A stretch of DNA of 64,000 nucleotides, taken from IMG/VR virus record IMGVR_UViG_3300027674_000001, positions 1-64,000 of that record. One strand, given 5' to 3'. Positions 1 to 64,000 of this stretch are shown here, one piece after another. Numbering within the stretch: position 1 is the first letter of the stretch; every line of letters starts with the position of its first letter. The notes under the pieces are model-generated. The model did not search any database. It worked only from the letters and a program-made list of their open reading frames with translations, and was not told the DNA's origin. Both the position numbers and the translations under genes were made by a program. The stretch is from a virus.

Positions 1-1
1 C

Positions 2-529
2 AACCTTCAAATACGCAAACGAGCCACCGGCACAGGTAAGGCACAGTGGATCGATTACATGTTAGGTAAGCGAGCCGTCCCGTACGGATTCCCGGAAGCG
101 TTCCTATGCTCGCCGTCGTTTACCTCTCTCGGGTTCCAATCACACCGGGTAATTGATATCGATGAGGCTGTGGCGTGGATCATGGTATTGTACCGGACGT
201 GGAGTAAACCGTGGAAAGATCACAAGAGCATGCGAGTCCTGTACGATAACACAGGAGATGGGAAGAAGGACAAGGACGACTCGGCGCACGGGCCACCTAA
301 GCCACCCGGTACCCTACTCCCGACTGATCGCAATAGTAAACTCATGTACCGAGCTGGGGTCGCGAGTAAGTTGGCTCGCGGTATCGGGTACGAGAAGGCG
401 GTAGCCGCCGCGGGACATTTCCCTAGTGTTAAATCAATGGTCAACGCGAGCGCGGAAGAATGGGCGCTCGTATCTGGGTTTGGACGTGTCATGGCAACCG
501 CGGTGTATGATAAGGTGAGAGAGGAGTAA
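2..529 (+). CDS. Partial CDS with its 5' end outside the window. Function unknown, with a helix-hairpin-helix-like C-terminus (possible nuclease or DNA-binding protein)
   Basis: The frame is open from base 2 to the stop at 527-529, so the listed 59..529 ORF probably starts upstream of the window. The C-terminal GIGYEKAVAAAGHFPSV...GFGRVMA resembles tandem HhH motifs. The function is a guess. Confidence 0.45.
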   Translation, partial: NLQIRKRATGTGKAQWIDYMLGKRAVPYGFPEAFLCSPSFTSLGFQSHRVIDIDEAVAWIMVLYRTWSKPWKDHKSMRVLYDNTGDGKKDKDDSAHGPPKPPGTLLPTDRNSKLMYRAGVASKLARGIGYEKAVAAAGHFPSVKSMVNASAEEWALVSGFGRVMATAVYDKVREE

Positions 530-530
530 C

Positions 531-1178
531 GTGGGCGGCTGCAATAGCTGGCATGGTGGACATCGATGCTCTAACCCTGCCGAGTATAGACTACTGCACC
601 CAGATGGATCATTTAATCCTGGCGGGTGGATCTGTGGCAAGTGTGCCGCCGAGGTAATTGAGGAGTATGCGGAGAAACTAGGAGAGACGTGGGATATCGC
701 ACCACTAGAGGAGTCAACCGGAATACCCGCGCCCGAGACAACGAAAGAGAGGACGTTTACCATGCCATTACAGTGTGATCGTTGGCCCCCGCCCTATACT
801 GCTCGTTGCCCTAATCCCGCGCTCTATCGCCTCACTCGCACCCATCCCATCGAAGGAGTCCAGTACCTTGGCGGGCCGGTATGCGCGGAGTGTGCCGGGG
901 TCATCCTGTCCGAGGAAGAGAACGAGAGAGTAGCGGCGGGCGGCCCGTGGGACGTAGAGGAGATTGACCCGGAAACCCTTGCCGCTGCCCACCTTGACCC
1001 CTTGCCTGAGAACGTACCTACCCCTCAGGGCGCTCCCCGATTCCTGTACACCATCCCTCCGATTCCCTCGAAGGTTGAACGGGTGACTAAGTACCAGAGA
1101 GCTACCGCGCCCGCCACTCCGCGCCGACGTAGTACCCACAGTACCATTGACGTTGCTGGACTTAATGAGGACATGTAA
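531..1178 (+). CDS. Hypothetical protein with two tandem Cys-rich (zinc-ribbon-like) modules
   Basis: GTG start one base after the upstream stop. Two similar modules (C..NPAEYRLL...GKCAAEV and C.NPALYRLT...CAECAGV). Ends in TIDVAGLNEDM. Confidence 0.55.
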   Translation: MGGCNSWHGGHRCSNPAEYRLLHPDGSFNPGGWICGKCAAEVIEEYAEKLGETWDIAPLEESTGIPAPETTKERTFTMPLQCDRWPPPYTARCPNPALYRLTRTHPIEGVQYLGGPVCAECAGVILSEEENERVAAGGPWDVEEIDPETLAAAHLDPLPENVPTPQGAPRFLYTIPPIPSKVERVTKYQRATAPATPRRRSTHSTIDVAGLNEDM

Positions 1179-1184
1179 ACCGCT

Positions 1185-2627
1185 ATGACTTATCACTTCA
1201 TCGAAGGCGATATATTCGACATACTCCCGGGGTTTGAAGATGCCTCGTTCGATGCTTGCTTTTGTGACCCTCCATACCACATTTCGTTTATGTCGCGTAC
1301 TTGGGATAAAGGGGATGTTGCATTCCGTCCTGAGACTTGGGCAGAAGTATTCAGGGTACTTAAACCGGGCGCGCCATTGCTGGCATTCGGTGGCACTCGC
1401 ACCGTCCACAGGTTGACGTGTGCGATTGAGGATGCAGGGTTTGAGATCCGGGATACGTTGATGTGGCTTTACGGTTCTGGGTTTCCAAAAAGTCACGATA
1501 TAAGTAAAGGGATAGACAAGGCGCTTGGGCTAGAGCGAGAAGTGATCGGGCAGAAGATGCGCCCAGATGGTAAAGCAATGATTGACGCACGGCCCAATAA
1601 CTTCGATGGATCATTAGAAGGTTGGGATAGGCCGTGGAAGAAAGATCGCGCAAAGGTTGAGTTACAAGCATCAATCACCGCCCCCGCCTCTCCCGAATCC
1701 GCGCTATGGTCTGGCTATGGTACCGCGTTAAAACCAGCATGGGAGAGTATTATACTCGCGATGAAGCCATTAGATAGCGGGCTCACGTACGCTGAGAATG
1801 CGATGAAGCATGGGGTAGCGGGGTTGAATGTAGATGGTGCTAGGGTTAATGTTGATGGTGAGCGTCCACACATACAGCGCACTAATGACAAGTCTCTAGA
1901 TGGCGACGTATACGGTAGCGGTATAAATGGATCGAGAAGTTTAGGCACATTCAGTACCGGCCGCTGGCCCGCGAACCTTCTCCTATCCCACAGCGAGCAA
2001 TGCGTTGAAGGCACAGATGAAATATATGTATGCGCGGACGATTGCCCTGTTAGGCTGCTGGATAAGCAGAGTGGACAGACACGCTCACCAGATAAACCAG
2101 TAACCCAAGGTGTCAACTCTCGCGGCAGCGGATATAAAGTCGCCAAGGAACGCATAGATGCTGGTGGTGTAGGCTACGGTGACCGTGGTGGTGCCTCTCG
2201 ATTTTTTTACCAAGCCAAGGTTTCAACTCGCGAAAGAAACATGGGGGGAATCAATTGCTCCCATCCAACTCTCAAGCCTATTTCGTTATGTAAATACCTC
2301 GCAACTCTCATCCTTCCACCAGCCCACACCGATGGCTCCCCCCGCTCTCTACTCACTCCGTTCTCCGGCGCGGGCTCCGAAGTCTTGGGCTCCCTCCGCG
2401 CGGGCTGGGAGTATGTGATAGGGGTTGAGAGTGACCCGGAATCCGTGGCGTGGGCTGAGTGTAGGGTAGCGGCTGGATTGGGTGAGACGGTTCCCCCAAT
2501 GCCGTCTGCTTTCGCCAAGGCGCCCAGATCAGGACAAGACACCAGCCTCAATCCCTCACCTAGAACGGCTAGACAGGGCAAGGGGACGAGAATTGACGCG
2601 GACGCCTTGAATGAGGGAATCGACTAA
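1185..2627 (+). CDS. DNA N6-adenine/N4-cytosine methyltransferase (beta-class, DPPY type)
   Basis: Motif IV DPPY (FCDPPYH) lies near the N-terminus and AdoMet motif I (PFSGAGSE) near the C-terminus, which is the beta-class order. 480-aa ORF. The C-terminal tail is RIDADALNEGID. Confidence 0.85.
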   Translation: MTYHFIEGDIFDILPGFEDASFDACFCDPPYHISFMSRTWDKGDVAFRPETWAEVFRVLKPGAPLLAFGGTRTVHRLTCAIEDAGFEIRDTLMWLYGSGFPKSHDISKGIDKALGLEREVIGQKMRPDGKAMIDARPNNFDGSLEGWDRPWKKDRAKVELQASITAPASPESALWSGYGTALKPAWESIILAMKPLDSGLTYAENAMKHGVAGLNVDGARVNVDGERPHIQRTNDKSLDGDVYGSGINGSRSLGTFSTGRWPANLLLSHSEQCVEGTDEIYVCADDCPVRLLDKQSGQTRSPDKPVTQGVNSRGSGYKVAKERIDAGGVGYGDRGGASRFFYQAKVSTRERNMGGINCSHPTLKPISLCKYLATLILPPAHTDGSPRSLLTPFSGAGSEVLGSLRAGWEYVIGVESDPESVAWAECRVAAGLGETVPPMPSAFAKAPRSGQDTSLNPSPRTARQGKGTRIDADALNEGID

Positions 2628-2633
2628 GGGTAC

Positions 2634-2662
2634 TTGACAGGGTACCCTATCCATGGTAGCGT
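2634..2662 (+). promoter_or_regulatory. Sigma70-type promoter P1 (member of the conserved family)
   Basis: TTGACA 2634-2639, 17-nt spacer, TGG-TAGCGT with the -10 at 2657-2662. The -35 lies between complementary arms GGGTAC 2628-2633 and GTACCC 2642-2647. Confidence 0.6.
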
Positions 2663-2829
2663 CCTCCTTAGAGGACTAAAGACTAGCGGGGGTCGCGAGA
2701 CAAAAGGCCCGCCACATCTAAGCTGAGTCCGCCCCGTTTAGTCCTCTCTTGTGATCCCCTGCCGCTCTCCCGGATTCGCCGGAACGGGTGGCCGCCGTCA
2801 TCTACTCTCGGAAGGAAGGTACTCACCCT

Positions 2830-3246
2830 ATGCCCATCGCGAACACCGCCACACACGCCGCCAAGACTCCCGCCGCTCCCAAGCCCCCCAAGGCCGCTGG
2901 CACCAGCGTCAACAAGTCCGGTGCTCCCCGCGCCCCCAAGGGTCCCTCTCTCGTCTGGACCTCTGGCAAGGGGTCCATGGATGCCGTCCTCGTCAACGCC
3001 GCTCGCACTCAGGCCGCCGAGGGCAACGGGCTCGTGTACATTGGCCCGCTCGTGGACTCCCTCAAGTCCAGCCCGCTGTTCGCCGATGCCGTGGCCGCTG
3101 GCACCCTCACCCAGGCCAAGGTGAGTAGCCGTATCGCCAAGCTGCGGGCCTTCGGAGTCATCCTGCCCAAGAGCGGGCGCAACCGCTCCCAGGTGGACGT
3201 TGCGGGGCTCAACGAGGGAGTGGAGGCCGAGCTGGCCGCCGAGTAG
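2830..3246 (+). CDS. Lys/Ala/Pro-rich basic protein (histone-like/DNA-binding candidate), apparently monocistronic
   Basis: ATG 2830 follows GGAAGGAAGG. The N-terminus is AKTPAAPKPPKAAGTSVNKSGAPRAPKGP. The gene is visibly GC-richer than its neighbours. It has its own promoter upstream and terminator downstream. The C-terminus carries VDVAGLNEG. Confidence 0.65.
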   Translation: MPIANTATHAAKTPAAPKPPKAAGTSVNKSGAPRAPKGPSLVWTSGKGSMDAVLVNAARTQAAEGNGLVYIGPLVDSLKSSPLFADAVAAGTLTQAKVSSRIAKLRAFGVILPKSGRNRSQVDVAGLNEGVEAELAAE

Positions 3247-3277
3247 GTCAAAGACCGAGACAGACCATCTCCTCGCA

Positions 3278-3317
3278 AGCCACGGGGTTGTGTACCGCCC
3301 GCCCCGTGGCTCTTTTT
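3278..3317 (+). terminator. Rho-independent terminator
   Basis: 10-bp stem AGCCACGGGG 3278-3287 / CCCCGTGGCT 3302-3311, followed by TCTTTTTC. Confidence 0.7.
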
Positions 3318-3374
3318 CGTCCAGCCAGCGCGTGGGTTCCGGGACGCGGTTCCGGGCCTAGGGCCTTGGGGTCC

Positions 3375-3403
3375 TTGACAGGGACCCCGGCCTGTGGTAA
3401 GGT
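3375..3403 (+). promoter_or_regulatory. Sigma70-type promoter P2 (conserved family)
   Basis: TTGACA 3375-3380, 17 nt, TGG-TAAGGT with the -10 at 3398-3403. 7-bp arms GGGGTCC 3368-3374 / GGACCCC 3382-3388 flank the -35. Confidence 0.65.
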
Positions 3404-3495
3404 GGAACCCGTGCTCAGTTGCTTGATAACGCGGTAGCGATGGGCCGAGGACGACTCGGTGGCATCTGAGCACAATTAAAAACGAGGTGACCCCC

Positions 3496-3786
3496 ATGTT
3501 GCGATTCGTTGACGTGCGAGGGTACGGTACTGATGGCAGGTTCTCTTACTACAACACGGTCACAGGCAAGTATCTAGAACTAGACGGCGATCAGATATGG
3601 GATTCGATGCAAGAGGTAGAAGAGAGTCACACGAGCGACAGATCGGGGGCAGGGCTAGAATACCCGCTTGATCGACTTCAAACGATTACACCCCAATGGG
3701 CATTTATTCAGTCCACAGAAGAGGAGATGCAAGAAGCCATCTATAGATTCTACGGCGTGGGTGCTGTGGTAGGGCAGAGGCCATGA
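3496..3786 (+). CDS. Hypothetical protein
   Basis: ORF with ATG 3496 about 9 nt after ACGAGG. GTG 3487 is an alternative start. It is the first gene after P2. Confidence 0.55.
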   Translation: MLRFVDVRGYGTDGRFSYYNTVTGKYLELDGDQIWDSMQEVEESHTSDRSGAGLEYPLDRLQTITPQWAFIQSTEEEMQEAIYRFYGVGAVVGQRP

Positions 3787-3989
3787 AAATTATAATCGGT
3801 GGAGTAAATCTCACCATCCCACTCGATCAGCGTATCGACGTAGCGCGGCAAGTGGTGGGCCAGCTAGAGCAGTGCGAAATACTCCCCGTGTTTGAGGGGA
3901 TACCCGATCACGTCAAAGTGTGGATAGCCGATTGGGATGCAGGCGTGAAGAAGAGAGCACTTCGCCAGATGCTGAAGGGGGGACGTTGA
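3783..3989 (+). CDS. Hypothetical protein
   Basis: 68-aa ORF. Its start overlaps the upstream stop (ATGA), suggesting translational coupling. Confidence 0.5.
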   Translation: MKIIIGGVNLTIPLDQRIDVARQVVGQLEQCEILPVFEGIPDHVKVWIADWDAGVKKRALRQMLKGGR

Positions 3990-4405
3990 TGTCAATTTCT
4001 GTCAACCGCACCGGGTACCTAGTCACGTACTCTATCCCAGTCCGCGAGCTTGGTAAGGGTCCAGCCCCGCACGATGGCGGATACCGTACCTACGCCTGCG
4101 CCGACGAAGCCGCACTGGCCGCGCTTATCCTCCGGTTAACTGGACGTGAACTGAGTACGTATCCGAGACGGTCCACACACCCACAGTGGAAAGAAAAGAG
4201 CGAGAGCATCATGTGGACTATCCCCGGAGTCCAAATCGCGCACCCGCTCCATATCTACTCGACGAGTACAGGATGCGAAACGGAGATAGCGACAGTGTGC
4301 GGTCATGTGAGATTCGGGACGACACTCTCATGTGTCAAGGATTACGGGCACAAGGGCCAACACAACTACGGTAGAACCAAAAGGCACACGGCCCCGTGTT
4401 CGTAG
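3989..4405 (+). CDS. Hypothetical protein
   Basis: In-frame ATG 3989 overlaps the upstream TGA. The listed 3920 start would overlap the previous gene by 70 nt. Confidence 0.5.
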   Translation: MSISVNRTGYLVTYSIPVRELGKGPAPHDGGYRTYACADEAALAALILRLTGRELSTYPRRSTHPQWKEKSESIMWTIPGVQIAHPLHIYSTSTGCETEIATVCGHVRFGTTLSCVKDYGHKGQHNYGRTKRHTAPCS

Positions 4406-4680
4406 CCACCGCAGCTAAGATCCACTCGGCTCGTTGTGGGGGATTCGCTACCGCTCCCATCGATGATCTCATCTTCGCCGCGAGCCATGACGGTTGGTGT
4501 CCATCATTCATCCACTGGCTGAGAGAGAATCGATATCTCCGGTGGCCCAACACCCCGGACGTACTCCGATACTACGGATGGGTGGCGAATGAAGATCTCA
4601 CCATGGCGCGATTCGACACGGTACCCGGGTGGAAGTTTGCGGCGGCGTTGGATGAGATGGAACCAAGGAGTAACTGTTGA
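4396..4680 (+). CDS. Hypothetical protein
   Basis: 94-aa ORF in a tightly packed co-directional array. Confidence 0.5.
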   Translation: MFVATAAKIHSARCGGFATAPIDDLIFAASHDGWCPSFIHWLRENRYLRWPNTPDVLRYYGWVANEDLTMARFDTVPGWKFAAALDEMEPRSNC

Positions 4681-5207
4681 CCGCGCGAGGTGACACCGTG
4701 ACCCGCTTAATTACTCTTTCGATATCCACCTATATAGGTACATCGTTTCTCGCCACCCATTACTATGGACGCCTATACAATACCGCCGATGACGAATATT
4801 CCTCCATAGACGTAGAGCGTCCGATGACCCACCGAGAGATTGTCGCCGCGAACAAGGAAGCGGGGCACTCTGTATGCGAGCGCGGGGACATGACTAGTCG
4901 CCTTCTTAGTGAGGATGAGGTACATAAGGTGGCTATCAAGTGGTACAAGGCCCACTCCGATGCCTTCGATGATGCGGTACTCCTAGAGGGCCATTTCGCG
5001 TCGTGTGATCCCAAGAAGGCTATCGCCGGTCCACCGGATATCGTAGCGCGGATTAACTCCTTGTGGGAAGCATGGGAGACAATGAACGGATGGGACGGTG
5101 GTAATAGAATAGGTGCGCGAGCCGTGGCAAAGGTATGGGATGAGTTGATGAAGGAAATTAGGCAAGGAGGGATAACCCCGTGGACTCCGATCAATCCGCT
5201 ATCCTAA
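4677..5207 (+). CDS. Hypothetical protein
   Basis: 176-aa ORF with a TTG start overlapping the upstream stop. GTG 4698 is an alternative start. Confidence 0.55.
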   Translation: MTARGDTVTRLITLSISTYIGTSFLATHYYGRLYNTADDEYSSIDVERPMTHREIVAANKEAGHSVCERGDMTSRLLSEDEVHKVAIKWYKAHSDAFDDAVLLEGHFASCDPKKAIAGPPDIVARINSLWEAWETMNGWDGGNRIGARAVAKVWDELMKEIRQGGITPWTPINPLS

Positions 5208-5671
5208 CTCTCCTCCGCGCCCGTGGCCCTCTAACAGTCTCCCAAATCGCGGATGCCATCTATCCCAATGGTACTGGGTTCATGGAAGATTGTGGCCTAA
5301 GCGCGGGAGACAAGATAGACCTAGAACTGTCTCGCCTACAATACTCGGTAGAAGAGATAGGAAGAGATGACGAGGGCGAAGGCATCTACTCCGCTACCAC
5401 TCCCGAACGGTACGCGGAACTACGCAAGATTGCCCGCTGCGACATGGCACAGTGGCTTAGGGATGTTCGCTCTAAGATGCGGCGGAAGGCTAGGGACACA
5501 GACCAGGACCTATATAACGAGATTGATTACCACCTGTACCGAGCCACCCTTAGCGAGCGCCGCCATATCATGCGAGCGAGTAAGCGGCCAGTGGGGGAGA
5601 TGGTAGCCGAGTTTAACGCGAAGGGTTTAAGGTGTATTAATGACATAGAGAGGGAGAAAGGTACGCTATGA
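5180..5671 (+). CDS. Hypothetical protein with an N-terminal winged-helix-like segment
   Basis: 163-aa ORF. ILTLLRARGPLTVSQIADAIY resembles a MarR/wHTH recognition region. Weak call. Confidence 0.5.
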   Translation: MDSDQSAILTLLRARGPLTVSQIADAIYPNGTGFMEDCGLSAGDKIDLELSRLQYSVEEIGRDDEGEGIYSATTPERYAELRKIARCDMAQWLRDVRSKMRRKARDTDQDLYNEIDYHLYRATLSERRHIMRASKRPVGEMVAEFNAKGLRCINDIEREKGTL

Positions 5672-5997
5672 CAATCGACGAAGCCATCGCCCAGTGCGAT
5701 ATCCGCAATTACCGGAAAGATGTCAGATGGGTACCCAACCCCAATGAACCAGTCGAGTTTATCCCTGTGTACAGTGTAGATAGCGGCCAAGCAGATATCA
5801 GCGGGCCAACCGATGCACTATTAATGTTATTTATGTGCGGTGTAAGTAGTGTGGACGGTAATGATGTGATCCGCACTATCCGTACTCGTGACTATATATG
5901 TAATCCTGTAGATATCATGGTGATTAAGGTTGAGAGTACAACTGACAAAGAGTCAAGCCAAGGTAACATCATCTGGCGTCGGCCTACATCAGTATGA
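5668..5997 (+). CDS. Hypothetical protein
   Basis: 109-aa ORF with ATGA overlaps at both ends. Confidence 0.5.
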   Translation: MTIDEAIAQCDIRNYRKDVRWVPNPNEPVEFIPVYSVDSGQADISGPTDALLMLFMCGVSSVDGNDVIRTIRTRDYICNPVDIMVIKVESTTDKESSQGNIIWRRPTSV

Positions 5998-7418
5998 TAG
6001 TAGTCCCTGGTGCTGGCCGCCTACCTAACCTCGTGCTGCTTTGTGGGGAAGCTCCCGGCGCACAGGAAGCCGAGAAGGGAGAGCCATTTATAGGACGTAG
6101 CGGGCAAGAACAAAGCTGGTATTTATCCCGCCACAACCTTAACGTCCGCAACTGGTATCGTACCAACGTCTCGAAATGCTGGCATGGTGATAATCGCGAC
6201 CCCTCCCGCGAAGATATCGAGGAGTGGACTCCTGTACTCCTCTCCGAAATAGAACAATGCTCCCCCTCGCTCGTGATAGCAGTCGGGAGGTTCGCCGCTC
6301 GATTCTTCCTCGGGGAATCGGTAGAGATGGATATGGTTCACGGGCTACCCCATCGCCCCGGTGCCTTCGATCCCTCGCGTATATCCCGCGCGCCCAAGGG
6401 GTGTGTTATCCTGCCCGTGACGCACCCAGCTAGTGTCTTCCACGGCTCCGATGACAAGAAGAATGATATCCGGGCGCTGGTAGACTGGGATTACTCTCAG
6501 GCCGCGCAAGTGTTAGCTTTGATTAAATCCGGCCGCGCCCACGAGATAGACTACCGTGGTGACGAATATCCCAATCCGCACTATGAAGACGTATCGGGTC
6601 AATTCATCTCTGATTACATCGCCGCTAAAGTCACTCTCGGCGGGGTGCAATCCATGGCGCTTGACACCGAGGGAGTACCGGGCGCCGAGTGGTCTATACA
6701 GGTGAGCTTAGACCCAGGTGAGGGATTCTTACTCAGGTGCGCTCGCGATGACTTCCAGGTGGGGATAGCGGCATTACAGGAGGCGGTAGATAAAGGTATC
6801 TTGGTTATAACCCATGACGCCTCCACCCCTGCCGGCTGCTGCTACGATACCATCATGGCGCGCGGTATGGGGCTCGATTTATCCCGAGCATCCAACATCT
6901 TCAACACGATGACAGCGCTGTACCTATTACGTTTCGAGCCCCAAGGACTCAAGCCCGCAGCTTGGCGCTGGTGTGGCATGCGCATGACAGACTATGAGAG
7001 CCTAATCGGCGACATCGGCTACCGGAAGCAATTCGAGTACCTATGTAGGGTACTGGATTACCGAGATTCCCCTTGGCCTACAATTGAACCTCGAATGGTG
7101 CACGAACACGATGGCACCTCGCGCGTATATTCGCCCCATGGCATAGAGCAATCGGCCCGGAGTATCGTTCTCGATATCGCCAACGGTAAGCTAGACAAGG
7201 ACGGGAATCCGCCCGATCCGTGGAAGCGATGGAAGCAAGTCCTACCGGAGATTAGAGAGATTACCTCGCGGGTGCTAGGCCCCATGCCTACAGGTAATCT
7301 AGGGGATATACCTCTAGAGGACGCCACTATCTACGCAGCTAAAGATGCCGACGCTTCCTTACGACTGTATTACGCGCTGTCGGATGAATTGCGGCGACGG
7401 GATCTAACACAGGCATAA
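5994..7418 (+). CDS. Family-4 uracil-DNA-glycosylase-like domain fused to a PolA-type 3'-5' exonuclease domain (N-terminal part of a split DNA polymerase)
   Basis: UDG4-type motifs GEAPG..E...G.PF.GRSG and THPAS. Exonuclease motifs MALDTEG (ExoI) and YAAKDADAS (ExoIII). The ORF ends at the usual exo/pol domain boundary. Confidence 0.85.
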   Translation: MIVVPGAGRLPNLVLLCGEAPGAQEAEKGEPFIGRSGQEQSWYLSRHNLNVRNWYRTNVSKCWHGDNRDPSREDIEEWTPVLLSEIEQCSPSLVIAVGRFAARFFLGESVEMDMVHGLPHRPGAFDPSRISRAPKGCVILPVTHPASVFHGSDDKKNDIRALVDWDYSQAAQVLALIKSGRAHEIDYRGDEYPNPHYEDVSGQFISDYIAAKVTLGGVQSMALDTEGVPGAEWSIQVSLDPGEGFLLRCARDDFQVGIAALQEAVDKGILVITHDASTPAGCCYDTIMARGMGLDLSRASNIFNTMTALYLLRFEPQGLKPAAWRWCGMRMTDYESLIGDIGYRKQFEYLCRVLDYRDSPWPTIEPRMVHEHDGTSRVYSPHGIEQSARSIVLDIANGKLDKDGNPPDPWKRWKQVLPEIREITSRVLGPMPTGNLGDIPLEDATIYAAKDADASLRLYYALSDELRRRDLTQA

Positions 7419-7424
7419 ACAGAC

Positions 7425-8525
7425 ATGCCAGCTTACTACAACGAGATAGACCCATTCGTGGCCAATTGGCTAGAGTGGCTAGTTAAAGTTGAGATGATCG
7501 CGGATGGCGTGGTAGATAGGCGCTCTATCAAGGACGTTATGCCAAGTGACTTGAACGGGTTTACTCAGTGTCATTTCTTCGCGGGTATAGGCGGCTGGTC
7601 GTATGCGTTACGGTTGACTGGATGGCCCGATAATAGACCCGTGTGGACAGGCTCATGCCCATGTCAACCGTTCTCAGGTGCAGGGCTAATGCTGGGAGAG
7701 AATGATGATAGGCACCTCTGGCCAAGTTGGTTTGATCTCATTGCGCAGTGCCAACCTCCAATCATCTTTGGAGAACAAGTTGCAAGCCCGCCTGGACGTG
7801 AATGGCTCGATACTGTATCAGCTAATTTGGAAGCATTGGACTATGCCATCGGGGCGGCGGATCTGTGCGCTGCGGGCATCGGTGCCCCGCACATCAGGCA
7901 ACGGCTGTGGTTCGTGGCCGAGTCCACGAGCGACCGATACGGGGAGACGCGGATGGAAGCCGAGTCCCGGAGAGGGCAATGTACAACTCGACAGGATGGC
8001 AGCGATGTGGCTAGCGGGGTATCCAACACCAAACACCCGCGATCACCATGCACAGGGGGCAACCCACAACACGAAAGCTCAATCGTCGTCACTGGCAACA
8101 AAGTTAGAGAAGAAAGCGCGGCCTATGGGCTGGCCAACCCCGATGGCAGGAACACCGAAACAGAAGGGTTACAACGAAGCCGGCAACACGGACAGCAGCC
8201 GAAAGACGGTCGCACTATTATCAGGTTGGCCCACGACTCGTTCCAGCGATGCAGAGAAGAACGTGCGAACGATAGAAGGGAGCGCCCGCGAGATGGCAAG
8301 GAAGGGCACAGCGCAGGACTTGAACCAAGCGGCGACACTAACCTATGGGCCTTGTGCGAATGGCTCCCATACTCAGATGGTAGATCGCGGCCAGTTGAAC
8401 CCGGCACATTCCCGTTGGCTCATGGGATTCCCCGACGTGTGGGACGATTGCGCGGATATGGTAACGCGATAGTACCTCAAGTCGCCGCTGAGTTTATAGG
8501 TGCATATCTGGATACAGAACAATGA
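7425..8525 (+). CDS. DNA (cytosine-5)-methyltransferase with an anomalous reading-frame structure
   Basis: This frame carries motifs I FFAGIGG, IV PCQPFS, VI FGEQV, VIII QRLWF and X GNAIVPQV. The central third is Arg-rich and low-complexity, while the overlapping ORF 7702..8472 carries family-typical target-recognition motifs. See the finding on this gene. Confidence 0.7.
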   Translation: MPAYYNEIDPFVANWLEWLVKVEMIADGVVDRRSIKDVMPSDLNGFTQCHFFAGIGGWSYALRLTGWPDNRPVWTGSCPCQPFSGAGLMLGENDDRHLWPSWFDLIAQCQPPIIFGEQVASPPGREWLDTVSANLEALDYAIGAADLCAAGIGAPHIRQRLWFVAESTSDRYGETRMEAESRRGQCTTRQDGSDVASGVSNTKHPRSPCTGGNPQHESSIVVTGNKVREESAAYGLANPDGRNTETEGLQRSRQHGQQPKDGRTIIRLAHDSFQRCREERANDRRERPRDGKEGHSAGLEPSGDTNLWALCEWLPYSDGRSRPVEPGTFPLAHGIPRRVGRLRGYGNAIVPQVAAEFIGAYLDTEQ

Positions 8526-9802
8526 CTGGCCGCCACACCACCATGGAAGAGTGTATGGCGGTACTCCCGATATTCGAGGAGATGCAGCGGAATGGTATGC
8601 CCGCATCCCGATCATACTTCGAGGCCCTATCCGCCGAGATGTGGCAGCGTATGTCCACGGTTCAACGACGTATATCCACGGAATACTTCGATGGCCGCCC
8701 GTTCAATCCCAATTCCACCAAGCAAGTGGCAACCCTTCTCCGTCGTCGCGGACTCGTGGGGCATAAGCGGACCCAAGCGGGCGCTGTATCTACCTCCGAG
8801 AAGTCCATAGGGCACTTGCAATTCACGGACCCCGCGATTCATGACGTATTCGAGTGGCGGGAGTACGAGCATATCAAAGACGCATTCTGTCAACCCATCT
8901 TAGGTAAATTCGACCCCGCTAACCCGGACGATATCCAACCCATCCGGTGTGTTATCCGTACTACTCGCATCCCTACGCGGCGGATAGCTGCTAGTGACCC
9001 TAATCTACTCGCTATGCCGGTGCGCACCGAGGAAGGACGTAAAGTGCGAACCGGGTTCATATGCCCCGAGGGTGAGGTATTCGGAGCTTGGGACTACTCG
9101 CAATTAGAAATGCGCTGCATGGCGCACGAATCGCGCGACCCCCTCATGTGTCAACTGTTTTACGAGAATCGAGATATCCACACCGAGACAGCGGCTCGAA
9201 TATTCAAGATACCGCTAGATCAGGTAGATAAGTTCAAGCATCGTATCCCGGCGAAAAATTCGGGATTTGGAATTCTATATGGGATACAAGGCGAAGGACT
9301 GTTAACCCAACTCCGGATGCTCGGCATCGAGGGATGGACTAAAGAGTCTTGCCAAAAACTAATCGGTGACTGGTTGGACGTGTTCCAAGGAGTAAAAGAG
9401 TACATCGCGCGGACAGCGGTAGAGGTGGCGAAAGTCGGCTATGTGCGGGACTACTCAGGAGCCTATCGCTACATCCCTGGAATCCGCCACTACGACCGCA
9501 AGATAGCCGCAGAGGCCGCACGGTTAGCAGTGAGTCAACGTATCCAGGGCTTGGCGCAAACCATGATACAGCGAGCGATGATTTATCTCCGGCCCCAGAT
9601 ACGCTCTATGCAGGATAGTGGGCTTAACGTTAAGTGGCGCCTTCAAGTGCATGACGAATTACTTAAGTCGTTCACCCCGGACTTGTGGGAGCCATTAGAT
9701 TACATCGTCCGGGATGCGTTAGTTAACCACAGCGGGATAGAGTTAAGAGTGCCGATAGAGTGTGAAGGTAAGTACGCCTCTAGGTGGTCTGATCTTAAGT
9801 GA
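8522..9802 (+). CDS. Family-A DNA polymerase, polymerase domain only (C-terminal part of the split polymerase)
   Basis: Motif A DYSQLEMR, motif B RIPAKNSGFGILYG, motif C QVHDEL. The ATG overlaps the methyltransferase stop (ATGA). Confidence 0.9.
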   Translation: MTGRHTTMEECMAVLPIFEEMQRNGMPASRSYFEALSAEMWQRMSTVQRRISTEYFDGRPFNPNSTKQVATLLRRRGLVGHKRTQAGAVSTSEKSIGHLQFTDPAIHDVFEWREYEHIKDAFCQPILGKFDPANPDDIQPIRCVIRTTRIPTRRIAASDPNLLAMPVRTEEGRKVRTGFICPEGEVFGAWDYSQLEMRCMAHESRDPLMCQLFYENRDIHTETAARIFKIPLDQVDKFKHRIPAKNSGFGILYGIQGEGLLTQLRMLGIEGWTKESCQKLIGDWLDVFQGVKEYIARTAVEVAKVGYVRDYSGAYRYIPGIRHYDRKIAAEAARLAVSQRIQGLAQTMIQRAMIYLRPQIRSMQDSGLNVKWRLQVHDELLKSFTPDLWEPLDYIVRDALVNHSGIELRVPIECEGKYASRWSDLK

Positions 9803-9812
9803 GGTTAAGGCT

Positions 9813-10493
9813 ATGCCCTACGCTAATATAGAAGTTGGAAGAATGAAAGCCAGAGAGAGGTATCTCAGAAACAAGGAAGCTATTGACTCTGCATCAAGAG
9901 AATACTATTGGAAGAATAAAGAACGAATAAACTCCAAGAGGAGAAAACCAATCCAAAGTGCAAGCGAAAGAGCCGACCATTTAACTGCCAAACTAAGGGC
10001 TAGGTTCCAGAGTTACCTACGTCGTAATAAGGTAACTGGGTGCTTAGAGTGGATGGGCTATAAAGATGTTCACGGATATGGTAAACTGTGGATAGGTAGC
10101 CAGAAAGATGGCACCCTTAGAAAGGAAATGTCTCATCGCGTTGCGTGGATTCTAGCTGGTAAAGAGATTACACCAGAGAAACCATTTATCCTGCACAATT
10201 GCCCATGCGGCGACAATCCCTCGTGTTGCGAGATCGCGCATCTATGGGATGGCACAGCAGCAGACAATAATACCGATAGATCAAGAAAGGACAGAAGTAG
10301 ACGCAGTGAGCTAGGACTCCCTAGAGGTGTTCAACCAAATTACACTCAGAAGGAATCTTACCAAGCCCGTATTCAAGTGGGCAGTAAGCAAATCTACATC
10401 GGATCGTATAGCTCAATCGAAGAGGCTAGGCAAGCTGTAGAAGCTGCCGGCGGATGGAGACAAGAAGAGAGCGGCGGCGATGCCACCACGTAA
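9813..10493 (+). CDS. HNH homing endonuclease with a C-terminal AP2-like DNA-binding domain (free-standing mobile gene)
   Basis: GCLEWMGYKDVHGYG...SHRVAW...LHNCPCGDNPSCCEIAHLWDGTAADN is an HNH_3-type signature. YQARIQVGSKQIYIGSYSSIEEA is AP2-like. The gene is visibly AT-rich relative to its flanks. The start was moved to ATG 9813. Confidence 0.85.
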   Translation: MPYANIEVGRMKARERYLRNKEAIDSASREYYWKNKERINSKRRKPIQSASERADHLTAKLRARFQSYLRRNKVTGCLEWMGYKDVHGYGKLWIGSQKDGTLRKEMSHRVAWILAGKEITPEKPFILHNCPCGDNPSCCEIAHLWDGTAADNNTDRSRKDRSRRSELGLPRGVQPNYTQKESYQARIQVGSKQIYIGSYSSIEEARQAVEAAGGWRQEESGGDATT

Positions 10494-10635
10494 CCGTCAC
10501 CGCCACTCTATCCCCTCGCGCCGTCGTAATCGCGGGTACCGATTTCTCCCCCTCGTGGCGTCCGTGCTAAGTTGTCATCTTGTGATCTGGTCAACCCGTA
10601 GATCGGGGATTCTAGGCCCCCCAAGAAGACGGGCC

Positions 10636-10665
10636 TTGACAGGGACCCCCCGAGGATGGTAGTCT
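10636..10665 (+). promoter_or_regulatory. Sigma70-type promoter P3 (conserved family)
   Basis: TTGACA 10636-10641, 18 nt, TGG-TAGTCT with the -10 at 10660-10665. The flanking arms GGGCC/GGACC have one mismatch. Confidence 0.6.
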
Positions 10666-10674
10666 TTTGGGGCG

Positions 10675-10875
10675 ATGAGCGAGCGAGTAGAGGACCGACA
10701 AAACGGGGCAGGGTGCCACCTGTCACGGGCAGCGGCTCGGCAACTGGGCGATGACCCGGATACACGGGCGAACCCGGATACCGTGGCATGCGACAAATCG
10801 GTCGCCGTGGCACACGGACAGCGGGAGACGGTGGACGCATACTCTCGCCGCTTGCCCATCGCGTTGCACCTTTGA
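10675..10875 (+). CDS. Possible small protein (66 aa) on a very short leader
   Basis: The ATG lies 10 nt after the P3 -10 element. No Shine-Dalgarno sequence. Composition is not clearly coding. Alternatively this region is a 230-nt untranslated leader. Confidence 0.3.
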   Translation: MSERVEDRQNGAGCHLSRAAARQLGDDPDTRANPDTVACDKSVAVAHGQRETVDAYSRRLPIALHL

Positions 10876-10891
10876 TCTAATTCACTAGCCA

Positions 10892-11077
10892 ATGTACCAG
10901 CCAACCGCTATCGAGATCGCCCGTCACGGCTACACCGAATCGGACGACGCATTACGCCTATCATTCGGTGCGTACTTCCGCGAGTGTGAGAGGGTGTTTC
11001 TAGAGAGATTAGAGGAACTGGTGTCTCAAGAGATCGCTAAGCAAATCACCGCGGATGGGTACGGGATCAAGGTCTAA
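10892..11077 (+). CDS. Hypothetical protein
   Basis: 61-aa ORF with no obvious RBS. Confidence 0.4.
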   Translation: MYQPTAIEIARHGYTESDDALRLSFGAYFRECERVFLERLEELVSQEIAKQITADGYGIKV

Positions 11078-11084
11078 ACTCGCC

Positions 11085-11279
11085 ATGGACGCCGTTACTA
11101 GGCTATTGGACTTCCTCGATGCCATCTTTAATTCTAAGGATGAAGATCCGCACGTTATCCCATATGCGTCCAGTTGGGATATCGACGTATACGATAAGTC
11201 ACCTCTAGGCAACGGGTATACGATGTGGGAGACGGGTAAACGGTTGCTCGCGGACGCCAAGGCGGAACTCAACTCATGA
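11085..11279 (+). CDS. Hypothetical protein
   Basis: ATG 11085 is the first non-overlapping start within the listed ORF 11055..11279. Confidence 0.45.
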   Translation: MDAVTRLLDFLDAIFNSKDEDPHVIPYASSWDIDVYDKSPLGNGYTMWETGKRLLADAKAELNS

Positions 11280-11542
11280 AATGCCTATTAGGTACGGACG
11301 ATTGGGAGGTGATCTATCTCACTGTTTGCGTACCTCTCGTACACCTTAACATCGATGGACAGAGCATTCCAGAAGTCGTCCCAAGCGAGCGCTCGCTAAG
11401 CGCGTCGTTCGATACCGTTGAAGCAGATGTGCCCGATGAGTTAGTGGCCAGATACCTTGCCGCTAATAAGGAATTCGAGGAAGTGCAGCACGAGTTGTCT
11501 AATATCTTGGGCGACGATGCACGGGACGCGATATGTCGATAG
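11276..11542 (+). CDS. Hypothetical acidic protein
   Basis: 88-aa ORF with an ATGA overlap with the upstream gene. Confidence 0.5.
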   Translation: MKCLLGTDDWEVIYLTVCVPLVHLNIDGQSIPEVVPSERSLSASFDTVEADVPDELVARYLAANKEFEEVQHELSNILGDDARDAICR

Positions 11543-11552
11543 GGCTACTACC

Positions 11553-12284
11553 ATGTCGATAGACGTACAAGGGCTTAACCAACTCGAGAACCCCGCGCAT
11601 TATTCCACCGCGGAGGGCGACCCCACTTTACATAGTTTGCAACGCTCACGAACGAGACGGCAACCGGGCGAGTGGGAGGAGTTATACTTCCAATTTCTCT
11701 GCGAGGGTAAGACTCGCGAAGTGGCCGCCGCGCTCGCTGGGGTTACTCGCCAGGCTCCATTTCTCCGTCGTAAATCCGATGTGTACTTCGCCGAGATGGA
11801 GTATGCCAGCGTACAGATGGGTACGGCGGATTTATTGAATGATGCGCGGGATGTAATCAAAGAACGGGCGCGCGGGTATGAGAGAGTATTGATCCATCTA
11901 CTATCTCACCGAGGGGTTAACGCTAAGACTATCGTAGAGACGAGTGGACCAAATGGTGGGCCACAACAAGTCAACGTGACAGGTGGCGTGGGTGGCGTGG
12001 GCGCGTTTGACATTGACGCTATCCCAATGCCGATTGATGTTAAGCGAGCGGTGGTCGCGCGCATGGAAGAGATTGAGGCGATGATAGCACCGTACCGGGG
12101 GAACATGAATGGACCAAAGCCAAATGTGGGGCAGCTTGCTACTGGAGATCGCGGTAATGGGGTTAGCATTCTTGGTGGGGTACGTGGGGATGCGATGGAT
12201 AGACAGGAGAAGGTAATCAACGTAGCACAGGCACAGGTTACCGCACAGTCCCGCCCGCGCCCGCTTGTGAGGTTACCGATATGA
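11553..12284 (+). CDS. Hypothetical protein with a helix-turn-helix-like segment
   Basis: ATG 11553 lies just after the upstream stop. GKTREVAAALAGVTRQAPFLR resembles an HTH. The N-terminus MSIDVQGLNQLE resembles the tail motif of the three left-end proteins. Confidence 0.55.
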   Translation: MSIDVQGLNQLENPAHYSTAEGDPTLHSLQRSRTRRQPGEWEELYFQFLCEGKTREVAAALAGVTRQAPFLRRKSDVYFAEMEYASVQMGTADLLNDARDVIKERARGYERVLIHLLSHRGVNAKTIVETSGPNGGPQQVNVTGGVGGVGAFDIDAIPMPIDVKRAVVARMEEIEAMIAPYRGNMNGPKPNVGQLATGDRGNGVSILGGVRGDAMDRQEKVINVAQAQVTAQSRPRPLVRLPI

Positions 12285-12297
12285 GAGCCCGTGAACT

Positions 12298-12645
12298 GTG
12301 CTAGTAATCACACAGAGGAGTATTATACTTGGTGTGTCGAAGGCGTGGGATACCCAATACGGCGGTACTCCCGATGACCCGCACCACGAGCTGATAGGCA
12401 AGCGCCTACGTGAGCTTGATCTGTCTACTGCATCCAAGCGCACCGTAAACAAGATCATCGGCAATGACTCGTGGACTAGGCTGCCTGCTTGTGATGAGTG
12501 TGGACAGAAGAATGTACCTGTGTCTGTGCGCGTAGGCCAGGAGCCTGACTGGGAAAGCCGCACCGCTACCTTGTGTGTGCCGTGTCTATGTAAGGCTGTA
12601 AAGGAGGCAGAGGCTCAACTCTCTGCGATTGCGGCCTATGGCTAA
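12298..12645 (+). CDS. Hypothetical protein with a Cys4 zinc-ribbon-like motif
   Basis: CDECG...CVPCLC pairs. The start is uncertain. Confidence 0.5.
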   Translation: MLVITQRSIILGVSKAWDTQYGGTPDDPHHELIGKRLRELDLSTASKRTVNKIIGNDSWTRLPACDECGQKNVPVSVRVGQEPDWESRTATLCVPCLCKAVKEAEAQLSAIAAYG

Positions 12646-12853
12646 TTCCGCCTACGCTCTCGACTACATTAACGGTGACTCACCCGACTCCCCCGTCCGT
12701 GGAGCCCACGATGGATTCCACGATTTAACCCGCCGCCACATTAGCCTAATCCCACTAGTCAGCCGTTACCGGGGCCACGAGCGCCATTTAGAACGGTTGA
12801 TCGATCAATGGGAGACGTTAGATAGAAAGGTGAGCACCGATGGAGTTGCGTAA
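12638..12853 (+). CDS. Hypothetical protein
   Basis: ATG 12638 overlaps the upstream stop region and is in frame with the listed ORF 12629. Confidence 0.45.
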   Translation: MANSAYALDYINGDSPDSPVRGAHDGFHDLTRRHISLIPLVSRYRGHERHLERLIDQWETLDRKVSTDGVA

Positions 12854-12940
12854 ACCATTGGATAGAAAGGAGTCATCGCAATGATTGTGGCTTGGATGGG
12901 CGCCATCCGAGTGGAACCTGAAAAGGTTGGAGGCTAGATA

Positions 12941-13204
12941 ATGGGTAACACTGCCGCTGAGCACGTACTCCGCACGATAATGACTAATGCTGAGTACGAC
13001 GGTGTAGTCGAGCAGTTGATGGCCATCCGCGCCGAAGTACTCAAATCGCAAGAATCTGGCAAGACCATAACCGTGTCAGGTTCTTGGTGGCGTCCTTCGC
13101 ACCTATTACCATTCTCCGCGCTAGATCCTCCAATTGATAAGTACAAGCCAGGTAATATGCACATCGACCTGCACATTGAATTCCTCGGTACTGAAGAAAG
13201 GTAG
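12941..13204 (+). CDS. Hypothetical protein
   Basis: 87-aa ORF preceded by GGTTGGAGG. Confidence 0.5.
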   Translation: MGNTAAEHVLRTIMTNAEYDGVVEQLMAIRAEVLKSQESGKTITVSGSWWRPSHLLPFSALDPPIDKYKPGNMHIDLHIEFLGTEER

Positions 13205-13216
13205 GATAACCCACCT

Positions 13217-14107
13217 ATGAGCAACGGAGCCCCTGAGCACGTACGTATCGCCGCTATATCCCCTCTCCATAGCCGCGATCACAAGTTCCCTATCATCCTC
13301 GACGATTACGCCGACAACGGGACCGTAAACCAGAAGCTTCTATCCTCTGCCAACTCTCTCGCGGTGTCGGTCCTACGTCCAGACCTCATCTCTGCACTAG
13401 TCGCCCAGCGGCGCCTGTTGAATTACCTCACTCTCCAATCCACCCATGGTCATATGTCCCTCGGTACTGGCCACTTCGATATCAACGAGCAATTTGCATC
13501 CGATCCTCATGCCGCGTTACATGGTGGGTGGGCGGCGATGGCCCTGTACGAGACTCACCTAGCCCGGGATCAGTTCCATATCGATCGCCTCACCCCCGCT
13601 CTTGCAGCGGCTATGATCGATTGGTGGGCGGCCCACTTACTCGGGCTGAGCCACTTCTGGGTAACGGGTGCCGGGGTCCGCATGCCATGCGCCCGCGCGA
13701 AATTTCTCCCAGGCCAGTTTACGTGGGAAAGCCGAGTGTACGCGCGTGTGATGTTAGGCGAGAGCGGACACACGGCGGCCCAGAAGTACGGGGGTATCCC
13801 ACCGGGGGCTAAGTACGTATTCGATGTGGTGTTAGAATCGTGTAAGCCACTATTCCCAGCGATTAAGGCGAGAATGGCTACCGTGGCGCTGAAACTTGGT
13901 AACCCGATTAGGCGATGGGATGGCGCCGGGCCTAACGGTGGATTCGTCGCCGCGTACGTGAGGGACAGTCCAGATGTAATGGCCCCGATGGGTTGGTGTA
14001 TCGTAGATGGCCAAGGAAAGATCACAGGTAATAACAGGTTGCTATCGGAGGGGTTCAATACGTCGGGACCCGAGCCCAACGGACTACCTACCATAGTAAT
14101 CGGATAA
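13217..14107 (+). CDS. Hypothetical protein (296 aa)
   Basis: Long ORF with RBS GAAAGGTAGG. No family recognised by eye. Confidence 0.6.
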   Translation: MSNGAPEHVRIAAISPLHSRDHKFPIILDDYADNGTVNQKLLSSANSLAVSVLRPDLISALVAQRRLLNYLTLQSTHGHMSLGTGHFDINEQFASDPHAALHGGWAAMALYETHLARDQFHIDRLTPALAAAMIDWWAAHLLGLSHFWVTGAGVRMPCARAKFLPGQFTWESRVYARVMLGESGHTAAQKYGGIPPGAKYVFDVVLESCKPLFPAIKARMATVALKLGNPIRRWDGAGPNGGFVAAYVRDSPDVMAPMGWCIVDGQGKITGNNRLLSEGFNTSGPEPNGLPTIVIG

Positions 14108-14131
14108 CCCGGGTGAACAACAACGAGATAT

Positions 14132-14578
14132 ATGAGTGCGGGTGTGGGTGTACGTGTTAGGGAATGGAAGTGTACAACCGATATGAAAAGTTGGACAGAT
14201 AGCAGATTCGGTAATCGCCTCCATAAATCGTGGTGGAAGCGCAGACATTACTTAGATCATACGATGGAACTGTCTCATTGGCCGTGGTGGATGTTGCGGC
14301 GTTGGTTGAAATGGTTCACATGGCGTATACATCTGGGCTCATTCTGCACTGAGATGTGCCAACGGTGTGGCCGTTGTCAACCCTTGGTATGGTGGGCTGA
14401 TGATGAGATATGGCAAATAGTGTCCGGGGTAACTGGGCCGAGCAGAGGTGGCGCGTATTGTCCTGAGTGCTTTGATTGTCTATTTAAGCGAAAAACTGGC
14501 ATTCTTTTAAGTTGGGCACCGGAGATCCATGAAGCGCGCATAGAGAGGTGGGATAAATGGAGAGCGGAGAATAAATGA
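14132..14578 (+). CDS. Hypothetical Trp/Cys-rich protein
   Basis: 148-aa ORF with CQRCGRC...CPECFDC zinc-ribbon-like pairs. Confidence 0.5.
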   Translation: MSAGVGVRVREWKCTTDMKSWTDSRFGNRLHKSWWKRRHYLDHTMELSHWPWWMLRRWLKWFTWRIHLGSFCTEMCQRCGRCQPLVWWADDEIWQIVSGVTGPSRGGAYCPECFDCLFKRKTGILLSWAPEIHEARIERWDKWRAENK

Positions 14579-14805
14579 TCGACGACTCTCCATACGGGCG
14601 CCCACGACTCCGCGCTGAGCACGCTAAATACATGCGCGCAGATGCCACCATTCGTAACCTTCGCCGCCACGATCACCACTACGATAACCCTATAACCGGC
14701 GAACCCAACCGTATTGCGTGGTGCGCGTACTACCGTGAGCAACTAATTAACCTTGGCGTGATAGTGCCTACCGGCATCGTGTCGGACTCTGGCACTGAGC
14801 AATAA
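14575..14805 (+). CDS. Hypothetical protein
   Basis: 76-aa ORF with an ATGA overlap. Confidence 0.5.
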   Translation: MIDDSPYGRPRLRAEHAKYMRADATIRNLRRHDHHYDNPITGEPNRIAWCAYYREQLINLGVIVPTGIVSDSGTEQ

Positions 14806-14807
14806 GT

Positions 14808-14867
14808 CAACCGTACAACCGTACAACCGTACAACCGTACAACCGTACAACCGTACAATGTACAACG
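14808..14867. repeat. Tandem octamer repeat (CAACCGTA) x6 perfect, plus two degenerate units
   Basis: Perfect copies at 14808, 14816, 14824, 14832, 14840 and 14848, then CAATGTA and CAACG. Located in the intergenic gap ending about 20 nt before ATG 14889. Confidence 0.95.
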
Positions 14868-14888
14868 AAAGGTAGGTAACCCACCACC

Positions 14889-15632
14889 ATGAGCCAGACA
14901 TTTAACCCTCCCAAGTCCGTTGCCGAGTGCGCCGTCAACGCGGGGCTCGGCCGTACCCAGTGCATTAGTTACTTTACCCCCGATGGCATCCAAACCAAAT
15001 CCACCCTCGCTGGCACCATCGTCCCCGAGCATCATCTAGATTTCTCGGGGGATCGGCATGTGCTCGCCGATTCGATGGTGGCCCGCTATGGCAAGGGGCT
15101 TGGATTCCCGTGGGAGCACGCTACCCCTGGTAACCCTGTAGAGTTCACGCCCACTCCTGTCTACGCTTACGCGGGGGATTTAGACGAACTCAAATGGGGT
15201 GTGACGGGGATGGTGCTCACCGCCTTGCTGTTCGGTGGGTGGTTCGGGCGCAGCGGGCTAGTTCTCCCGTACACCCTCACCGTGGAGGACGCTGCTGATA
15301 TTCTCGTGCTGTGGGATTTAGCGGTGGCTCTGGGCCAGTCCTCTGGCGGTATCAGCAGCGTGGGAGGGGTGTCGATATTCCCGGCCGCCATCGTGGTGGA
15401 CACGCTCCCTACCGAAGGCGTCCTCACGGGTCAACCATACCAAGTCAAGTCCACGGGCGAAGTGTGGATCTATAACGGGACGAAGTGGAATAGTCAAGGG
15501 GTGCAAGGCGCGGGTGCAGCGGGTGGAACGGGCGCGGGCTCTGGCACCGTCTCACTCGCCACCCTCACTGCTGCCGTCGTGGGTATCCAAGCCCAGATGG
15601 CCACACTCAAGAAGAAACTGGGGATTAAGTAG
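14889..15632 (+). CDS. Hypothetical protein (247 aa) with a Gly/Ala-rich C-terminal region
   Basis: ORF with RBS GAAAGGTAGG. No family recognised. Confidence 0.6.
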   Translation: MSQTFNPPKSVAECAVNAGLGRTQCISYFTPDGIQTKSTLAGTIVPEHHLDFSGDRHVLADSMVARYGKGLGFPWEHATPGNPVEFTPTPVYAYAGDLDELKWGVTGMVLTALLFGGWFGRSGLVLPYTLTVEDAADILVLWDLAVALGQSSGGISSVGGVSIFPAAIVVDTLPTEGVLTGQPYQVKSTGEVWIYNGTKWNSQGVQGAGAAGGTGAGSGTVSLATLTAAVVGIQAQMATLKKKLGIK

Positions 15633-15647
15633 AGTAAGACACACGCC

Positions 15648-15669
15648 TAGACATCAACTAGACATCAAC
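15648..15669. repeat. Tandem 11-bp repeat TAGACATCAAC x2 (a third partial GAGACAT at 15677)
   Basis: Read directly from the sequence. It lies upstream of the lipoprotein gene and contains TAGACA -35-like hexamers. Confidence 0.8.
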
Positions 15670-15712
15670 ACACACCGAGACATTAAAACCACAAGGAGCC
15701 ACGACGATAACC

Positions 15713-16225
15713 ATGAGACACCTAACTCGATTCATTCCCATCGCTCTATCTACTTTCATCCTCACGGTTGCTCTACTCGCGGGCTCTGGGTGCGCTGCCA
15801 CGAATGCAGCCATCCACTCGGCAGCGGGTACCGTGGCGAGCGCCACCACAGCAACAGGGGTAACCGGACAAGTGGGGCAGCTCCAAGTCCTCACTGGCAA
15901 CTTGGACGCTGACTTGTTCCGCGCCCTAATGTCCATCCGTGCGGGCCTCATGCAGTTCTCCGTAGCGGCGGCGGGTGACCCTGCTCTAACCGTTATCGCC
16001 AATAACCAGATAGCTAGGTTTAACTCGGCCGCCGCTGAGATAGTCCATTTCCGGGCGCTGTTTGGGGTGGTGAATGCAGCGGTGAGTGAGGGGGTGAGCC
16101 TACAGGGGCAACCGGTGGACTGGACTCAGCTCACCCCGATCGGGCCGGTGGGGACGGCGCCCCCGGTGAGCCCTGCCACGAGCCCGAGCCCGAGCGCCCC
16201 TGCACCCAAGCCCCCGGGCAGGTAG
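15713..16225 (+). CDS. Putative secreted protein or lipoprotein
   Basis: The N-terminus MRHLTRFIPIALSTFILTVALLAGSGC has a signal-peptide shape with a Cys after Gly. RBS AAGGAG. Pro-rich C-terminus. Confidence 0.55.
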   Translation: MRHLTRFIPIALSTFILTVALLAGSGCAATNAAIHSAAGTVASATTATGVTGQVGQLQVLTGNLDADLFRALMSIRAGLMQFSVAAAGDPALTVIANNQIARFNSAAAEIVHFRALFGVVNAAVSEGVSLQGQPVDWTQLTPIGPVGTAPPVSPATSPSPSAPAPKPPGR

Positions 16226-16257
16226 ATCGGGGCGCAGGCGTCAACGTAGCGTGTGCG

Positions 16258-16323
16258 CGCCCGGGGTGGAATCGCTGTGGTGCCTGAGTGTGCCGGCCGG
16301 CGGGACCTCCCGGGCGTTTTCTT
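16258..16323 (+). terminator. Possible terminator (long-loop hairpin plus T-tract)
   Basis: CGCCCGGG 16258-16265 pairs with CCCGGGCG 16309-16316, followed by TTTTCTT. The large 43-nt loop makes this weak. Confidence 0.3.
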
Positions 16324-16374
16324 GTCTACTCAGTCGCTTCAATACTTCCGTGAGCTTGCCGGCCCCTCTAGTCC

Positions 16375-16404
16375 TTGACAGGGACCACCCGCGCGTGCTA
16401 CGCT
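16375..16404 (+). promoter_or_regulatory. Sigma70-type promoter P4 (conserved family)
   Basis: TTGACA 16375-16380, 18 nt, TGC-TACGCT with the -10 at 16399-16404. Followed by an about 270-nt leader before ATG 16677. Confidence 0.6.
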
Positions 16405-16676
16405 CAGTCTTTCCGGCACCGTGAATGGCGCGCCCAAGCGAACCCGATAACCTCGAGCCTGCACCTGTGATAGGTGGTACAGGCTCTCGATTATTCTGTT
16501 GCTATTGCCAAGTGTATGCTACCGTGCCACACCATTGCCCCGACCGAGTACACCATCTCGCTGGTATCCGTTACTCCTGCGCGCCATACAGATCCGCGAG
16601 TAGTAACCAGGTTGACATGTTCTCTGGCCGCCGATCGTTACACATGGGCGAGATGGATTAGAGCATAATATAGCCA

Positions 16677-17057
16677 ATGAATACAAGAAACCCAACTCCG
16701 CTAAGCGCTCTCGCTCCTCCCGCTCCTCCCGCTCCTCCCGCTCCTCCCGTCTCTCGTTCTGCTGTATTCATCTCGCCCACATCTCGCCACACCGTTACCC
16801 CGTTCGACTCTACACCCGACACGTATACGTTAGATGGGGTGGTGTATCAATACGTTGGGACTTCGGATGGGGCGGCGTTCTACATGACGGATGAGCAGAT
16901 AGATAAAGCTGGGTATGCTCTTGCATCTCCTCGATACCTTGATTCGTTTGTCACATGTAACGGGTTGGGGCCTTGGTGTGAGCAATGCGGCGATTGTCTC
17001 GTGTGTTACGGTGAGGACGTATGTACGGTTACCGGAGAGCCGCACTCGTGCCCATAA
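16677..17057 (+). CDS. Hypothetical protein with a (PAP)n tract and a Cys-rich C-terminus
   Basis: 126-aa ORF. A 9-bp repeat GCTCCTCCC x4 at 16713-16748 encodes PAPPAPPAPPAP. The C-terminus has CEQCGDCLVC. Confidence 0.5.
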   Translation: MNTRNPTPLSALAPPAPPAPPAPPVSRSAVFISPTSRHTVTPFDSTPDTYTLDGVVYQYVGTSDGAAFYMTDEQIDKAGYALASPRYLDSFVTCNGLGPWCEQCGDCLVCYGEDVCTVTGEPHSCP

Positions 17058-17785
17058 AGCAACCCGAGACACCTGTGCCACCGAAGCCCGCACCACCCCG
17101 CAGTAATCTAATCCATCTCCCTGTTGGGGATCACGGATATACGCGAGGTAAGAAGGAACGCAAGCAGCATGAGCACTCGGTGGGGTACGGTACTGAGGAC
17201 TTCGATATTATCGATGAGTTAACCGTTAACCGAGATCAGTACTCAGTGGGGCCAGAGGACAAGTGCTTTAATCTATCTATGCTCGACTTCCCGTCCTTAT
17301 GCTCTATCGCGGTTAACGGTATCAAGGCTCGAATGGGGTTAAACAGTATTCGTATTGGGGTTCACACGATCATATCATGTTGCATAGCTAACGCCATTAC
17401 CATCATAGATAAACGAGATCATACACGGCAAACCCTAGAATCACGGGAGAGATTCGATCTCAGTAATCCCGACGCCGATGGTTATATAATCACTCAACTT
17501 AATAAGTGGTTCGATCAGTTTGCGGGGGAGATCGTGTTCAGCGGAGAACGGCAGAATATTAAATTGCCGCTTGGAGTGGGGTCTAGCTTGAGCGAGCTGT
17601 CAAAGGGGTTGGGGTTGGGCAATCCCACCATGGCAGTCATATGCTCTATGCTTACACTAAGTACTCAGTCGTCCGTTAATCGCCACCATAGGGCTGCCAT
17701 GAGCCGACACGTAGAGGACTTCTACCAGTTGATAAGAGTGAGGATAGATGGGATTGATGCGCTGATGGAGAGGTTTAACCTGTGA
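17021..17785 (+). CDS. Hypothetical protein (254 aa)
   Basis: Long ORF, somewhat AT-richer than its surroundings. It overlaps the upstream gene by 37 nt. No family recognised. Confidence 0.5.
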   Translation: MYGYRRAALVPIKQPETPVPPKPAPPRSNLIHLPVGDHGYTRGKKERKQHEHSVGYGTEDFDIIDELTVNRDQYSVGPEDKCFNLSMLDFPSLCSIAVNGIKARMGLNSIRIGVHTIISCCIANAITIIDKRDHTRQTLESRERFDLSNPDADGYIITQLNKWFDQFAGEIVFSGERQNIKLPLGVGSSLSELSKGLGLGNPTMAVICSMLTLSTQSSVNRHHRAAMSRHVEDFYQLIRVRIDGIDALMERFNL

Positions 17786-17891
17786 CTAGGAGCAACGTTA
17801 GTCACTCTAGTCATGTTCTAGGAAATGTGACTAGGATGACTAGCACCTATTCGATTGGCGTAAATGCGGCGTATTTTAGTCACTTAGTCAC
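17782..17891. repeat. Array of seven CTAGTCA(C/T)-type sites in both orientations
   Basis: GTGACTAG at 17782 and 17827, ATGACTAG at 17836, TAGTCAC at 17799, 17877 and 17885, TAGTCAT at 17808. All lie within a 160-bp intergenic gap. Confidence 0.85.
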
Positions 17892-17944
17892 GGATTACTC
17901 ACGCGCGCACGCGTACATTACTTCTCTAGAGGAGCCCCCAGCCC

Positions 17945-18466
17945 ATGAAGCCCACACCTAGAACCCCTAAGCGTGCAACCCGAGAGAGTAATCGCCCGAG
18001 TAACCGATGGTGGAAAATATGGGTAAGCGGGGAGTCTGATGACTTGATGGCAGTAAGGTACTATGGCACTAAGAAAGATGCACTAGATAAAGCAGCCGTG
18101 CATTTCTTGTGCCAGGTTAGCCATCTAGAAATAGTTGAACCCAAGCTAGCAGAAATAGTTGAACCCAAGCTAGCGAGTGTGGAGGATTGCTTACACAATC
18201 TTATCGACCATCCTCGACATTACACGAGCCACCCCAGCGGAGTTGAATGCATAACCATCATCGAACACTTCACCCATAACGTTGGCGCGGCGATTAAATA
18301 CCTGTGGCGAGCGGGGTTGAAGTACCCGAGTAACACAATGACTTACGCTGAGATACAGGAGGCACGGCTAGAGGATTTACGTAAAGCCAAGTGGTACATT
18401 AACCGCGAGATTCAACGTAGACTAACAGAACGAGAGAACAAGGCGCGCGAGGTGGTGAATGACTAA
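17945..18466 (+). CDS. DUF3310-like phage protein
   Basis: HPRHYTSHPSGVECITIIEHF...AAIKYLWRAGLK matches the conserved core I associate with DUF3310. Contains a 24-bp tandem duplication at 18128-18175. Confidence 0.55.
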   Translation: MKPTPRTPKRATRESNRPSNRWWKIWVSGESDDLMAVRYYGTKKDALDKAAVHFLCQVSHLEIVEPKLAEIVEPKLASVEDCLHNLIDHPRHYTSHPSGVECITIIEHFTHNVGAAIKYLWRAGLKYPSNTMTYAEIQEARLEDLRKAKWYINREIQRRLTERENKAREVVND

Positions 18467-18764
18467 GCGGTTAACTGGACTAGGCTCATCCCCTCTTGAC
18501 GCCATTGGAGTGGATACTGGACCCGCTCACGATCACCCAGTAGATAAACTCCTGCGAGGTAAGGCGACAACGAGAGATTACGATAAGGAGTACCGTATAC
18601 CCCCATCGCTAGTGCCCCCCATCATTGCATGGAAGTGTACTAGGTGTAAGCGCATATGGAGCACAAGAAACACGCCCGAGATGGGAGTTATGCCATGTTC
18701 TGAAACCGGATGGGCGCACGAGATAGAACCCGTGAGAGCGCCAAGAGGTCAGGAAAGGAGTTAA
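18459..18764 (+). CDS. Hypothetical protein
   Basis: 101-aa ORF overlapping the upstream stop. Confidence 0.45.
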   Translation: MTKRLTGLGSSPLDAIGVDTGPAHDHPVDKLLRGKATTRDYDKEYRIPPSLVPPIIAWKCTRCKRIWSTRNTPEMGVMPCSETGWAHEIEPVRAPRGQERS

Positions 18765-18771
18765 CCCGCGC

Positions 18772-19143
18772 ATGAGCGACGATTTAACCTGCAACCCGAT
18801 ACCGATACATGACACACCTATAACCCCCACGCCAATCTACCGTGGAGAGTTATCCGAGGTACGCTCCCAACTCTCCGAGGTGCTAGCCAAGTTACAGATA
18901 GCCCCAGCTGGTGCCAGTGCCACACCTGCGCCGGTATTCTCCGTACTAGACTTCATCACGCTAATGTCCACCATCGAACGTACCGCGTTGGACGTGGCAT
19001 GGCAGAGTGTACCCAAGAACGCACCCACCGCGCAATTGACGGATTGGTTGACGCGGGCGGAGGTGGTAGCCAAGTACATGCGGCGGCGATTGGGGTTACC
19101 GGAGAGTGTGGTGCAAGCGCCGGTGCCGCCCATTACTACGTAA
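18772..19143 (+). CDS. Hypothetical protein (small terminase candidate by position only)
   Basis: 123-aa ORF immediately upstream of the large terminase gene. No motif support. Confidence 0.45.
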   Translation: MSDDLTCNPIPIHDTPITPTPIYRGELSEVRSQLSEVLAKLQIAPAGASATPAPVFSVLDFITLMSTIERTALDVAWQSVPKNAPTAQLTDWLTRAEVVAKYMRRRLGLPESVVQAPVPPITT

Positions 19144-19153
19144 CATTTGCCCT

Positions 19154-20641
19154 ATGCCTATTGCACCTCGCTCTACTGTCGAGCCTGTGCCCCCTCTTAC
19201 CTACGCGGGTGCTATACAGGAATTATCTCGCGCCGATCAATGGCAAGCATCCCTAGCCCGAGACTCCCTCCGCGATTTCATCAAACAGAATTGGACAATC
19301 GTAGAGCCCATTAAGAAGCTTATCTGGAACTGGCATCACTATGTATTCTGCGATGTGTTAGAACAGATTACCGCTGGCAAGATACGACGTATCGTAATTA
19401 ACGTGCCCCCAGGTAGCTCGAAAAGTCTTTTTGCATCCGTTTTTTGGCCAGCGTGGGAATGGGCTAAAGATCCATCTCTCCGCTACCTAACCGCGTCCTA
19501 TACCGATGCCAACACCATCCGAGATAACCGTAACGTTAGATTCATCGTTACCTCGGATAACTACAAAAAGTATTACTGGGCCAACCCCACCCACGTAGAC
19601 TTGGTGGCACTCGACGCTGCCCAATCCGCCAAGATTCGATTTGACACCACCGCTAAGGGTTGGCGTATCGCTACCTCTGTCGGCGGCATCGGTACCGGCG
19701 AGCACCCTGACAGAATTATTATCGATGATCCGTTGAAGGCTAAGGATGCCGACTCCGATGTAGAGTTAGCCGCGTGTCAAACATGGTTCGACGGTACTAT
19801 CTCCACACGTGGCGCGAGCGAACGAATCGCGATAGTGGTAATCATGCAGCGGTTACATAGGAGAGATCTAAGCGGGTATCTATTGGGTAAGGGTGGCTGG
19901 GATCACTTAATGCTCCCGATGAGATTCGATCCCAAGCGGGCCGATCCAAGGGACATGAGAACCCAACCGGGCGAATTATTGTGGCCAGAGTTGTGGACGG
20001 AAGCGAAGGTGCGACAAGAGGAGATAGACCTAAACCAATTTGGGGCCTCGGGGCAGCTACAACAAGATCCAGTACCAGCCGGTGGTGGCCTATTCAAACG
20101 AGAGTGGTTTACATTCGTGGATCAATCACCAGCCCGGTGCCGCCGATGCCGAGGATGGGATACCGCAGACACCCCCGGCGGAGGCAACTGGACGGTTGGA
20201 ACTAGGTTAGGGTACGATGATGAAATGGGCGACACCTACATAGAGCACAACATCCGAGGGCAATGGGGGCCAGGTGAGGTATCTACTAATATCAAGATGG
20301 CAGCCGAAATGGACGGGGTAGCATGTCTTATTCGCGAGGGCAGCGGGAGTGGTAAGGCTACAACCGAGGCGAGGGGTAAGATGCTAGCCCGGTACGATTA
20401 CGCCGCTGCCCCCGAGACTACCAAGACGGGTAATAAGATTCAACGAGCTAGCCCATTCCGTGCGCAGTGTGAGCTGGGTAAGGTTAAGATAGTGAGAGGA
20501 CCGTGGAATGAAATGTATATTGATGTGTTGTGTTCGTTTCCTGTTGGGGTTGTGGATGATGACGTGGACAGTACGAGCAACGCGTATAATGGACTCGTGG
20601 GAGATATGGAAGCAATGGATGGATTAGGGGTGACATGGTGA
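19154..20641 (+). CDS. Terminase large subunit
   Basis: Walker A-like VPPGSSKS, Walker B-like RIIIDDP, then the IVVIMQRLH segment and a C-terminal nuclease-like region typical of TerL. ATG 19154 is the first start after the upstream stop. Confidence 0.85.
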   Translation: MPIAPRSTVEPVPPLTYAGAIQELSRADQWQASLARDSLRDFIKQNWTIVEPIKKLIWNWHHYVFCDVLEQITAGKIRRIVINVPPGSSKSLFASVFWPAWEWAKDPSLRYLTASYTDANTIRDNRNVRFIVTSDNYKKYYWANPTHVDLVALDAAQSAKIRFDTTAKGWRIATSVGGIGTGEHPDRIIIDDPLKAKDADSDVELAACQTWFDGTISTRGASERIAIVVIMQRLHRRDLSGYLLGKGGWDHLMLPMRFDPKRADPRDMRTQPGELLWPELWTEAKVRQEEIDLNQFGASGQLQQDPVPAGGGLFKREWFTFVDQSPARCRRCRGWDTADTPGGGNWTVGTRLGYDDEMGDTYIEHNIRGQWGPGEVSTNIKMAAEMDGVACLIREGSGSGKATTEARGKMLARYDYAAAPETTKTGNKIQRASPFRAQCELGKVKIVRGPWNEMYIDVLCSFPVGVVDDDVDSTSNAYNGLVGDMEAMDGLGVTW

Positions 20642-20657
20642 AAGGAGAACTACTTCG

Positions 20658-20846
20658 ATGGACAACGTTGAACGGTTGAAACTGTACCCCCATCTGGTCG
20701 ATGAGTTGATAGCGCAAGTGGACGATTTACTTATCAACGAGGATTGCCCATGTGCGCGTACACATCGCCACCCATGCCCACGATGTAAGGTAACTATCGT
20801 GCAAGCACAGGAATTACTTCGGCGGCTCTGGTACAGGCGAGGGTAA
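20658..20846 (+). CDS. Hypothetical small protein
   Basis: 62-aa ORF after TerL with CPCA...CPRC Cys pairs. Confidence 0.45.
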   Translation: MDNVERLKLYPHLVDELIAQVDDLLINEDCPCARTHRHPCPRCKVTIVQAQELLRRLWYRRG

Positions 20847-20854
20847 TCTGGTCC

Positions 20855-20884
20855 TTGACACGGGCGCGGGCTCCGTGCTACGCT
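20855..20884 (+). promoter_or_regulatory. Sigma70-type promoter P5 (conserved family, 3' arm degenerate)
   Basis: TTGACA 20855-20860, 18 nt, TGC-TACGCT with the -10 at 20879-20884. Confidence 0.6.
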
Positions 20885-20892
20885 CGCCCACA

Positions 20893-20979
20893 ATGACCCT
20901 GCGACGGTTCTTCGGCAAGTCTCCCCCGCTGGTAGGGCGCCCCTCTCCCGTCCTGATGACCAGCGGGGGAGCTTTTTAA
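20893..20979 (+). CDS. Candidate 28-codon leader micro-ORF spanning the terminator hairpin
   Basis: ATG 20893 lies 9 nt after the P5 -10 element. The ORF reads through both arms of the hairpin and stops at TAA 20977-20979, inside the T-tract. Purely positional evidence. Confidence 0.25.
   Translation: MTLRRFFGKSPPLVGRPSPVLMTSGGAF
20921..20977 (+). terminator. Rho-independent terminator/attenuator
   Basis: 13-bp stem CTCCCCCGCTGGT 20921-20933 / ACCAGCGGGGGAG 20959-20971, followed by CTTTTT. Confidence 0.7.
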
Positions 20980-21008
20980 TTTCACCCCGTCAACCCTTGT
21001 CAATCCGC

Positions 21009-21422
21009 ATGCGCATCCCCGACATCAACGTAGTCGTCAACTTCTCCGAAGAGGACCGGGATTTAATCCGCTCGGTACTCATCGGGCTAACCAGACTGGA
21101 GATCCTAATGTCAAAGAATACCGATGCACTCGCCGCCTTGGAAGCCATTGAAACCACTCTCGCCGCCGATGAGGCTCTAGAAGAGAGCGACCTTACCGCG
21201 TTGACCGCTGAGGTTACCGCGTTGAAGGCTCAGCTGGCCACCGCCACCGCCGAAGATAACTCCGCTGAGATCGCCACGACTACGGCCGCGATTACTGCAT
21301 TGGATGCCAAGATCAAGGCGAGTATTGCAGCGGCGCAGGGAGCACTACCGCCAGCGCCACCCGTGACCCCTCCTGCTACAATATTGCCGCAGGGTATTGA
21401 CAAGGGGCGCGCTCCGGCCTAG
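21009..21422 (+). CDS. Ala-rich coiled-coil protein
   Basis: ORF with ATG 21009 (TTG 20997 is an alternative start). Long Ala/Leu/Thr heptad-like region and a Pro-rich tail. Confidence 0.5.
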   Translation: MRIPDINVVVNFSEEDRDLIRSVLIGLTRLEILMSKNTDALAALEAIETTLAADEALEESDLTALTAEVTALKAQLATATAEDNSAEIATTTAAITALDAKIKASIAAAQGALPPAPPVTPPATILPQGIDKGRAPA

Positions 21423-21425
21423 AAT
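21397..21425 (+). promoter_or_regulatory. Sigma70-type promoter P6
   Basis: TTGACA 21397-21402, 17 nt, TAGAAT 21420-21425. It lies inside the 3' end of the upstream ORF. Confidence 0.6.
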
Positions 21426-21432
21426 GGATCAC

Positions 21433-21804
21433 ATGAGCAGCTTCCTTTCCGCCGCCGCCGAGCAGCACCTCGCCCGCCTACAGCGAATCGTCTCCGCGGA
21501 GCGCATGTTGCGAGAGTACCCTGATCGATGCATGGCAATGAGGATGGCACTAGGGATGAAACGTCCTGCGCTCGCGGAAGCATTGGGAGTGACAGATGAC
21601 ACCATCGCGAACCGAGAGACGGGACGCCATTCACCTGTAGGGGAAGCAGCGGTGGCTCATCTTGAATACCTAGAGCGAGCCATCGAGATAACCCATACAC
21701 CTAGAGCAAGGGTCGAGGCAATCTATCGGGAGCTTTACATGGCGCGCGGTGGACCACCTCGAATACCGCGAGAGAGAACGAGCTACAATGAATGCTCCCG
21801 ATAA
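21433..21804 (+). CDS. XRE-family helix-turn-helix regulator, probably on a leaderless mRNA
   Basis: MKRPALAEALGVTDDTIANRETG is a classic XRE HTH. ATG 21433 lies 8 nt after the -10 element and has no Shine-Dalgarno sequence. Confidence 0.65.
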   Translation: MSSFLSAAAEQHLARLQRIVSAERMLREYPDRCMAMRMALGMKRPALAEALGVTDDTIANRETGRHSPVGEAAVAHLEYLERAIEITHTPRARVEAIYRELYMARGGPPRIPRERTSYNECSR

Positions 21805-22063
21805 ATCCTCCCTCGCCGCAGAACTAGACGCGGTGGAACGTGAGCGTAGATCCCTTCACGGCGGCACTCGATTAATCGGGTGGGTTCCTGACACCCGAAA
21901 CCAGGACACTCACACTCACCCTGATCGCTTAGTGCTGTCGGATCGCAACGGTAAGCCGGTCCATAAGGAGCAAGTCATCCGATCGCGCGATGGGAGACTG
22001 TACCGGATCGCGGGTGATGGTAGCCTACGGAGAATTAAACCCAACAGTGGGGGTAAGCCATAG
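21788..22063 (+). CDS. Hypothetical protein
   Basis: ATG 21788 within the listed ORF 21749..22063. It overlaps the regulator's 3' end by 17 nt. Confidence 0.45.
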   Translation: MNAPDKSSLAAELDAVERERRSLHGGTRLIGWVPDTRNQDTHTHPDRLVLSDRNGKPVHKEQVIRSRDGRLYRIAGDGSLRRIKPNSGGKP

Positions 22064-22419
22064 TGCCATTCATCCAAATCGACATGAGTGCTTTCTCTGG
22101 ACTCACTGGCAACTATAAAACCTACGTGGCGGCGTTCGTCGGCATCGTGGGTAATGCCCTCGCGGTGTTCCATGTCGTCACTCTCACGCCTGATCAACTT
22201 CTCTCGGCTAACGCGGTCGTCGGGATGGTGGTCGCTATATTCCTCCGAATGGGTGTGAAGAAGGCACAGGTGGCGGCGGCGGATGCCACGAGCGCCGCGA
22301 ATCGGGCCGCCACTACAGTAGCGATGGCCGCTAATTCAATACCAATACCTAAACCAGTGTCCACCGCTCTCCCCTCTCTCGCTGCTGACATGACAGAGCA
22401 TGCAGGTACCAAACTGTAA
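22063..22419 (+). CDS. Membrane protein with two predicted TM helices (holin candidate)
   Basis: Hydrophobic stretches YVAAFVGIVGNALAVFHVV and AVVGMVVAIFL followed by a charged tail. The holin call is positional and weak. Confidence 0.45.
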   Translation: MPFIQIDMSAFSGLTGNYKTYVAAFVGIVGNALAVFHVVTLTPDQLLSANAVVGMVVAIFLRMGVKKAQVAAADATSAANRAATTVAMAANSIPIPKPVSTALPSLAADMTEHAGTKL

Positions 22420-22439
22420 ACTGTAAGGGGTGCGCACTT

Positions 22440-22871
22440 ATGAGGCATACTATGCGAATTGTCACCATGGTTTCCACTGTGCTCCTACTTGGCATCGTCA
22501 CCCTTGGTTGTCGCTCGATCAACCCCGGGCCTCACTCCTACTGGATTGGCAGCGTCAAGGCCGATTGCGCTGCCCTCTACGACCCCACCACCAATCTGGC
22601 TTGGCACTGCGGTCATCCCCCGCCGCGCGCGGGCGCTGGCCACGCCTGCGGCCCCTCTTCGGACGAAACAGCCCAGCTGCAAGCTGAGCTGCTGGCACTG
22701 AGCAGCAAGCCCGGGGCGCCTTCCACCACGGGTGACGCCATGCGGACGCGCATCATTGAGCAGGCGCTCTCCGGCCCGAGATTCTGCCCCAGCCCAGATG
22801 TCTTCTGCGGGTACCCTGTCGATTGTAAACTCAATACGGCCGGGGTGGTGAACGTGGGGGCTAAACCGTGA
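22440..22871 (+). CDS. Cys-rich lipoprotein
   Basis: The signal peptide MRIVTMVSTVLLLGIVTLGC has lipobox L-G-C. RBS AAGGGG. The mature part contains about 7 Cys. Confidence 0.6.
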   Translation: MRHTMRIVTMVSTVLLLGIVTLGCRSINPGPHSYWIGSVKADCAALYDPTTNLAWHCGHPPPRAGAGHACGPSSDETAQLQAELLALSSKPGAPSTTGDAMRTRIIEQALSGPRFCPSPDVFCGYPVDCKLNTAGVVNVGAKP

Positions 22872-23219
22872 TCCTCATTCCGGCCTGCATCCTCTGCGCT
22901 CAGGTGTCGATCGGCAAAATCATTTTGCTGCCGCGACCAGCGTGCTTCACCTTCCGCTATGGTGGCGTCGAACTGCAAATTTGCGAGCATGGCGGTGCCC
23001 AGCAGGAGCAGGCGCAGGCCGCGCCGGAGGAAGGGCGATGAGGGCCACCTACGGACCTTTCCTGCCGTCCAAGACGAGACGGCGCTCGCGCAAGGCGATA
23101 CCGCGGAGGGCCGCTCCTGCGGTTGTCACGCTGGCGTTCCTGGCCGAGGCGTTCCCGCGCGAGCGCCGTGCGCTTACCGCTTGCAGGCGCGGTCTGGGCG
23201 TTCAGACGGGATACGAGCC

Positions 23220-23639
23220 ATGATGACCCGCGCCCCCTGCCTGCTCGCCCTCGCCGCCGCGTTGCTCGCCGGGTGTGCATCCACCCCTTGCTCTAATCCC
23301 ATACTATCCCACTCGCGCCATATCGATATCTCCTCTGGCACTGATATCCCAGGAGTAGTCTTGGGTGTGGTAGTCAACATGTGCGTGGAAACGGAGCGGG
23401 CTAATTGGGGTGCAGGTAAGCAAGAAGGCCGCCCCCACTGCTGGGTAAAGGTGAAGGTAGCACGGACGACGGGCGATCTAGGTTCTTGGTTTCGTGATTC
23501 CCGGTGGTTTGGCAATGACTGTAGCGGTGTGCCATTTAACCCTGGTGATCTCGTGTGGGTGCCGCTAGGTGCCGGTGTTATAACCCATAGGCGATACGAT
23601 TTTGACGCTATGGCCGCGCACGAAGCAGGCCACGAATAG
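23220..23639 (+). CDS. Lipoprotein ending in an HEAGH motif
   Basis: MMTRAPCLLALAAALLAGC has lipobox LAGC. ATG 23220 lies within the listed ORF 22959..23639. The last residues are AAHEAGHE. Confidence 0.55.
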   Translation: MMTRAPCLLALAAALLAGCASTPCSNPILSHSRHIDISSGTDIPGVVLGVVVNMCVETERANWGAGKQEGRPHCWVKVKVARTTGDLGSWFRDSRWFGNDCSGVPFNPGDLVWVPLGAGVITHRRYDFDAMAAHEAGHE

Positions 23640-23655
23640 GGCAGGGTCCCCAGCA

Positions 23656-24174
23656 ATGACGGGCACGCAACGTACAAAGCGCACAGGGCGCCGTGTTATC
23701 GATACCACTAGCACTGGAATACCTGTGGACGCTAGTGGCGGTCCAACCATTGACCCCACCGCCAATGTCCTCAACTTGGTAGAGGCGGCTATCCAACGCC
23801 AGGACGACCTCCGCAATCTTACCGAGAGATACGCTAAGGATTTATCGGATCTCCGCGAACGGTATCAGGAGAAATTAGCTGAGGCCGAATCTAAGCGGGT
23901 AGACGCCAACGCTCTCGCAGAATCGCGCCGAATAGACGCCTTGCTCGCTGCTAGCCAGAACGCTGTAACCCTTGCCTCAATCGAGGGTAAAGGTACTGCT
24001 GCCGCTCTCGCCGAGCGAGTGGATGCCTCAGCTAAAGCCCTAGCCCAAGGTAGCGGACGTGATCTTGGTATGGGTATGGGCATGAAAATGGTTATTGGGT
24101 TTGTGGCGTTATTCGGGACCCTGATGACTCTCGCCGGTGCGGGTGTTCTACTGTGGACGATATTACACAAATAG
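23656..24174 (+). CDS. Coiled-coil protein with a C-terminal transmembrane anchor
   Basis: ATG 23656. Charged heptad-like central region. C-terminal MVIGFVALFGTLMTLAGAGVLLWTIL. Confidence 0.55.
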   Translation: MTGTQRTKRTGRRVIDTTSTGIPVDASGGPTIDPTANVLNLVEAAIQRQDDLRNLTERYAKDLSDLRERYQEKLAEAESKRVDANALAESRRIDALLAASQNAVTLASIEGKGTAAALAERVDASAKALAQGSGRDLGMGMGMKMVIGFVALFGTLMTLAGAGVLLWTILHK

Positions 24175-24184
24175 GCACAGTACA

Positions 24185-24511
24185 TTGGACTCTTATAAAT
24201 CCCGCTGGTGTAAGTGCCATCGATGCCCTCAAGGCCAACCCCCTTGCATCGGTGCGGACTGTCTATGGTTCGGGGATAATCTAGTCAAGTCCATCGTAGC
24301 CGCAGAGGATGCTGACAGGGGAGAACGAGAGCGAGTCAACCGGGGCGGGGCCAACACTAGTGTACGCCAAGCCAACGAAGCGCGACGTGCCTCTGCTTTA
24401 GCTCGTGCTCGTACTCAAGCAGAGGATAGCGGATTCCAAGTGGAGCGGGGCCGAGATGGCGAGTATATTGTAACGGAGAAGGATGGGAGTAAGCGAGTGG
24501 TGAAGATGTGA
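24185..24511 (+). CDS. Hypothetical basic protein, start uncertain
   Basis: TTG 24185 is the first in-frame start after the upstream stop; the listed ORF begins at 24137. Cys-rich N-terminus and Arg/Ala-rich middle. Confidence 0.4.
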   Translation: MDSYKSRWCKCHRCPQGQPPCIGADCLWFGDNLVKSIVAAEDADRGERERVNRGGANTSVRQANEARRASALARARTQAEDSGFQVERGRDGEYIVTEKDGSKRVVKM

Positions 24512-25332
24512 TACCTGATAAGGATAAGGTTCATTGTGTTATGTTCTCGGGTGGAATAAGCTCGTGGGCCGCTGCTTGGCGCGTTCGTGAACGCTATCCC
24601 GACTGTGGTATTATTGCCCTGTTCGCAGATACCAACATGGAAGACGAGGATTTGTACCGATTTCTGGATGAGGCAGCCGACTCTGTGGGGGCGTGTCTTA
24701 TAAAGATATCTGATGGCCGCACTCCTTGGGAAGTGTTCCGAGACGTGAGGTTCTTGGGAAATAGTAGAGTAGACCCATGCTCCAAGATACTAAAGAGAGA
24801 CTTACTAGATAAGTGGAGAAATGACAACTTGGAACGAGACGCCACTATCCTATACGTCGGCATAGACTGGACAGAGCAGCACAGATACCAGAATGTTAAG
24901 GGGCGCATGTACCCATGGAGAGTAGATGCACCCCTATGTGAGCCACCATATTTCAGTAAGAACCGAGCCCGTGATTTACTTCTAGAAATAGGTATCCAGC
25001 CCCCACGATTGTACAGCTTGGGGTTCTCTCATAACAACTGTGGCGGATTCTGTATTAAGGCTGGACATGCTCACTTTGCTAATCTATTACGGACAATGCC
25101 AGATAGGTATGCTTACCATGAGGGTAAAGAAGAGGAAATTAGACAACAGCTCGGCAAAGATGTGTCTATCCTGGTTGATAGGGCAGGCGGCACTAAGAAG
25201 CCCATGACACTCAAAGACTTTCGCGAGAGAATTACTTGCGGGGAGGATTATGACAGATATGACATTGGCGGTTGTGGGTGCTTCTCTGGCCCAGTAGACG
25301 CAATCCCTAGCGAGTCCCTACCGTTGACCTAG
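24508..25332 (+). CDS. PAPS-reductase/PP-loop ATP-pyrophosphatase family protein
   Basis: N-terminal PP-loop VMFSGGISSWAAAW, then the conserved-looking D..R.LGNSRVDPCSK and Cys clusters NNCGGFC and GGCGCF. Confidence 0.75.
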   Translation: MIPDKDKVHCVMFSGGISSWAAAWRVRERYPDCGIIALFADTNMEDEDLYRFLDEAADSVGACLIKISDGRTPWEVFRDVRFLGNSRVDPCSKILKRDLLDKWRNDNLERDATILYVGIDWTEQHRYQNVKGRMYPWRVDAPLCEPPYFSKNRARDLLLEIGIQPPRLYSLGFSHNNCGGFCIKAGHAHFANLLRTMPDRYAYHEGKEEEIRQQLGKDVSILVDRAGGTKKPMTLKDFRERITCGEDYDRYDIGGCGCFSGPVDAIPSESLPLT

Positions 25333-25468
25333 CCTCCACCCCTACATCTTGCGAGGGGTAGAATCCTACCCACTCCGTGGTACAACTTGCCCCCGAGGAC
25401 CTATCTCCTTGGGAGCCCGCACCTACTCACCGTCTCGCCTCTCCGGGTCCACCCGGGGTACCCGAGCC

Positions 25469-27274
25469 ATGGCTGCCCGGGATGCCCACGAGCTATCCCT
25501 TGCCCACGGTACCGCTGCTGGCCCTGGCCCAGAGGACCCTACCGCCTCCGCTACCCTCCGTTCGGCCGAGTCCGATCTCCTAGGTAGGGCGCGCCTCGCC
25601 GAGCGGTTCTCTGCTCTCCGGGACGGCATCGGGTACGGTGGCCGGCGCGATTACTACCGTCTCCTAGGCTACAAGGAACGTCTACTCCCGCAGGATTACC
25701 GAGCGCGGTATAAGCGGGGGGGTATCGCCGAGCGGTGTGTTGAAGCCTACCCCAAGGCTACGTGGTCAGGTGGCGCCTCGATCGTCGAAGACCCCGATCC
25801 CAATAACGTTACTGAGTTCGAGGACAAGACTACTACCCTCTGTGATCGTCTCGCCGTCTGGAAGGAGATCATCAAACTAGATATCCAAATGGGGCTAGGC
25901 CGGTACGCAGCTCTCCTTATCGGTACGGGTGACAAGGATCTAGAGGAGCCCCTGAAATCCGGCTCTCTCTCCGGCCCTGAAGACATTATCTACATCACCC
26001 CGCTTACCGAGGACCGAGCCCAAATCCAGCAGAGCATTACCGACACCACCGATCCACGGTTTGGCCTACCTGAGTTCTACATGTGTTATCTTGGTATCCC
26101 GGCCTATTCCATGGTTGAGGATGACATTGGCCCATACTCTGGCGCCTCTCATGCTGTAACCAAGCGAGTCCATCACACGCGAATTATTCACGCGGCCGAG
26201 CAGTGTCTATTTGATAATGTATTCGGTAAGCCCCGCCTCCGTGCCGTGTGGAACTATCTAGATGACTTGTTAAAGGTGTCCGGTGGTGGCGCTGAAGCCT
26301 CCTGGCAGCGGGTAGATCCCGGTATCCACGTGAACATCGACAAGGACCTCCGCATAGGGAAGGAGGAGCTTAAAGCCCTGCGCGAGATGATTGAGGAGTA
26401 CCAGCACGGGGGTATATCGCGTCTCATCCCCACTCGTGGTGCCGATGTTAAGATGTTGAACGCCCTCGTGGACAAGTGGGGGCCTAACCAAGATGCCGTC
26501 ACTCGGTTGATTTGCGCCGTGCTCGCTATACCCCATCGCGTACTTATGGGGAGCGAGAGAGGGGAGATGGCGTCAACCCAAGACCGGGATAACTGGTCCG
26601 ACCGTGTAGCGGAGAGACGGCAGGAGTTTGGTATCCCACTAGTCCGTGCATTCATTAGTCGTCTACAGGAATTTGGCGCGCTACCTGATGTGGATGACTA
26701 TGAGATTCAGTGGCCCGATGAGGAGGAATTAAACGAGCAAGAGAAGGGAGCCCTACTTCTCACTTACGCCCAAGCCAACCACAACAACGGGGAAGTAATC
26801 ATAACCGCCAACGAGATGCGCGATCAAGTACTAAGTCTACCTCCGCTTGTGGTAGAACCCGCCACTGATGCCAACGGTAACCCGATCGACCCCACCCAAG
26901 TAGCGGCAGATGGGTCTACTGATGTACCGGGCCAAGGTAATAAGCCACTCAACAATACCCCTACATCGGGTGATACTGCGGGGGCTCCGGGTACTCCGGG
27001 CGCACCAGGTACAGGCACAGGTTCGGGCGGGCCTACTGCCACCGATCAACAGCGGATGGTGCAACCGGATCTAGTTGTTGGTAACCCTGGTAGCCCTGGC
27101 AAGGTTAAGTCCTCGTCCTCGTCCTCGTCCTCATCTGTAATCCGGGTAAGTGCCATCCGGTTTGCATCTGGCAAGACAATCCCCATCGCCAAGATTCGAT
27201 CGCCGGAAGTGCGCCGCCTAATTGCCACCAAGCTATCCGTACAGCGTAAATTACGACGCAACGGGCTACTGTAA
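25469..27274 (+). CDS. Portal protein (DUF1073-like)
   Basis: Size, position upstream of the protease/scaffold and capsid genes, and the segment YRLLGYKERLLPQDYRARYKRGGIAERCVEAYPKATW typical of DUF1073 portals. ATG 25469 was preferred over the listed 25349. The C-terminus has Gly/Pro-rich and poly-Ser tracts. Confidence 0.75.
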   Translation: MAARDAHELSLAHGTAAGPGPEDPTASATLRSAESDLLGRARLAERFSALRDGIGYGGRRDYYRLLGYKERLLPQDYRARYKRGGIAERCVEAYPKATWSGGASIVEDPDPNNVTEFEDKTTTLCDRLAVWKEIIKLDIQMGLGRYAALLIGTGDKDLEEPLKSGSLSGPEDIIYITPLTEDRAQIQQSITDTTDPRFGLPEFYMCYLGIPAYSMVEDDIGPYSGASHAVTKRVHHTRIIHAAEQCLFDNVFGKPRLRAVWNYLDDLLKVSGGGAEASWQRVDPGIHVNIDKDLRIGKEELKALREMIEEYQHGGISRLIPTRGADVKMLNALVDKWGPNQDAVTRLICAVLAIPHRVLMGSERGEMASTQDRDNWSDRVAERRQEFGIPLVRAFISRLQEFGALPDVDDYEIQWPDEEELNEQEKGALLLTYAQANHNNGEVIITANEMRDQVLSLPPLVVEPATDANGNPIDPTQVAADGSTDVPGQGNKPLNNTPTSGDTAGAPGTPGAPGTGTGSGGPTATDQQRMVQPDLVVGNPGSPGKVKSSSSSSSSSVIRVSAIRFASGKTIPIAKIRSPEVRRLIATKLSVQRKLRRNGLL

Positions 27275-29091
27275 TGGACTCCCTTACTTCTCATCTTGTC
27301 CAGTTCCGATGTGCCATAGGGGGTGATGGGGCCAAGATTCGATCCGCCAAATATAACGGTACGGATTACGTAGTGGCGCCCGTAGTGATATTTATCGCGG
27401 ATACCGTGATCCACCCGGTTAACGCCGCCGAGCCCGAACTAGTCACGGCGAGGGCGTTACGTGTGGCCCCTGGTGGCTGGAATAGCCGTCCGATTATCAT
27501 GGATCATCCTCACAACGGCGACGACTACACAAGTGCCAATGACCCTGAAATACTAGAACAATTGCAATTTGGCACGATCTTTCACGCAAAGTATCATAAT
27601 AATCGAGTCATCGCGGACGCGTACCTAGATCCGGCCCGGGCGAAGGTAGTAGGCCCCGATGCTGTGGACGTAATCGAGCGGTTGAGATCTGGGAAGATGG
27701 TGGAAACTAGCGGGTGTGCGTATACCGTGGCGCGGCTAGAGTCCGGTACCCACTCTTCCGGTAAACGTTACGGTGCGGTATGGGTGGAGATTACCCCGGA
27801 CCATCTCGCTATGTTACCCCGGGGTACGGAAGGCGCTTGCTCAGTGGACATGGGCTGTGGGATGCCGAGAGCCGCACGAGCTAACAATCACGATCAAACA
27901 AAAGGAGCACATACCGTGGCATCTACTGTGAAAGCAAACAAAGATAAGATCAAGGGTGCCGTGGCTCGCTTCACTTCCCAAGTATCGCGGCTGTCCGCTG
28001 CCGGTACCGACTCCCAAGGCCAAGAGGATGCGGAGAAGATCCAATACGAGACTATTTCCAAGATGCTAGACGCGGCTAGTGCCAGCTTGGAATCCGCAAG
28101 GACTTTAGCCGCCTCGCTTATTGCCATGGGAGATGGTGCGGAGGAAGAGGTAGAGGACGCTTGCCTCGAATCCATCCGCGCTATGTGCATGCAAGCTACT
28201 GGCGATCTATACGCCGTGAGTAGTGCATGCTGGGATGCCTTGGACGATAACTCAGTGGGGGAGGGTGGTGAAGTTGTCCCGGTGGTAATCGTCGGTGATA
28301 CCCGATATAACGCCGGAGCCCGCCACAACTCCACCGATCAAAAGAACGTGCAACAGGTGCATGACATGAGCGTCAAACTAGGCGCTGACTGTGCCCCCGC
28401 TAAAGCCTCTTCCGCCGCTACTGCCGCCACCACCACCGCCAAACCGTGCGGATGTAAAGATAACGCTGCCCAACCAACTGAAGGAGCCATTACTATGAGC
28501 AACGCAAAGTCGGACCTGATTGGGCAGCTGATCGCCAGTAAGGATCATCCTAGCCCATTCACCGAGGATGACCGGAAGACTCTTGAAGGGTTCTCCGAAG
28601 AGAAGTTGACCGCGCTAGCTGCCACGGTTAAGGCGAGCGTGGCAGCGGTACAGGTTAAGGACAAGACGCCGGAGCCCGTTGCCGTGGTGACCCCTGCCGC
28701 CGCTGCATCCGCGCCTACTACCCCTAAGACTCCCGATGAGATCGAGACGGAGTTTCTAGCCCGCGCGGACGTGCCCCAGTCCGTCAAGGACGCCATGCAG
28801 GAACGTAAGCTAGCAGTGGCGGCCAAGCGAGCCCAGCTAGTCTCTGGCATCCTCAAGGCATCGTCCGGCATCTACACCAAGGAGCGGCTGGAGTCCAAAC
28901 CCACCGAGGACTTGGAGGAGTTGGCTAGGTTTGCCAAGGTAGCCATGCCCAAGGACTTCTCTGGCGCTGGTGGCGTGTTCCCCGATAAGTTGGACGAGAA
29001 GCCCGCTATCAGGGTACCCCCCGACTCGTTGGAAGATGGTCGTAAGCTCCGGGCAGCACGGCAGGCGGCCATGTCGGGCAAGGCTAACTAA
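27274..29091 (+). CDS. DUF2213-like prohead protease/scaffold protein
   Basis: The N-terminus YNGTDYVVAPVVIFIADTVI...GGWNSRPIIMDHP resembles DUF2213, which commonly follows DUF1073 portals. The C-terminal half is Ala/Lys/Glu-rich and scaffold-like. Confidence 0.6.
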   Translation: MDSLTSHLVQFRCAIGGDGAKIRSAKYNGTDYVVAPVVIFIADTVIHPVNAAEPELVTARALRVAPGGWNSRPIIMDHPHNGDDYTSANDPEILEQLQFGTIFHAKYHNNRVIADAYLDPARAKVVGPDAVDVIERLRSGKMVETSGCAYTVARLESGTHSSGKRYGAVWVEITPDHLAMLPRGTEGACSVDMGCGMPRAARANNHDQTKGAHTVASTVKANKDKIKGAVARFTSQVSRLSAAGTDSQGQEDAEKIQYETISKMLDAASASLESARTLAASLIAMGDGAEEEVEDACLESIRAMCMQATGDLYAVSSACWDALDDNSVGEGGEVVPVVIVGDTRYNAGARHNSTDQKNVQQVHDMSVKLGADCAPAKASSAATAATTTAKPCGCKDNAAQPTEGAITMSNAKSDLIGQLIASKDHPSPFTEDDRKTLEGFSEEKLTALAATVKASVAAVQVKDKTPEPVAVVTPAAAASAPTTPKTPDEIETEFLARADVPQSVKDAMQERKLAVAAKRAQLVSGILKASSGIYTKERLESKPTEDLEELARFAKVAMPKDFSGAGGVFPDKLDEKPAIRVPPDSLEDGRKLRAARQAAMSGKAN

Positions 29092-29142
29092 CCCACAATC
29101 TTAACCAATCAAGATAACGTATAACGGGAGACATACCCCACC

Positions 29143-29616
29143 ATGGCCTACAATCTGGAAACCCACGCACCCAACACGATCATTCTCTCGGGGCGTAAAG
29201 AGCACGAGATTGTCAATGATCTCCCTGTCGTCGCGGTAGGAGCCAAGCCCGGTATGTTCGTGGAAGGCTACCTAGCTCCTGGTAACATCCGTGCATGGCG
29301 ACCCCACAGCGATGCCGCCCGCGAGCTAAGTGCATTTATTCTTCTCGAACAGGATATCGAGAACCTTACCGTAGATTCCCCCTATGGTAGCGGTGACCTT
29401 GCCATCGTTCACCCGGTTCGCGCGGGAATGACACTATGGGCGCTACTCCCATCAGGCCAGAACATCGCCGCGATGGATTTCCTTCAGAGTAATGGTGATG
29501 GCCGCGTGAAGGCCGCCAGCGCCGTCACCGCTGCTGCAAACGTCGCGCGAATCCAAGCACTGGAAGCCATTGGCCCAACCACCGTAGATACCCGTATCCG
29601 GGTGCAAGTGGTTTAA
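29143..29616 (+). CDS. Capsid accessory/decoration protein candidate
   Basis: 157-aa ORF between the scaffold and major capsid genes with a strong RBS context. Call is by position only. Confidence 0.45.
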   Translation: MAYNLETHAPNTIILSGRKEHEIVNDLPVVAVGAKPGMFVEGYLAPGNIRAWRPHSDAARELSAFILLEQDIENLTVDSPYGSGDLAIVHPVRAGMTLWALLPSGQNIAAMDFLQSNGDGRVKAASAVTAAANVARIQALEAIGPTTVDTRIRVQVV

Positions 29617-29678
29617 CCAGTAGATACTTAGATACCTAGAACCCTGAACACGATATCCCGATAGGAGACACAACCACC

Positions 29679-30713
29679 ATGCTACCGGAAATCTCTATTG
29701 CCCCTCCCTCGATCTTTGAGGGAGTGCCCGCTGAGTACCACGATAACCCGATCGGGTACATTCGCTCGTGTGCGCCCTTGCCCCTCCACGCGGAGGAATT
29801 GATTGACAAGGCGATTACCCAGGTGGCCCTAGAGCGCCTGGTGATTGCTGACGACATCGATTCCATGGGGCTCTCCACTCCCCTCCCCAACTGGCTAGCG
29901 GTAATGAACTTCCGTTGGCAGAAAATGTCAAAGATCGGAAACGCTGTCTTCTCCATGCTGCCGGACGTACGGGGCGAGGATGACAAGGTAGACCTTGGGA
30001 TCGATAGCTTGCCCATCTACTGTATTACGTCAAAGTTCAACCTGCACGCCCGTCTATTCTCCGAGTGGGAGCGGACCGGAATCCCCATCGATACCACCAT
30101 GGTGCAGCAGCACACGCGGCGGGTGAGTGAGGCCATCGAGGTATCCACCATCTGGGGTCCGCCTGCTAACTTCCAAGTCAACGGGGCCACGGTTCCCGGA
30201 CTCCTTACCGCGCCTAACGGTTCCATCTTCCAGTACTCCTCTAACCTCAAGTGGGATGATCCCTCGAAAACTGGTATCGAAATAGTGGATGATGTGCTCG
30301 GCATGATCGACGCCGAGCAGGCCAACCAGATGTATGGCCCATACATCCTCTATGTCGGGACGAAGTACGGCAACGTCCTTAACCAAGATTACAAGACTGC
30401 CAACGTCAACACGGTTACCACCCGTCAGCGCCTCTTGGAAATCGAGGAAATCTCGGCAATCAAGAAGGCGGATCGTCTCCCCAAAGACACCGTGTTGATG
30501 ATTCAGCCCACGTCCAACGTAGTCAAGATGATTAAGGGCCAGAGTCCTACCGCTGTCTCGTGGATGGAAGGCCCCCCTGGACTCCAGACTCGCCGGTACA
30601 TGATTCTCGCGTGTATGATCCCCCAGGTAATCGAAACCTACTCCGGTGGCACGAATAACGCTGGTCAGAGCGGCGTAGTCATCGGGACTAGTAACGGAGT
30701 TGTGGGGCAGTAG
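29679..30713 (+). CDS. Major capsid protein (HK97-fold, encapsulin-like family)
   Basis: 344 aa, in the position expected after the scaffold and decoration genes. Its segments resemble the encapsulin/linocin-type shell proteins used by DUF1073/DUF2213 phages. Confidence 0.7.
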   Translation: MLPEISIAPPSIFEGVPAEYHDNPIGYIRSCAPLPLHAEELIDKAITQVALERLVIADDIDSMGLSTPLPNWLAVMNFRWQKMSKIGNAVFSMLPDVRGEDDKVDLGIDSLPIYCITSKFNLHARLFSEWERTGIPIDTTMVQQHTRRVSEAIEVSTIWGPPANFQVNGATVPGLLTAPNGSIFQYSSNLKWDDPSKTGIEIVDDVLGMIDAEQANQMYGPYILYVGTKYGNVLNQDYKTANVNTVTTRQRLLEIEEISAIKKADRLPKDTVLMIQPTSNVVKMIKGQSPTAVSWMEGPPGLQTRRYMILACMIPQVIETYSGGTNNAGQSGVVIGTSNGVVGQ

Positions 30714-30736
30714 GGCAGTAGGGCAATGGGGTAGTA
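30705..30736 (+). repeat. G-rich octamer tandem repeat forming a canonical G-quadruplex motif
   Basis: GGGCAGTA GGGCAGTA GGGCAATG GGGTAGTA. The G3+ tracts at 30705, 30713, 30721 and 30728 are separated by 4-5 nt. It overlaps the capsid stop codon (30711-30713). Confidence 0.7.
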
Positions 30737-30804
30737 GGACGCGAACGAGTCAACCGATAACCAATCACCAGCCACGTATCCTCTAGGGAGGTAAGACACC
30801 AATC

Positions 30805-31440
30805 ATGGCTTCTACAGCAACCGCAACCACAGATACAGACACCGGCACCGATACCGCCGCGCCTAAGGTAACCGTACCTACTCGCCGATATCGTCTCCTT
30901 CGTGGCACCATTGCACGCCGCGAACACGCTATTGCCCACCGTGACGCATCTACTGGCAAGATTAACGATCAGTACCTTAACGGTACTACGGTGGTGTATT
31001 GCGCGTACGACCCCGAGAAGGAAAACTCCGCTGGCAACATTATCGAGCTTACCGATGATGAGGCCGGCCCGTATCTTGAAGCCAATCCCCCTCGCGTGGA
31101 GTTGATCGGTGGCCATGGTGCGCATCGGGTGGCCGCGCGTCCCACTCCGTCTACTCAGGCTCAGGCTCCGCAGGCCCCAGTAGAGTCCTCGCCAGTACCC
31201 CGTCCCGCCGCGCTGATTCCTGCGCCTGCACCCGAAACGCTAGAGGAGTTGGCGCCCGATGGCAACGATAATGACATGGTAGCTATCATGTTTGGTCTAC
31301 TCGCTCCAGCGGCCATCGAGCTAATCAATGGCATGGAAACCGTGGCAGAATTGCAATCCGCTCGATACGGCGAATTGGCTGGGCGTAACCGTAAGGGAGT
31401 CATTGACGCCATCGATGCCCGGATGCCGGACGAGGTGTAA
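30805..31440 (+). CDS. Hypothetical head-module protein with a Thr/Asp-rich N-terminus
   Basis: 211-aa ORF with RBS GGGAGG. N-terminus MASTATATTDTDTGTDT. Pro/Ala-rich middle. Confidence 0.55.
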   Translation: MASTATATTDTDTGTDTAAPKVTVPTRRYRLLRGTIARREHAIAHRDASTGKINDQYLNGTTVVYCAYDPEKENSAGNIIELTDDEAGPYLEANPPRVELIGGHGAHRVAARPTPSTQAQAPQAPVESSPVPRPAALIPAPAPETLEELAPDGNDNDMVAIMFGLLAPAAIELINGMETVAELQSARYGELAGRNRKGVIDAIDARMPDEV

Positions 31441-31588
31441 CCGTGGCCTACATAAGATATCTGGCGAAAAGATACTTAAGACCGATAACTGTGAGACGGG
31501 AGAGAAGGAGAGGCATAGATCACCGGGCCGTGTATTTGTTTGGTGTCAGAGTGGGCATCATAGAAGACTAACCAAATAAGATACTCCG

Positions 31589-32269
31589 ATGCCCATCTCT
31601 CTCATTACCACGGTCGGTGATCCTGCGGCGAATTCCTATACCTCTCAACTGGAATTCGTACAATACATTGCCGTGCGGTTCCCGCCGATCGCGTGGGCTC
31701 TAGCTGCATCCCAATTAGTGCCACCTGTGCTATCTCCCGCGAATGGCCCCGCGAGCGATCTATTGAATGCAACCCTCATCGCCGCTGCCCGTGAACTAGA
31801 CAACTGTTTCCGGTGGAACGGTACCGTAGATGCCATCACATTCCCTAACCAAGTCCGTGCTCACCCTCGCAAGGGACTACTTACTCGCAATGGCCAACCG
31901 CTCGACCCCGCCTCTATCGCGGTAGACTTGAAGAATGCTCAGTGTGAGTTCGCCCTACAGTTGAACGTGAGCGATTTACTGGGGGATATCCAGCAACTCA
32001 AGCAGCACGTCGCATCCGTCAAGGCCGGCTCGGTACAGGTGAATTTCCAACAGCATCTAATGGCTACGTACGACTCAGCCGATATAGACGTGCGTATGCG
32101 AGGCCCGGCATTCAACGCAGTGTCGAACGTAGTCCCAGACGAAGTGCGACGACTCTTAGTCCCATCGTGGTACCGCATGCCCCACGTCCGGCGAAACGTC
32201 ATCGTGGGAGTGTTCACAGGCTCGGGCCGCTATCACCACCTTGGAGAGTTGGACGGAGACGACGATTAA
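31589..32269 (+). CDS. Head-tail connector candidate (gp6-like)
   Basis: The N-terminus GDPAANSYTSQLEFVQY resembles the start of gp6-like connector proteins, and the position fits. Confidence 0.45.
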   Translation: MPISLITTVGDPAANSYTSQLEFVQYIAVRFPPIAWALAASQLVPPVLSPANGPASDLLNATLIAAARELDNCFRWNGTVDAITFPNQVRAHPRKGLLTRNGQPLDPASIAVDLKNAQCEFALQLNVSDLLGDIQQLKQHVASVKAGSVQVNFQQHLMATYDSADIDVRMRGPAFNAVSNVVPDEVRRLLVPSWYRMPHVRRNVIVGVFTGSGRYHHLGELDGDDD

Positions 32270-32302
32270 CCCACACGTTATACTAAGGGAGGTACGCAAC
32301 TC

Positions 32303-32761
32303 ATGGGCGCGACATTCGATATCAAGGTAGTTAAGGGCAACCGGGCGGTACAATATCACCCCACCCACATTGCTGAGAAAAACGTATGGCCAAATTCCCC
32401 CGCTGGCCGCCGTTATCTTGCCATGCTGGATATGACGGAGGTGCAGGTACAGGAAGCTATCGATGACGGTGAAATCGGGGAGGCACCCGGCACCTACATT
32501 GAACTCTGCGGACTCGATAAGCGCCTATTTCCCACTGGCGGCTTTACCGTGCATATATCTGGTGGTAACCACGATAACCCCGAGTGTATACCCGCTGATG
32601 TAGTGTACTCGCTCAGAGACAATGGTGATACCAAGGACAAGTGGCCCAGTGCAGCCATGCGAGCCCAGCTAGAAATGGTAAAGGCTGGATGGCGCCCTGA
32701 TCGCGGTGAGGCTATGCCCGAGAGTCCAGAGCCCGAAGTAGCAGAGGGGGTGGCACCGTGA
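32303..32761 (+). CDS. Hypothetical structural-module protein
   Basis: 152-aa ORF with RBS AAGGGAGG. Confidence 0.5.
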   Translation: MGATFDIKVVKGNRAVQYHPTHIAEKNVWPNSPAGRRYLAMLDMTEVQVQEAIDDGEIGEAPGTYIELCGLDKRLFPTGGFTVHISGGNHDNPECIPADVVYSLRDNGDTKDKWPSAAMRAQLEMVKAGWRPDRGEAMPESPEPEVAEGVAP

Positions 32762-32973
32762 GCGAGCGTGACCCCGGAATCATCGTCATAGCCAAAGCCC
32801 GTATCCGGTACATTGATATTGGTGCGCCAAAAGGCAATCAACCGCAGACTAGTTATTACGTGTGCGGTCCAGTACGTGGTACCTTGGCGGAAGCGGAGAG
32901 CGATGCAGATATATTAAACAAAGCCCTCTGGGCAGATCGTATGAAGAATCGCGAAGAGGGGGCTAGTGGTTAA
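32758..32973 (+). CDS. Hypothetical protein
   Basis: 71-aa ORF with a GTGA overlap. Confidence 0.45.
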   Translation: MSERDPGIIVIAKARIRYIDIGAPKGNQPQTSYYVCGPVRGTLAEAESDADILNKALWADRMKNREEGASG

Positions 32974-33386
32974 TGGCCTTCCCCGTCGAATTACTCCGGC
33001 TCGGCGTTGGGATCGCGTCCCACCTAACCGCTGGCGTCCAGCAACCCGTGACTATTGAACCGTGGATCGGTCAAACCGCGCACGGACCATCGTACGGTGC
33101 GCCTGTCACATTCGATGGTCAATCCTCGGGCCACCCTATGCCCTTGGTAGACCTCACCACTAAGCAACGGGTAGTCAAGGGCCAATGGATCAACGTTGCC
33201 GGGACACTTACATTTCTTGGCGACGTAGCTCCCAACGGTGCTCCCGGTAGATTAGAGCCAATCGATACCCGGGACCGGATTACCCTCGCGGATGGTACCC
33301 GGTGGCCTATAGTCCAATCAGGGGGGTTTAATGATCCGGGTACAGGGCGCCCGTTGGCCCCCGAAGTGTGGCTAGGGGCAAGATGA
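32973..33386 (+). CDS. Hypothetical structural-module protein (head-closure candidate by position)
   Basis: 137-aa ORF with a TAATG overlap. Confidence 0.5.
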   Translation: MAFPVELLRLGVGIASHLTAGVQQPVTIEPWIGQTAHGPSYGAPVTFDGQSSGHPMPLVDLTTKQRVVKGQWINVAGTLTFLGDVAPNGAPGRLEPIDTRDRITLADGTRWPIVQSGGFNDPGTGRPLAPEVWLGAR

Positions 33387-33925
33387 TGGCTAAGCTAAGT
33401 GAATTTAACGAGATAGTGTGGAATGATCCACGGTTGCCTATGCACCCAGAGATGCATTTCTCTGTGTCTAAGGCAATGATATACGAGCCTGTTATCGCGC
33501 TAGATAAAAGTAGAATACTAGTAGCGGATACAGCCCGTATCGACGCCTTTTGTAAGCTACATGGTGGAGATGGTATCTATATTGGCGATCGTGTACACAT
33601 CTCATCGTTCTGTGATCTAAATATAGGTGGTGGGTATCTGATCTTGGAAGATGGTTCAACTCTTTCCCCTGGTGTCATGATCGTAACCGGATCTAGTGTT
33701 CCTGCACCCGGCCGATCGTGCTCGGCAATCTCGCCTGATGTGGTGATATCCAAGTCATTCGTTCGCGTAAATAAGAACGCGACCATATTCACAGGAGCAA
33801 TTATCCTCCCAGGTGTAACCATTGGGGAGGGTGCAGTAGTCGCGGCCGGTGCCATGGTTAACCACGATGTCCCGGATGGTGACACCTGGGGTTGCGTTCC
33901 AGCGCGGAGACTCCACCTAGTATGA
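33383..33925 (+). CDS. Left-handed beta-helix (hexapeptide-repeat) acetyltransferase
   Basis: Hexapeptide periodicity IGDRVHISSFCDLNIGGG...IFTGAIILPGVTIGEGAVVAAGAMV, as in LacA/WbbJ-type O-acetyltransferases. Confidence 0.8.
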   Translation: MMAKLSEFNEIVWNDPRLPMHPEMHFSVSKAMIYEPVIALDKSRILVADTARIDAFCKLHGGDGIYIGDRVHISSFCDLNIGGGYLILEDGSTLSPGVMIVTGSSVPAPGRSCSAISPDVVISKSFVRVNKNATIFTGAIILPGVTIGEGAVVAAGAMVNHDVPDGDTWGCVPARRLHLV

Positions 33926-34632
33926 ATATCGCGGTTGTCTCCCTTTTCCGTAACATGGTCGGACGTATTGATCCGTATATGGCGCAAATCGATACCCTAC
34001 AGCGCCACGTATGGCTCGATTCTACCGATCACACGGTTAGAGTAATAGCGGTAACTGGTGATAACACGGACGCTACCGAGGATGAATTACAGGTGTCTGC
34101 AAATCGTTATCGTGTGCCACTGTCCATCGTCAAGTGTAATCATGGGCTCCAAGTATTTCCGTCGTGCGAGGACCCCAATAGACTCGCGGCGCTTACCAAG
34201 GTATTGATGGCTGGTATGCGAGCTGTAAGCCATGACAAGTACGGAGACGATGTTGTCCTATATGTTGAGTCTGATTTGATATGGAATCCGCACCAAGTGG
34301 GATCGATCATAGATATGGCGTATCGGCGTGATGGCTACTTTGATATTATCGCGCCCATGATCTTCTGTGGTGATGGCTCTCAGTTCTATGATGTGTGGGG
34401 GTTTAGGCACGATGGTGCTAGGTTCTCATGGGATGCTCCATATACCCATGATCTACTGTACGGTGGAATAACTGAGCTAGATAGTGTGGGTTCGTGTTTC
34501 GCGTGTAGGGCGAAAGTGGCAGAGAAGGTTACCCCTATTGGTAAACTGGCCCTTGTATCGTGGTGTAACGGAGCGCGGGCGCAAGGGTATCAAGTCGGGG
34601 TCGCGCAAGGGTTTCGCGTGAGTCATCCATGA
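33922..34632 (+). CDS. Putative GT-A-like nucleotide-sugar transferase
   Basis: Rossmann-like N-terminus MNIAVVSLFRN and a DxD-like YVESD. Sits among glycosyltransferase genes. Weak by sequence alone. Confidence 0.4.
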   Translation: MNIAVVSLFRNMVGRIDPYMAQIDTLQRHVWLDSTDHTVRVIAVTGDNTDATEDELQVSANRYRVPLSIVKCNHGLQVFPSCEDPNRLAALTKVLMAGMRAVSHDKYGDDVVLYVESDLIWNPHQVGSIIDMAYRRDGYFDIIAPMIFCGDGSQFYDVWGFRHDGARFSWDAPYTHDLLYGGITELDSVGSCFACRAKVAEKVTPIGKLALVSWCNGARAQGYQVGVAQGFRVSHP

Positions 34633-34913
34633 ACGTGATAGCTACTCATATACTTGACAAGATAGACGCCGCGGATACTCTCGGCATCCCTGGTGCCTTC
34701 CAATTCGAGGCAAACGATAAAGGGATATTTTATGTTTGCCCGTGCGGTTGTCAATCATTGGGGTTTCTTGGATTTCGTGGACTTGAGGACAAGGAGCGGC
34801 CATCTTGGGAGTGGGATGGGAACAGGGAGAAGCCAACGCTATCGCCCAGTATATTGCGGCGGGCTTGCGGATGGCACGGGTTCTTACGTGGTGGTGCATG
34901 GGAGTCTTGTTAA
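34629..34913 (+). CDS. Small zinc-binding protein (DUF6527-like)
   Basis: CPCGC...W.WDGN.EKPTLSPSI...C.WHGFLR.G pattern. The family name is from memory and unverified. Confidence 0.45.
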   Translation: MNVIATHILDKIDAADTLGIPGAFQFEANDKGIFYVCPCGCQSLGFLGFRGLEDKERPSWEWDGNREKPTLSPSILRRACGWHGFLRGGAWESC

Positions 34914-34940
34914 CGTAATACTAAGGGAGGGATATAACCG

Positions 34941-35861
34941 ATGCGAGTACATGTCAAGCCGACCGGGTTACATAGCAGAGCCATGGTGCGGGTATCTAAT
35001 GCACTAACCCGTTACGCGCCCACGGGGATAGAGATAGTAGATGACCCGAGCCCGAGTGAATGTGATCTAGTGGTGTTACATGTGATCGGGCGGGATGCGA
35101 TTACGGTAGCTGAGCAGATGAATCAATGCGAGCAGAGATGGGCGGTGATCCAATATTGCCTAAAAACGGCGGGGTTTAGCCGAGAGACTTGTAAAGACTG
35201 GTTTGAGTTGTGGCGCGGCGCTGAGTGCTTGTGGAGCTACTATGATCTATCCGATGCGGCTAGCGTGGACGGATGGGATTTCTACTACGCTCCCCTCGGT
35301 CTAGACGATGCATTCCTATCTCGCTCCCACATCTCCTCCCCATCTTCTCGCCCATTCATCCTCACGTCCGGTTATGTCTCTGGCCCCGGTGCAGAACCCA
35401 TTGCCGAGGTGTGGGAGGCCGCGCGTAGACTGGGGATTAATGCCGTGCATATTGGCCCTAAAGTAGTAGAGGGGATGACAACGTATCCACCCGATTGGGA
35501 CGCGCGCCACCAGATATCCGATGGGGAGTTAGCCGAGTTGTATGCGCGGGCTACTTGGGTGGCCGCCCTTCGACATGTAGAGGGATTCGAGTTGCCCGCG
35601 GCGGAAGGACTCGCGTGTGGCGCTCGCCCCATCGTATTTTCTCAGCCCGCGCTATGGCACTGGTATGGTGACCATGCGATATACGTCCTCGATCAAAGCG
35701 GGGAGCCTCTGATTCAAGAACTGTGCAAGGTAATGAGGTATGTACCGGAGCCTGTAAGCGCCAAGGAGCACGAACAGGTAGTACGGAAATTCAACTGGGA
35801 GCGAGTGTGTACCGGGTTCTGGGCGCGAGTGCAAGCTAGCATAGGCGAGGTAGCCGCGTGA
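34941..35861 (+). CDS. GT-B fold glycosyltransferase (GT4-like)
   Basis: C-terminal signature VEGFELPAAEGLACGARPIVF matches the E(G)FG.P..EA.A.G.P motif of GT4 enzymes. Confidence 0.6.
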   Translation: MRVHVKPTGLHSRAMVRVSNALTRYAPTGIEIVDDPSPSECDLVVLHVIGRDAITVAEQMNQCEQRWAVIQYCLKTAGFSRETCKDWFELWRGAECLWSYYDLSDAASVDGWDFYYAPLGLDDAFLSRSHISSPSSRPFILTSGYVSGPGAEPIAEVWEAARRLGINAVHIGPKVVEGMTTYPPDWDARHQISDGELAELYARATWVAALRHVEGFELPAAEGLACGARPIVFSQPALWHWYGDHAIYVLDQSGEPLIQELCKVMRYVPEPVSAKEHEQVVRKFNWERVCTGFWARVQASIGEVAA

Positions 35862-36244
35862 ATTTCTCATTTGACCTAGACGGTACGATCACCGCCCACA
35901 CTGCGGTATTCGTGGCCTTTGGTAAAGCTCTCCGGGCAGCGGGGCACCGTGTCACGATACTGACAGGTATTGACTTGGGCACCTTCCATGGCCGGCGCAC
36001 CACAAAATATCCAGAACTCGCGGACACGTCTTGGTATGACGATGTTGTGACCGCAGATGACTACAACGCGAACGAGCGAGCGTTAGCGGCACAGGTAATT
36101 AATGGCAATCTAGATAATCACATTCTCGTGGGTATGTTCAAGCGGAGGATATGCCGAGAGCGTGGTATCGCGGCCCACTTCGACGATGACATATCCCATG
36201 TAAGCCCAGAACCCGGCACTGCATTATTCGGGGTGATCCGGTGA
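35858..36244 (+). CDS. HAD-superfamily hydrolase-like protein
   Basis: The N-terminal FSFDLDGTIT is HAD motif I (DxDGT). Confidence 0.6.
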   Translation: MNFSFDLDGTITAHTAVFVAFGKALRAAGHRVTILTGIDLGTFHGRRTTKYPELADTSWYDDVVTADDYNANERALAAQVINGNLDNHILVGMFKRRICRERGIAAHFDDDISHVSPEPGTALFGVIR

Positions 36245-38211
36245 AGGTGCTCTGGGTCGGAGACGCAGTGGTAAGTAGTGGGTTTAGTAAGTGTACCCAT
36301 TCCGTGTGCGATAACCTCCACGCGAATGGGCATACCGTTAACGTGCTAGGCATGTCATACCATGGTGATCCACACAAGTACCCATATGACATATATCCGT
36401 GTGTCCAGCCGCTAGACTTCGGCGGTGACGCATACGGTACCCTGCGCCTCCCAATCCTCTGTAAACGGCTCAACCCCGACGTGATTGTACTCCTGAATGA
36501 TCCGTGGAACATCAACGATCCGAATAATCAACCGTCTTACCTTGACATGCTCAAGCGAACCAAGATTGGCACCCCTGTAATCGCTTGGCTCGCGGTAGAC
36601 GGGCTCAACCAGAAGGCCGCACCCACCCTAAACGATCTAACACACGTAGTCGTGTGGACTCAATTCGCAGCGGATGAACTGATCAAGAGCGGATATAAAG
36701 GCCCCATCTCTATCGTTCCTCTCGGGGTGGACACCTCAGTATTCAACCCCAAGGATCAAGCCGAGAGCCGCGCCAAGGTATGCCCGCCAACGCTCCCTCC
36801 CGATGCCTACCTAGTCGGCGCCGTGGGACGTAATCAACCACGCAAGCGGCTCGATCTCACCATCTCGTACTTCGCCGATTGGGTTACCCGGTGCGATATC
36901 CCTAACGCCTATCTCTACCTCCACATCGGCCCAACCGGCGACGTGGGGTGTGATATTCATTCACTGGTACGATACTACGGGATGGCGGGGAGCGAAGGAA
37001 AGCCAGGACGCGTCATCATCGCTGAAACCCCTCTCGGCATGGGCTACGATGAGTCCATCATGCCGTACGTCTATTCCGCGCTCGATTGCTACCTGAGTAC
37101 GTCCCAAGGCGAGGGGTGGAATCTTCCGATGTTAGAGGCGATGGCCTGTGGCGTACCCGTTATTGGCCCTGATTGGGCTGGCCCGGGTTCATGGGCTCGC
37201 TCGGCAGCCGTCCTCATCCCCTGCACTACTACCGCTCTCACCGCTCCCATTAACGCACTCGCTTACACCATCGGCGGGATACCCGATCAACGTCACACAG
37301 TTAACATGCTCAACATGTTGTACCGGAGCGATGCCCACCGAGAGATGCACAGTAGACTTGGATTGGAATTGGCTAAGAGTCTATCTTGGCATCGCACCGG
37401 AGACATGATGCGTGGGGTAATCGAGTCGGTTGTAAAGGAGCGCACAGATAAGCGGGCAATGGTTGCGGTGCCACCTGTACCACCAAAGGTTAACGTGTGT
37501 GTGACTGTCCTTACTCGATATGATCTCCTGAGATCCTTTCTCCTATCGCTGGATGCCAGCACGATCACACCTCATGCTGTGTATATTGTAGATAATGGAC
37601 AAAGTCCAGACAAGATAAAAGAGGCCATCGCTGGGACATGTGAAAAGATCGCGTGTGTAGAGGTGGCTGGCCCTTCGCGCCGCCGTGGTCTAGCAGAATC
37701 GTGGAATTGGTTCCTAGGTCGTACTCGCGGCGAAGACCGCATCATATGTAACGATGATATCGAATTCGGCCCGCAATCCATAGAGCGAATGATCGCCGCT
37801 ACAACCGATCTAGCGTTTCCTGTTGGCATTGGATTCTCGTGCTTTTTGATCCGTGATACTTGCGTCAAGAAAATTGGCCTATTCGATGAGAAACTGTCTC
37901 CGGGATTCGCATACTTTGAAGACTGTGATTACATGACGCGAAAGGATAAGTACAACGAAACCCATGGCGGTAATGATGCTGTATCTATGGTTGATATCCA
38001 CGACACTGATATTAAGCACTTGGGCCACGGTACGCAGCGTGGTGACTTCGACGCAGAAGGAATCAAGGAATTCCGCCGTAACTACTTCGCGGCACAAGAG
38101 CGGTATATTGCCAAGTGGGGAACGTTGCCACCTGGGCTAAACCGTCTACAGGAGTCAGATGTAGAGGAGATCGGGGAGATAGTGGAATTGAGAGAGGGTA
38201 CCCATGGGTAA
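36241..38211 (+). CDS. Bifunctional glycosyltransferase (N-terminal GT4-like, C-terminal GT2-like)
   Basis: GT4 signature SQGEGWNLPMLEAMACGVPVIGP. The C-terminal half has VCVTVLTRYDLL...YIVDNGQS and NDDIEF (DxD), typical of GT2. Confidence 0.8.
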   Translation: MKVLWVGDAVVSSGFSKCTHSVCDNLHANGHTVNVLGMSYHGDPHKYPYDIYPCVQPLDFGGDAYGTLRLPILCKRLNPDVIVLLNDPWNINDPNNQPSYLDMLKRTKIGTPVIAWLAVDGLNQKAAPTLNDLTHVVVWTQFAADELIKSGYKGPISIVPLGVDTSVFNPKDQAESRAKVCPPTLPPDAYLVGAVGRNQPRKRLDLTISYFADWVTRCDIPNAYLYLHIGPTGDVGCDIHSLVRYYGMAGSEGKPGRVIIAETPLGMGYDESIMPYVYSALDCYLSTSQGEGWNLPMLEAMACGVPVIGPDWAGPGSWARSAAVLIPCTTTALTAPINALAYTIGGIPDQRHTVNMLNMLYRSDAHREMHSRLGLELAKSLSWHRTGDMMRGVIESVVKERTDKRAMVAVPPVPPKVNVCVTVLTRYDLLRSFLLSLDASTITPHAVYIVDNGQSPDKIKEAIAGTCEKIACVEVAGPSRRRGLAESWNWFLGRTRGEDRIICNDDIEFGPQSIERMIAATTDLAFPVGIGFSCFLIRDTCVKKIGLFDEKLSPGFAYFEDCDYMTRKDKYNETHGGNDAVSMVDIHDTDIKHLGHGTQRGDFDAEGIKEFRRNYFAAQERYIAKWGTLPPGLNRLQESDVEEIGEIVELREGTHG

Positions 38212-38626
38212 ATTCACTCTCTCGGGCGCAGACATCCTCGCTCGCAAGCTGGACGAAATCAAGCTGGAACTCCGCACTAAACTTGACGCGGCAATGGGCG
38301 AGGAAGCGGACGCGATTCTAGCAGACGCACAAGAGAACTACGTGCCAGAGGACTCAGGCGATCTAAAGGACTCAGGGGTAGTCACAGAAAGCAAGATAGT
38401 CACATTAGATGGCCCAATCGAGTATGGCATATCGTTTGGCGATGATAAGACAGCCGCGTATGCCATAAGTGTGCATGAGTATCCCAGCGAGCATGATCCT
38501 CGCTCGTGGAAAGCGGCCAAGGATGGCGTCCACTTCCGTAAAGGTGGGCCAAAATATTTGGAGATCCCGTTCCGTAAGGCTGAGAGTGGGATGCTTGAGC
38601 GGATCGCGTCCAAGGTGAAGCTATGA
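38204..38626 (+). CDS. HK97 gp10-family neck/tail-completion protein
   Basis: The motif YVPEDSGDLKDSG and the downstream AAYAISVHE fit the gp10 family pattern (VP.dTG.L..S ... YA..vE). Confidence 0.65.
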   Translation: MGKFTLSGADILARKLDEIKLELRTKLDAAMGEEADAILADAQENYVPEDSGDLKDSGVVTESKIVTLDGPIEYGISFGDDKTAAYAISVHEYPSEHDPRSWKAAKDGVHFRKGGPKYLEIPFRKAESGMLERIASKVKL

Positions 38627-38898
38627 TCCAAGGCCCAAACGTCAATAAGCTAATCGTGTGTAAAATGTCTATCCAAGGCGTTCCGAAGGATACACCCGAT
38701 CCGCTTAGGGCTGTTGCAGAATTCTTCGCCAGCACCGAGAACCTAAAAGAGCACGCTAAGGAGGCTACTGAGTGGGTTGAGCAAGCTATATTAGCTGTTA
38801 AGTTAGCCCCAGATAACAAGTGGGGTAATGACGATGAAGCTATAGCGGGCGAGATACTGCGCAGGATAGACGAGATAAAAGCCTCTAAAGTAAACTAG
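38623..38898 (+). CDS. Hypothetical protein
   Basis: 91-aa ORF with an ATGA overlap. Confidence 0.45.
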   Translation: MIQGPNVNKLIVCKMSIQGVPKDTPDPLRAVAEFFASTENLKEHAKEATEWVEQAILAVKLAPDNKWGNDDEAIAGEILRRIDEIKASKVN

Positions 38899-38902
38899 TG
38901 CC

Positions 38903-39319
38903 ATGCCTACGACTACGTTCTATCTCTACATTGAAGCAGTACAGGACCCATTCAGCATCGGGGTGGACTCCTCTAACCGTGCCATGTATTCGTGCAATTA
39001 CGTCTCTTGTGCCCGTTCACCCGCAGACCGGTTCACGGATGATCTAATCTCCGTCCTCACTAATCTCGGGCTCGCTACTGCCGGCACTGACACATTCTCC
39101 GGGAGTATTGCTACCATCCCCCCACAAGGCGCTGGCCCATTTACTCTCATCCTCAAGAGTAGTGGATTTGGCCCGGATCAAACCCATGCGAATGATACCT
39201 ACACTCGCCCGGCCGCCCAGATCATCGTATTCGCGGCCGATGACACTGTAGCCCAATCCCACGCTTACGCTATCTTTCACGCCCTCCATGGCATACGTAA
39301 CTCCTCGGTCACGTCATGA
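38903..39319 (+). CDS. Tail terminator/completion candidate
   Basis: 138-aa ORF immediately upstream of the major tail protein gene. Positional call. Confidence 0.45.
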   Translation: MPTTTFYLYIEAVQDPFSIGVDSSNRAMYSCNYVSCARSPADRFTDDLISVLTNLGLATAGTDTFSGSIATIPPQGAGPFTLILKSSGFGPDQTHANDTYTRPAAQIIVFAADDTVAQSHAYAIFHALHGIRNSSVTS

Positions 39320-39392
39320 GAGAGTACCACAATACAGCAGTACCCACCCCTCATGTTAACGCGGCTCATGTGGCCGAAGGAGAACAGTAACC

Positions 39393-39860
39393 ATGCCCAG
39401 CAGCAGTAATGCGATCAGCGGCCACGGCGTACAGATGGCCATCGAAAAGTTTGGTGATCCATCGGGACAGTTTACCGTGGTCGCTGAGCTAACCGGCGAT
39501 ATCAAGCGGCCAGAGCTATCCCGTCCCGAGGTAGAAGTTACGCCTCATAATGATGACATAGACACTTGGGTGTTGTCGGTTGCTACCCGAGCGGCTGTGC
39601 CATTTACCTGTAACTTCATTTACAATGACCCTACCCACGATTTCTCGACTGGTTTCCAGAAGCTCTTCGCTGCCAATCAGATTTTCGGGGTGAGGTTGCG
39701 CGGTCCCAACGGTGCATCGGGAGCCAATGAAGTCATCTTGTCCGCGCAGGTGCAGAAGATCGGCGTAGTGGACAAGATCAAGGGAGTAGAAGAGGTAATG
39801 GTCACCCTTCGCCCCCACGGTTACATGCTTGTAGATGGTAAGCCGTTCCCACACGCGTAA
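39393..39860 (+). CDS. Major tail protein
   Basis: 155-aa ORF with RBS AAGGAG, located directly before the chaperone pair and tape measure. Confidence 0.6.
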   Translation: MPSSSNAISGHGVQMAIEKFGDPSGQFTVVAELTGDIKRPELSRPEVEVTPHNDDIDTWVLSVATRAAVPFTCNFIYNDPTHDFSTGFQKLFAANQIFGVRLRGPNGASGANEVILSAQVQKIGVVDKIKGVEEVMVTLRPHGYMLVDGKPFPHA

Positions 39861-39919
39861 CACAGGTTAACCATAACCTTTAACCCCAATCGTCTTACTA
39901 AGGAAGGTAGGCACCGCTC

Positions 39920-40375
39920 ATGGCAACTCGTAAGAAGGTAACGAAGCGCGTCACTCCCATCTCAGCTGGCCCTCGCACCCTCTCCGCACGTGATCTCCGC
40001 ATCAGCCAGAAGCTAACCCCCATCCACGTTCCCGAGTACGGCGGCATCGTGTACAAGCGGGAGCTTCCTGCGTCCGTTATGATCTCCCGCCCGGCTGTAG
40101 CCGATCCCAACGACCCCATTCAGCAACAAAACACCGTCTCATACTTCATCTGTAAGTCGATCGTTGACGAGAACGGTAACCAGATTTTCGCCGACGAAGA
40201 GGCAGACACGCTCCGGGACATCCTCAGCATCTCTGTCTATACCCTATTCACCCAAGCCGTTACGGGTTCCGGTGGTGCCGCCGGTACTGCTGGACTCTCT
40301 CTCACCGATAAGGATGGCGGTGCACTCCCAAACGATTCTACGGCAACCCGCTCCTCCGATTCGGATACAGACTAG
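39920..40375 (+). CDS. Tail assembly chaperone (gpG-like)
   Basis: Position between the major tail and tape measure genes. Contains a slippery heptamer near its 3' end. Confidence 0.6.
   Translation: MATRKKVTKRVTPISAGPRTLSARDLRISQKLTPIHVPEYGGIVYKRELPASVMISRPAVADPNDPIQQQNTVSYFICKSIVDENGNQIFADEEADTLRDILSISVYTLFTQAVTGSGGAAGTAGLSLTDKDGGALPNDSTATRSSDSDTD
40327..40333 (+). other. Candidate -1 programmed frameshift heptamer C CCA AAC
   Basis: X XXY YYZ pattern in the G frame (codons CTC CCA AAC), 40 nt before the G stop. The -1 frame is open from at least 40321 into ORF 40390..40821. Confidence 0.5.
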
Positions 40376-40389
40376 CACTCCAATTAGGG

Positions 40390-40821
40390 GTGTGGAACGT
40401 CGAAGGAGAGGGCGGGTTGCTGTCCGAGACTGGGATGTCTTGGGAGCAGTTTAGGGCATGGATCGACTACGCACAAGTTGACCCGTTTGGCTCAGAACGA
40501 GGTGATATGCAAGCTGCCCTAATCGCGCACACAGCAGACAACGTGAGCAGGACACTAATAAACGTCAACCGGGACCCCGATAAGTCCAACCCGGTTAAAC
40601 CGAGTAAGATAACCGATTTCCTACTCAGGTTCGGAGAGGATGAGAAGAAAGCTAAAGAGGCGGGTACCCGAGGTGCTGTGGAACCCGCTCGCCGCCATAA
40701 CCGTATCCTATCCTCCGCTGGTTGGCAAAGAACCGTGGCACAGATTAAAGACGTTGCTGATATCGCCAGTGCCACTAGGAAAACTCGCGATAGGGACACT
40801 GGTGAAATAAAGTATGAATAG
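40390..40821 (+). CDS. Tail assembly chaperone extension (gpT-like), probably made as a G-T fusion
   Basis: It is in the -1 frame relative to 39920..40375. WEQFRAWIDYAQVDPFGSERGDMQAALIAHT resembles gpT-type chaperone sequences. Confidence 0.6.
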   Translation: MWNVEGEGGLLSETGMSWEQFRAWIDYAQVDPFGSERGDMQAALIAHTADNVSRTLINVNRDPDKSNPVKPSKITDFLLRFGEDEKKAKEAGTRGAVEPARRHNRILSSAGWQRTVAQIKDVADIASATRKTRDRDTGEIKYE

Positions 40822-41611
40822 CGCGAGGGGGGTGTACGAGATTAGAAACACCGTTAACGGGAAACGGTACATCGGGTCTACGTCTTTAACTTTCGCGAAA
40901 AGGTGGGCACAGCACAGTAGCGACTTGAGACTTGGTAAACACCCCAATAGCCACCTTCAACGTTCGTGGAACAAACACGGTCCAAGGTTATTCACTTTCA
41001 AGATACTCCTGGTATGTAGTCAAGCGGACTTACTGATGTTTGAGAAAAGGTGCATCGATAGACTAAAACCTGAATACAACATTTGTCCTGTGGCGGGGTC
41101 GCGCATAGGGGTGAAACTAACAGACGAACAAAAGGCGAGGATATCAAAGGCTCACACAGGTAAGAAACTCTCCGCCGAACATAGGGCAAAGCTAATTAAG
41201 TCGCTTCTAGGGAACAAGCATCGCTTAGGGCATCATCCATCGGAGGAGACAAGGGCAAAGATAGGGTTAGCGAGTCGAAGCAATAAATACAATCTAGGGC
41301 GCAAGCCCACTGCCGAAACACGAGCAAAGATGAGCACTGCGAGACTGGGGAAGAAGTGTCCTAAGTCACCAGAGCAAAGGGCTAATATATCCAAGGCGCT
41401 CTCGGGCAATAGTAATCGTTTGGGGCGTAAAGCCTCAGAAGAGACACGAGATAGGTTGAGGGTGTCTCACTTGGGGCATAAGCACTCCGAAGAGACAAAA
41501 GCTAAAATGAGGCTAGCGAGATACAACCGCAAGCCAATCTCAGAAGAGACACGGGCCAAGATGAAGTTAGCTTGGATTCTGCGCAAGCAAAGTAAAGGTA
41601 TAGGCGCATAA
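40814..41611 (+). CDS. GIY-YIG homing endonuclease with multiple NUMOD3-like repeats (free-standing mobile gene)
   Basis: GVYEIRNTVNGKRYIGST (GIY..YIG), R..QH and N motifs, then about 7 repeats of the type S.EHR.KIS.A..G. Markedly AT-rich. Confidence 0.85.
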   Translation: MNSARGVYEIRNTVNGKRYIGSTSLTFAKRWAQHSSDLRLGKHPNSHLQRSWNKHGPRLFTFKILLVCSQADLLMFEKRCIDRLKPEYNICPVAGSRIGVKLTDEQKARISKAHTGKKLSAEHRAKLIKSLLGNKHRLGHHPSEETRAKIGLASRSNKYNLGRKPTAETRAKMSTARLGKKCPKSPEQRANISKALSGNSNRLGRKASEETRDRLRVSHLGHKHSEETKAKMRLARYNRKPISEETRAKMKLAWILRKQSKGIGA

Positions 41612-41613
41612 AG

Positions 41614-44600
41614 ATGGCCTTGGATATTGGAGCTATACAAGCCACCCTAACCATGACCGAGGATTTCTCGGTTGTGTTGGCCAAGGTGCGCGATGAGCTA
41701 GATAAAACCGGGGTAAGGACACAACAGGTTGGCGATAACATAGACGCCTCCACACAGAAGATTCAATCAGCGTACAACCGTCTTGCGAGTAGTCTGGACC
41801 CTGCTACCGCCGGTGCCATTAAATACACTCAAGCCCACTCTACTCTATCGGCGGCCTTAGACAAGGGCATCATCTCCCACGAGACGTACACAACATCTCT
41901 CACTGCCGCCGGAGAGAAATTCCTTACGGCCGGTACCAGTGCTCAATCCTTCCGTGATCTAATTGCAGGTGTAACCGAAATCGCGGGGCAATGTGGCACT
42001 GCTACGGCCGAGCTAGGTGGTAAGCTAGACAGTCTCATAGGTAACTTCTCTGGGCTTGGTGCCGCTGTAGCTGCCATGGGGCCACTTGTTCTCCCCATAG
42101 CTGCTATCGCTGCTGCCCTAGCCGTGGTCGCCGCGGGATTCGAGGCAGTAAAGATATCGTACGACTTTATCAAGGACGCTGTAACGGAGGGCATGAAAAC
42201 CCAGGCGATCATAGAGCAACTTAATAACACCCTACGCAACACGGGCTCGGCATCAGGGTTAAGTAGCGCCGACATGATTAAGTACGCAGATTCCCTTCAA
42301 TGGGTTAGTGGCGCTAGTAAGGACGCCATCATCCAAGGCGAGGGGATGCTAGCCCGGTTTACCAAGATAGGTCCGGATGCGTTCAAGCCTGCTACCCAAC
42401 TCGCTCTCGATTTCGCCCAAGCCACTGGCCGCGATGTGCCTGAGTCATTCAAGCTAATTGGTGTGGCACTAGAAGGGGGTCAGAAAGCCTTCCGTGCCCT
42501 CGTTGACGTGGGGATTATCCTCGATACAGGGCAGAAGGCGCGCCTCAAAGACATGTTGGCCATGGGGGACGTGGCGGCCTACCAAGCCCTCATGATGGAA
42601 GCCCTCCGGAGTAAGGTTGCCGGGGCCGCCGCTGCTTATGAGCAAACCTTGGCAGGCTCTATCAATAGAGCTGAGAAGGAGTTAAAAGCAGCCAAGGAGA
42701 CTATTGGTTCTGAGGTTATCCCTGCGCTGGAGGACTTGTTTAGAGTAGTAACCGGGACTGCTGGTGGCTGGGATCAAATACACATTAAGATTCAATCTGC
42801 CGCAACTTATATCGGTGAAGCCGTTCGTAATATGGTGTACGGGGTAGCGTCGCAGCTAATTGAATGGAACATTGACTGGTATGAAGCCAAGGCATCGTTC
42901 TTGAGTTTTGAAGAAGGGTTATTAAGTGTTAGTGAGCCTGTGTCTAAATTTATGTCGAACGTCCTCCATATTCCATTTGTGGATATCAGCGATAAACTTA
43001 ACAAGGTAAGGACCGACATACAGGACACAACGGATGACATAAACACTCAAGCGGTCAATTTGGCTACTCTCACTTTACAGTATAATGAGCATCGGAAGGC
43101 CCTTGAAGGTAATACCATTGTCCTCCCAAAGGTTAAGACCGGACTTGAAGACCTTAAAGCGGCACAGAAGAGTGCAGGGGAAGCTGCTGATGGTGCCCGG
43201 GCCGCCGTAGATAAGTACATTGTTAGCCTGCAAACCCAGGAGGCCACCCTAAGCAATTCTATCGCGAGTAATCAGGCTCTACTCGTGGCCCTTGATAGCG
43301 GACTCCCTGCATATGAGGCTCTAAAGCAGCGGCAGATTACATCCGATGCTGTAACCAAGGCCATCACCGCAAGCAATAAGACGTACCAGGATCAACTAAT
43401 ATCATTAGATAAAACCCTCTCTGGTTTAGAGAGTAAACAAGATAAGGATACCACCCATAAGGTTAATTACGGTGCGGCTATTGTGGGGGTACAGGAGCAG
43501 ATAGCCCGACTCACTAGCGAACACGATAAATACATTGTCAAGATAAAGGAACTCATCCCATTAGAGATTGCGGATAAGGAAGCGGTAGCTGAGAGAGATG
43601 CGGCGTTGAAGGCTACTCTTGCTAATACCCAAGCCGTTGCCATTGCTCGTGCTCAGTTAGCCGATGCTGAGAGTAGGTATACCAGTACCGCCGCTCAAGT
43701 CACTATCGTTATCGCCGCTCAGAACAAAGCCTTCTCTGAACTCCATGTGATGAGCGGGCAGGCATATGATGATCGTGTCCGCGAGTTAACCCAACAGGCC
43801 CAATACATTCAAGGGTTGAAGGATCAGAAGTTTATCCAAGATCAGATTAACGCGGCCACCGATGCGATGGCTAAGCTCCGTGCGCAGATAGCGGACACCA
43901 ACGAATTAAACTCGGTAACCCAAGCGTATGGTGCGACGATCTCCGGTATCCTGTCCAAGTATGGGCTATTGTCTACCTCTACCCGTGAACTCAACATCCA
44001 AACCCAACTCCGCAATGATCTCCAGAAGGATCGCATAGCGGCCAATTCCAAGGAAGCCCAAGACCTAGAGAAATTCATCAGAGCCCAGGACGCCTATACC
44101 CTATCCCTCAAGGCCACCCAGGCCCAAATCGAGGCCAACCAAGCTGTATGGAAATCGTACGATGCCACGATAACCAACAGTAATCAGCAATTCCTATCTG
44201 GGTTAAATACCCTCATCGAAACGGGCAAACTAAACTTCCAGACATTCGTAACCCAACTAGAGGACATCTGGCTCAAAGGTATAGAGCAGATGATTGCTGC
44301 TGCCCTAGAAAGAAATGTCGTTGATAGTTGGACAAGAGGGCTTACTGGTGCGGCTAACCCTGGGGGTACCCCTTCCGCTCAATTTGCTGCTGCTGTGGCC
44401 CAATTCGGCACATACGTCAACGCCTTAACCACTGGTAGTGGATTAGGTGGCGGGGTCGGCGGTGCTGGTGCCGGAGTATGGTCTGGCTTTAGTGCCCCCA
44501 TCGCTAACTTATCTAGCGCGAGCAATGTTCAACAGACCGCGGCCAGTAATCAACAAGTGGCAGCTGTATCACAACTATCTGCCGCCGATGCGTTCACCAA

Positions 44601-47379
44601 GGGCGCGGCCATCGAGGCGACTACCGCGCAGATGAATCAAGCGACCGCGTATATCAATCAGGCATCAGCGGCGACTAATACAGGTAGTAGTGTCATTGGC
44701 GCTGGCGGTGCCGCTGCCGGCGCCTCTGGCTTTAGTAGTTTCCTTGGCGCCGTTGGGCTATTTATCATAGCGGTGGGGTTAATCAACCAATACACATCCC
44801 GAGAGGATGCAGCCCAAGCAGCCCGCGAATTTAACACTCAAGGTGATATCTTTATCGGGAACCTGGGTCCGTCGCTAGCTCGATACATTGTCCAGCCACC
44901 GCGTCTCCCGACTGGTATTGGAGGTGATCCTCCGCACGGTCCTGTGGGCGATGAAGGTGGTGGCGGTGGCCACGATCCTGGCATAATGAAGTCCGCTGCG
45001 GCAGCCGTACAATCGTTTCAATCGGCATATGGCGCAATCGGTGCCCTAATCAACAATCTTACTGCGGTAGGTAGGCAATTTACCTCCGCTATTCAATCGT
45101 TCCTATTGCAGCTGCAATCCGCCATGGGCGGGCTCATTACGTTTATGCCCAACGTGAGCGTGCTACTATCCGCCGACGGTAAAAAGTACGCCGTCACGGT
45201 AGGCGGCGCGGTAATCGGGTTCTTTAACAATCTCACCGACGCCACTAACGCCGGAATTATTGCTGGGCTACAGCACGCTACCTTTACTGGTGCCGCGAAG
45301 GCTATCGAAGACTACATACATAACGCGGTTAATATCCCGGGTATGGACCCGCAGACCCTTCTCAACAATGTAAAGACTCTAGCGGGTATCCTCCAAGCCC
45401 AAGCCGATGTACTCGCGGGTGCTGGCGCGGCCATCGCCAACGCGATGCAGAAGATAGTAGACACGGCTCAACAGGAGCGAGCCGCTGTCGAGTCCATGGG
45501 GATTAGTGGCGCCGATTTAATTACATTCCTTAAGGCCATCGGTGACGCTGAAGTCGCTGGCATCATGCAGCAGCGAAATCTCCTCACTGGTACAAAGGAA
45601 ACCAATAAGCAGATCCAAGAAGAGCAAGCAGCGGCGTTCAATGCCAAACTAGCGATAGCGCAGGCTGAAGTCGCCACTGAGATATATACAGTAGAGGGGC
45701 AGATTCAAGCGGTCTTGGGCATGGTCAACTTCGGCATCGGGGTGATAACTCTAGCCCAGCTCCTGGTCCAGACCACGATCATTCTTTCACAGGCTGGTAC
45801 GGATTTCGTCAATAATTTAATCGCCGAATACAACGCGCTTCAAGGGCTGCACGACCAGCTTATGGCGATCAAGCCGGTGGCCCCCGGCGACGTCAAGGTA
45901 CCTGGCAGCGGTGCCACTCAATCAGTCACAACGCTAGCTCAAGCTCTCCAAATTCTCGATCAAGCAGCACTCGCTCTGGCCCAATTCGGCCTATCCGCGT
46001 ACCGGGCTGCACTCCTCAAAATCGAAACCGATATCCATAATCAGGAGAAAGGGTTAAGGGCTACCTCTCAAGCCTATCGTGATCTAGAGCAGGCCGAGCG
46101 CGACCAGATAGCCCTTCTCAATGCGCAAACCCAAGCGGCGACCGATGCCACGGTTATCCCCCTCATCCAGCAAGCCCATGGGATATCTACATTCCGTATA
46201 TCCCTCGCCACCCTTCAACGTCAATTCGATGACTTGTATGCTACTGAGAAAGCCCTAGGTGCGGGTAGTGCGGAACTCGGCCGTATCCGGGTGGCCGAGC
46301 TCCAAGCCGAGCACAATCTAGTCATGCAGATAGTGGGGGCACTATCCCTCCCTATCGACACCGCCCAAGCCAACGCCAAGAAGTATTCCGACGCCATCGA
46401 GGCACTTAACATTGGCCTCGCCGATGGAGCTATTACCGCCTCTCAATGGGCCGCTGAGATGGCCCAGATTACTCAAAAGGCCCAAGCCGACATCCTCACG
46501 ATGATAGAGAACATCTATACATCGGTAGGGGATACGGCCGATGCGGAGAAGATAAAGGAGCAATTACAACAGATAAATTTTGAAATCCAATTGGCTCAGT
46601 TGCAAGTCATGGCAGCGGCGTTACTAGCTACTGGCGCTATAACCCAAGCTCTATACGATCAAGTGCAACGAATCGAGGCGTACTATACGGACCCAGCCCA
46701 TCAACCTAACTGGGCAGCTATCAATGCGGGTGCCAGCGCGGCGGCTAGCGGAGTCCAGTCCTCGGCTAGCTCCATAGCGTCTGCGCTACAAACCCTAATT
46801 ACCGCCTTCCACACCGCCAAAGACAACATCATGAAGCTGTACGATAGCCTTACATCGGGGACTATGGGAGGGGTGGCACCTGATAAGGCCATCGCAGCGG
46901 CTCGTGCCCAGTATGATGCCGCGATGGCCCTAGCCGACACGGGGGATCTCGTTGGCCTCCAGAACGCGCCCGCTGCCGCCCAAGCGTGGATTACCGCGCT
47001 AAAGGCATATAGCCCATCCTTGTACGATATCGAGTTGCCTAATATCGAAGCCGAACTATTGAAATTAGGCCACAGCACCACGGTACACGACGCCACCACC
47101 GGAATGACCTACTCTGAGCAATTGCAACAAACAGCTAACACCACCCTAGCTAGCATAGGTACCACCCTTACAGGTTCTGCTACTACCCTGAGTACCGGCA
47201 TGACCACTCTATCTACGTCGTCACAAATGCAGTCTGGCCTCCAAACCCAAATGGTGCAACAGGGCGCCCAAACCATGACTCTCCTCCGCTCGATAGACAA
47301 CAGGCTCGCTAACCCCCCCAATGGGTTAGTGGGACAGAAGCGCCCTACGGGGACTAATCAACTGTTAAGGGCAGCGTAA
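41614..47379 (+). CDS. Tail tape measure protein
   Basis: 1921 aa, Ala/Gln/Leu-rich and coiled-coil-like, with Gly-rich hydrophobic segments. Canonical position after the chaperones. Confidence 0.9.
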   Translation: MALDIGAIQATLTMTEDFSVVLAKVRDELDKTGVRTQQVGDNIDASTQKIQSAYNRLASSLDPATAGAIKYTQAHSTLSAALDKGIISHETYTTSLTAAGEKFLTAGTSAQSFRDLIAGVTEIAGQCGTATAELGGKLDSLIGNFSGLGAAVAAMGPLVLPIAAIAAALAVVAAGFEAVKISYDFIKDAVTEGMKTQAIIEQLNNTLRNTGSASGLSSADMIKYADSLQWVSGASKDAIIQGEGMLARFTKIGPDAFKPATQLALDFAQATGRDVPESFKLIGVALEGGQKAFRALVDVGIILDTGQKARLKDMLAMGDVAAYQALMMEALRSKVAGAAAAYEQTLAGSINRAEKELKAAKETIGSEVIPALEDLFRVVTGTAGGWDQIHIKIQSAATYIGEAVRNMVYGVASQLIEWNIDWYEAKASFLSFEEGLLSVSEPVSKFMSNVLHIPFVDISDKLNKVRTDIQDTTDDINTQAVNLATLTLQYNEHRKALEGNTIVLPKVKTGLEDLKAAQKSAGEAADGARAAVDKYIVSLQTQEATLSNSIASNQALLVALDSGLPAYEALKQRQITSDAVTKAITASNKTYQDQLISLDKTLSGLESKQDKDTTHKVNYGAAIVGVQEQIARLTSEHDKYIVKIKELIPLEIADKEAVAERDAALKATLANTQAVAIARAQLADAESRYTSTAAQVTIVIAAQNKAFSELHVMSGQAYDDRVRELTQQAQYIQGLKDQKFIQDQINAATDAMAKLRAQIADTNELNSVTQAYGATISGILSKYGLLSTSTRELNIQTQLRNDLQKDRIAANSKEAQDLEKFIRAQDAYTLSLKATQAQIEANQAVWKSYDATITNSNQQFLSGLNTLIETGKLNFQTFVTQLEDIWLKGIEQMIAAALERNVVDSWTRGLTGAANPGGTPSAQFAAAVAQFGTYVNALTTGSGLGGGVGGAGAGVWSGFSAPIANLSSASNVQQTAASNQQVAAVSQLSAADAFTKGAAIEATTAQMNQATAYINQASAATNTGSSVIGAGGAAAGASGFSSFLGAVGLFIIAVGLINQYTSREDAAQAAREFNTQGDIFIGNLGPSLARYIVQPPRLPTGIGGDPPHGPVGDEGGGGGHDPGIMKSAAAAVQSFQSAYGAIGALINNLTAVGRQFTSAIQSFLLQLQSAMGGLITFMPNVSVLLSADGKKYAVTVGGAVIGFFNNLTDATNAGIIAGLQHATFTGAAKAIEDYIHNAVNIPGMDPQTLLNNVKTLAGILQAQADVLAGAGAAIANAMQKIVDTAQQERAAVESMGISGADLITFLKAIGDAEVAGIMQQRNLLTGTKETNKQIQEEQAAAFNAKLAIAQAEVATEIYTVEGQIQAVLGMVNFGIGVITLAQLLVQTTIILSQAGTDFVNNLIAEYNALQGLHDQLMAIKPVAPGDVKVPGSGATQSVTTLAQALQILDQAALALAQFGLSAYRAALLKIETDIHNQEKGLRATSQAYRDLEQAERDQIALLNAQTQAATDATVIPLIQQAHGISTFRISLATLQRQFDDLYATEKALGAGSAELGRIRVAELQAEHNLVMQIVGALSLPIDTAQANAKKYSDAIEALNIGLADGAITASQWAAEMAQITQKAQADILTMIENIYTSVGDTADAEKIKEQLQQINFEIQLAQLQVMAAALLATGAITQALYDQVQRIEAYYTDPAHQPNWAAINAGASAAASGVQSSASSIASALQTLITAFHTAKDNIMKLYDSLTSGTMGGVAPDKAIAAARAQYDAAMALADTGDLVGLQNAPAAAQAWITALKAYSPSLYDIELPNIEAELLKLGHSTTVHDATTGMTYSEQLQQTANTTLASIGTTLTGSATTLSTGMTTLSTSSQMQSGLQTQMVQQGAQTMTLLRSIDNRLANPPNGLVGQKRPTGTNQLLRAA

Positions 47380-47407
47380 CGATAAATGGTTTGGGGCTTA
47401 ATGGCTT

Positions 47408-49774
47408 ATGAGTAACCATGGCACTACGCTAGGTGATTTCGCTCTCGGGGGGTTTCCGTCCGCCGATTCGCAATCAATCGCGGACCCTCTCCCAGGTATC
47501 CTATCTGACCCCAGCGCGCGGAGGGAGTTTCTATTACGAGCCACCCCCTCGGCGTACGTGGCAAAGGGATTTGTGCAAGATGGGTTTGTGAGCGGGGCCA
47601 ACGTGGATCTTAGCACGGGAGGATACACTAGTAAGCCAACCGATGCCCCCTATAAACTCTTCCCCCCTGGTGTAGGTAAACCCTATGCGCTGTCCGTGGC
47701 TCTTCCTCTCCCTGCCGCTCAGACCGCACCCCAGGACCCTAGCGCCAAGCCAGGCGACCCCGATCTATCCGGTGGCTCCACTCTCACCATCGGGGATATC
47801 ATCATTAACGATCCAGAGACGTTGCGTGACACCGATGCGCTCTATGATTGGCTAGGGGCTAACGTTGACCTGTACCTCGGTAAACCCGATGATCCGTTAA
47901 CCCTATTCACTCGATTCTTCAGTGGGGCCAGTGCAGGGATTAAGTACAATATCGATTCGTGGTCCATCCTGATGCGGGATGCGCGGTTCCAACTTAAGCG
48001 GCGCTTACAGACTACTAGGTATATCGGATCTGGTGCAGCGCTTAGACTATCCACTGCCGGTGATAAGGTAGTCATGGCTGGCTTCCCGTCCCAAACCGGC
48101 TCCATTACTGTAGAAGCATGGATAAATGTAACCAATGTTGCCACGAGTAATCAACGGTGGATATCCCAGGAAGATAGCACGGGCGCAGGCCATGGGTGGG
48201 AGTTGGGTACGGGAGTACCGGGCGACGTGAGATTCCTAACTCGTGGATTATCATCCGTTGCCATGGATACGGTAATCACCGTGGGGCGGCATCACGTGGC
48301 TTGTGTGTGGGATGCTGTGGCCAAGACTAAAACCATCCTAATCGATGGGGTGGTGGCAGGGCTAATTACGGGGGTAACCGGGGCATTGGCCGCCAGTTCC
48401 GCCCCTTTGCAATTCTTCACCGATACTCTGGGTAATCCCTCGGCCGCTGTGGGGACTACTCTAGATGAAGTGCGGATTTGGAACGTGGTGAGGACTCAAA
48501 CCGAAATCCAAACCAACATGGGGCGGGTGTTGGTAGGTAACGAAACAGGGCTCATCGGACTCTGGCACTTGGACGAAGGTAATGGCACTGCTACCGCCGA
48601 CTCTAGCCCAACCGGTGCCAATGGGACTATTACCGGGTGTCAGTGGGTAGGGAGCCTAGAGGGAGACTCATCGATCGCCGGCACTCCTAAACCTCGCGCA
48701 CTAGGGTTGAAGCGACAAGTTACAGGTAAGCTAGTAGACTCCCAGCACTTGGTATATCAACTCAATGACGGGAGCATGCAAGGGATTGACGCGGGCCGCG
48801 ACTCCGGAACTACGTTTACACTTGGGGTGGATCTCGCCGACATATACTCCGCTAGTCCTGCGCCCGCGACATACAACACATGTCTGGCTAAGGGACTCGC
48901 TCGTCTAGGCTCCTCCCCCATAGGGCAAATCACGTGGGATATTCGTGGGGATAACTCCGGCCCACTTGGATATCAATCCACCGCCGCTGGTATCAATCGC
49001 AAGATTGCTACCCAGTGGGGCGGTAAGAACGATCCTAGTGATTTAGACGTAGCATCGTACTCCGCCCTCAGTAGTCTCCAGCCCGCCACCATTGGACTCT
49101 ATTACGACTCTGATATAAACGTGGATGCAGCGATGGACGATGCCGTGAAGATGGCCGCGTGTTGGTGGAGTCCCACTCGCACTGGAACCATTACAGTTGG
49201 GCGGATCGATCCCCCTGAGAACCAAGTAGCTACGGTATCTCTCACCGCTGAGAATCTCGCAGACCCCGATGTAACCGGCACAGGTAGCTCAGCGACTCTA
49301 GAGATTGGGACACCGATTGGTGTAAGGGTTGGACACGTAATATTAGGTTACCGTCCTTATCAAACCGTTCTCACAGGCACCCAGAGTGCCCAGAGCCTAT
49401 CTCTCGCCACCCGTAATGATCTTGCCCAACCATACCGATGGGTGTACTCAGACGACCCCAACGCGAGCCCCGATGCCGACACGCTCACGATAGTTACTGG
49501 CATCGATGATCCCGCTGCCGCACAGGTTGAATGCGATAGACAATTGGTCATGTGGAAGGTGGACCGGCGAACCCGAGTAATGACGATAGATTCCGGCATC
49601 CTCTCATATTACATCGGGACGGTGTTTAACGTTACATTACCGCGATACGACCTCACCTCGGGTAAAAACATGACGGCTATAGGCATCGCTGAGGACATGG
49701 GGTCCCAGAGTACAGGGGGCGGGATGAGTAGCGCACCCTCCCCCGATAAATTCGACGTTACTCTGTTTAGTTGA
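47408..49774 (+). CDS. Distal tail/baseplate protein with an inserted LamG (concanavalin-like) domain
   Basis: First gene after the tape measure. ITVEAWINV...HHVACVWD...[17 protein letters not shown] matches the Laminin_G_3 pattern. Confidence 0.65.
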
Positions 49775-49795
49775 GAGGGTGAACGGTAGATTACC

Positions 49796-50650
49796 ATGGG
49801 CAACGCATACCTTCTGAGTTCTAAACTATCCGACGCGGCGACGATTGTGGCATCGGATGCGGTAGGTAACGCGGGTGCGGCCAACCTGTTGATATCGCGT
49901 CCACGGTTGAAGTATCGCTCGATAACCGCCACCCCTAACTTGGTACTGGACTTTGGGGCTCCCACGACAATCGATACCGTAGTCCATGGGTTTATCAACG
50001 GGATGGCGGGTGACACGTTTACTCTCCGTATGGCCAGTGCCCAAGGTAAGCTCACCGATGGCACGGCAGAATTTAATGCGGCGGCAATCGCTCAACCCGT
50101 GTGGCCTGTAGGGAGCAACCTAGCCGCGTATGATCAGATGCATCGTGGATATAAACTCCCATCGGCTCAAACCCTCCGATGGGCTCGAATCGATTACGGA
50201 TTCTCGGGTAACTCAGATGGATTCGTGGACATGGGACGGCTCATCCTCGGTAAGAGGATCGAGCCCAGTATTAGCGTTAAGGGTGGGTGGACCCCCGGTG
50301 GACTAGAGGCCATCGCGGAAACTGTGGACTTGAGTGGTGAAGAGAGCCCGCGTCAAATGGGGACTAAGAGAGATTTGCAAGCCACGTGGCACGATGTAAC
50401 CCAATCGGAGATGAACGCGATTTACGAGATGTTGTTAGAGAGAGGGAGTGCTAAGGATCTCGCTATGGTAATTGACCCAGACTCTATCTACCCGATGAGT
50501 CAAACAGTAATCGGGCGGGTTAAACAGAAGTTTACATTCCCCCAGACGATTAATACCGGGAGTGATCCATTGGGTAGCGGTGGACGTAGTGGGCTACACT
50601 TTACTGTGGTGGTGATAGTCAGTGAAATGGCACCCTTGCTGATGAATTGA
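49796..50650 (+). CDS. Tail-tip-associated protein
   Basis: 284-aa ORF in the tail module. No motif recognised. Confidence 0.5.
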   Translation: MGNAYLLSSKLSDAATIVASDAVGNAGAANLLISRPRLKYRSITATPNLVLDFGAPTTIDTVVHGFINGMAGDTFTLRMASAQGKLTDGTAEFNAAAIAQPVWPVGSNLAAYDQMHRGYKLPSAQTLRWARIDYGFSGNSDGFVDMGRLILGKRIEPSISVKGGWTPGGLEAIAETVDLSGEESPRQMGTKRDLQATWHDVTQSEMNAIYEMLLERGSAKDLAMVIDPDSIYPMSQTVIGRVKQKFTFPQTINTGSDPLGSGGRSGLHFTVVVIVSEMAPLLMN

Positions 50651-50663
50651 CAATCAAGCCAAA

Positions 50664-51080
50664 ATGTGCTATGGTCCTGCTGTGATAGACGCTGAATATC
50701 TTAATGGAGGCGAACCTGGTTTATCCCAGACTCTGGCCCCTTTGCGCCAATCTACCACTTACACGTATGGAAGAGATCTGCGATTAATGGCGTGTCATGT
50801 GATTGATTTGCTAGATAAATCTGGTAAAGCTAATTACTGCTCTAGAAAGTGTTTTGGCGAGAGTAAACGTGCCGGTATGCCTGGTCGTATTTATTGGAAG
50901 ACCGCTATGGACAATTATTTTGTCAAATATGCTCGCAGGGGAATGGTGTTATCTGATATGGTTCCTGTGTTGTCATCGTTGACGGAGTTTGCAGGTATGC
51001 GTGTTACCGTCCCGGCTTTGAGACGAAGATACAATAAACTGAAAGATGCCGGCGTACTGTTACCTCAACTAGGAGAGTAA
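50664..51080 (+). CDS. Hypothetical protein in an AT-rich island
   Basis: 138-aa ORF, visibly AT-richer than the flanking tail genes. Confidence 0.45.
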   Translation: MCYGPAVIDAEYLNGGEPGLSQTLAPLRQSTTYTYGRDLRLMACHVIDLLDKSGKANYCSRKCFGESKRAGMPGRIYWKTAMDNYFVKYARRGMVLSDMVPVLSSLTEFAGMRVTVPALRRRYNKLKDAGVLLPQLGE

Positions 51081-51084
51081 ATCT

Positions 51085-51984
51085 GTGTCTACTGCTTACC
51101 CGATACTCTGTTTGGTTCAGACTAGCACAACTGGAAACAGTACCCCGTACAACGTAATCGAGACTAGCATTAAACCAGGGTATAGGAGCCTCACCCAAGC
51201 TACGTTAGATCTATCGATAACTTCAGGTCAACAAGTGTACTACATATGCCGCCAATCCAATGTAACCAACGGCCCTGCGTTGTTTGAATATGGTAAAGGC
51301 ACTTGGGACAATGTCGCTAAAACTGTCTCTCGTGACAGTATAATCCAGTCCTCAAATGGCGGTAATAGCGTGGCATGGGGGGCATCGGTAAAGGATCTTT
51401 ACGTTAGCGATGTGTCTGGTGCTCTATTTCTCCAAGCGGCGAATAATCTAAGCGATCTAGCTAACATCGCGGCGGCTAGAGGGGTATTGGGGTTGGGTAG
51501 TGCCGCTTTGGTTGATACTGCGGCTGTAGGAGGTAGCGGAGAAGCTGGCGAGGTACCACTACTAGACGGTGGAGGTAACATCCCCCTGTCGATGTTGGGT
51601 AATGCACCAGGAGCACCATTCCCTGCTGGTACCGCTCTCCCTTTCTATCAAGACTCCGCGCCCCCTGGTTGGACGATAACAACCGCTATAACAGACAAGA
51701 TTCTAAAGATAACCAAAGGGAGTGCGGCTAGTGACACGACTGGCGGAACTAGTGACGGTGGTATTGGCGGATGGGATAACAGTTGGGGGATAACAGTCGC
51801 TGGCCATGTGCTAGGTGCTACGGAGGTACCTGTTTCGGTAGCTGGGACTGCCGGGTCTAGTGGCCCTCCCACTATCGCGGATCTCGTCACGTCTCAAGCC
51901 TCAGCCGCGCACGCGCACACGCTTTCTAGTTCCACCCAATGGAGGCCACCAGCAGCCTATTTCATCATTTGCACCAAGAACTAG
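51085..51984 (+). CDS. Tail fibre protein with a C-terminal tail-collar-like domain
   Basis: FPAGTALPFYQDSAPPGWT and the terminal AHAHTL...PPAAYFIICTK resemble the phage tail collar domain pattern (P.GW ... H.H ... P.y..l.y.I). Confidence 0.6.
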   Translation: MSTAYPILCLVQTSTTGNSTPYNVIETSIKPGYRSLTQATLDLSITSGQQVYYICRQSNVTNGPALFEYGKGTWDNVAKTVSRDSIIQSSNGGNSVAWGASVKDLYVSDVSGALFLQAANNLSDLANIAAARGVLGLGSAALVDTAAVGGSGEAGEVPLLDGGGNIPLSMLGNAPGAPFPAGTALPFYQDSAPPGWTITTAITDKILKITKGSAASDTTGGTSDGGIGGWDNSWGITVAGHVLGATEVPVSVAGTAGSSGPPTIADLVTSQASAAHAHTLSSSTQWRPPAAYFIICTKN

Positions 51985-52002
51985 GAAAGCGAGACATTAC
52001 CG

Positions 52003-52731
52003 ATGAGCGAGATAGATCACCCGTTCCGCAATGCCTTCAAATGCCGTCTGTGGGTTAAAGGAACCGCATGTCTGTGCCCTGCATGGTTATCAGTCACACA
52101 GGAGCACGATAAGTCCACTGGCGAACCGTCGAGCCACGTCACTGGGTGTGCGTTTCAACTACTCCCGTGGTTACTGACAGGCCCCATCGTCAAGTCATCG
52201 CAGGTATTAGATGAGGTAGGGGCAATGCGCAAGGACGTTCAACATGCCCAGAGAATAGTCGGGGATTTGAGCGTCCTTGCGAGGATAGGTGTAACTATGT
52301 TAGCAGCCGCCAGGGATTCGGGTAATGGACAAAATCTGCATCTCACCAAGCTCTTCTCCAGGAGGGATGAAATCCTGCCAGAAGATAATCGAAGTGGTAC
52401 ACCAGCCAGTGACAAGCGCCTCGCAAGTGGGGATCAAGCTACCGAGACACCGGAGCTGGACTTGGCCCCCACTAGCCGTATTGACGAACACGGCAACCTC
52501 GATAACGTTGCCACCGTTGCCGAAGAGGGAGATTCCCGCTACTCGTCCAGTGACGTAGATGCCAGGAGTCTGGGCGTGGGCGGTAGCGGTACTGGTGAGA
52601 GCGCACAGGGTGAAGATAGTAATGGCGATGGCGCGGACGGCGCGGACGGCACGGACGACGGTTCTCCTAGTCATGGTCATGGCTTGTTTCCTCCTTTGTC
52701 TATACCTTACAACCCCACACCATACGCCTAA
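52003..52731 (+). CDS. Hypothetical acidic protein
   Basis: 242-aa ORF. Its C-terminal Gly/Asp-rich tract is encoded by 9-bp repeats (GGCGCGGAC). Confidence 0.45.
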   Translation: MSEIDHPFRNAFKCRLWVKGTACLCPAWLSVTQEHDKSTGEPSSHVTGCAFQLLPWLLTGPIVKSSQVLDEVGAMRKDVQHAQRIVGDLSVLARIGVTMLAAARDSGNGQNLHLTKLFSRRDEILPEDNRSGTPASDKRLASGDQATETPELDLAPTSRIDEHGNLDNVATVAEEGDSRYSSSDVDARSLGVGGSGTGESAQGEDSNGDGADGADGTDDGSPSHGHGLFPPLSIPYNPTPYA

Positions 52732-52740
52732 AGGTGGCCA

Positions 52741-55548
52741 ATGTCAATACCACGTAGAATCGTCCTCGCTCTTCCTCTCGCCCTAGCCCTGTTCGCCGGT
52801 ATCCCCGCTTCCTCTCTCTGGGGCCAGATTTGCCCTCAACCCATTACTCTCCGCGCCGGTACATGTCTCGCTGGTACCACCTCATGCTCGACTAAAGGTA
52901 ACACTCTCACCTTCTCCGATATGGACGCGAATCTTATAGATGTCGATGCCCTGTGTAACTCTCTCGTCCCTGCTACTCCCACCACTCGCGGTATCTCCGT
53001 CCAATCAATCACGTACAACGTCAAGGACCCAACTTACGGTGCCCTAGGTGACGGTGTAACCAATGACACCGCTGCAATCCAAGCAGCCATTACCGCTGCG
53101 GGTATAGCAGGAGGCGGTACCGTCTACATCCCCGAGGGCACCTATAAGATATCAACCCTCACATCTACCGCGTTGGGTGTGTACATCATGGGGGCTGGCA
53201 ACAACGCAACCACCCTCACATCCACCGCCACCACCGGAGATATCATCGCATTTGGCAATATCTCCTCAGCCTACACTCCCTGTGGTGGCCTTCGTAACGT
53301 CGCGATTAAGTCCAGTGTCACCCGTACATCTGGCGCCGCTCTCACCATCGACGGTTGCCAGAATGGGTGGTTTGAAGGGTTATTCATCGCTCCCACCCAC
53401 GGTGACGGTATCCATATCGCCCCTACCAACCATCTCGCCGCCAACCTCTTCATCCGAGATAGTATAATCAATCTCACGGGCAACGGGTTCGTAGGTATCC
53501 TAATCCAAGGCGGTAATGATAGATTCATTCGCTCCCTATCGATCGATGGGGGGCTCGGTACTGGTGGCGCTGCCATCGAAATCCAGAACTCTGGCGGTGA
53601 TTGGGTCACTGACACCGAAACCGCGCGATTCGACTATGGGGTGTGGATCAACCCTGGTACAGGACAATCCGTCACTTGGGGCAACATGTATAACGTTCTC
53701 GCCGACACCAACAATATCAACGGGATTAGGATCGCGGCGACGGGCTCCGGGTCTATCTCTGCCGAAACGTTTACATCCGTCTGGACGAGTACGAATGGAC
53801 CCGGAGTGGCGACAGGGCGAGGCATCTACATAGGTGGCGGTGCAGCCGGTCTAACCTTCATCGCTCCCCGAGTCATCAACAATGGCGGCCACGGTATCGA
53901 GATTGCCGGGAGTACTGGAATAACCATCTCGGGCGCACGAGTATCGAGCAACGGGCAAGCCGCGAGTAATACGTACGACGCTATCAACGTCAATTCCTCC
54001 GTTGGGTTCTTTAGAATCCAAAACAGCGATCTACCGGGCGCGGGCGCATCATTCTCCGCTGGCCAACGCTACGGAGTAAATATCGCTGCCGGCTCCGATA
54101 ACTACATGGTAACGGGTAACGATTTAACCGGGAACATGTCTGGGGGGGTGTTCAATGCCCCTGGCCTCGCTGCCACCCGTAAGGTATGCGGTAATTTACC
54201 GTTTGACGCTACGTGTGTGGATCTCCCCCCATCCGCCAGCGTCACCGATGCCATGCTGGTCAGTGGGTATTCCGGGGTAGGCGCGTGCGGGAGCCATACA
54301 TGGGCTAGCACCCTCAATCGTAACGCTATCCAAACCTGTACCCAACCTAACTACACTGATCTAACGGGGGTATTACCCAACCCTAGCGCATCCACCCTCG
54401 GCGGTATCGAGTCCCTAGCCGCTGTCGCGAGTAAATGGATTAACACTATTTCTACCAGTGGCGTACCGAGTGCAACCCAACCAGCGTTTACCGATATCTC
54501 CGGTACAGTGGGCGCGGGCCAACTACCCAACCCTTCAGCATCTACTCTAGGTGGAGTACAATCCTTGGCATCCTCGGCATCCAAGTGGATTAATCAGATA
54601 TCCACGAGCGGTGTACCGAGTGCTACTCAGCCCGCTTTCACCGATATATCTGGTGTAGCAACTGGGGCACAGCTACCTAACCCATCGGCTACTACACTAG
54701 GCGGTGTTGAGTCCTTGGCTACCGTAGCCTCGAAATGGATTAACACCATCTCCACCTCCGGTGTACCAAGTGCAACTCAACCAGCATTCACGGACATTAG
54801 CGGTGCCGCGTCCACCGCTCAAATCCCTTCGGTGGTATTCGCATCCGGCACCGACACTGTAACCAATACTTCCACCCAAGTCCACATCACCAATACCGAT
54901 GCGTCGGCTAACCCGCCATTCTTCTACTGTACCCACAATCGTAGTGCGGGGCCTCTCTTGGGTGGCGACGGGGTATGTGGATTATATGGGGATTTTCTAA
55001 ACAGTGCCTCCGCTACTAAGGAAGCGTTCTACATCCACGGTAACGTTGTCAGCCCTACATCTGGCTCTGAGACGGCACAGGTGCTATTCGATGTCATGGG
55101 CGGGGGTGGTACGGTTGGATCGGTAGCGTCTATGCTCACGTTGGCGGGCGGCGCATCACCAATAAATACTCTAACGGGCCACCTAGTCTCTGGTGCAGTT
55201 AGCACTAATCCCACCGTGGCATGCACTGGCACCGGCACATCCCCACCCGCTCCATCTATCGCCGGTACCGATACAGCGTTTATTATCACGATGAACACTG
55301 GTACCGCGCCGAGTAGTTCCGGCACATGCACTACTACATTCGCGCACGCCTACGTAACCAATGCCCCCGTTATGGCGTGTATGCTGGTGTCGGGTGCGAG
55401 CGCTTGGGGGAATACGGCATCGTTGGAATTAACCACCGAGAGCGTATCCGCGCCGGTGTTGACATGGACTAATGCTGTAGCGGGGGTACTCGGGATACTT
55501 ACAGGATCGTCAAGTTACAAGATGAGTTGTATTATCGTGGGTCGATAA
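52741..55548 (+). CDS. Tailspike/depolymerase-like protein with a pectate-lyase-3-type beta-helix
   Basis: YNVKDPTYGALGDGVTNDTAAIQAAI...GGGTVYIPEGTYKIS is the Pectate_lyase_3 N-terminal signature. 935 aa, last gene of the plus-strand structural block. Confidence 0.8.
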   Translation: MSIPRRIVLALPLALALFAGIPASSLWGQICPQPITLRAGTCLAGTTSCSTKGNTLTFSDMDANLIDVDALCNSLVPATPTTRGISVQSITYNVKDPTYGALGDGVTNDTAAIQAAITAAGIAGGGTVYIPEGTYKISTLTSTALGVYIMGAGNNATTLTSTATTGDIIAFGNISSAYTPCGGLRNVAIKSSVTRTSGAALTIDGCQNGWFEGLFIAPTHGDGIHIAPTNHLAANLFIRDSIINLTGNGFVGILIQGGNDRFIRSLSIDGGLGTGGAAIEIQNSGGDWVTDTETARFDYGVWINPGTGQSVTWGNMYNVLADTNNINGIRIAATGSGSISAETFTSVWTSTNGPGVATGRGIYIGGGAAGLTFIAPRVINNGGHGIEIAGSTGITISGARVSSNGQAASNTYDAINVNSSVGFFRIQNSDLPGAGASFSAGQRYGVNIAAGSDNYMVTGNDLTGNMSGGVFNAPGLAATRKVCGNLPFDATCVDLPPSASVTDAMLVSGYSGVGACGSHTWASTLNRNAIQTCTQPNYTDLTGVLPNPSASTLGGIESLAAVASKWINTISTSGVPSATQPAFTDISGTVGAGQLPNPSASTLGGVQSLASSASKWINQISTSGVPSATQPAFTDISGVATGAQLPNPSATTLGGVESLATVASKWINTISTSGVPSATQPAFTDISGAASTAQIPSVVFASGTDTVTNTSTQVHITNTDASANPPFFYCTHNRSAGPLLGGDGVCGLYGDFLNSASATKEAFYIHGNVVSPTSGSETAQVLFDVMGGGGTVGSVASMLTLAGGASPINTLTGHLVSGAVSTNPTVACTGTGTSPPAPSIAGTDTAFIITMNTGTAPSSSGTCTTTFAHAYVTNAPVMACMLVSGASAWGNTASLELTTESVSAPVLTWTNAVAGVLGILTGSSSYKMSCIIVGR
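54373..54822 (+). repeat. Three tandem 150-bp (50-aa) repeats inside the tailspike gene
   Basis: LPNPSA(S/T)TLGG(I/V)(E/Q)SLA..ASKWIN.ISTSGVPSATQPAFTDISG units start at 54373, 54523 and 54673. Confidence 0.9.
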
Positions 55549-55727
55549 GTTATTTCAACCAGAGGGAAGATGCCGCTTCTTGAAAGCGTTCCATCGCTCT
55601 CTCGCGGCAGCCCACTCTAGGCATAGGGGGCAATTGGCCCCATGTGTGCCCTTCTCGTCCCAGTGCATATGCCCGCGCCCTGCCTGCATTGCCGTCTCTG
55701 CGGCGGCAACTATCATCTCGGTTATCG

Positions 55728-55928
55728 TCACTGTGTCTCCCTCCCAACCATTCGCCGTGTCACCCTAGCCGCCTTCTCCCGGAGACTCGTTACCGCTTTA
55801 TCCCGTGACGCCCTACCAGCGGTATAGCAAGCCAACCCATACGCGAGTATGAGGGTACCGAAGTAGACTAACTCGGCAGAGTGGAGTATGGTGATGATTG
55901 AGCCCATGGGAATTATCCTCCTAGTCAT
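55728..55928 (-). CDS. Small membrane protein (about 60-66 aa), first gene of the leftward transcript
   Basis: Hydrophobic LVYFGTLILAYGLACY segment. The minus-strand ATG at 55928 lies 6 nt after the P7 -10 element (leaderless option). The alternative ATG at 55907 is preceded by AGGAGG. Confidence 0.5.
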   Translation of the reverse strand: MTRRIIPMGSIITILHSAELVYFGTLILAYGLACYTAGRASRDKAVTSLREKAARVTRRMVGRETQ

Positions 55929-55933
55929 GTCTG

Positions 55934-55963
55934 ACACTACCTCACGGGGAGAGTCCCTGTCAA
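55934..55963 (-). promoter_or_regulatory. Sigma70-type promoter P7 (conserved family, leftward)
   Basis: On the minus strand: TTGACA (complement of 55958-55963), 18 nt, TAGTGT (complement of 55934-55939). Arms GAGTCC 55951-55956 / GGACTC 55964-55969. Confidence 0.55.
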
Positions 55964-56000
55964 GGACTCCCATTCGTCCACTACACCACTGCGGCCGCCG

Positions 56001-56020
56001 CTTGTGAAACTTGTCACAAG
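56001..56020. promoter_or_regulatory. Candidate operator palindrome between the divergent promoters
   Basis: CTTGTGA-aacttg-TCACAAG, perfect 7-bp inverted arms, located between P7 and P8. Confidence 0.4.
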
Positions 56021-56060
56021 CTGGTCAGCACCGGGGCACGTGGGCGCGTCTTGGGGGGCC

Positions 56061-56089
56061 TAGACAGGGACCCCCTTCTGTGGTACGCT
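56061..56089 (+). promoter_or_regulatory. Sigma70-type promoter P8 (conserved family, -35 variant TAGACA)
   Basis: TAGACA 56061-56066, 17 nt, TGG-TACGCT with the -10 at 56084-56089. Confidence 0.55.
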
Positions 56090-56095
56090 CCTCCT

Positions 56096-56530
56096 ATGCC
56101 CCGCTCCAGCGCTGCCGCGACCCTCGCTCTCGAGCCCGAGCCCGATATTCTCTCCCTCTCTCTCGCGCGCGTACCACCCATCGCCTTAGCCGCTGCTACA
56201 CCCGTGGCGGCTGCTGGAGCGGGCCATGACTCCCCTCTCTTGCTCATCGCCGAGCTAGACCATGTAATCGCGGAGATGACGTACCATGGGCTGTCCCGGG
56301 CCACGGGGTTGAGTCGGAGCCATATCACCGGGATACTCAAGGGCCGGCGGAATTGCACCGTGGCCTATGCGGAGAGGTTGGCGGTAGGACTCGGGGTGAG
56401 TACGGCTGAGCTATTGGCATACTCGGGGGCTAAGAGGGTAGGCTACCTGGCTACCTTGAACGGTGGCAGGGCTGGCGGTAAGAAGGCTGGTAAGGCTCCC
56501 GGTAAGTCCCGTCGTAAACGGGCCAGATAG
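56096..56530 (+). CDS. XRE-like helix-turn-helix regulator, probably leaderless
   Basis: LSRATGLSRSHITGILKGRRNCTVAYAERLAVGLGVSTAELL is HTH_XRE-like. ATG 56096 lies 7 nt after the -10 element. Basic C-terminal tail. Confidence 0.6.
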   Translation: MPRSSAAATLALEPEPDILSLSLARVPPIALAAATPVAAAGAGHDSPLLLIAELDHVIAEMTYHGLSRATGLSRSHITGILKGRRNCTVAYAERLAVGLGVSTAELLAYSGAKRVGYLATLNGGRAGGKKAGKAPGKSRRKRAR

Positions 56531-56616
56531 CCCCTAGATAACTTTCTCGCCGTAACCAAAGTCTCAATGATGCCATACACTTACGAGGAATTGAGCGATT
56601 TGGGGGTTGAGGGTCC

Positions 56617-56646
56617 TTGACAGGGACCCTGGACGGGGGGTACTCT
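56617..56646 (+). promoter_or_regulatory. Sigma70-type promoter P9 (conserved family)
   Basis: TTGACA 56617-56622, 18 nt, TACTCT 56641-56646. 7-bp arms AGGGTCC 56610-56616 / GGACCCT 56624-56630. Confidence 0.6.
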
Positions 56647-56652
56647 ACACCC

Positions 56653-56850
56653 ATGGTAACCACCTGGAAGGTTCGCACGACGCAGCACACCCGGACGCTC
56701 ACCAACGGCACCAAGTACGTACATGCATACTACACCCCTATGTGGGTAACCGAGGGCGGTGTCTGGAACGTGTACCCCGACGTGTTCTCAGATCGCTCCC
56801 ATGCCGCTCGGATCGCCAAGCGGCTTAGCTTAGGGCAGGAGATCGCATAG
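56653..56850 (+). CDS. Hypothetical small protein, probably leaderless
   Basis: ATG 56653 lies 7 nt after the P9 -10 element. 65 aa. Confidence 0.5.
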   Translation: MVTTWKVRTTQHTRTLTNGTKYVHAYYTPMWVTEGGVWNVYPDVFSDRSHAARIAKRLSLGQEIA

Positions 56851-56892
56851 ACAGGGGCGCCGGCACATAAGCCAGCCCAAGGAGAAGATGAG

Positions 56893-57132
56893 ATGACAAC
56901 CGCACACACCTCCACCATCTACCCGTTCACGTCTGTTACCCGCCAGTGGGAAGACTGGGGGATCAAGGTCCGCAAGATCGGGGCTAAGTCGTGGTCATTC
57001 GTGACTCCGCGTGGTGGCACCATCCGCCTAAAGATCCATGCGGCCCGCTTCACCAGTAACGCTGTTGCCGCTACTATCGTACAGATGACGAAGGACAACC
57101 CGGGATACGAGTTCAAGAAAGCTATCCTGTAG
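56893..57132 (+). CDS. Hypothetical protein
   Basis: 79-aa ORF with RBS AAGGAGAAG. Confidence 0.5.
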   Translation: MTTAHTSTIYPFTSVTRQWEDWGIKVRKIGAKSWSFVTPRGGTIRLKIHAARFTSNAVAATIVQMTKDNPGYEFKKAIL

Positions 57133-57182
57133 AGCACTCGTCTCACCACCCTCTCACGGTCGTACATACAAGGAGAGACACC

Positions 57183-57377
57183 ATGCAAGACTATACGATT
57201 TACATCATCCCGGTAAAGACAGGTGTTCGTGCGCGCTGTGGTGGCCCCTACAAGGCAGAGACAGCGGAGGGCGCGCTAGATGCGTACTTCGCTGATTTCC
57301 CCGATGAGGCCCCATCCGCGGAGGGGAACGAGTATGACGAGAACGAGTACGATGCTGCGCCCGAGGTGCACTCATGA
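57183..57377 (+). CDS. Hypothetical acidic protein
   Basis: 64-aa ORF with RBS AAGGAGAG. Confidence 0.5.
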   Translation: MQDYTIYIIPVKTGVRARCGGPYKAETAEGALDAYFADFPDEAPSAEGNEYDENEYDAAPEVHS

Positions 57378-58924
57378 GCCCTGTCATCGGACTCCCGCTC
57401 CCGCCCAAGGTAACCCTCTCTCGCTACCAAGAGGCCATCATCGCCCGGGTGAGGGAGTCATCCACGCGAGTTATCCGCCTTGTGGTGAACGCAGTCGCAG
57501 GCAGCGGTAAGACCCACACTCTCAAAGCCATCTGCCGCGAGATCCCCTCATCCGCGAATAGCCTCTTCCTCGCGTTTAACAAGCATATAGCCGAAACCCT
57601 CAAGTCAACCCTCCCTCGCCACGTAGAGGTGAAAACCTGCCATGCGTTCGGGTTGGCCGCTGTCTCCGCGCACTTGGGCCGGGTGCAAGTCAACTCGGGC
57701 AAGTACAGTCAACTCATCTACGCTAAGACGAAGGAGATCGCAGAGGGCAAGTTCACTGCGGATAGCTGGACTATGGGAGAGATGAGCTTTCAAACCATTC
57801 GATCCACCCTCATGTCCCTACATCGTCTCGGTACCGCAAATCTGATCGATTTCTCTTCCACTGATGCACTCGACGCTCTATGCGCCCAATACGGTATCCA
57901 GTTGAACGGGAACCGGGCTACCATCTACGCGGCCATTCAAGCGGTGGTAGCGGATGGGTTGCGGCAAGCCCAAACGCAGAAGGTAGTAGACTTCTCGGAT
58001 ATGTTGTGGCTCCCGCATGTCCTCGATATCCGACTCCCCGCGCGGGATTGGATACTCATCGACGAATTACAAGACTTGTCAAGAGCACAACGTAGCCTTG
58101 CTATGCGAGCCACGGACGATCACACTAACATCGTAGGCGTGGGGGATCGCCGGCAATCGATCCAAGGTTTCGCGGGGGCAGATTGCGACAGCGTAGACAA
58201 CTTCGTGGCTTGCACGGACGCGGAGGAATTGCCCCTCTCGATCTGCTACCGTTGCCCCGAGTCACATATCGCCCTCGCTCAAGAGATCGTCCCTGAGATC
58301 GAAGCCCGGGAGGATGCACCAGAAGGCGTGATTCAACACTTGCCTTACAGTGCCGTGTCCACCCATGTGCGCGTGGGCGACATGCTCATCTGTCGTACTA
58401 CCGCCCCCCTCATCAAACTCTGCATCCACCTCATCGGCCGCCGTATGCCCGCGAAGGTTCGCGGCCGGGACATCGCCAATCAACTTACCGACATCGTAGC
58501 GGACGTGGCGAAGGTAGCGGGGTTTGAGTACCGAGGATTCCAAGGCACCCTGTCGGACTACCTCTCACGCAAGGTGGCGAAGTTAGAGGGCAAGCACGAC
58601 AGCGAGCAAGCTATTGAGGCGCTTACCGACAAGTGCGATGGGGTGAGGGCGTGTTACGAGTCATTCACGGACGCGCGGACGGTGGATGAGTTGAGTAGGG
58701 CAATCGAGAACCTGTTTAGCGACCAGGACTCCGCGATAGTCCTCTCCACGGTACATCGGGCGAAGGGACTGGAAGCAGATCGGGTATTCATCCTGTGCCC
58801 CGAAAAGTTACCCCTAGTGTGGAAGGGACAGAGGCCAGAGCAACTAGCCCAAGAACTCAACTTGAAATATGTGAGTCTAACGAGGTCTAAGGAAACCCTA
58901 GTATTCGTGGAAAGTGAGAGGTGA
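57374..58924 (+). CDS. UvrD/PcrA-like superfamily-1 DNA helicase
   Basis: Walker A AVAGSGKTHTL, motif II ILIDELQD, motif III-like GDRRQSI and the C-terminal STVHRAKGLEADRVFI motif. Confidence 0.85.
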   Translation: MSPVIGLPLPPKVTLSRYQEAIIARVRESSTRVIRLVVNAVAGSGKTHTLKAICREIPSSANSLFLAFNKHIAETLKSTLPRHVEVKTCHAFGLAAVSAHLGRVQVNSGKYSQLIYAKTKEIAEGKFTADSWTMGEMSFQTIRSTLMSLHRLGTANLIDFSSTDALDALCAQYGIQLNGNRATIYAAIQAVVADGLRQAQTQKVVDFSDMLWLPHVLDIRLPARDWILIDELQDLSRAQRSLAMRATDDHTNIVGVGDRRQSIQGFAGADCDSVDNFVACTDAEELPLSICYRCPESHIALAQEIVPEIEAREDAPEGVIQHLPYSAVSTHVRVGDMLICRTTAPLIKLCIHLIGRRMPAKVRGRDIANQLTDIVADVAKVAGFEYRGFQGTLSDYLSRKVAKLEGKHDSEQAIEALTDKCDGVRACYESFTDARTVDELSRAIENLFSDQDSAIVLSTVHRAKGLEADRVFILCPEKLPLVWKGQRPEQLAQELNLKYVSLTRSKETLVFVESER

Positions 58925-58928
58925 CTAA

Positions 58929-59216
58929 GTGATTACGATTACGTTCCCCGTTCCACCCGGTAAGCGAGTGTCCATCATCAACTCAACCCAAGCGTGTGTA
59001 GAGTTGACTGAGCGAGCGGATGATATCTTGGTGGAGATCACTAATTCCCCTGGTCCCGTTGACATGGCTGTCCATACCGAGCCGCTAGCGAGTAACATGA
59101 CCATGGGCCAAGCTGGCGATGACAAGGGTATTTCTCTACTGAAACATGCCGCTGATATCGAGCGGATGATCCGAGAGGAAGAAGCTGGCCCATTCGCCGA
59201 AGAAAGCGAGAGGTGA
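58929..59216 (+). CDS. Hypothetical protein
   Basis: 95-aa ORF with a GTG start. Confidence 0.45.
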   Translation: MITITFPVPPGKRVSIINSTQACVELTERADDILVEITNSPGPVDMAVHTEPLASNMTMGQAGDDKGISLLKHAADIERMIREEEAGPFAEESER

Positions 59217-59220
59217 GAAC

Positions 59221-59436
59221 GTGAACCAAGCTAACCATACAGCCGCTACCAACGCGATTCGTATCGCTCTCTTGGGGTGGGGTCGCTCCGGCAAGTATGT
59301 GTCCCGCGAAGTATTCCTCTTCCGAGATCGTGCAAGGGGATGGCGCTCGATAGGTCAACCCATCGGTGACAAGATCGCTGAACTCTACGAAGCCGCTGCT
59401 GATGAGCGTGAGGCCGGCCTAGACCCGTGCAGATAG
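59221..59436 (+). CDS. Hypothetical protein
   Basis: 71-aa ORF with a GTG start. Confidence 0.45.
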   Translation: MNQANHTAATNAIRIALLGWGRSGKYVSREVFLFRDRARGWRSIGQPIGDKIAELYEAAADEREAGLDPCR

Positions 59437-59448
59437 GCGTGGTATCCC

Positions 59449-59868
59449 ATGCGCGATCACCTAGACACTCACGTAGCCGCACGGTTCCTATCCCGGTTCG
59501 GGCTCGCTATCGGGCTCAATGAACTACTCTATCTCGAACGGGAGATTACCTCGGGCTCCCATCGGTGTATCGGAGTACAGGAGGCTCGTGAGCCAGGCAA
59601 CGGGAGTCCAGGTCACCGCGAGCGGCACATCTACTCTATGGCTATATCGATACCCGGGCGCACCCCAGTGGCTCTGTACGCAGTCTGGGACCCCGAGAGT
59701 AGGAGAGTGGTGAGCGTATTACCTCCTTCATGGGCCGTGCCCCACGGTAAGCTATGGGGCGATGGGGGTAAGGTACACGACGGTAGGACGAGTAGGAAGG
59801 ACCCACGAGATGACGCGTACCAGAGGGAGCGCAGGCCACGACGGGAACCCATCAGACGGGGAGCGTAA
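59449..59868 (+). CDS. Hypothetical protein with an Arg-rich tail
   Basis: 139-aa ORF. Confidence 0.45.
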   Translation: MRDHLDTHVAARFLSRFGLAIGLNELLYLEREITSGSHRCIGVQEAREPGNGSPGHRERHIYSMAISIPGRTPVALYAVWDPESRRVVSVLPPSWAVPHGKLWGDGGKVHDGRTSRKDPRDDAYQRERRPRREPIRRGA

Positions 59869-59956
59869 TTAAGTGTCTACCCTATATGTAGGACAAATGC
59901 CGACATAGAATGACCCTAAAGTGTAATGATTACATGGTATCGATGAGGATAAGGGC

Positions 59957-59985
59957 TTGACTCGGGGTAGATAGGGAGGTAGTAT
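59957..59985 (+). promoter_or_regulatory. Candidate sigma70-type promoter P10 (not of the hairpin family)
   Basis: TTGACT 59957-59962, 17 nt, TAGTAT 59980-59985, in an AT-rich 150-bp gap. Confidence 0.45.
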
Positions 59986-60021
59986 GACCTTGGATGAAGG
60001 TACTAGAGAGGAGATGAAGAG

Positions 60022-60150
60022 ATGACCGATAAGGAACTGCGCGAATGGGATAGGCTGTCAGACCTCTGGGCCACAGGCAAGGCAACCAAGGCTCAGATGC
60101 TTCGCTGCTTGCAGCTTGACCGCAAGGCTGAGAAGGCGGCACAGTCATGA
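60022..60150 (+). CDS. Small hypothetical protein (42 aa, below the ORF-track cutoff)
   Basis: ATG 60022 follows GAGAGGAGATGAAGAG. The stop TGA 60148-60150 overlaps the next ATG (ATGA). Confidence 0.4.
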   Translation: MTDKELREWDRLSDLWATGKATKAQMLRCLQLDRKAEKAAQS

Positions 60151-60374
60151 CCCTTGCCCAAGCACTGGCCCACCTAGACGACTCCGAATCCCTCTCCCTC
60201 CCCGATCCGTGCGAGGACTGCCACAACAACGGTGGATGGTTCGACCGTGGCGTGTGGGTCGATTGCTCCTGTGTGCGGGAGAAGGCGGAACGGGACGAGC
60301 TAGCCCTACGTGACGCCGTGAAGGCCCACAACCGGAGGCATGGGCGGGATGAGACGTGGGACGGTGTACTGTGA
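60147..60374 (+). CDS. Hypothetical Cys-rich protein
   Basis: 75-aa ORF with CEDCHNNG...CSC. Confidence 0.45.
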   Translation: MTLAQALAHLDDSESLSLPDPCEDCHNNGGWFDRGVWVDCSCVREKAERDELALRDAVKAHNRRHGRDETWDGVL

Positions 60375-60688
60375 CCCGTAACACTATCCAGTTCACTGCA
60401 ACTGATCCTAGCGATGGGGTGGTCTGCTGCCCTATTAGCCCAAGCCATCAACTCAGTGCGGATGCCCAAGTTGGGTGGTACTACTGTTACCAGTGCGGCA
60501 AGAGCTACTATGAAAAGTCTAGGTCCGTCCTCGTGTATGAGGTGACCTACTTCGACTCTATCCGCTCCCGCGCAAGTAAGCACTCGATCATGGTCCAGTC
60601 GTTCGCCAACCGATCCGACGCGGATGCGTTTGCGGACAAACACACCCTCTACGGTCGGCGCGCGAAAGTGGAAGAGGTGAGCAAGTGA
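60371..60688 (+). CDS. Hypothetical protein with a zinc-ribbon-like motif
   Basis: GTG 60371 overlaps the upstream stop (GTGA). CCPIS...CYQCG motif. Confidence 0.45.
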   Translation: MTRNTIQFTATDPSDGVVCCPISPSHQLSADAQVGWYYCYQCGKSYYEKSRSVLVYEVTYFDSIRSRASKHSIMVQSFANRSDADAFADKHTLYGRRAKVEEVSK

Positions 60689-61086
60689 TCGGTTCCACCC
60701 CTGTCACTTGGCGCGTGCCGTCATCCTACACCGCCGCTCAACTGGTGCAGGCCGTCCAAGTGGCCAAGGCCCGTCTCGCGGCCGGGGTGTGCGATCGGTT
60801 CAATACTTCCGATTGGGCATCCGACCCCATGACCGTAACTGAGTACCTTGCTTGGTTCCGCAAGTGCCTCCACGAGAAGGCCAGTAGGGGGCAAGTGCGA
60901 CACGGGCGTAAGCTCTCGGGGATCTACCAGCTTGAACTCTCTCGTGATGCCCAGAGGCTACGTGGACTCGGCAGCGGTAACCGTCTCGTAACCCCAGAGG
61001 TGCGGGCGCGAGTAGGGGATCATATCCACAGACACGTTGATGGCGCTGTGACCGTATGCCAGTGTCCAGAGAGCAAGTGCGTATGA
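60685..61086 (+). CDS. Hypothetical protein
   Basis: 133-aa ORF with a GTGA overlap. Confidence 0.45.
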   Translation: MIGSTPVTWRVPSSYTAAQLVQAVQVAKARLAAGVCDRFNTSDWASDPMTVTEYLAWFRKCLHEKASRGQVRHGRKLSGIYQLELSRDAQRLRGLGSGNRLVTPEVRARVGDHIHRHVDGAVTVCQCPESKCV

Positions 61087-61370
61087 GCCCGCGCGATCTC
61101 ACGGGGTACACCAAGACAACCGCTAGGCACGGCGGCGAGTCGTGCAGCGGACACCCAGTCAAGACTTCGGCCGATCTCTACCGTACCATCGATGGCGAGC
61201 ACTATGTCTGCTGGACAGCTGGCGATGGAACTCCCCTGAGAGCGGCACTCTACCGCCATGCTGGTGTTCGATGCTCTCGGCGCGGTAACGAGATATTCGT
61301 ACATCACATGGATCAGCCCAAGGCTATAGACGTTGACCGGAAGTATGGGGCGGGGATGGGGTGGGCATGA
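61083..61370 (+). CDS. Hypothetical protein
   Basis: ATG 61083 overlaps the upstream stop (ATGA). Confidence 0.45.
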   Translation: MSPRDLTGYTKTTARHGGESCSGHPVKTSADLYRTIDGEHYVCWTAGDGTPLRAALYRHAGVRCSRRGNEIFVHHMDQPKAIDVDRKYGAGMGWA

Positions 61371-61666
61371 CTACTCCCACCCCCACCTCTGCGTGGATCT
61401 CCTCCATTGCCTACCGAATGGGTTACCTCGCTTTATTCCTGCGTTGTGAGGACATACATGATCCACCAGTAGCTCTTCTCTATGGGCCGTCTCTAGAGGA
61501 TATAAGGCCGATCCCGTCATGGCTTCCCGGATTACTCGCCGCTGGCACGGGTAAGCGGTCTATCGGGCGCGCGTATAACACCCTGGTCAAGGGTAGGTAC
61601 GCATACCAGAGGGTCGAGGGTTGGAAACAGGTTGCCGATCTACGGAGGATGATGCGTGATGAATAG
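61367..61666 (+). CDS. Hypothetical protein (KTSC-domain-like)
   Basis: SSIAYRMGYLALFLR...SIGRAYNTLVKGRYAYQRVE loosely fits the KTSC pattern. ATGA overlap. Confidence 0.4.
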   Translation: MTTPTPTSAWISSIAYRMGYLALFLRCEDIHDPPVALLYGPSLEDIRPIPSWLPGLLAAGTGKRSIGRAYNTLVKGRYAYQRVEGWKQVADLRRMMRDE

Positions 61667-61865
61667 GGACGCCATTCAACTTGGTGATATCATACAATCT
61701 AGAGAGTCGGGGGTCTGCGGAAGAGTGTATAGTGTGTTTCTCGGCGAGGGTAATCTCACCGTGGCCACTATCTTTACCGTCCCTAGACGCGATGATTCTC
61801 TGTCTGGTAACGACTACATTACTTTGCCTGTTGATGATCTGGTCGTAGTGGGTCGCACATATTAA
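61656..61865 (+). CDS. Hypothetical protein
   Basis: 69-aa ORF. Confidence 0.4.
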   Translation: MMNRDAIQLGDIIQSRESGVCGRVYSVFLGEGNLTVATIFTVPRRDDSLSGNDYITLPVDDLVVVGRTY

Positions 61866-61895
61866 CCAGTTGAAGGCGATGATGGGAGGCATAGT

Positions 61896-62111
61896 ATGAA
61901 AGTTACTAATTTCACAACCAACGAACGGGCGGCCATTGCCAACTTTCACCCTACAAGCACGTACATCATGCGAAAGTCGGCACTGCAAATGCTCTTACTC
62001 AACCATCCGCGTCCTGCGCTATGGAAGGGCGAGGAGTACAAGATCAAGTCAACGCATATCGGGGTAGGCGTCTACGAAGTTACCGGCGACTTCAATTGGA
62101 GAGGAGTGTAA
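61896..62111 (+). CDS. Hypothetical protein
   Basis: 71-aa ORF with RBS GGGAGG. Confidence 0.45.
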   Translation: MKVTNFTTNERAAIANFHPTSTYIMRKSALQMLLLNHPRPALWKGEEYKIKSTHIGVGVYEVTGDFNWRGV

Positions 62112-62116
62112 CCACC

Positions 62117-62473
62117 ATGGCCACCGCGCGAGTAACCACTACCGTTGAAGTCCCATCCGTGTCCACCCTCCGCGACTTGAAGGCTCGCCGCGCGCTCCCA
62201 TCTCTATGCGCGGCATACCGAGACTTGCGGGCTCAGATCAAGGCCCTAGAGGACTCCGCTAAGCCCATCGCCGCCGAGATAGCCGAGCATGCCGAACGGG
62301 CCGGGGTGGATAAGGTAGATGGCGAGGGGTGGAGGTTGAACAAGTGCAAGGGGAAAAAGAGCATCAGCAAGACGGCCCTACTAGAGCACGGAGTAAGCAT
62401 GCTCACGATTGAGCTATCCACAACGGAAGGTGCGCCATATTACAAGGTGCTTGGGCGAGACGAGAAGGAGTAG
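62117..62473 (+). CDS. Hypothetical protein
   Basis: ATG 62117 is the first start after the upstream stop, within the listed ORF 62021..62473. Confidence 0.5.
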   Translation: MATARVTTTVEVPSVSTLRDLKARRALPSLCAAYRDLRAQIKALEDSAKPIAAEIAEHAERAGVDKVDGEGWRLNKCKGKKSISKTALLEHGVSMLTIELSTTEGAPYYKVLGRDEKE

Positions 62474-62477
62474 CCCT

Positions 62478-62618
62478 GTGTCGCTCATCTGGTACTCCGT
62501 CCTCATTCTCCGCGCTATCGGGGTCGTCGTGGCCCTAGGCGCGCTCGTGGTAGTTGGCGTATTCGCGTGTGGAGTGGTGATGGGGGTTAAGGAAGTAAGG
62601 AGGATGATGTGGCGATAA
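62478..62618 (+). CDS. Small membrane protein (46 aa)
   Basis: GTG 62478. Almost entirely hydrophobic: LIWYSVLILRAIGVVVALGALVVVGVFACGVVMG. Confidence 0.35.
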   Translation: MSLIWYSVLILRAIGVVVALGALVVVGVFACGVVMGVKEVRRMMWR

Positions 62619-62806
62619 CCGAAACAGATGGCAAGGGGCACAACGAGATATCCGATCTACTTTCGGAGAGAGCTAGATTGCGGGCTCCTCTGCGTCGATT
62701 CATTGAAACTCATTTTAAGCTCCACAGTGGGGAGCCTGATTTCGATGCAGTGTGCAAGGAGATGGGGATAAGCAAAGTTACTCGTATCTACGGCAGAGGG
62801 GAATAG
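62609..62806 (+). CDS. Hypothetical protein
   Basis: 65-aa ORF. Confidence 0.4.
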   Translation: MAITETDGKGHNEISDLLSERARLRAPLRRFIETHFKLHSGEPDFDAVCKEMGISKVTRIYGRGE

Positions 62807-64000
62807 TGCTCCCCGTTGACCTTGGCCTGCCAGAGTCCCGGTTCCCCGGTTACCGCCCCGGACAGGAGCCCGCTATCCTCGACCTCTCTACCTCTGAGGC
62901 TCGGTTCGATCTCTTGAATTCTCCGGTTGGCTCGGGTAAGTCGCTAGTCAACATGTCCACCGCGTTACTCAAAGGCGACCGCGTCCTGTACCTTGTGAGT
63001 AACAAGGGATTACAAGCTCAGGTGGCCGCCGACTTCGGTTGCATCGGTATGGTGAACATATCAGGCCATTCCCACTACTCCTGTGCATCGTCCTCGCTTG
63101 ACCCCGATACCGGAGACTTCGACGGGTTGGAATGCGACCGCGAACGGTGCGAGTATTGGCCACTAGTAGCCGCCGCTCACGCGAGTAATTCCGTCGTCAC
63201 TAATTACGCGCACCATGTCACCATCGGCAAGTCTGATGATCCTGACCGATTGGGTAAATTCGATCTCATCGTGTTAGACGAAGCCCACCTAGCGCCTGAT
63301 CTACTGGTGGACTTGCTATCCGTGCGGGTGTCCAATCGCGCTATCCATCGGTTACTAGGCATCGACACCCCCGCGCATACCGCTGATGTATCCGAGTGGG
63401 TTAAGTGGGCCGGTACTGCGGTAACTGAGGCCCGGGCGAAGTATAGATCTCTCCGGCGCGCCATTGACTCGCGAGGATACGTGGGAGACGATGGGAAGGA
63501 GCTAAGTAAGCTATCTCGCTTGGGGAAGGATCTCTCCCGCCTCGCGGCGAGTGTCACAGATGGCACCAAGTGGGTAGTGGCCGAGCATACCACTCGCGCG
63601 GTAAAGCTCTCCCCCGTGTGGGCCAACCGATACGCGGAACAGTGCCTATACCGTGGCATCTCCAAGGTTCTCCTATCCTCTGCCACACTATCTATCGATA
63701 TCTGTAAATATCTCGGGATCGATTCAACGGTGCCAGGGCTCGCTTACTATCGTGAGGTGGAGAGTACATTCGATCCGAGACGGCGCCCGTTCTACTACAT
63801 CCCCACTGTCCGGGTCGATAGCAAGATGACAGAAGGATCAATGAGACTCTTAATGAATCGGGTCGACTCGTGGATAGAAGGCCGCTTAGATCGTAAGGGA
63901 GTCATCCACTCCCGCTCATACAGGTATGCCAATGATGTAGTACGAAGAAGTAAGTACAAGGATATCATGTTACACCATAACACGGATACGGCGCGCCAAG
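62806..64000 (+). CDS. DinG/XPD (Rad3)-like superfamily-2 helicase, 3' end outside the window
   Basis: Open frame from GTG 62806 to the window end; it is absent from the ORF track because it has no stop. Walker A SPVGSGKS, DEAH box VLDEAH, a Cys cluster (C..C...C) between them as in the FeS-domain helicases, and VIHSRSY later. Confidence 0.75.
   Translation, partial: MLPVDLGLPESRFPGYRPGQEPAILDLSTSEARFDLLNSPVGSGKSLVNMSTALLKGDRVLYLVSNKGLQAQVAADFGCIGMVNISGHSHYSCASSSLDPDTGDFDGLECDRERCEYWPLVAAAHASNSVVTNYAHHVTIGKSDDPDRLGKFDLIVLDEAHLAPDLLVDLLSVRVSNRAIHRLLGIDTPAHTADVSEWVKWAGTAVTEARAKYRSLRRAIDSRGYVGDDGKELSKLSRLGKDLSRLAASVTDGTKWVVAEHTTRAVKLSPVWANRYAEQCLYRGISKVLLSSATLSIDICKYLGIDSTVPGLAYYREVESTFDPRRRPFYYIPTVRVDSKMTEGSMRLLMNRVDSWIEGRLDRKGVIHSRSYRYANDVVRRSKYKDIMLHHNTDTARQ

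What the first reader, a model, noticed from the sequence alone, without database searches (positions are those of the whole stretch)
17782..17891. Dense array of seven CTAGTCA(C/T) sites in both orientations in a non-coding gap
Seven copies of an 8-mer core lie within 110 bp. They are GTGACTAG at 17782 and 17827, ATGACTAG at 17836, TAGTCAC at 17799, 17877 and 17885, and TAGTCAT at 17808. Some are paired head-to-head or in tandem with 1-2 nt spacing. A GC-rich near-palindrome ACGCGCGCACGCGT (17901-17914) follows. The array lies about 1.3 kb upstream of the terminase genes and next to a 254-aa AT-rich ORF of unknown function. Arrays like this are typical of protein-binding centres such as pac/cos recognition sites for small terminase, replication-origin iterons or parS-like sites.
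Basis: seen in the sequence. Interest (0 to 1): 0.65.

Follow-up and report, generated by a model that had tools for sequence, protein, structure and literature searches.

The report
Phage late-operon operator repeat array
Seven short repeats lying between a soil phage's early genes and its DNA-packaging genes are most likely the docking sites of the ribbon-helix-helix DNA-binding protein encoded right beside them, probably a switch for the late genes; this is a familiar kind of phage control element, here built with a protein family nobody has described.

Summary
Seven TAGTCAY sites lie in 17782-17891, about 0.03 are expected per 110 bp, and no other cluster exists in the window.

The window is a ~69.6-kb soil-metagenome phage with nearly all genes on the + strand. 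The array sits where the replication (early) module ends and the packaging and structural module begins.

Three diverged relatives keep the motif copies, a tandem pair and a 58-bp block running to the ribosome-binding site. That block is 90% identical, against 66-83% for every other aligned stretch, nearly all coding. The ORF called across the array is not conserved in frame.

The adjacent 254-aa ORF belongs to an undescribed family with 346 cluster representatives and no Pfam or PHROG match. It carries a ribbon-helix-helix (RHH) domain. In eight lineages this gene is followed directly by a motif array (TTAGTCAC, TTAGGGTG, TTAGGCAC, TAGGGACC and others). TerL lies 1-4 kb further on.

Best reading (about 0.5): an operator array for this RHH protein over the late-operon promoter. 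It works like the RinA/LtrC/ArpU late activators, which use 7-nt repeats upstream of terS.

Rivals are a pac site (about 0.17) and an iteron origin (about 0.13). I rate it a new variant of a known kind, of moderate interest.

The parts
17021..17785 (+). Gene for a 254-aa protein with a ribbon-helix-helix (RHH) DNA-binding domain. It is the last gene of the early/replication-side cluster and the proposed binder of the array.
   Evidence: No Pfam, PHROG or NCBIfam hit. The family has 346 representatives at E<=0.001. The family profile hits the RHH proteins MazE6 (E=0.0026) and CopG (E=0.014) over residues about 175-215. The AF2 model (pLDDT 86.4) shows strand-helix-helix twice, then a long C-terminal helix. 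Homologues sit directly upstream of arrays in L322, L003, L240, L323, L324, L326 and L244.
17782..17789 (-). Site 1, GTGACTAG (CTAGTCAC on the - strand), overlapping the TGA stop of the RHH gene.
   Evidence: It is not conserved in L003, so it is the least secure member.
17798..17814 (+). Sites 2 and 3, TTAGTCAC-t-CTAGTCAT: the left arm of the palindromic quad (9-bp period).
   Evidence: (inverted repeat I4). The motif copies are kept in L322 and L003 while the nucleotides between them change.
17827..17843 (-). Sites 4 and 5, GTGACTAG-g-ATGACTAG: the right arm of the quad (9-bp period).
   Evidence: With the left arm it can form a hairpin of about 20 bp (RNA -24.9 kcal/mol). The Y position gives C:A mismatches, and the nucleotides between motifs do not covary.
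17876..17891 (+). Sites 6 and 7, the tandem pair TTAGTCAC TTAGTCAC (8-bp period). This is the start of the most conserved block.
   Evidence: (D2). L003 has TTAGTCACgTTAGTCAC and L322 has TTAGTCACTTAGTCAA. The block 17874-17931 is 90% identical to L003, against 66-83% for every other aligned stretch.
17895..17902 (+). Degenerate eighth copy, TTACTCAC.
   Evidence: one mismatch to TTAGTCAC. It is only partly conserved: L003 and L322 both read TTTCTCGC.
17900..17917 (.). 18-nt G+C-rich tract of strictly alternating pyrimidine and purine, CACGCGCGCACGCGTACA. In the promoter reading it is the spacer between the activator site and the -10 element.
   Evidence: The three lineages differ here only by transitions. 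Its function is not established.
17914..17919 (+). TACATT, the putative -10 hexamer of the late promoter. This is an inference only.
   Evidence: TACATT in the window and L003, TACAGT in L322. No TTGACA-like hexamer lies 16-18 nt upstream. The consensus sigma-70 scan finds no promoter in the gap.
17913..17931 (+). Conserved GTACATTACTTCTCTAGAG, which includes the palindrome CTCTAGAG (17924-17931). Proposed as promoter core, transcription start and 5' leader.
   Evidence: Identical in L003 and 16 of 19 in L322. It occurs once in the window and has no exact match in IMG/VR.
17931..17947 (+). Ribosome-binding site GGAG and the ATG (17945) of the first gene of the packaging/structural cluster.
17945..18466 (+). 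First downstream gene, a 173-aa protein with a DUF3310 domain.
   Evidence: Pfam PF11753, E=2e-7. PHROG families annotated as nucleotide kinase.
19106..20641 (+). Large terminase subunit, 1.2-1.3 kb downstream on the same strand.
   Evidence: phrog_38, E=1e-77. TIGR01630.

Best explanation
The array is a set of operator sites for the 254-aa protein encoded immediately upstream. That protein has an RHH domain. The model predicts a second strand-helix-helix unit in the same chain, so one molecule could read one asymmetric 7-8-bp site.

Molecules would bind side by side on sites 8-9 bp apart, as other RHH proteins do on tandem sites. The complex would sit on and just upstream of the promoter of the long co-directional operon that starts at 17945 (DUF3310 protein, terminase, portal, capsid, tail).

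The tandem pair at 17876-17891 abuts the position where a -35 element is missing. It lies 22 nt upstream of a conserved -10-like TACATT. The protein, made as the last product of the early gene cluster, therefore most likely switches on (less likely holds off) late transcription. The palindromic quad would add cooperative binding. As a hairpin in the early transcript it may also help to end that transcript.

Shown: the array, its conservation, its uniqueness, the RHH domain, and the recurrent gene-array adjacency with changing motifs.
Inferred: that this protein binds these sites, that a promoter lies here, and the sign of the regulation.
For: 1. The sites are real, unique and conserved as a motif. 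Seven copies lie in 110 bp against 0.03 expected. L322, L003 and L324 keep TAGTCAY copies while the spacers diverge.

2. The block from the tandem pair to the ribosome-binding site (17874-17931) is 90% identical to L003, against 66-83% for every other aligned stretch, nearly all coding. It is read in different frames in the two phages, so the constraint is on the DNA or RNA.

3. The neighbouring gene encodes an RHH protein. The family profile hits MazE6 (E=0.0026) and CopG (E=0.014). The AF2 model (pLDDT 86) shows two strand-helix-helix units. BFVD structural neighbours are named RHH, CopG or NikA, although none is significant.

4. Gene-array linkage holds across lineages with different motifs. 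In the window, L322, L003 and L324 the motif is TTAGTCAC. It is TTAGGGTG in L240, TTAGGCAC in L323, TAGGGACC in L326 and GAAAGTC in L244. The array starts 13-560 bp after the gene's stop, and in most of these loci it is the densest short-motif cluster of the locus.

5. The second beta-strand reads RQNIKLP or RLNVKLP in all TTAGTCAC lineages, including L324, whose protein is only 37% identical overall. It differs where the motif differs.

6. In L322 an HNH-like ORF is inserted between the RHH gene and the array. The array stays with the downstream operon start.

7. Position. The gene is the last of the replication-side cluster. The array lies directly upstream of a co-directional packaging and structural cluster. 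TerL lies downstream on the same strand in every RHH lineage whose contig reaches far enough and shows an array.

8. Tandem spacing of 8-9 bp matches RHH operators from established knowledge: MetJ metboxes at 8 bp and omega heptads at 7 bp.

9. Direct precedent. [quoted passage not shown] They bind 7-nt direct repeats immediately distal to their own gene and activate the terS promoter (PMC3753634).
Against: No promoter is demonstrated. The consensus scan finds none in the gap, the host and its promoter type are unknown, and the -10 assignment is mine.

L324 keeps the motif but not the distance from the tandem pair to a -10-like hexamer.

Characterised RHH regulators are mostly repressors, so activation is the weaker half of the claim.

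No canonical small terminase is recognisable in these lineages, so a packaging role for the RHH protein remains possible.

Other phages of the same TerL clade have larger arrays of the same design (up to 17 copies over 450 bp). These lie directly after a primase-helicase gene and look more like iteron origins or packaging sites than promoters.

Two family members, L325 and L327, show no array after the gene.

The homology of the first strand-helix-helix unit to RHH is not significant by sequence (hhalign E=0.02, probability 2%).
Confidence: 0.5

Rival explanations
1. Packaging initiation (pac) site. The repeats are the recognition array on which the packaging-specificity factor assembles. That factor would be a small terminase, or the RHH protein acting as or with one. 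TerL then makes the first headful cut nearby, for instance in the G+C-rich tract or at CTCTAGAG.
For: The array lies 1.2-1.3 kb upstream of TerL, at the head of the packaging module. Lineage-specific arrays of the same design occur 0.3-1.9 kb upstream of TerL in many phages found by TerL homology. In L270 the array lies between a weakly HTH-like 164-aa gene and TerL. The distant TerL relatives among isolates are T1-like phages and cluster B mycobacteriophages. T1-like phages package by the headful (PMC11447400); that cluster B genomes are circularly permuted is from my own knowledge. The two ~69.7-kb assemblies look circular, which fits permuted genomes. No canonical TerS is recognisable here. 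P1 pac, with seven hexamers in two sets, and SPP1 pacL/pacR are repeat-based (established knowledge). RHH accessory proteins such as TraY and NikA help nucleases cut at oriT (established knowledge).
Against: The array tracks the RHH gene (13-560 bp) much more tightly than TerL (1-4 kb). No solved small terminase I know of is an RHH protein, and the model does not look like a ring-forming TerS. The strongest conservation runs on through a -10-like element to the ribosome-binding site, as for a promoter and leader. The known assembly break points (about window 2.2 kb and 19.04 kb) are not at the array. Only one related contig starts at its array (L288), and another starts 55 bp before its array (L289); the same array is internal in another assembly (L302).
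Confidence: 0.17
2. Replication origin. The repeats are iterons bound by an initiator, here the RHH protein, which opens neighbouring DNA and recruits the replisome.
For: In many phages of the same TerL clade, arrays of the same design flank A+T-rich spacers of 20-70 bp directly after a gene of about 700 aa for a primase-helicase (Prim-Pol plus DUF5906/D5-like, VapE-like or AAA_25). That is the anatomy of SaPI ori, of P4 ori/crr with its 8-bp type I iterons, and of the Sfi21-type ori (established knowledge). The array region is A+T-richer than the genome, 0.43 against 0.55, and falls in the lowest 0.6% of 100-bp windows. The array lies at the end of the replication-side gene cluster.
Against: In the window lineage the neighbouring gene is not a helicase, primase or known initiator. 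The DNA polymerase (5994-9802) and the UvrD-like helicase (57374-58924) are far away. There is no stretch below 40% G+C in the gap. The best conserved part is a G+C-rich tract plus the leader of the next gene. I know of no replication initiator that is an RHH protein. GC skew shows no turning point here, although with all genes on one strand that test is weak.
Confidence: 0.13
3. A structure with no dedicated binding protein. The inverted motif copies matter only because they form a hairpin in the early transcript (a terminator or processing site), or a cruciform in DNA.
For: The quad folds into a hairpin of about 20 bp starting 12 nt after the stop codon. Its energy is -24.9 kcal/mol in the window, -23.4 in L322 and -16.0 in L003. 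The whole gap folds better than shuffles, z=-2.9. Staphylococcal ltr-terS intergenic regions also hold a terminator (PMC3753634).
Against: There is no U-tract, and the terminator scan finds nothing there. The C/T position of the motif gives C:A mismatches in every lineage, and the nucleotides between motifs do not covary (GC opposite AT in L322). What is conserved is the motif, not the pairing. The tandem direct pair, the best conserved element, has no partner to pair with nearby. In L322 the quad lies inside the called HNH-like ORF. No Rfam family matches. A terminator role may coexist with protein binding.
Confidence: 0.07
4. Centromere-like (parS) site of a plasmid-prophage partition system, with the RHH protein as the centromere-binding protein, as for ParG, ParR and omega.
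For: RHH centromere-binding proteins bind arrays of short direct and inverted repeats (established knowledge). One of the 86 family members scanned hit a PHROG annotated 'partition protein ATPase'.
Against: No ParA- or ParM-type ATPase gene shows up near the array or elsewhere in the precomputed Pfam lists for the genome; the only AAA hit is AAA_24. The search was not exhaustive, but I found no integrase or lysogeny module either. The gene order is that of a virulent-type phage with its own DNA polymerase.
Confidence: 0.03

Closest known systems
Late transcriptional regulators (Ltr: RinA, LtrC, ArpU families) of siphoviruses of Gram-positive bacteria, with their repeat region upstream of terS (Quiles-Puchalt et al. 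2013, PMC3753634). The lactococcal TP901-1 Alt/P-late pair is related.
   Same: The regulator gene is the last gene of the early cluster, just after the replication module. Short (7-nt) repeats lie immediately distal to that gene, in the intergenic region ahead of the packaging genes. Specificity differs between lineages. One promoter serves a long co-directional packaging, morphogenesis and lysis operon. In the staphylococcal phages compared there, the intergenic region also holds the terminator of the regulator's own transcript.
   Different: Ltr proteins are basic proteins of about 15 kDa from other families. Here the protein has 254 aa, carries an RHH domain, and has no Pfam or PHROG match. 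Here the sites occur in both orientations (a palindromic quad plus a tandem pair), not as three direct repeats. The first downstream gene is a DUF3310 protein, not a recognisable terS. Activation is untested here.
RHH operator arrays: MetJ metboxes (tandem 8-bp units), omega repressor heptads of pSM19035 (7-bp units, direct or inverted, 7-10 per operator), Arc/Mnt of P22, CopG, TraY (two RHH units in one chain). All from established knowledge.
   Same: Short sites of 7-8 bp packed at a 7-9-bp period. Direct and inverted arrangements both occur. Neighbouring molecules bind cooperatively. The RHH sequence signature is present (CopG and MazE6 profile hits). As in TraY, two strand-helix-helix units in one chain would explain sites that are asymmetric and have an orientation.
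   Different: The protein is much larger, with about 60 disordered N-terminal residues, extra helices and a 31-residue C-terminal helix. Sequence similarity to known RHH proteins is marginal and covers one unit only. Those systems are mainly repressors or plasmid and conjugation factors, not late-gene switches of virulent-type phages.
Lambda Q and the late promoter PR' (established knowledge).
   Same: The regulator gene ends the early operon. Its DNA site lies in the late promoter immediately downstream of the gene, ahead of the terminase and structural genes.
   Different: Q is an antiterminator that binds one site between -35 and -10 and needs a paused RNA polymerase. Nothing here indicates antitermination, and the protein is unrelated.
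Phage P1 pac (seven TGATCA/G hexamers in two sets around the cut) and SPP1 pacL/pacR (established knowledge).
   Same: Several copies of a short motif in two groups within about 100-160 bp, close to the terminase genes.
   Different: Those sites are bound by the small terminase (PacA, G1P) and lie in or at the terS gene. Here the array follows an RHH gene, and no ends or cuts are known.
Iteron origins next to primase-helicase genes: SaPI ori, P4 ori/crr (8-bp TGTTCACC iterons), Streptococcus phage Sfi21-type ori (established knowledge).
   Same: Short iterons in two sets, in both orientations. The same design is seen after primase-helicase genes in other phages of this TerL clade.
   Different: The window lineage has no adjacent helicase or initiator and no marked A+T-rich spacer.

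Membership tests
Ribbon-helix-helix (RHH) DNA-binding superfamily (protein 17021-17785) | Strand-helix-helix unit with the RHH sequence signature: alternating polar residues in the strand, and a G-x-S/T/N turn at the start of helix 2. | tested here: met
   Profile A8 aligns residues about 175-215 with MazE6 (E=0.0026) and CopG (E=0.014). AF2 gives E175-183/H184-197/H201-213 at pLDDT above 90.
Ribbon-helix-helix (RHH) DNA-binding superfamily (protein 17021-17785) | Two strands pair into an antiparallel ribbon. Here the partner would be a second unit in the same chain (residues 82-131), as in TraY. | tested here: inconclusive
   The model has a second strand-helix-helix, E82-91/H92-107/H114-131. 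The two units align in register but not significantly (hhalign E=0.02, probability 2%). Foldseek hits to RHH proteins and relaxosome accessory chains are all above E=0.02.
Ribbon-helix-helix (RHH) DNA-binding superfamily (protein 17021-17785) | Sequence-specific binding to short repeated sites. | not testable with these tools
   There is only indirect evidence: gene-array adjacency in eight lineages, and beta-strand sequence that varies with the motif.
Ltr late-activator systems (RinA/LtrC/ArpU) | The regulator belongs to one of the described Ltr protein families (about 15 kDa, basic). | tested here: not met
   The protein has 254 aa. It has no hit in Pfam, PHROGs or NCBIfam, and 86 family members give no Ltr-type PHROG.
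Ltr late-activator systems (RinA/LtrC/ArpU) | [quoted passage not shown] | tested here: met
   Gene maps. The same order holds in L322, L003, L240 and L326.
Ltr late-activator systems (RinA/LtrC/ArpU) | Short repeats immediately distal to the regulator gene, specific to the lineage. | tested here: met
   Here the repeats are in both orientations, not direct only.
Ltr late-activator systems (RinA/LtrC/ArpU) | The regulator activates a promoter upstream of the packaging genes. | not testable with these tools
   Only a conserved -10-like TACATT/TACAGT without a -35. The consensus scan is negative.
pac site of headful-packaging phages | Bound by the small terminase and located in or at terS. | tested here: inconclusive
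   No TerS is recognisable. The candidates of 101 aa and 123 aa have no family hits. The array lies about 0.9 kb upstream of the gene that abuts TerL.
pac site of headful-packaging phages | Site of the first cut: excess of molecule ends or read starts. | not testable with these tools
   No reads were available. The break points of the two ~69.7-kb assemblies differ and are not at the array. Contig ends in relatives are uninformative.
Iteron replication origin (SaPI/P4/Sfi21 type) | Iterons adjoining a marked A+T-rich unwinding region. | tested here: not met
   The lowest 40-bp G+C in the gap is 0.40, and the region averages 0.43 against 0.55 for the genome. The feature is met in distant TerL-clade relatives.
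Iteron replication origin (SaPI/P4/Sfi21 type) | Adjacent initiator, helicase or primase gene. | tested here: not met
   The neighbour is the RHH protein. The polymerase and the UvrD-like helicase lie elsewhere. The feature is met in relatives L291, L295, L305, L306 and L311.
Intrinsic terminator | G+C-rich hairpin followed by a U-tract. | tested here: not met
   A hairpin is present, but there is no T-run and no hit in the terminator scan.
Known RNA families (Rfam 15) | Match to a covariance model. | tested here: not met
   No match at E<=1 in 17000-18600.
parS/centromere | Partner partition ATPase gene. | tested here: not met
   None appears in the Pfam hits on record for the called genes from upstream of the window start to about window 40.7 kb, or among the ORFs I scanned at 56-62.5 kb. 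Window 40.7-56 kb and about 3 kb of the genome outside the window were not examined.

The most novel reading that the evidence does not exclude
The RHH protein and its array are not, or not only, a transcription switch. They are the genome-recognition device of the packaging machine: a non-canonical 'small terminase' or terminase accessory factor of the RHH class. It would mark the pac site for TerL in a phage group in which no classical TerS can be found, possibly coupling late transcription to the start of packaging at one nucleoprotein complex. A parallel possibility is an RHH-type origin-binding initiator.
Probability: 0.15. Interest if true: 0.7.

Novelty: new variant of a known kind. Interest (0 to 1): 0.5.

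Why it matters
Late-gene switches are known in detail for only a few phage groups: lambda Q, Mu C, P2 Ogr, T4, and RinA/ArpU/Alt in Gram-positive hosts. For the many uncultivated soil siphoviruses nothing is known.

If this reading is right, a family with 346 cluster representatives in metagenomes, currently 'hypothetical' and absent from Pfam and PHROGs, gains both a function and a predicted DNA target. The target can be read directly from the sequence beside each gene. That gives natural protein-site pairs with different specificities (TTAGTCAC, TTAGGGTG, TTAGGCAC, TAGGGACC), useful for studying how RHH proteins read DNA and as orthogonal regulatory parts.

It also marks the early/late boundary in such genomes. 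The same design of tandem 8-9-bp units in inverted sets recurs at the replication/packaging junction across a whole TerL clade, which raises the question whether one principle serves transcription, replication and packaging there.

Tried and rejected
- Close DNA relatives among isolated phages: none (megablast). TerL reaches only 39% identity there, and the Rhizobium phage locus is not syntenic.
- The single-sequence TerL search of IMG/VR found nothing.
- The near-identical contigs L001 and L002 have a 100% identical gap, so they gave no footprinting.
- Pattern scans for the tandem pair. IMG/VR returned mostly an unrelated family of ~45-kb contigs. The JGI metagenome scan returned chance hits and unrelated bacterial tandem-repeat arrays, but no relative of this phage. 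Because I searched for this 8-mer, I rejected those as a look-elsewhere effect.
- The conserved 19-mer has no exact match in IMG/VR.
- A phage-wide promoter motif: pieces of the conserved block do not recur in the window beyond chance.
- Consensus promoter and terminator scans were not above shuffles.
- GC skew shows no signal.
- TerL against PDB sequences gave no hit.
- The 254-aa protein against the annotated TerS of RHph_Y52 showed no similarity.
- The first AF2 model, from 5 sequences, was poor (pLDDT 54) and its fold search was meaningless.
- The good model has no significant match in PDB or BFVD. I used only the names of the weak hits, together with the sequence-profile result.
- A remote link between the RHH family and the 268-aa protein upstream of the L302 array: none.
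- Contig ends as evidence for genome termini. Some apparent cases (L280, L300) are longer-period repeats. L288 starts 11 bp before its array, but the same array is internal in L302. I rejected this as evidence.
- The small proteins between array and TerL (101 aa, 123 aa) have homologues only in L003, so TerS could not be identified.
Full report
**1. What is there**

- On the - strand: GTGACTAG at 17782 and 17827, and ATGACTAG at 17836.
- On the + strand: TAGTCAC at 17799, 17877 and 17885, and TAGTCAT at 17808.

With one flanking base the unit is YTAGTCAY. A degenerate eighth copy, TTACTCAC, follows at 17895.

The layout has three parts:
- A lone copy overlaps the stop codon of ORF 17021-17785.
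- A palindromic quad follows: two + copies 9 bp apart, 12 nt, then two - copies 9 bp apart (17798-17843).
- After 34 nt comes a tandem + pair with an 8-bp period (17876-17891).

Downstream of the pair lie, in order:
- the sequence GTACATTACTTCTCTAGAG (17913-17931);
- a GGAG ribosome-binding site;
- the ATG of the next gene at 17945.

TAGTCAY occurs 26 times in the window, against 13.8 +/- 3.4 in shuffles. The 19 copies outside the array are near expectation and give 0.03 per 110 bp. Seven in one such stretch has a Poisson probability of about 8e-15. The only other 6-mer to reach seven copies in 110 bp belongs to an unrelated 8-bp tandem repeat at 14808-14866.

**2. Genomic setting**

The window is most of a phage genome of about 69.6 kb assembled from soil metagenomes. 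Two contigs of 69,761 and 69,772 bp carry it with different break points. Their length difference is explained by the assembler k-mer overlap plus two small repeat-copy differences, so both are circular assemblies.

Nearly all genes are on the + strand.
- Upstream of the array lie DNA methyltransferases, a split family-A DNA polymerase, an HNH endonuclease and many unknowns.
- Downstream lie a DUF3310 protein (17945-18466), two small unknowns, TerL (19106-20641), portal, major capsid protein, tail genes and so on.

The array therefore sits exactly at the junction between the replication-side module and the packaging and structural module.

No isolated phage is close. Megablast finds nothing, and TerL reaches at most 39% identity. 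The distant TerL relatives among isolates are T1-like phages and cluster B mycobacteriophages. T1-like phages are headful packagers (PMC11447400).

**3. Conservation**

Three diverged relatives were recovered.
- L003: TerL 76% identical, with an intein.
- L322: the neighbouring 254-aa protein is 81% identical.
- L324: that protein is 37% identical.

All keep TAGTCAY-type copies in the same place. In the three-way alignment of the window, L322 and L003:
- the motif copies of the quad and the tandem pair are kept;
- the nucleotides between them, the loop and the 34-nt spacer are not.

The stretch 17874-17931 is 90% identical to L003. Every other aligned stretch, nearly all coding, is 66-83% identical.

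A 59-aa ORF is called across the gap in the source data. A 1-nt indel in L003 puts the conserved block in a different frame, so the constraint is not on a protein.

The lone first copy is not conserved in L003.

The quad can fold into a hairpin of about 20 bp (-24.9, -23.4 and -16.0 kcal/mol in the three lineages). The whole gap gives z=-2.9 against shuffles. However:
- the C/T position of the motif produces C:A mismatches in each lineage;
- the nucleotides between motifs do not covary (GC opposite AT in L322);
- there is no U-tract;
- no Rfam family matches.

What selection keeps is the motif and its arrangement. That points to protein recognition, although a secondary role of the hairpin in the early transcript is not excluded.

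**4. The neighbouring gene**

ORF 17021-17785 (254 aa) has no hit in Pfam, PHROGs or NCBIfam.

An exhaustive profile search finds 346 cluster representatives at E<=0.001, typically 200-300 aa. It is a sizeable but undescribed family. Of 86 members scanned against PHROGs, only two gave stray hits.

With an 86-sequence alignment, AlphaFold2 gives a confident model (pLDDT 86.4, pTM 0.80). It contains:
- a disordered N-terminus (1-60);
- a strand-helix-helix unit twice (E82-91/H92-107/H114-131 and E175-183/H184-197/H201-213);
- a 31-residue C-terminal helix.

The family profile searched against PDB sequences hits only RHH proteins. These are MazE6 (E=0.0026) and CopG (E=0.014), aligned over the second unit with the typical signature.

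Foldseek finds nothing significant. The weak neighbours are AcaB and small F-plasmid relaxosome chains in the PDB, and viral proteins named RHH, CopG or NikA in BFVD.

The second unit is therefore an RHH motif. The first has the same topology and aligns in register, but not significantly.

Two different units in one chain, as in TraY, would make a pseudo-dimer that reads an asymmetric, oriented site. That is what TAGTCAY is.

**5. Gene and array travel together**

Homologues of the 254-aa protein are followed directly by a dense array of a short motif, often beginning YTAG, in eight lineages:

| Lineage | Motif |
|---|---|
| window, L322, L003, L324 | TTAGTCAC-type |
| L240 | TTAGGGTG, 9 or more copies in 345 bp |
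| L323 | TTAGGCAC |
| L326 | TAGGGACC/TTGGTCCCTA, tandem pairs at a 9-bp period in inverted sets, starting about 40 bp after the stop |
| L244 | GAAAGTC |

In most of these loci the array is the densest short-motif cluster of the whole locus.

The distance from gene to array is 13-560 bp. The distance from array to TerL is 1-4 kb. In each of these lineages whose contig reaches far enough, TerL is present on the same strand.

In L322 an HNH-like ORF has been inserted between the gene and the array. The array stays at the head of the downstream operon.

The second beta-strand reads RQNIKLP or RLNVKLP in all TTAGTCAC lineages, including the 37%-identical L324 protein. It differs where the motif differs: RKQNLSIP, RRTVRLP and RQNVNLP.

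L242 has only weak repeats. Two members, L325 and L327, show no array.

I take it as likely, about 0.75-0.8, that the array is the binding site of this protein. This is an inference from linkage and fit, not a demonstration.

**6. What it does**

The best-fitting model is a late-gene switch.

The regulator is the last gene of the early cluster. Its sites lie just distal to it. They abut a conserved block that reads like a promoter core without a -35:
- the tandem pair ends 22 nt before TACATT (TACAGT in L322);
- 11 nt after that hexamer comes the ribosome-binding site, and 25 nt after it the first gene of a very long co-directional operon.

If TACATT is the -10, the pair is centred near -42. 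That is the position of class II activators (established knowledge).

This is the organisation shown experimentally for RinA, LtrC and ArpU. [quoted passage not shown] Lambda Q and PR' follow the same logic.

The 8-9-bp packing of the sites matches RHH operators such as MetJ metboxes and omega heptads (established knowledge).

Weak points:
- The promoter is not shown. Scans are negative and the host is unknown.
- The sign of regulation is a guess.
- L324 does not keep the spacing between pair and hexamer.

**7. Rivals**

*pac site.* Phages found by TerL homology very often carry lineage-specific arrays of the same design 0.3-1.9 kb upstream of TerL. The design is 2-4 tandem units at an 8-9-bp period, in inverted sets. 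Examples are GTAACGA, CCAGATG, GGTAACA, CGGTTTC (17 copies), GGGTTAC, GTACTAC, GGTATCA, CGAGGCG and CAGAGTC. No canonical TerS is recognisable in the window lineage. Against this reading:
- the tighter link is to the RHH gene;
- the conserved block looks like a promoter and leader;
- there is no evidence of ends at the array.

*Origin.* In many of those relatives the array directly follows a primase-helicase gene of about 700 aa and flanks A+T-rich spacers. That is the anatomy of SaPI, P4 and Sfi21 origins. In the window lineage, however, there is no adjacent replication gene and no marked A+T-rich segment.

These relatives may carry a different element at the same genomic junction. I could not decide whether they do.

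*Partition.* This is unlikely, because no ATPase partner was found.

**8. Verdict**

The element works like the Ltr-type late switches but is not a member of that family. It uses an undescribed RHH-containing protein family and sites in both orientations. I file it as a new variant of a known kind, of moderate interest.

Noticed in passing
window 14808-14866: Perfect 8-bp tandem repeat CAACCGTA x7.5, on the + strand only. It lies in the gap between ORF 14575-14805 and ORF 14889-15632, 22 nt ahead of that gene's start. The copy number differs between near-identical assemblies (5.5 copies in L001, 7.5 in the window and L002), and the repeat is absent from relative L003. It could be a slippage-prone leader or a second binding array.
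   Followed up: partly
window 5994-9802: The family-A DNA polymerase is split. ORF 5994-7418 carries the UDG and 3'-5' exonuclease parts, and ORF 8522-9802 carries the polymerase domain. A C5 DNA methyltransferase gene (7425-8525) lies between them and an HNH endonuclease gene follows (9762-10493). In relative L003 the polymerase is one 893-aa ORF with UDG, exo and pol domains.
   Followed up: partly
L003 10001-12568: The TerL of the closest diverged relative (P0002, 855 aa) carries an intein with a LAGLIDADG domain. The window's TerL has none.
   Followed up: no
L322 1468-2019: An HNH-like 183-aa ORF is inserted between the RHH gene and the array in this relative. Its 3' end runs across the palindromic quad.
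   Followed up: partly
window 18127-18174: Perfect 24-bp tandem duplication (AGAAATAGTTGAACCCAAGCTAGC x2) inside the DUF3310 gene. It is an in-frame repeat of 8 codons.
   Followed up: no
window 54433-54791: A 150-bp unit repeated 2.4 times (72% matches) inside the 935-aa ORF 52741-55548, in the tail region.
   Followed up: no
L291 2720-2945; L295 3179-3450; L305 3861-4170; L316 1201-1540; L254 787-1120; L311 3287-3500; L306 5271-5490; L302 5392-5560; L270 5683-5895: Many phages of the same TerL clade carry lineage-specific arrays of the same design: 2-4 tandem units at an 8-9-bp period, in inverted sets around A+T-rich spacers. They lie in the gap just upstream of a 126-224-aa gene and TerL. 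In many of these and related loci the gap directly follows a primase-helicase gene of about 700 aa (Prim-Pol plus DUF5906, VapE-like or AAA_25). None of these loci has the RHH family. Whether they are origins, pac sites or promoters is open.
   Followed up: partly
L053 7803-8030 (IMGVR_UViG_3300018487_000050): An unrelated low-G+C viral contig has two adjacent units. In each, an inverted pair of tandem 8-mers flanks about 70 bp of similar A+T-rich sequence (ttcaaaagtcc.atatgca). One unit uses GTGACTAA/TTAGTCAC and the other GGTGCCTA/TAGGCACC. These are the same two motifs seen after RHH genes in the window and in L323. No member of the RHH family is encoded in the 10.7 kb available.
   Followed up: partly
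L202 1101-1230 and 2256-2330; also L140, L203, L176, L205, L179, L144, L223: Bacterial metagenome contigs (OF... accessions) carry long arrays of nTTAGTCAY at a 9-bp period (5-6 copies), followed at once by the inverted array. They lie in intergenic DNA; in L202, ORFs for a likely metal transporter and an ABC-type permease lie alongside (my reading of the translations). They were found only because this 8-mer was searched for, so they are probably an unrelated palindromic tandem-repeat element.
   Followed up: partly
window 56051-56530 and 21397-21804: Two XRE-type helix-turn-helix proteins (HTH_31/HTH_3). One lies near the probable start of the early region. The other sits unusually among the genes between TerL and portal.
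   Followed up: no
window 38378-38403: The only other place where two TAGTCAC copies lie close together (18 bp apart, both on the + strand). It is inside ORF 38204-38626 and could be chance or a secondary site.
   Followed up: no
window 18459-18764: The 101-aa ORF between the DUF3310 gene and the TerL-proximal 123-aa ORF has a CxxC...C pattern and a weak zinc-ribbon hit (E=0.035). Neither small protein could be identified as a small terminase.
   Followed up: partly

Follow-up and report, generated by a model that had tools for sequence, protein, structure and literature searches.

In a 69.7 kb soil-metagenome phage contig, the genes for the large terminase subunit (TerL) and the portal protein are separated by a 4.8 kb gap containing approximately 11 plus-strand ORFs, which raises the question of what function this block serves. 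The window analysed here is a 64,000-nt stretch of that contig. The original prediction described the gap as an accessory block resembling a moron, superinfection-exclusion or conversion module, with an unusual lysis system as its fallback. The block is real, as both borders were confirmed by Pfam and PHROG matches. All of its listed ORFs lie on the plus strand, and the annotated frame of each ORF outscored both alternative frames in a log-likelihood test of codon usage. Start and stop codons overlap at 22063 and 24508, and the predicted membrane proteins of the window are grouped at 22063-24174 (Table 1).

Table 1. Features of the TerL-portal interval and its borders
Feature	Position	Strand	Basis
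TerL, left border	19154..20641	+	phrog_38 E 1e-77; Terminase_6C
62-aa ORF, CxC...CxxC (zinc-ribbon-like)	20658..20846	+	ORF and translation
P5, weak promoter-like site	20855..20884	+	TTGACA, 18 nt, TACGCT
Intrinsic terminator	20921..20982	+	13-bp perfect GC-rich stem, 25-nt loop region, CTTTTTAATTT; inverted repeat I11
137-aa Ala-rich coiled-coil protein, first gene of slot	21009..21422	+	homologous segments after TerL in relatives
22-bp palindrome	21372..21393	.	CCTGCTACAATATTGCCGCAGG; inverted repeat I13; 4 nt upstream of P6 -35
P6, near-consensus sigma-70-type promoter	21397..21425	+	TTGACA-17-TAGAAT, 11/12
XRE-family HTH regulator, 123 aa	21433..21804	+	HTH_31 E 1.3e-6
91-aa "DGSLRR" protein	21788..22063	+	C-terminal motif ...DGRLYRIAGDGSLRRIKP
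118-aa 2-TM membrane protein	22063..22419	+	hydrophobic segments, residues 22-40 and 47-65; predicted N-in/C-in hairpin
143-aa Cys-rich putative lipoprotein	22440..22871	+	VTLGC lipobox
Ambiguous GC-rich stretch	22872..23219	.	two weak overlapping ORFs (22868-23041, 23038-23223) and N-terminal extension of next ORF
139-aa lipoprotein, orphan	23220..23639	+	canonical lipobox LLAGC
172-aa tail-anchored long-helix protein	23656..24174	+	helix 34-132 and TM helix 143-171, AF2 pLDDT 87
108-aa basic ORF, CxCxxC...C...C	24185..24511	+	own frame best in codon test
274-aa PP-loop/PAPS-reductase-superfamily enzyme	24508..25332	+	phrog_424 E 5e-49
Portal protein, right border	25469..27274	+	PF06381 E 2e-27; phrog_146 E 1e-55

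Relatives carry different genes in the same slot

Relatives were found through the portal protein (L005, L006, L007, L047, L048, L052 and others); the L005 portal is 72% identical to that of the window, and the L048 TerL is 52% identical. The synteny comparison called for in the original prediction revealed that block content varies among them. The slot is variable, since the block of L006 measures only 1.5 kb, and in L047 and L052 TerL almost abuts the portal gene. The adjacency assumed to be usual is therefore found in some relatives, but is not the rule for the lineage. Because portal-found relatives carry a variable block at the same place, the block is not a private insertion.

From TerL to portal, L005 encodes homologues of the coiled-coil and 2-TM proteins, a Phage_lysozyme gene, a protein with one TM and a coiled coil, and more membrane proteins. 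In their slots, L007 and L048 combine a Hydrolase_2 endolysin with a homologue of the coiled-coil protein, a "DGSLRR" protein, and proteins that have a single TM and a coiled coil. Recognisable endolysins (GH24 lysozyme or Hydrolase_2) thus accompany membrane proteins in the slots of three relatives. Segments homologous to the coiled-coil protein, which had only sub-threshold family matches in Pfam and PHROG, are 44% identical over 57 aa in L005, 64% over 61 aa in L048 and 50-53% in L007. The C-terminal motif of the 91-aa protein recurs at the same slot position in a 115-aa protein of L007 (E 0.004) and a 173-aa protein of L048 (E 0.001), although the similarity is weak. By these alignments, the coiled-coil and "DGSLRR" genes are predicted to be lineage-conserved leader genes of the slot.

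These findings come close to the situation that the original prediction had set against an accessory module, in which relatives share the block and its lysis functions; here the genes are swapped rather than identical, and the lysis functions are deduced from homology. An accessory module was not upheld as the main reading, as the slots of three relatives share first genes with the window's block and hold recognisable endolysins. Synteny and gene context instead favour the fallback. Collectively, these data make it moderately probable that the lineage uses the TerL-portal interval as a variable slot for lysis genes. With a similarly moderate degree of confidence, we favour reading the window's block as a lysis-type module, or unusual lysis system, with add-ons. 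The XRE gene with its near-consensus promoter, the terminator after TerL, and the pair formed by the Cys-rich ORF and the PP-loop enzyme read as the add-ons.

As predicted, no endolysin domain was recognisable in the block, and the same held for the whole 69.7 kb contig in precomputed Pfam hits and PHROG scans. The component that defines a lysis cassette is thus missing, an observation that runs against the lysis reading.

The 2-TM protein is a holin candidate

The 2-TM protein has the two hydrophobic segments expected of it. Only two to three relatives were found among 5.8 billion proteins, and no holin family matched in Pfam, PHROG or NCBIfam. It is nonetheless a holin candidate by gene context, because the gene of its L005 counterpart (5383-5691; 75% identity over 72 aa) overlaps the Phage_lysozyme gene by 4 nt. 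In L010, a 69%-identical 2-TM gene (824-1144) lies directly downstream of a gene 70% identical to that of the tail-anchored protein, in a different genomic place, and the two genes appear to travel as a pair. Against the lysis reading, the gene that follows the 2-TM gene in L010 does not encode an endolysin; its homologue in the window belongs to the region of structural and sugar-modification genes.

The tail-anchored protein belongs to a widespread family

In agreement with the predicted tail-anchored coiled coil, the AF2 model of this protein is one helix of approximately 100 residues followed by a C-terminal TM. Its family counts 818 cluster representatives when the cut-off is E<=1e-3 and 128 when it is tightened to E<=1e-10, with the conserved motifs IDPTxNVLxLV..RQDDLR and AESRRID. 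The C-terminal TM was present in 59 of 62 members, with a short tail after it that is basic in 85% and acidic in none, and all 62 lacked a signal peptide or N-terminal hydrophobic segment. Scanning 27 members against Pfam and PHROGs revealed no recurring family, and there was no PDB match.

The neighbourhoods of family members were surveyed at 33 IMG/VR loci. The genes usually come after large ORFs of 600-1200 aa, which are taken to be tail genes. Endolysins were the top PHROGs among same-strand neighbours (phrog_465 four times; 15351, 2649 and 6523 twice each; and others), and peptidoglycan hydrolases were the commonest class of neighbouring Pfams (Peptidase_M15_4 three times, VanY twice, M23, Hydrolase_2, GH25 and Rv2525c-like). 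By our own count, in which VanY was assumed to overlap the M15_4 matches, Pfam identified endolysins in at least 7 of 111 neighbouring ORFs; a recognisable endolysin lay within 2-3 kb at a minority of loci only. At L029, an M15 L-Ala-D-Glu peptidase gene (PDB 2vo9, E 3e-22) begins 4 nt downstream of the tail-anchored gene and is followed by an overlapping lipoprotein gene. Small multi-TM ORFs were enriched 7.5-fold within 700 bp of family genes (p 1.5e-5), and lipoproteins of strict pattern were enriched within 1.2 kb (p 0.015); no conserved partner family was found among the neighbours, which, like the minority share of loci with an endolysin, weighs against the lysis reading. These data suggest an undescribed, unannotated and widespread family that resides in lysis-gene neighbourhoods.

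Two orphan lipoproteins

The expectation of two lipoproteins with good lipoboxes was borne out for the second, but the VTLGC box of the first is weaker, fitting the PROSITE-type pattern by eye and failing a stricter regex. The first had only a self-match among 5.8 billion proteins and none in Pfam, PHROG, NCBIfam or PDB; the second had none in IMG/VR patterns, GenBank phages, PDB, Pfam, PHROGs or NCBIfam. The first gene has a GC3 of 0.73 and AAGGGG placed 10 nt ahead of its ATG at 22440, and the island around it is GC-rich, at +2.5 to +2.8 SD. The ambiguous stretch that follows has a GC of 0.65-0.665, codon scores near zero or negative, and a perfect 13-nt inverted repeat (23079-23091/23157-23169), with no significant RNA fold (z -1.05) and no Rfam match. 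Orphan lipoproteins of atypically high GC would fit recent acquisition as accessory genes, and a moron-like origin of the two genes is reasonable.

The first lipoprotein gene directly follows the 2-TM gene, exactly where L005 carries its lysozyme gene, and the genome has no other endolysin candidate. One of the orphans could thus stand in for the canonical endolysin as a new kind of wall-degrading enzyme, exported and lipid-anchored, whose activity is held back until depolarisation of the membrane by the 2-TM protein. Endolysins that are secreted or tethered to the membrane have been described, among them the Enc34 type, which has C-terminal TM helices (PMC8943055). A series NDCSG...GDLVWV...H in the second lipoprotein is, by reading, faintly NlpC/P60-like, but its spacing is wrong for the fold. 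Neither sequence nor profile similarity to any hydrolase was detected, the single-sequence AF2 model of the second lipoprotein was uninformative (pLDDT 36.6), and there are no homologues in which conservation of catalytic residues could be judged. We consider such an enzyme improbable.

The second lipoprotein and tail-anchored genes are adjacent, 16 nt apart, and no canonical i-spanin (N-terminal TM and periplasmic coiled coil) was found in the block. Their products could form a reversed or split spanin that meets in the periplasm and fuses the membranes. The length of the helix, calculated as approximately 15 nm from the AF2 model, is on the scale of the periplasm, the short and mostly basic tail would also fit an N-out/C-in topology, and the lipoprotein enrichment beside family members points the same way. 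However, without a signal peptide in any of the 62 members, export of a charged domain of approximately 140 residues is unexplained. Moreover, a lipoprotein adjoins the gene at only a minority of family loci (5 of 26 in the strict test), L029 holds other candidate membrane proteins, and reading of the 23602-23639 overlap gave no convincing frameshift site to fuse the ORFs. A split spanin is accordingly a reading to which we give little credence.

A regulator and an enzyme as proposed add-ons

The 62-aa ORF that opens the interval scored best in its own frame, but weakly, and had no family match in Pfam, PHROG or NCBIfam searches; a small Cys-pair ORF directly 3' of TerL in L006 has no detectable homology to it. 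P5, which had been called a promoter, did not stand up: its -35 is perfect, but its -10 matches at 3/6 positions, and it fell below the criteria of the promoter scan, which did not report it. The "attenuator" assigned to it is a genuine hairpin, but one that reads as a strong ordinary intrinsic terminator rather than a specific attenuator. Its arms (20921-20933/20959-20971) precede a T tract, the terminator scan also flagged it, and none of 200 shuffles was as stable as its fold (-43.5 kcal/mol, z -3.03). Termination of the TerL transcript would account for it equally well.

P6 is the sole plus-strand site of such quality in the 64 kb, with 0.125 expected by chance, and the palindrome beside it may be an operator. 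The XRE product scored 29 bits against an HTH_31 cut-off of 27 and matched phrog_2328/8. With its start placed at ATG 21433, approximately 8 nt past the -10 (ATG 21424 in pipeline calls), a leaderless mRNA from P6, as originally proposed, is plausible. L005, L007 and L048 have no homologue of the gene; with its own promoter and its absence from relatives, a moron-like origin is reasonable.

The basic Cys-rich ORF, uncalled by public pipelines and without a family match in Pfam or NCBIfam, stood as a coding frame, but its start is more likely TTG 24185 (108 aa) than 24137. It ends within a GTGA that also holds the start codon of the following gene. The PAPS-reductase-like call on that gene was sustained by PHROG, though Pfam PAPS_reduct was sub-threshold (14.4 bits against 22.5) and NCBIfam gave no match. 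The enzyme matched PDB 21fy "PptA" (E 9e-9) and carries the motifs FSGGxxSW, NNCGGxC and GGCGC. Homologues 42-50% identical occur in Mycobacterium, Bradyrhizobium, Microcystis and Bacillus phages; in all three phages inspected they lay outside lysis and packaging modules, in unrelated early regions. A moron-like origin is reasonable here as well. The pair may be unrelated to lysis and, more tentatively, may modify nucleic acid.

Alternatively, the whole block could be an accessory module that serves superinfection exclusion or converts the cell surface. The 2-TM protein, lipoproteins and tail-anchored protein would then keep other phages from adsorbing or their DNA from entering, or hide the receptor during release in the manner of T5 Llp; the regulator would drive or co-exist with the envelope proteins, and the target of the enzyme would be a molecule of the host or of a phage. 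Exclusion is a known activity of phage lipoproteins such as T5 Llp and Cor. The XRE gene with P6 is found in this phage only among the relatives compared, both lipoproteins are orphans, the first in its GC-rich island, the reductase homologues are scattered accessory genes, and an endolysin is absent. However, this phage is not alone in carrying the 2-TM and tail-anchored genes, whose relatives adjoin endolysins, and the same slot elsewhere carries recognisable lysis genes. Neither Pfam, PHROGs nor NCBIfam named an exclusion protein in the block. A setting of lysogenic conversion is doubtful, since the contig's precomputed Pfam lists contain no integrase or other lysogeny gene. We therefore regard this explanation as unlikely, if less so than a split spanin or a lipid-anchored enzyme.

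Proposed model and comparison with known systems

In the favoured lysis reading, the block would have four sub-parts: the leader genes, an envelope module (22063-24174), an inserted XRE gene and the coupled Cys-rich/PP-loop pair. The terminator after TerL would damp read-through, and the XRE gene would have been inserted with its own near-consensus promoter and probably yield a leaderless mRNA. Translational coupling would join the 91-aa gene to the 2-TM gene, whose start its stop overlaps by 1 nt, and the Cys-rich ORF to the enzyme gene. The envelope module would comprise a 2-TM hairpin holin, two Sec/Lsp-exported lipoproteins and a helix of approximately 15 nm on a C-terminal membrane anchor. 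The 2-TM protein would build up in the inner membrane, trigger late and collapse the membrane potential, with the tail-anchored protein as its cytoplasmic-side partner, a timing or co-holin factor; we know of no established role in lysis for a cytoplasmic 100-residue helix. The lipoproteins, outside the inner membrane, would either carry out the disruption of the wall or outer membrane or shield the progeny on release.

The closest genomic relatives of the portal are prophages in metagenome-assembled genomes of Vicinamibacterales and other Acidobacteriota, and the host is probably an acidobacterium. These bacteria are diderm and, if the host is one of them, an outer-membrane step would be needed. 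The window lipoproteins differ from o-spanins in being large and not Pro-rich. A reversed or split spanin would resemble a unimolecular spanin of the T1 gp11 type divided between two genes, and a lipid-anchored enzyme would work with the 2-TM protein as signal-anchored endolysins do with pinholins.

The interval between terminase and portal

The source contig (~69.7 kb, soil metagenome ERR1700674, PRJEB8420) has been assembled several times, and one further contig was identical to window 15469-37274. No similar or near-identical DNA was found among 50,697 GenBank phage records, where the best TerL match was 39% identical and belonged to Rhizobium phages, and a TerL pattern scan of IMG/VR returned no match. 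All long ORFs of the window are on the + strand, and the window contained no tRNAs. TerL and the portal lie where the original prediction had placed them, and the ORFs it described between them exist: every ORF obtained its best score in the annotated frame, against the two alternatives, when codon usage was tested with 13 confident genes as the training set. A 62-aa ORF and the XRE gene scored weakly, and the small ORFs of 22872-23219 had scores of about zero or below.

Features of the slot between TerL and portal and of other regions of the window
Feature	Position	Strand	Assignment or remark
DNA methyltransferases (N6_N4_Mtase, DNA_methylase) and UDG-domain protein	1185-2627, 5994-7418, 7425-8525
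Third lipoprotein-like ORF	15713-16225		MRHLTRFIPIALSTFILTVALLAGSGC...; outside the block, no family match
TerL	19154-20641	+	phrog_38, E 1e-77
Coiled-coil protein	21009-21422	+
22-bp palindrome	21372-21393		CCTGCTACAATATTGCCGCAGG; candidate operator
P6 promoter	21397-21425	+
XRE regulator	21433-21804	+	HTH_31
91-aa protein	21788-22063	+	C-terminal DGSLRR motif
2-TM protein	22063-22419	+
Lipoprotein 1	22440-22871	+
GC-rich island	22.8-23.4 kb
Perfect 13-nt inverted repeat	23079-23091 / 23157-23169		between the lipoprotein genes
Lipoprotein 2	23220-23639	+
Tail-anchored protein	23656-24174	+
Cys-rich basic ORF	24185-24511	+	start probably TTG 24185
PAPS-reductase-like enzyme	24508-25332	+	phrog_424
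Portal	25469-27274	+	PF06381, phrog_146
Sugar-modification island	33368-38211		in structural module
Gene with homologue beside the 2-TM gene of L010	33922-34632		structural and sugar-modification region
Two small genes	55555-56530	-	3' of tailspike gene
Second HTH regulator	56095-56530

The slot in related phages

A search with the portal protein retrieved 161 relatives at E<=1e-20, and the contexts of five were examined. In L005, a contig with a portal 72% identical and flanking genes 45-86% identical to those of the window, the TerL-portal interval holds a homologue of the coiled-coil protein, followed by a 102-aa 2-TM protein, Phage_lysozyme, a one-TM-plus-coiled-coil protein and two more ORFs. 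The slots of two more distant contigs, L007 (portal 46% identical) and L048 (portal 40% and TerL 52% identical), hold the coiled-coil homologue, a Hydrolase_2 endolysin, one-TM-plus-coiled-coil proteins and other small ORFs. The DGSLRR motif of the 91-aa protein recurs in slot proteins of both (weak, E 0.001-0.004), and a DNA methyltransferase is also present in the L048 slot. The slot of L006 is merely 1.5 kb long, and TerL and portal are nearly adjacent in L047 and in L052, an Acidobacteria MAG contig. The slot thus belongs to the lineage as a whole and is variable and mosaic, being filled, small or nearly absent in different relatives; a filled slot typically carries lysis genes. The XRE, lipoprotein, tail-anchored and PAPS-reductase-like genes had no counterparts in the slots of the relatives compared.

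The block had been read mainly as a moron, superinfection-exclusion or conversion module. This reading is not supported for the block as a whole, since the slot and its first genes are common to relatives. The comparison of synteny confirmed that the slot is variable but not that the block is private, as the first genes and the 2-TM homologue are shared. Moron traits were found in part, in the XRE gene with its promoter P6 and in lipoprotein 1 with its GC-rich island, and we consider an accessory or exclusion module unlikely. The fallback reading, an unusual lysis system, is favoured, given that the filled slots of relatives typically hold lysis genes. Judged by these sequence comparisons, the wedge appears to be the lineage's slot for lysis genes plus an added regulator and enzyme rather than an exotic insertion, and the block is best read as a lysis cassette whose location is unusual but typical of the lineage; it lacks a recognisable endolysin and includes an undescribed protein family.

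Two further observations concern the borders of the slot. The TerL of L005 (3499-4881 of that contig) is from a different family than that of the window despite the similarity of the flanking genes, a terminase swap within one lineage; the two proteins are alike solely in their last ~25 residues (...DGLG(L/V)TW). TerL is of the L005 type in L006, L047 and L052 and of the window type in L048. In L051, a Vicinamibacterales MAG prophage, the portal match at 10001-12369 falls into two pieces (10001-10234 and 11134-12369), which implies that ~900 nt have been inserted within the gene, perhaps as an intron, intein or homing-endonuclease gene.

The 2-TM protein

The predicted 2-TM protein was confirmed: it has 118 aa, with hydropathy peaks at residues 22-40 and 47-65, a loop of ~7 residues and R/KK after the second segment. 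Its size and topology are those of a class II holin (<150 aa, two TM segments, N-in/C-in hairpin), the topology being predicted from the positive-inside rule. Searches of Pfam, PHROG and NCBIfam gave no match to a holin family, and just two relatives, in L005 and L010, were found in 5.8 billion proteins. The L005 homologue is 75% identical, and its gene overlaps the Phage_lysozyme gene by 4 nt. In the window, the next gene encodes an orphan lipoprotein. In L010, a contig of 1.5 kb, a homologue of the tail-anchored protein (70% identical) directly precedes the 2-TM homologue, which is followed not by an endolysin gene but by a homologue of a gene from the structural and sugar-modification region of the window. 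Thus, the tail-anchored and 2-TM genes appear to move as a unit, and the gene after the 2-TM gene is not always an endolysin.

The tail-anchored protein family

The C-terminal TM segment reported for the 172-aa protein was also confirmed, and an exhaustive HMMER search placed the protein in a family with 818 cluster representatives at E<=1e-3, of which 128 reach E<=1e-10. This family is absent from Pfam and PHROGs and carries no annotation anywhere. Its members have 150-250 aa and the common motifs IDPTxNVLxLV..RQDDLR, AESRRID and LAERV..SA..LA. A C-terminal TM segment was present in 59 of 62 members; 85% of members have K or R in the tail that follows it, which has a median of two residues and is acidic in none. 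In the AlphaFold model of the window protein, built on a 62-sequence alignment (pLDDT 87), residues 34-132 make up a single unbroken helix that a short linker joins to a TM helix. By this model, the protein would be a rod, not an enzyme. When 27 members were compared with Pfam and PHROGs, isolated, unrelated single matches were the only result; the family profile matched no PDB chain at E<=1, and a Foldseek search of viral structures with the model gave nothing below E 2.8. A tblastn search of the 50,697 GenBank phage records with the window protein and two other members found no match, and pattern matches to the profile in GTDB genomes were not confirmed.

A pattern scan of IMG/VR yielded 33 loci, whose same-strand neighbours were scanned as a set. 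The tail-anchored gene usually lies 3' of very large ORFs, which are unannotated and taken to be tail genes, and is often flanked by tiny 2-TM ORFs. Small multi-TM ORFs were 7.5-fold enriched within 700 bp (p 1.5e-5), and lipoproteins found with a strict pattern were modestly enriched (p 0.015). Among the Pfam matches of the neighbours, peptidoglycan hydrolases were the commonest class (Peptidase_M15_4 three times, VanY twice, M23, Hydrolase_2, GH25 and Rv2525c-like), and the four most frequent PHROG families were all endolysins. The neighbours were highly diverse and included no conserved partner family; three ORFs just 3' of family members (in L041, L043 and L014) had no PDB match, and the L005 and L048 endolysins, used as seeds, gave no match in the viral loci. 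These enrichments identify the tail-anchored family as a component of lysis-gene neighbourhoods.

In one of these loci, L029, the gene for an M15 L-Ala-D-Glu peptidase begins 4 nt 3' of the tail-anchored gene (PDB 2vo9, E 3e-22) and is followed by an overlapping lipoprotein gene. The compact cassette at 4426-7527 of this locus encodes, in order, proteins of 108 aa (1 TM), 149 aa (2 TM) and 203 aa (2 TM), the tail-anchored protein (203 aa), the M15 endolysin (163 aa), the lipoprotein and a protein of 76 aa (1 TM). L029 would be a good model locus for testing the family.

Lipoproteins and the missing endolysin

The claim that no endolysin is recognisable holds across the called genes of the contig. 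The precomputed Pfam hits of all called genes of the 69.7 kb contig included no muralytic domain, and no endolysin was detected in PHROG scans of 38 ORFs or in Pfam, PHROG, NCBIfam and PDB searches of the block. The block also contained no ORF with the N-terminal TM segment and periplasmic coiled coil of an i-spanin; its sole coiled-coil membrane protein has the TM segment at the C-terminus, and L005, L007 and L048 have one-TM-plus-coiled-coil proteins.

The good lipoboxes attributed to both lipoproteins were borne out for lipoprotein 2, which has a canonical LLAGC, but lipoprotein 1 has a weaker VTLGC. With respect to o-spanins, both proteins carry the lipobox; their mature parts measure ~120 aa, are not rich in Pro and have no i-spanin partner. 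Neither had profile or PDB similarity. Lipoprotein 1 matched only itself, and no homologue of lipoprotein 2 was found in IMG/VR patterns, GenBank phages or PDB; a single-sequence AF2 model of lipoprotein 2 was unusable (pLDDT 36.6). Their genes are located where relatives keep the endolysin. One of the lipoproteins could itself be the endolysin, as this position would fit; given the lack of profile or PDB similarity, we consider this highly improbable.

A spanin split between, or reversed across, lipoprotein 2 and the tail-anchored protein was also weighed. The two genes are adjacent, and together they supply a lipoprotein signal and a C-terminal TM segment. However, the tail-anchored protein lacks any export signal, and we rate this arrangement as very doubtful. 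Nor do the genes encode a unimolecular spanin: signal and TM segment are on separate ORFs, in different frames and 16 nt apart. A frameshift fusing the two ORFs was rejected, since both frames are open at 23602-23639 but no credible slippery site is present.

The lipoprotein 1 gene and the next 350 nt form an island with a GC content of 0.63-0.665, compared with a window mean of 0.55. The island is among the top 8 of 318 windows and similar excursions occur elsewhere; it is a weak sign of separate or foreign acquisition and is not exceptional. The GC-rich stretch between the lipoprotein genes contains a perfect inverted repeat. The predicted fold of 22872-23225 was no better than that of shuffled sequences (z -1.05) and had no Rfam match, nor did an Rfam search of the block give one. 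A third lipoprotein-like ORF is found 5' of TerL.

Regulator and transcription signals

The XRE protein is a member of the XRE-family HTH regulators, with HTH_31 above threshold (29 bits against a cut-off of 27, E 1.3e-6). The proposed P6 promoter in front of it stood up well: it matches 11 of 12 consensus positions and is the sole + strand site of that quality, with 0.125 expected by chance. An ATG lies 8 nt past its -10 element, which makes the suggested leaderless XRE mRNA plausible. P5 fared worse, as its -10 element is poor and the promoter scan did not call it; a phage-specific motif common to P5 and P6 was discarded because P5 alone matched the pattern. The hairpin following P5 is real, a strong intrinsic terminator with a perfect 13-bp stem and a T tract (z -3), but it may just close the TerL transcript instead of acting as the attenuator suggested. 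A 22-bp palindrome, within the end of the coiled-coil ORF and 4 nt 5' of the P6 -35 element, is a candidate operator for the XRE protein.

The PAPS-reductase-like enzyme and its Cys-rich partner

The assignment of a PAPS-reductase-like enzyme was supported by phrog_424 (E 5e-49, residues 4-261) and by the structure of PptA (21fy, chain 21fy_C, E 9e-9) but not by Pfam PAPS_reduct (PF01507), with 14.4 bits against a cut-off of 22.5. No NCBIfam family was found at E<=0.1 in a library taken to hold CysH and DndC models. Homologues with 42-50% identity are present in phages of Mycobacterium, Bradyrhizobium, Microcystis and Bacillus. The motifs FSGGxxSW, NNCGGxC and GGCGC, common to the enzyme and three of these homologues, are consistent with a PP-loop enzyme that probably carries an Fe-S cluster. 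The three homologues inspected lie in non-structural regions, one adjoining a NifU-like Fe-S assembly gene and one a cytosine methyltransferase, and in 3/3 a small ORF is directly 5' of the enzyme gene. These ORFs are unlike one another and unlike the Cys-rich basic ORF of the window, which ends with a stop codon that overlaps the enzyme's start codon. In Rhizobium phage RHph_Y52, the gene preceding the portal was considered as a PAPS-reductase homologue and rejected.

A literature search for PptA as a PAPS-reductase-like protein returned only unrelated proteins of that name, and the NAR 2024 reappraisal of Dnd offered nothing on stand-alone phage enzymes. PMC12914056 describes DndC and BREX type 4 BrxP as superfamily members that phosphorothioate DNA; by analogy, nucleic-acid modification would be a reasonable guess for the role of the pair. 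The Cys-rich ORF and the enzyme are an accessory add-on and not part of lysis. Elsewhere, the window encodes two DNA methyltransferases and a UDG-domain protein with a faint DNA-polymerase exonuclease signal, the latter adjoining a family A polymerase. Together with the PAPS-reductase-like enzyme, these genes suggest heavy investment in DNA modification.

Host and other regions of the genome

Among GTDB genomes, the portal is closest to those of prophages, which lie on megabase contigs of a Vicinamibacterales MAG (43%) and on other Acidobacteriota MAGs; this is a moderate pointer to an acidobacterial host. Such hosts are diderm; if this applies here, lysis would also need an outer-membrane step. 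The precomputed Pfam hits of the contig included no lysogeny gene, and no integrase was seen in the contig. The sugar-modification island encodes a Hexapep acetyltransferase-like protein, a 236-aa protein, a BubE-domain protein and a 656-aa GT4/GT2 glycosyltransferase; similar genes are present in L006 and L048, and the island suggests glycosylated virion proteins. The window's only minus-strand calls, two small genes directly 3' of the tailspike gene, face a second HTH regulator in what looks like a divergent regulatory switch region.

Proposed mechanism and implications

In the lysis cassette proposed here, the 91-aa and 2-TM genes would be translationally coupled, and the 2-TM hairpin would build up in the inner membrane and trigger late. 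As a timer or co-holin, the tail-anchored rod may cooperate with it on the cytoplasmic side. Export of the lipoproteins would be independent, and their targets could be the wall, the outer membrane or, at release, receptors. The palindrome just upstream of the P6 -35 element may be a binding site of the XRE protein that this promoter expresses.

What deserves attention is not the wedge itself but the unannotated tail-anchored family and the missing endolysin, in a complete-looking 70 kb phage genome with a probable diderm soil host. The family has a very simple, testable architecture, in which a C-terminal anchor carries one helix of ~100 residues. Should the family prove to be a lysis factor, lysis cassettes would be called better in metagenomic phages, and the holin/endolysin/spanin scheme would gain a component. 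The two orphan exported lipoproteins at the relatives' endolysin position are a concrete place to look for new muralytic activity. A bolder proposal is that this phage and many uncultured relatives lyse with uncatalogued parts, the tail-anchored family being a new lysis class (holin partner or timer, or reversed inner-membrane spanin arm) and, here, the wall being degraded by an orphan lipoprotein of a new muralytic type whose export precedes holin triggering; we regard it as speculative and, on balance, improbable.

Comparison with known systems

The SGG-type PP-loop motif and conserved Cys clusters of the enzyme recall DndC, BrxP, phrog_424 and PptA, PP-loop enzymes of mobile elements. Unlike in DndC and BREX systems, no DndA/D/E or BREX partners are nearby, and the sole partner is the coupled Cys-rich ORF.

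ElaB, YqjD and YgaM (DUF883) are bacterial tail-anchored coiled-coil inner-membrane proteins, and we take them to share with the window protein a cytoplasmic helical domain at the N-terminus, one TM segment at the C-terminus and a very short basic tail. In contrast to them, the window protein has a greater length and conserved motifs of its own, and its context is that of viral lysis genes; the 27 scanned family members had no DUF883 or recurrent Pfam match. The protein resembles endolysins of the Enc34/M4Lys type in that its sole membrane segment is C-terminal and no N-terminal signal is present. Enc34 ORF39, however, has a globular catalytic domain of lysozyme fold (PHA02564) and two C-terminal helices (PMC8943055), whereas the tail-anchored protein has a single continuous helix, one TM segment and no similarity to a PDB chain; an endolysin of this type was ruled out on fold. 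As in the unimolecular spanin T1 gp11, an N-terminal lipobox and a C-terminal TM segment occur within the module, but on the separate polypeptides of adjacent genes, of which the tail-anchored one lacks an export signal; no frameshift fusion is supported.

The block departs in several respects from the holin-endolysin-spanin cassettes of phages of Gram-negative bacteria, such as lambda S-R-Rz/Rz1 and the pinholin plus signal-anchored endolysin of phage 21. It has no recognisable endolysin or canonical i-spanin, its lipoproteins are large orphans, and it includes an extra tail-anchored long-helix protein. It lies between TerL and portal rather than 3' of the tail genes, is interrupted by a regulator and is flanked by an enzyme gene. 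The likeness to these cassettes is in the small 2-TM protein, whose homologue in L005 is translationally coupled to a lysozyme, and in the grouping of membrane and lipoprotein genes on one strand. The cassettes of the relatives, with their GH24 or Hydrolase_2 endolysins and one-TM-plus-coiled-coil proteins, resemble this holin-endolysin-spanin type.

Follow-up and report, generated by a model that had tools for sequence, protein, structure and literature searches.

Genomic context of the locus

The DNA analysed here, a stretch of 64 kb with a G+C content of about 55% (the window), belongs to an uncultured soil phage of about 70 kb, whose assemblies measure about 69.7 kb. All long ORFs of the window lie on the plus strand. 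Apart from the large terminase, it encodes a portal protein, a split DNA polymerase, methyltransferases and numerous orphan genes. An ARAGORN scan of the window finds no tRNA and no tmRNA, which rules out a tRNA, tmRNA or tRNA-like element at the locus described below.

Exact-protein look-ups bring up seven metagenome assemblies of one genotype, at least one of them labelled as soil metagenome. Three assemblies were compared with the window: two are 100% identical to it, and the third shows two gap openings and zero mismatches. A DNA search among cultured phages gives no match to the window, and the best terminase identity among them is 39%. The nearest prophage terminases come from Acidobacteriota and Vicinamibacterales MAGs (43–50% identity), and the hosts of the phage are probably Acidobacteriota-like.

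Downstream of the terminase gene, a promoter (P5), a 28-codon open frame (the micro-ORF) and a terminator hairpin (T5) are packed one after another (Table 1). The P5–T5 unit is identical in all three assemblies compared. On its upstream side lies the gene for a 62-aa protein, which ends 8 nt ahead of the −35 element of P5 and 74 nt ahead of the hairpin. Its product is a small CxC...CPRC zinc-type domain protein, for which 19 remote homologues are found with N27, C30, C32, P39, C40, R42 and C43 in common. It has no Pfam or PHROG family, the family formed by its homologues is uncharacterised, and its structure model is of low confidence (pLDDT 64). On the downstream side lie a 137-aa orphan gene, a second promoter (P6) and the gene of an HTH protein.

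Table 1. Positions of the genes and predicted signals around the P5–T5 unit, in window coordinates.
Feature	Position	Strand	Description
Large terminase gene	19106/19154–20641	+	PHROG 38, E = 1e-77
62-aa gene	20658–20846	+	Last gene of the terminase operon; SD AGGAG 7 nt upstream
Promoter P5	20850–20884	+	Flank GGTCC; −35 TTGACA (20855–60); 18-nt spacer; TG (20876–77); TACGCT (20879–84)
Spacer motif GGCGCGGGCTCCG	20863–20875	+	Common to the P6 spacer (21406–21416); candidate operator
Predicted transcription start	20890–20892	+	A at 20890 or 20892, 6–8 nt past the −10; usual sigma-70 spacing
Micro-ORF	20893–20979	+	28 codons; ATG 20893–95; TAA 20977–79 in the T-tract; no SD
Terminator hairpin T5	20918–20973	+	Outer stem 20921–33/20959–71; inner stem 20934–39/20949–54
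Terminator tail CTTTTTAATTT	20972–20982	+	C, then TTTTT at 20973–77, then AATTT
137-aa gene	21009–21422	+	Coiled-coil orphan; directly downstream of T5
Promoter P6	21397–21435	+	TTGACA-17-TAGAAT; 11/12 consensus matches
XRE-type HTH gene	21433–21804	+	Leaderless; ATG 7 nt past the P6 −10; PF13560

The nearest metagenomic relative of the phage (L004) has a terminase of 76% identity, with an intein in its terminase gene; searches of IMG/VR by terminase protein and by hairpin pattern give no close relative. Terminase relatives of 48–76% identity have wholly different gene content at the terminase-portal junction, and the content differs entirely in L004, L165, L166, L167 and L017. Judged by this comparison, the junction is a gene-turnover hotspot in all relatives examined. 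None of these relatives carries the P5–T5 unit, and the seven assemblies with the unit represent one genotype.

P5 is a member of the promoter family of the phage

The −35 and the extended −10 of P5 lie where the earlier note had placed them. For an independent evaluation of the site, a position matrix was built from eight sister promoters of the phage with P5 held out. P5 scores 20.7 and ranks fourth among all sites on both strands, whereas the best score in 30 shuffles is 13.9. Seven of the training promoters are near-identical (2634, 3375, 10636, 16375 (P4), 56061 and 56617, and 55963 on the minus strand) and have the form (G)GGTCC-TTGACA-GGGACC...TGgTAnnnT; they score 19.7–22.1, and P5 falls within this range. 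The eighth is P6 at 21397, which is closer to consensus. P5 itself agrees with the family pattern of a (G)GTCC flank, TTGACA, a 17–18-nt spacer and TGnTAnnnT, and its position is intergenic, past the stop codon at 20846 and ahead of the gene that follows.

P5 and P4 have the same flanks, TCTnGTCCTTGACA and GTGCTACGCTC, but different spacers. Such conservation of the flanks along with divergence of the spacer is the pattern expected under selection for recognition. The inverted repeat GGGTCC/GGGACC flanking the −35 element is absent at P5: the left arm GGTCC is kept, and the right arm is changed to CGGGCG.

A post-terminase promoter is also present in L004, where it overlaps the terminase stop, and in L167. 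In L004 the GTG of a 380-aa leaderless gene follows 6 nt past the −10. Hence, given the held-out score, the P4-identical flanks and the promoters at the same place in these two relatives, we treat P5 as a real promoter. That it is genuine, a working sigma-70-type member of the family, is well supported by its sequence; we infer that it fires. A search of IMG/VR with the promoter motif gives 30 single matches, a few of which resemble true sisters (L181, L189 and L192), and the promoter-terminator pair is found in none of the 30. A promoter in the antisense direction was also considered and rejected, since the minus-strand TTGACA at 21003 is without a usable −10.

The spacer of P5 holds a motif that recurs in the spacer of P6. 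The corresponding pattern GGCGCG-N0-3-CTCCG has three matches in the window where 0.2 would be expected, a count that none of 100 shuffles attains; P5 and P6 have it in the form GGCGCG-N0-2-CTCCG. This suggests a common regulator of the two promoters, possibly the HTH protein, with the motif as its putative operator. The shared motif also hints at regulation of a kind that lies outside a model of passive attenuation.

T5 is the strongest terminator-like hairpin of the window

T5 had been described as a 13-bp stem followed by CTTTTT. Both elements are present, however, 13 bp is not the full length of the stem, as six further pairs lie inside it. The outer stem (CTCCCCCGCTGGT in the 5′ arm) is perfectly paired over its 13 bp; the inner 6-bp stem closes the 9-nt loop CCCCUCUCC (20940–48). 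A 4-nt bulge at 20955–58 separates the inner and outer 3′ arms, and two extra base pairs are formed between 20918–19 and 20972–73.

The 13-bp stem is the window's only perfect inverted repeat of at least 11 bp with a loop of 3–30 nt, and none of 20 shuffles gave a perfect inverted repeat longer than 11 bp. With −35.9 kcal/mol, T5 is the strongest terminator-like hairpin of the window on both strands; the 101-nt fold around it has −43.5 kcal/mol (z = −3.7). The hairpin is G+C-rich, is followed directly by the T-run and lies outside any long gene, as is typical of intrinsic terminators. The consensus terminator scanner caught only the inner 5-pair part of T5, because the full loop exceeds its limit. 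We also considered a bidirectional terminator, and rejected it: on the minus strand the hairpin is not followed by a T-run, thus T5 should act in one direction only. Altogether, the prediction of T5 as an intrinsic terminator is well supported. As a separate observation, the T-run consists of just five T after the C, and T5 may be much leakier or tighter than assumed.

Clean intergenic terminators on the plus strand are found at only two other places of the window, 3279–3318 and 16258–16323. Both have long G+C stems like T5, and each closes a gene cluster. The C-TTTTT tail of T5 is the same as in 3279–3318 and in the L004 terminator; 16258–16323 has TTTTCTTG and a recognisable counterpart in L004. 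In both cases a family promoter lies about 55 nt behind the terminator. The P5/T5 junction is the only one with the promoter ahead of the terminator, as P5 is located between the stop of the 62-aa gene and T5.

A short RNA is the predicted default product of P5

A transcript that starts at about 20890–92 meets the hairpin after about 30 nt and the T-run at about +85. Hence, P5 transcripts should stop after about 88 nt, and the existence of a short RNA, one of the possibilities raised earlier, holds as the predicted default product of a supported promoter and a supported terminator. Its 5′ end would lie at about 20890–92 and its 3′ end at about 20977–80.

No antiterminator fold is found in this RNA: with the 3′ arm blocked it folds to −15.3 kcal/mol, versus −39.3 kcal/mol with the terminator. 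Among the transcript prefixes none stably sequesters the 5′ arm of T5, and the prefix 20891–20920 folds to −2.5 kcal/mol. An attenuator that works by alternative structures is thus rejected, as the leader has no competing fold. Rfam gives no match at the gathering score and only E = 3.5 and E = 5.9, both to unrelated families, at relaxed thresholds, so a riboswitch or another known RNA family is rejected as well.

The gene behind T5 depends on read-through

The 137-aa gene is clearly coding. Its codon log-likelihood is +56.7 in frame versus −103 and −69 out of frame, by which a false gene is ruled out. No homologue of the protein was found in the homologue search. Unlike most genes of the phage, the gene has no SD, and no promoter is found between the terminator and its ATG (20980–21009); a promoter or SD of its own was therefore discarded as the basis of its expression. 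Being coding and without its own promoter, the gene must be expressed from T5 read-through, and T5 consequently cannot be absolute. The dependence of this gene on read-through, anticipated in the earlier note, is borne out in this way. We infer that T5 stops most but not all transcripts. P6 sits within the 3′ end of the 137-aa gene, 540 bp past P5.

The micro-ORF is open through the terminator

The ATG of the micro-ORF is located as described in the earlier note, with its A as the ninth base past the −10, and the frame of 28 codons indeed runs through both arms of the T5 stem and stops inside the T-tract. It reads MTLRRFFGKSPPLVGRPSPVLMTSGGAF. From the predicted start site the leader before the ATG is 1–3 nt long.

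An open frame of this length is common here: at least 28 stop-free codons are open at 44% of window positions, and the stretch of the micro-ORF has another open frame besides. The frequency of an ATG within a span of 5 positions is 9%. The codon log-likelihood of the micro-ORF is −0.9 versus +3.3 in another frame. As it lacks a coding signal and shows neither hydrophobic nor other recognisable features, the micro-ORF is rejected as a real small protein and, on codon statistics, is probably incidental. By analogy with L004, it is perhaps what is left of a leaderless gene formerly located behind P5.

Start codons 5–9 nt past the −10 open real genes at five or six further promoters in the genome; these leaderless-type starts include two HTH regulators, at 21433 and 56096. 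The host thus presumably translates leaderless mRNAs, and an AUG at the P5 start would probably be used. In the light of the sister promoters, the presence of an ATG at the P5 start site may be no accident.

Proposed role of the P5–T5 unit

We tentatively suggest, with a probability of roughly 0.45, that the unit combines a promoter-proximal attenuator with an operon insulator and by default produces a short RNA.

On the upstream side, T5 would close the P4 operon, which runs from 16375 through the terminase gene to the 62-aa gene. Its final stop codon lies 74 nt upstream of the hairpin, hence trailing ribosomes should not be able to disturb termination; terminators distant from the upstream stop codon have full efficiency (PMC4824070).

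From its position between the operon and the hairpin, P5 would fire into T5 and mostly yield the hairpin RNA of about 88 nt. The transcripts that read through T5, coming both from P5 and from upstream, would be the sole mRNA source for the SD-less 137-aa gene.

Further downstream, the strong P6 would start transcription anew, serving the HTH gene and the remaining genes of the block.

Alternative explanations and known systems

By analogy, the unit has the layout of lambda PR'-tR', the ORF across a terminator of pyrBI and the size of oop and sar. What defines the mechanism in each of them (the Q protein in lambda, the pause site in pyrBI, the target in oop and sar) was not found for the unit in the analysis of its sequence and surroundings.

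The RNA of about 88 nt could be functional by itself, as a trans-acting sRNA that pairs with host or phage mRNAs through its 30-nt single-stranded 5′ end or the C-rich loop CCCCUCUCC, in the manner of lambda oop, P22 sar and C-rich-loop sRNAs. The unit is intergenic and has its own strong promoter and strong terminator, and in the RNA a free 5′ tail would precede a stable terminal hairpin. Moreover, the loop resembles an anti-Shine-Dalgarno sequence and is complementary to the GGAGG-type SDs of most phage genes. Lambda oop and P22 sar, short phage RNAs that each have a promoter and a terminator to themselves, are antisense to a neighbouring gene. The P5–T5 unit is likewise a compact promoter-to-terminator unit of less than 100 nt in a phage genome; however, its RNA overlaps no opposite-strand gene, and no target was found in the phage. 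In the exact-complement scan of the phage, the longest complement is 14 nt (55809–55822), a length reached by 2% of shuffled queries. It is antisense to the sole gene there and so is not a ribosome-binding site. The remaining complements, of 9–11 nt, are at chance level, and thus the scan gives no convincing sRNA target within the phage, its best complement not lying at a translation start. There is also no Rfam family for the RNA, and its action as an sRNA would leave the expression of the promoterless 137-aa gene unexplained. We therefore regard this function as unlikely.

The two elements may also be juxtaposed without function, with T5 as a mere operon-end terminator, P5 silent, repressed or the decaying remnant of a cassette that has lost its leaderless gene, and the short RNA as noise. 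This would fit with the location of the unit in a turnover hotspot, with the loss at P5 of the right arm GGGACC that flanks the −35 in its sisters, and with L004, in which the equivalent promoter directly drives the 380-aa leaderless gene. However, the recognition positions of P5 are all intact and the same as in P4, in contrast to its diverged spacer, which speaks for selection and not for decay, and the 137-aa gene still needs a source of transcript. These points make a functionless arrangement distinctly unlikely.

The earlier note had proposed, as one of two alternatives, that ribosomes on the micro-ORF melt the terminator and so allow read-through. Such a translation-coupled attenuator would resemble that of E. 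coli pyrBI (pyrL): 70S ribosomes on the near-leaderless AUG would cover the 5′ arm, leading to read-through from P5 when translation is fast, while transcripts of the upstream operon would terminate. The geometry makes this possible, since the frame covers both arms and has its stop codon within the T-tract. The proposal fits with the ATG 1–3 nt from the predicted start, with the leaderless starts at five or six sister promoters and with the L004 post-terminase promoter, which is likewise leaderless. The requirement of the downstream gene for read-through agrees with it too. In general, ribosomes close behind the polymerase block terminators (PMC5021804; PMC4824070), and in pyrL a leader ORF runs through the terminator hairpin in the same way, so that a close ribosome could block the hairpin (PMC5021804; PMC4824070).

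The ORF itself and the published precedent speak against this proposal. The ORF is indistinguishable from chance and carries no coding signal. In pyrL, UTP-sensitive pausing in a U-rich stretch brings ribosome and polymerase into step. No comparable element is apparent here: neither a U-rich tract nor a stable pause hairpin is evident in 20891–20920, elemental pauses not being reliably predictable, and the frame has no regulatory codon run. The Pro-Pro codons of the micro-ORF (20923–28) result from the C-run in the T5 stem. Furthermore, pyrL has an SD, whereas the micro-ORF would be leaderless and has only its openness in its favour. The nearest precedent is W48 of Li et al. (2015) in E. coli, with a terminator 30 bp past the AUG and 16 bp before the stop (PMC4824070); here the hairpin begins 28 nt past the ATG, and the stop lies in the T-tract. 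Translation of W48 cut termination efficiency by only about 10% (PMC4824070), and a terminator located in the first 100 bp of an ORF retains most of its efficiency (PMC4824070). In the authors' explanation, the first ribosome draws level with the polymerase only after 100–200 nt, unless the two are synchronised at a pause site (PMC4824070). W48 is, however, an SD-led ORF with the lambda tR2 terminator in E. coli (PMC4824070), and the host and the kinetics may differ here. In sum, we find control of T5 by translation quite improbable.

In a more specific form of the same idea, T5 would be shut to the transcripts of the terminase operon and open to those of P5, because a 70S ribosome that starts at the leaderless AUG shadows the polymerase. 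If this were true, whether the same terminator is closed or open would depend on the promoter of origin, the open state being tied to translational capacity, and translation of the 137-aa gene would come from ribosomes that reinitiate 29 nt past the micro-ORF stop. We consider it very unlikely.

Finally, a phage protein could make the polymerase that starts at P5 resistant to T5 by processive antitermination. This is the principle of lambda PR'-tR' (6S RNA), where an intrinsic terminator lies a short way behind a strong sigma-70 promoter, the default RNA is short and the Q antiterminator is in control. The candidates here are the 62-aa zinc protein, which is positioned as Q is to PR', or the HTH protein encoded behind P6; they would activate the accessory block, possibly along with the structural genes. 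Like PR'-tR', the unit has a strong promoter and then a near, strong terminator (at most 90 nt on) ahead of a long one-directional gene array, downstream genes that need read-through, and a small gene, here for a zinc-type protein, ending just upstream, 8 nt ahead of the −35. The distinct spacer motif, common to P6 only, and the −10-like CACAAT at 20888–93 (a 4/6 match to TATAAT which overlaps the predicted start site) may be added to this. However, the RNA is about 88 nt here and 194 nt in lambda, and the terminase lies upstream of the unit, unlike in lambdoid late operons, where it is downstream. No Q, N or other antiterminator family is detected among the about 40 proteins scanned (PHROGs for about 40 proteins and Pfam for 10, covering 59–24174, with most of the proteins being orphans). 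With the near-consensus P6 only 540 bp downstream, so that the downstream genes do not need P5, and with a promoter without a terminator in the closest relative, L004, factor-dependent antitermination is the least probable of the mechanisms considered.

Implications

Promoter-proximal terminators and short phage RNAs are a well-known class, which the P5–T5 unit would extend, leaving the current understanding unchanged. The module is compact (125 bp) and self-contained and would offer a clean natural test of whether leaderless translation rescues a terminator within the first 100 nt. If our preferred reading of the unit as an attenuator and insulator is right, a soil phage insulates its terminase operon from a fast-evolving accessory block by a single terminator, and P5, placed ahead of T5, would give a short RNA together with a small, possibly tunable message for the orphan gene.

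Structured leaders and promoter–terminator pairs

Stable hairpins are found at the start of the predicted transcripts of P2 and P4, two promoters of the sigma-70-type phage family near 3375 and 16375 (3408-3472 and 16455-16490, respectively); thus, a structured leader is not unique in the window to P5, the promoter at 20850-20884. The P2 leader of 93 nt folds with −34.1 kcal/mol (z = −2.65) and the P4 leader of 121 nt with −40.1 kcal/mol (z = −2.25). Neither hairpin is followed by a proper T-run, and both may serve as 5′ stabilising stem-loops.

A promoter followed by a terminator is also conserved between two alphaproteobacterial prophages, of Aquibaculum (L094, 6284-6375) and Fodinicurvata (L139, 4716-4805). 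In each prophage some 650 nt separate the pair from the terminase gene further downstream; it may be a late control unit of the lambda PR′-tR′ type.

Part of the hairpin of T5, the terminator downstream of P5, recurs in the window: CGCCCTACCAGCGG at 55809-55822 is an exact 14-nt inverted copy of 20926-20939. It sits within the 66-aa minus-strand gene listed below; 2% of shuffled controls gave a match as long.

Candidate operators

The motif GGCGCG-N0-2-CTCCG is found three times in the window versus 0.2 expected, and the neighbouring promoters P5 and P6 carry it in their spacers. The HTH protein whose gene comes directly after P6 may use it as an operator. In the near-identical family promoters the −35 hexamer is enclosed by an inverted repeat, GGGTCC-TTGACA-GGGACCC, and the extended −10 reads TGgTAnnnT. 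Such a repeat could serve as the operator of a factor from either the phage or its host. A few contigs in IMG/VR (L181, L189, L192) have similar sites.

Features of the window
Feature	Position	Strand	Remark
Family promoters	2627-2665, 3368-3405, 10628-10670, 16367-16405, 56054-56090, 56610-56646	+	
Family promoter	55963-55925	-	
GGCGCG-N0-2-CTCCG	20863-20875		P5 spacer
GGCGCG-N0-2-CTCCG	21406-21416		P6 spacer
GGCGCG-N0-2-CTCCG	2367-2379		
DNA methyltransferase gene	7425..8525		between the two polymerase ORFs
HNH endonuclease	9762..10493		after the second polymerase ORF
Leaderless 66-aa gene		-	driven from the 55963 promoter
Leaderless 144-aa HTH gene	56096..56530	+	driven from the 56061 promoter

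Replication, packaging and structural genes

At 5994-10493 a family-A DNA polymerase is seemingly encoded in two ORFs, 5994..7418 and 8522..9802, both of which match phrog_17. The large terminase of the closest relative, L004 (6001-8568; 855 aa, 76% identity), is interrupted by an intein that includes a LAGLIDADG endonuclease (PF14890, PF14528), unlike the window's own terminase, in which there is no intein.

Two repeats are present. At 14808-14866 the 8-bp unit CAACCGTA is repeated in 7.5 tandem copies, within the gap ahead of ORF 14889..15632; the copies look iteron-like and therefore may mark an origin of replication or form an array bound by a protein. At 54433-54791 a 150-bp unit (2.4 copies, 72% matches) is internal to the gene of a 935-aa tail protein, 52741..55548.

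Three structural genes share a conserved sequence of roughly 20 nt, ACGT(T/A)ATACTAAGGGAGG, which stands directly 5′ of their start codons (in 32275-32305, 34913-34943 and 39890-39920). It amounts to more than a Shine-Dalgarno sequence and may act as a late-gene translational or processing signal.

Divergent promoters

At 55900-56530 the family promoters at 55963 (−) and 56061 (+) are divergent, with an ATG 5-6 nt past the −10 of each. This layout of divergent promoters and leaderless genes is similar to that of a lambda-like cro/cI switch, and by this analogy it suggests that the phage is temperate or makes a lysis-lysogeny-type decision.
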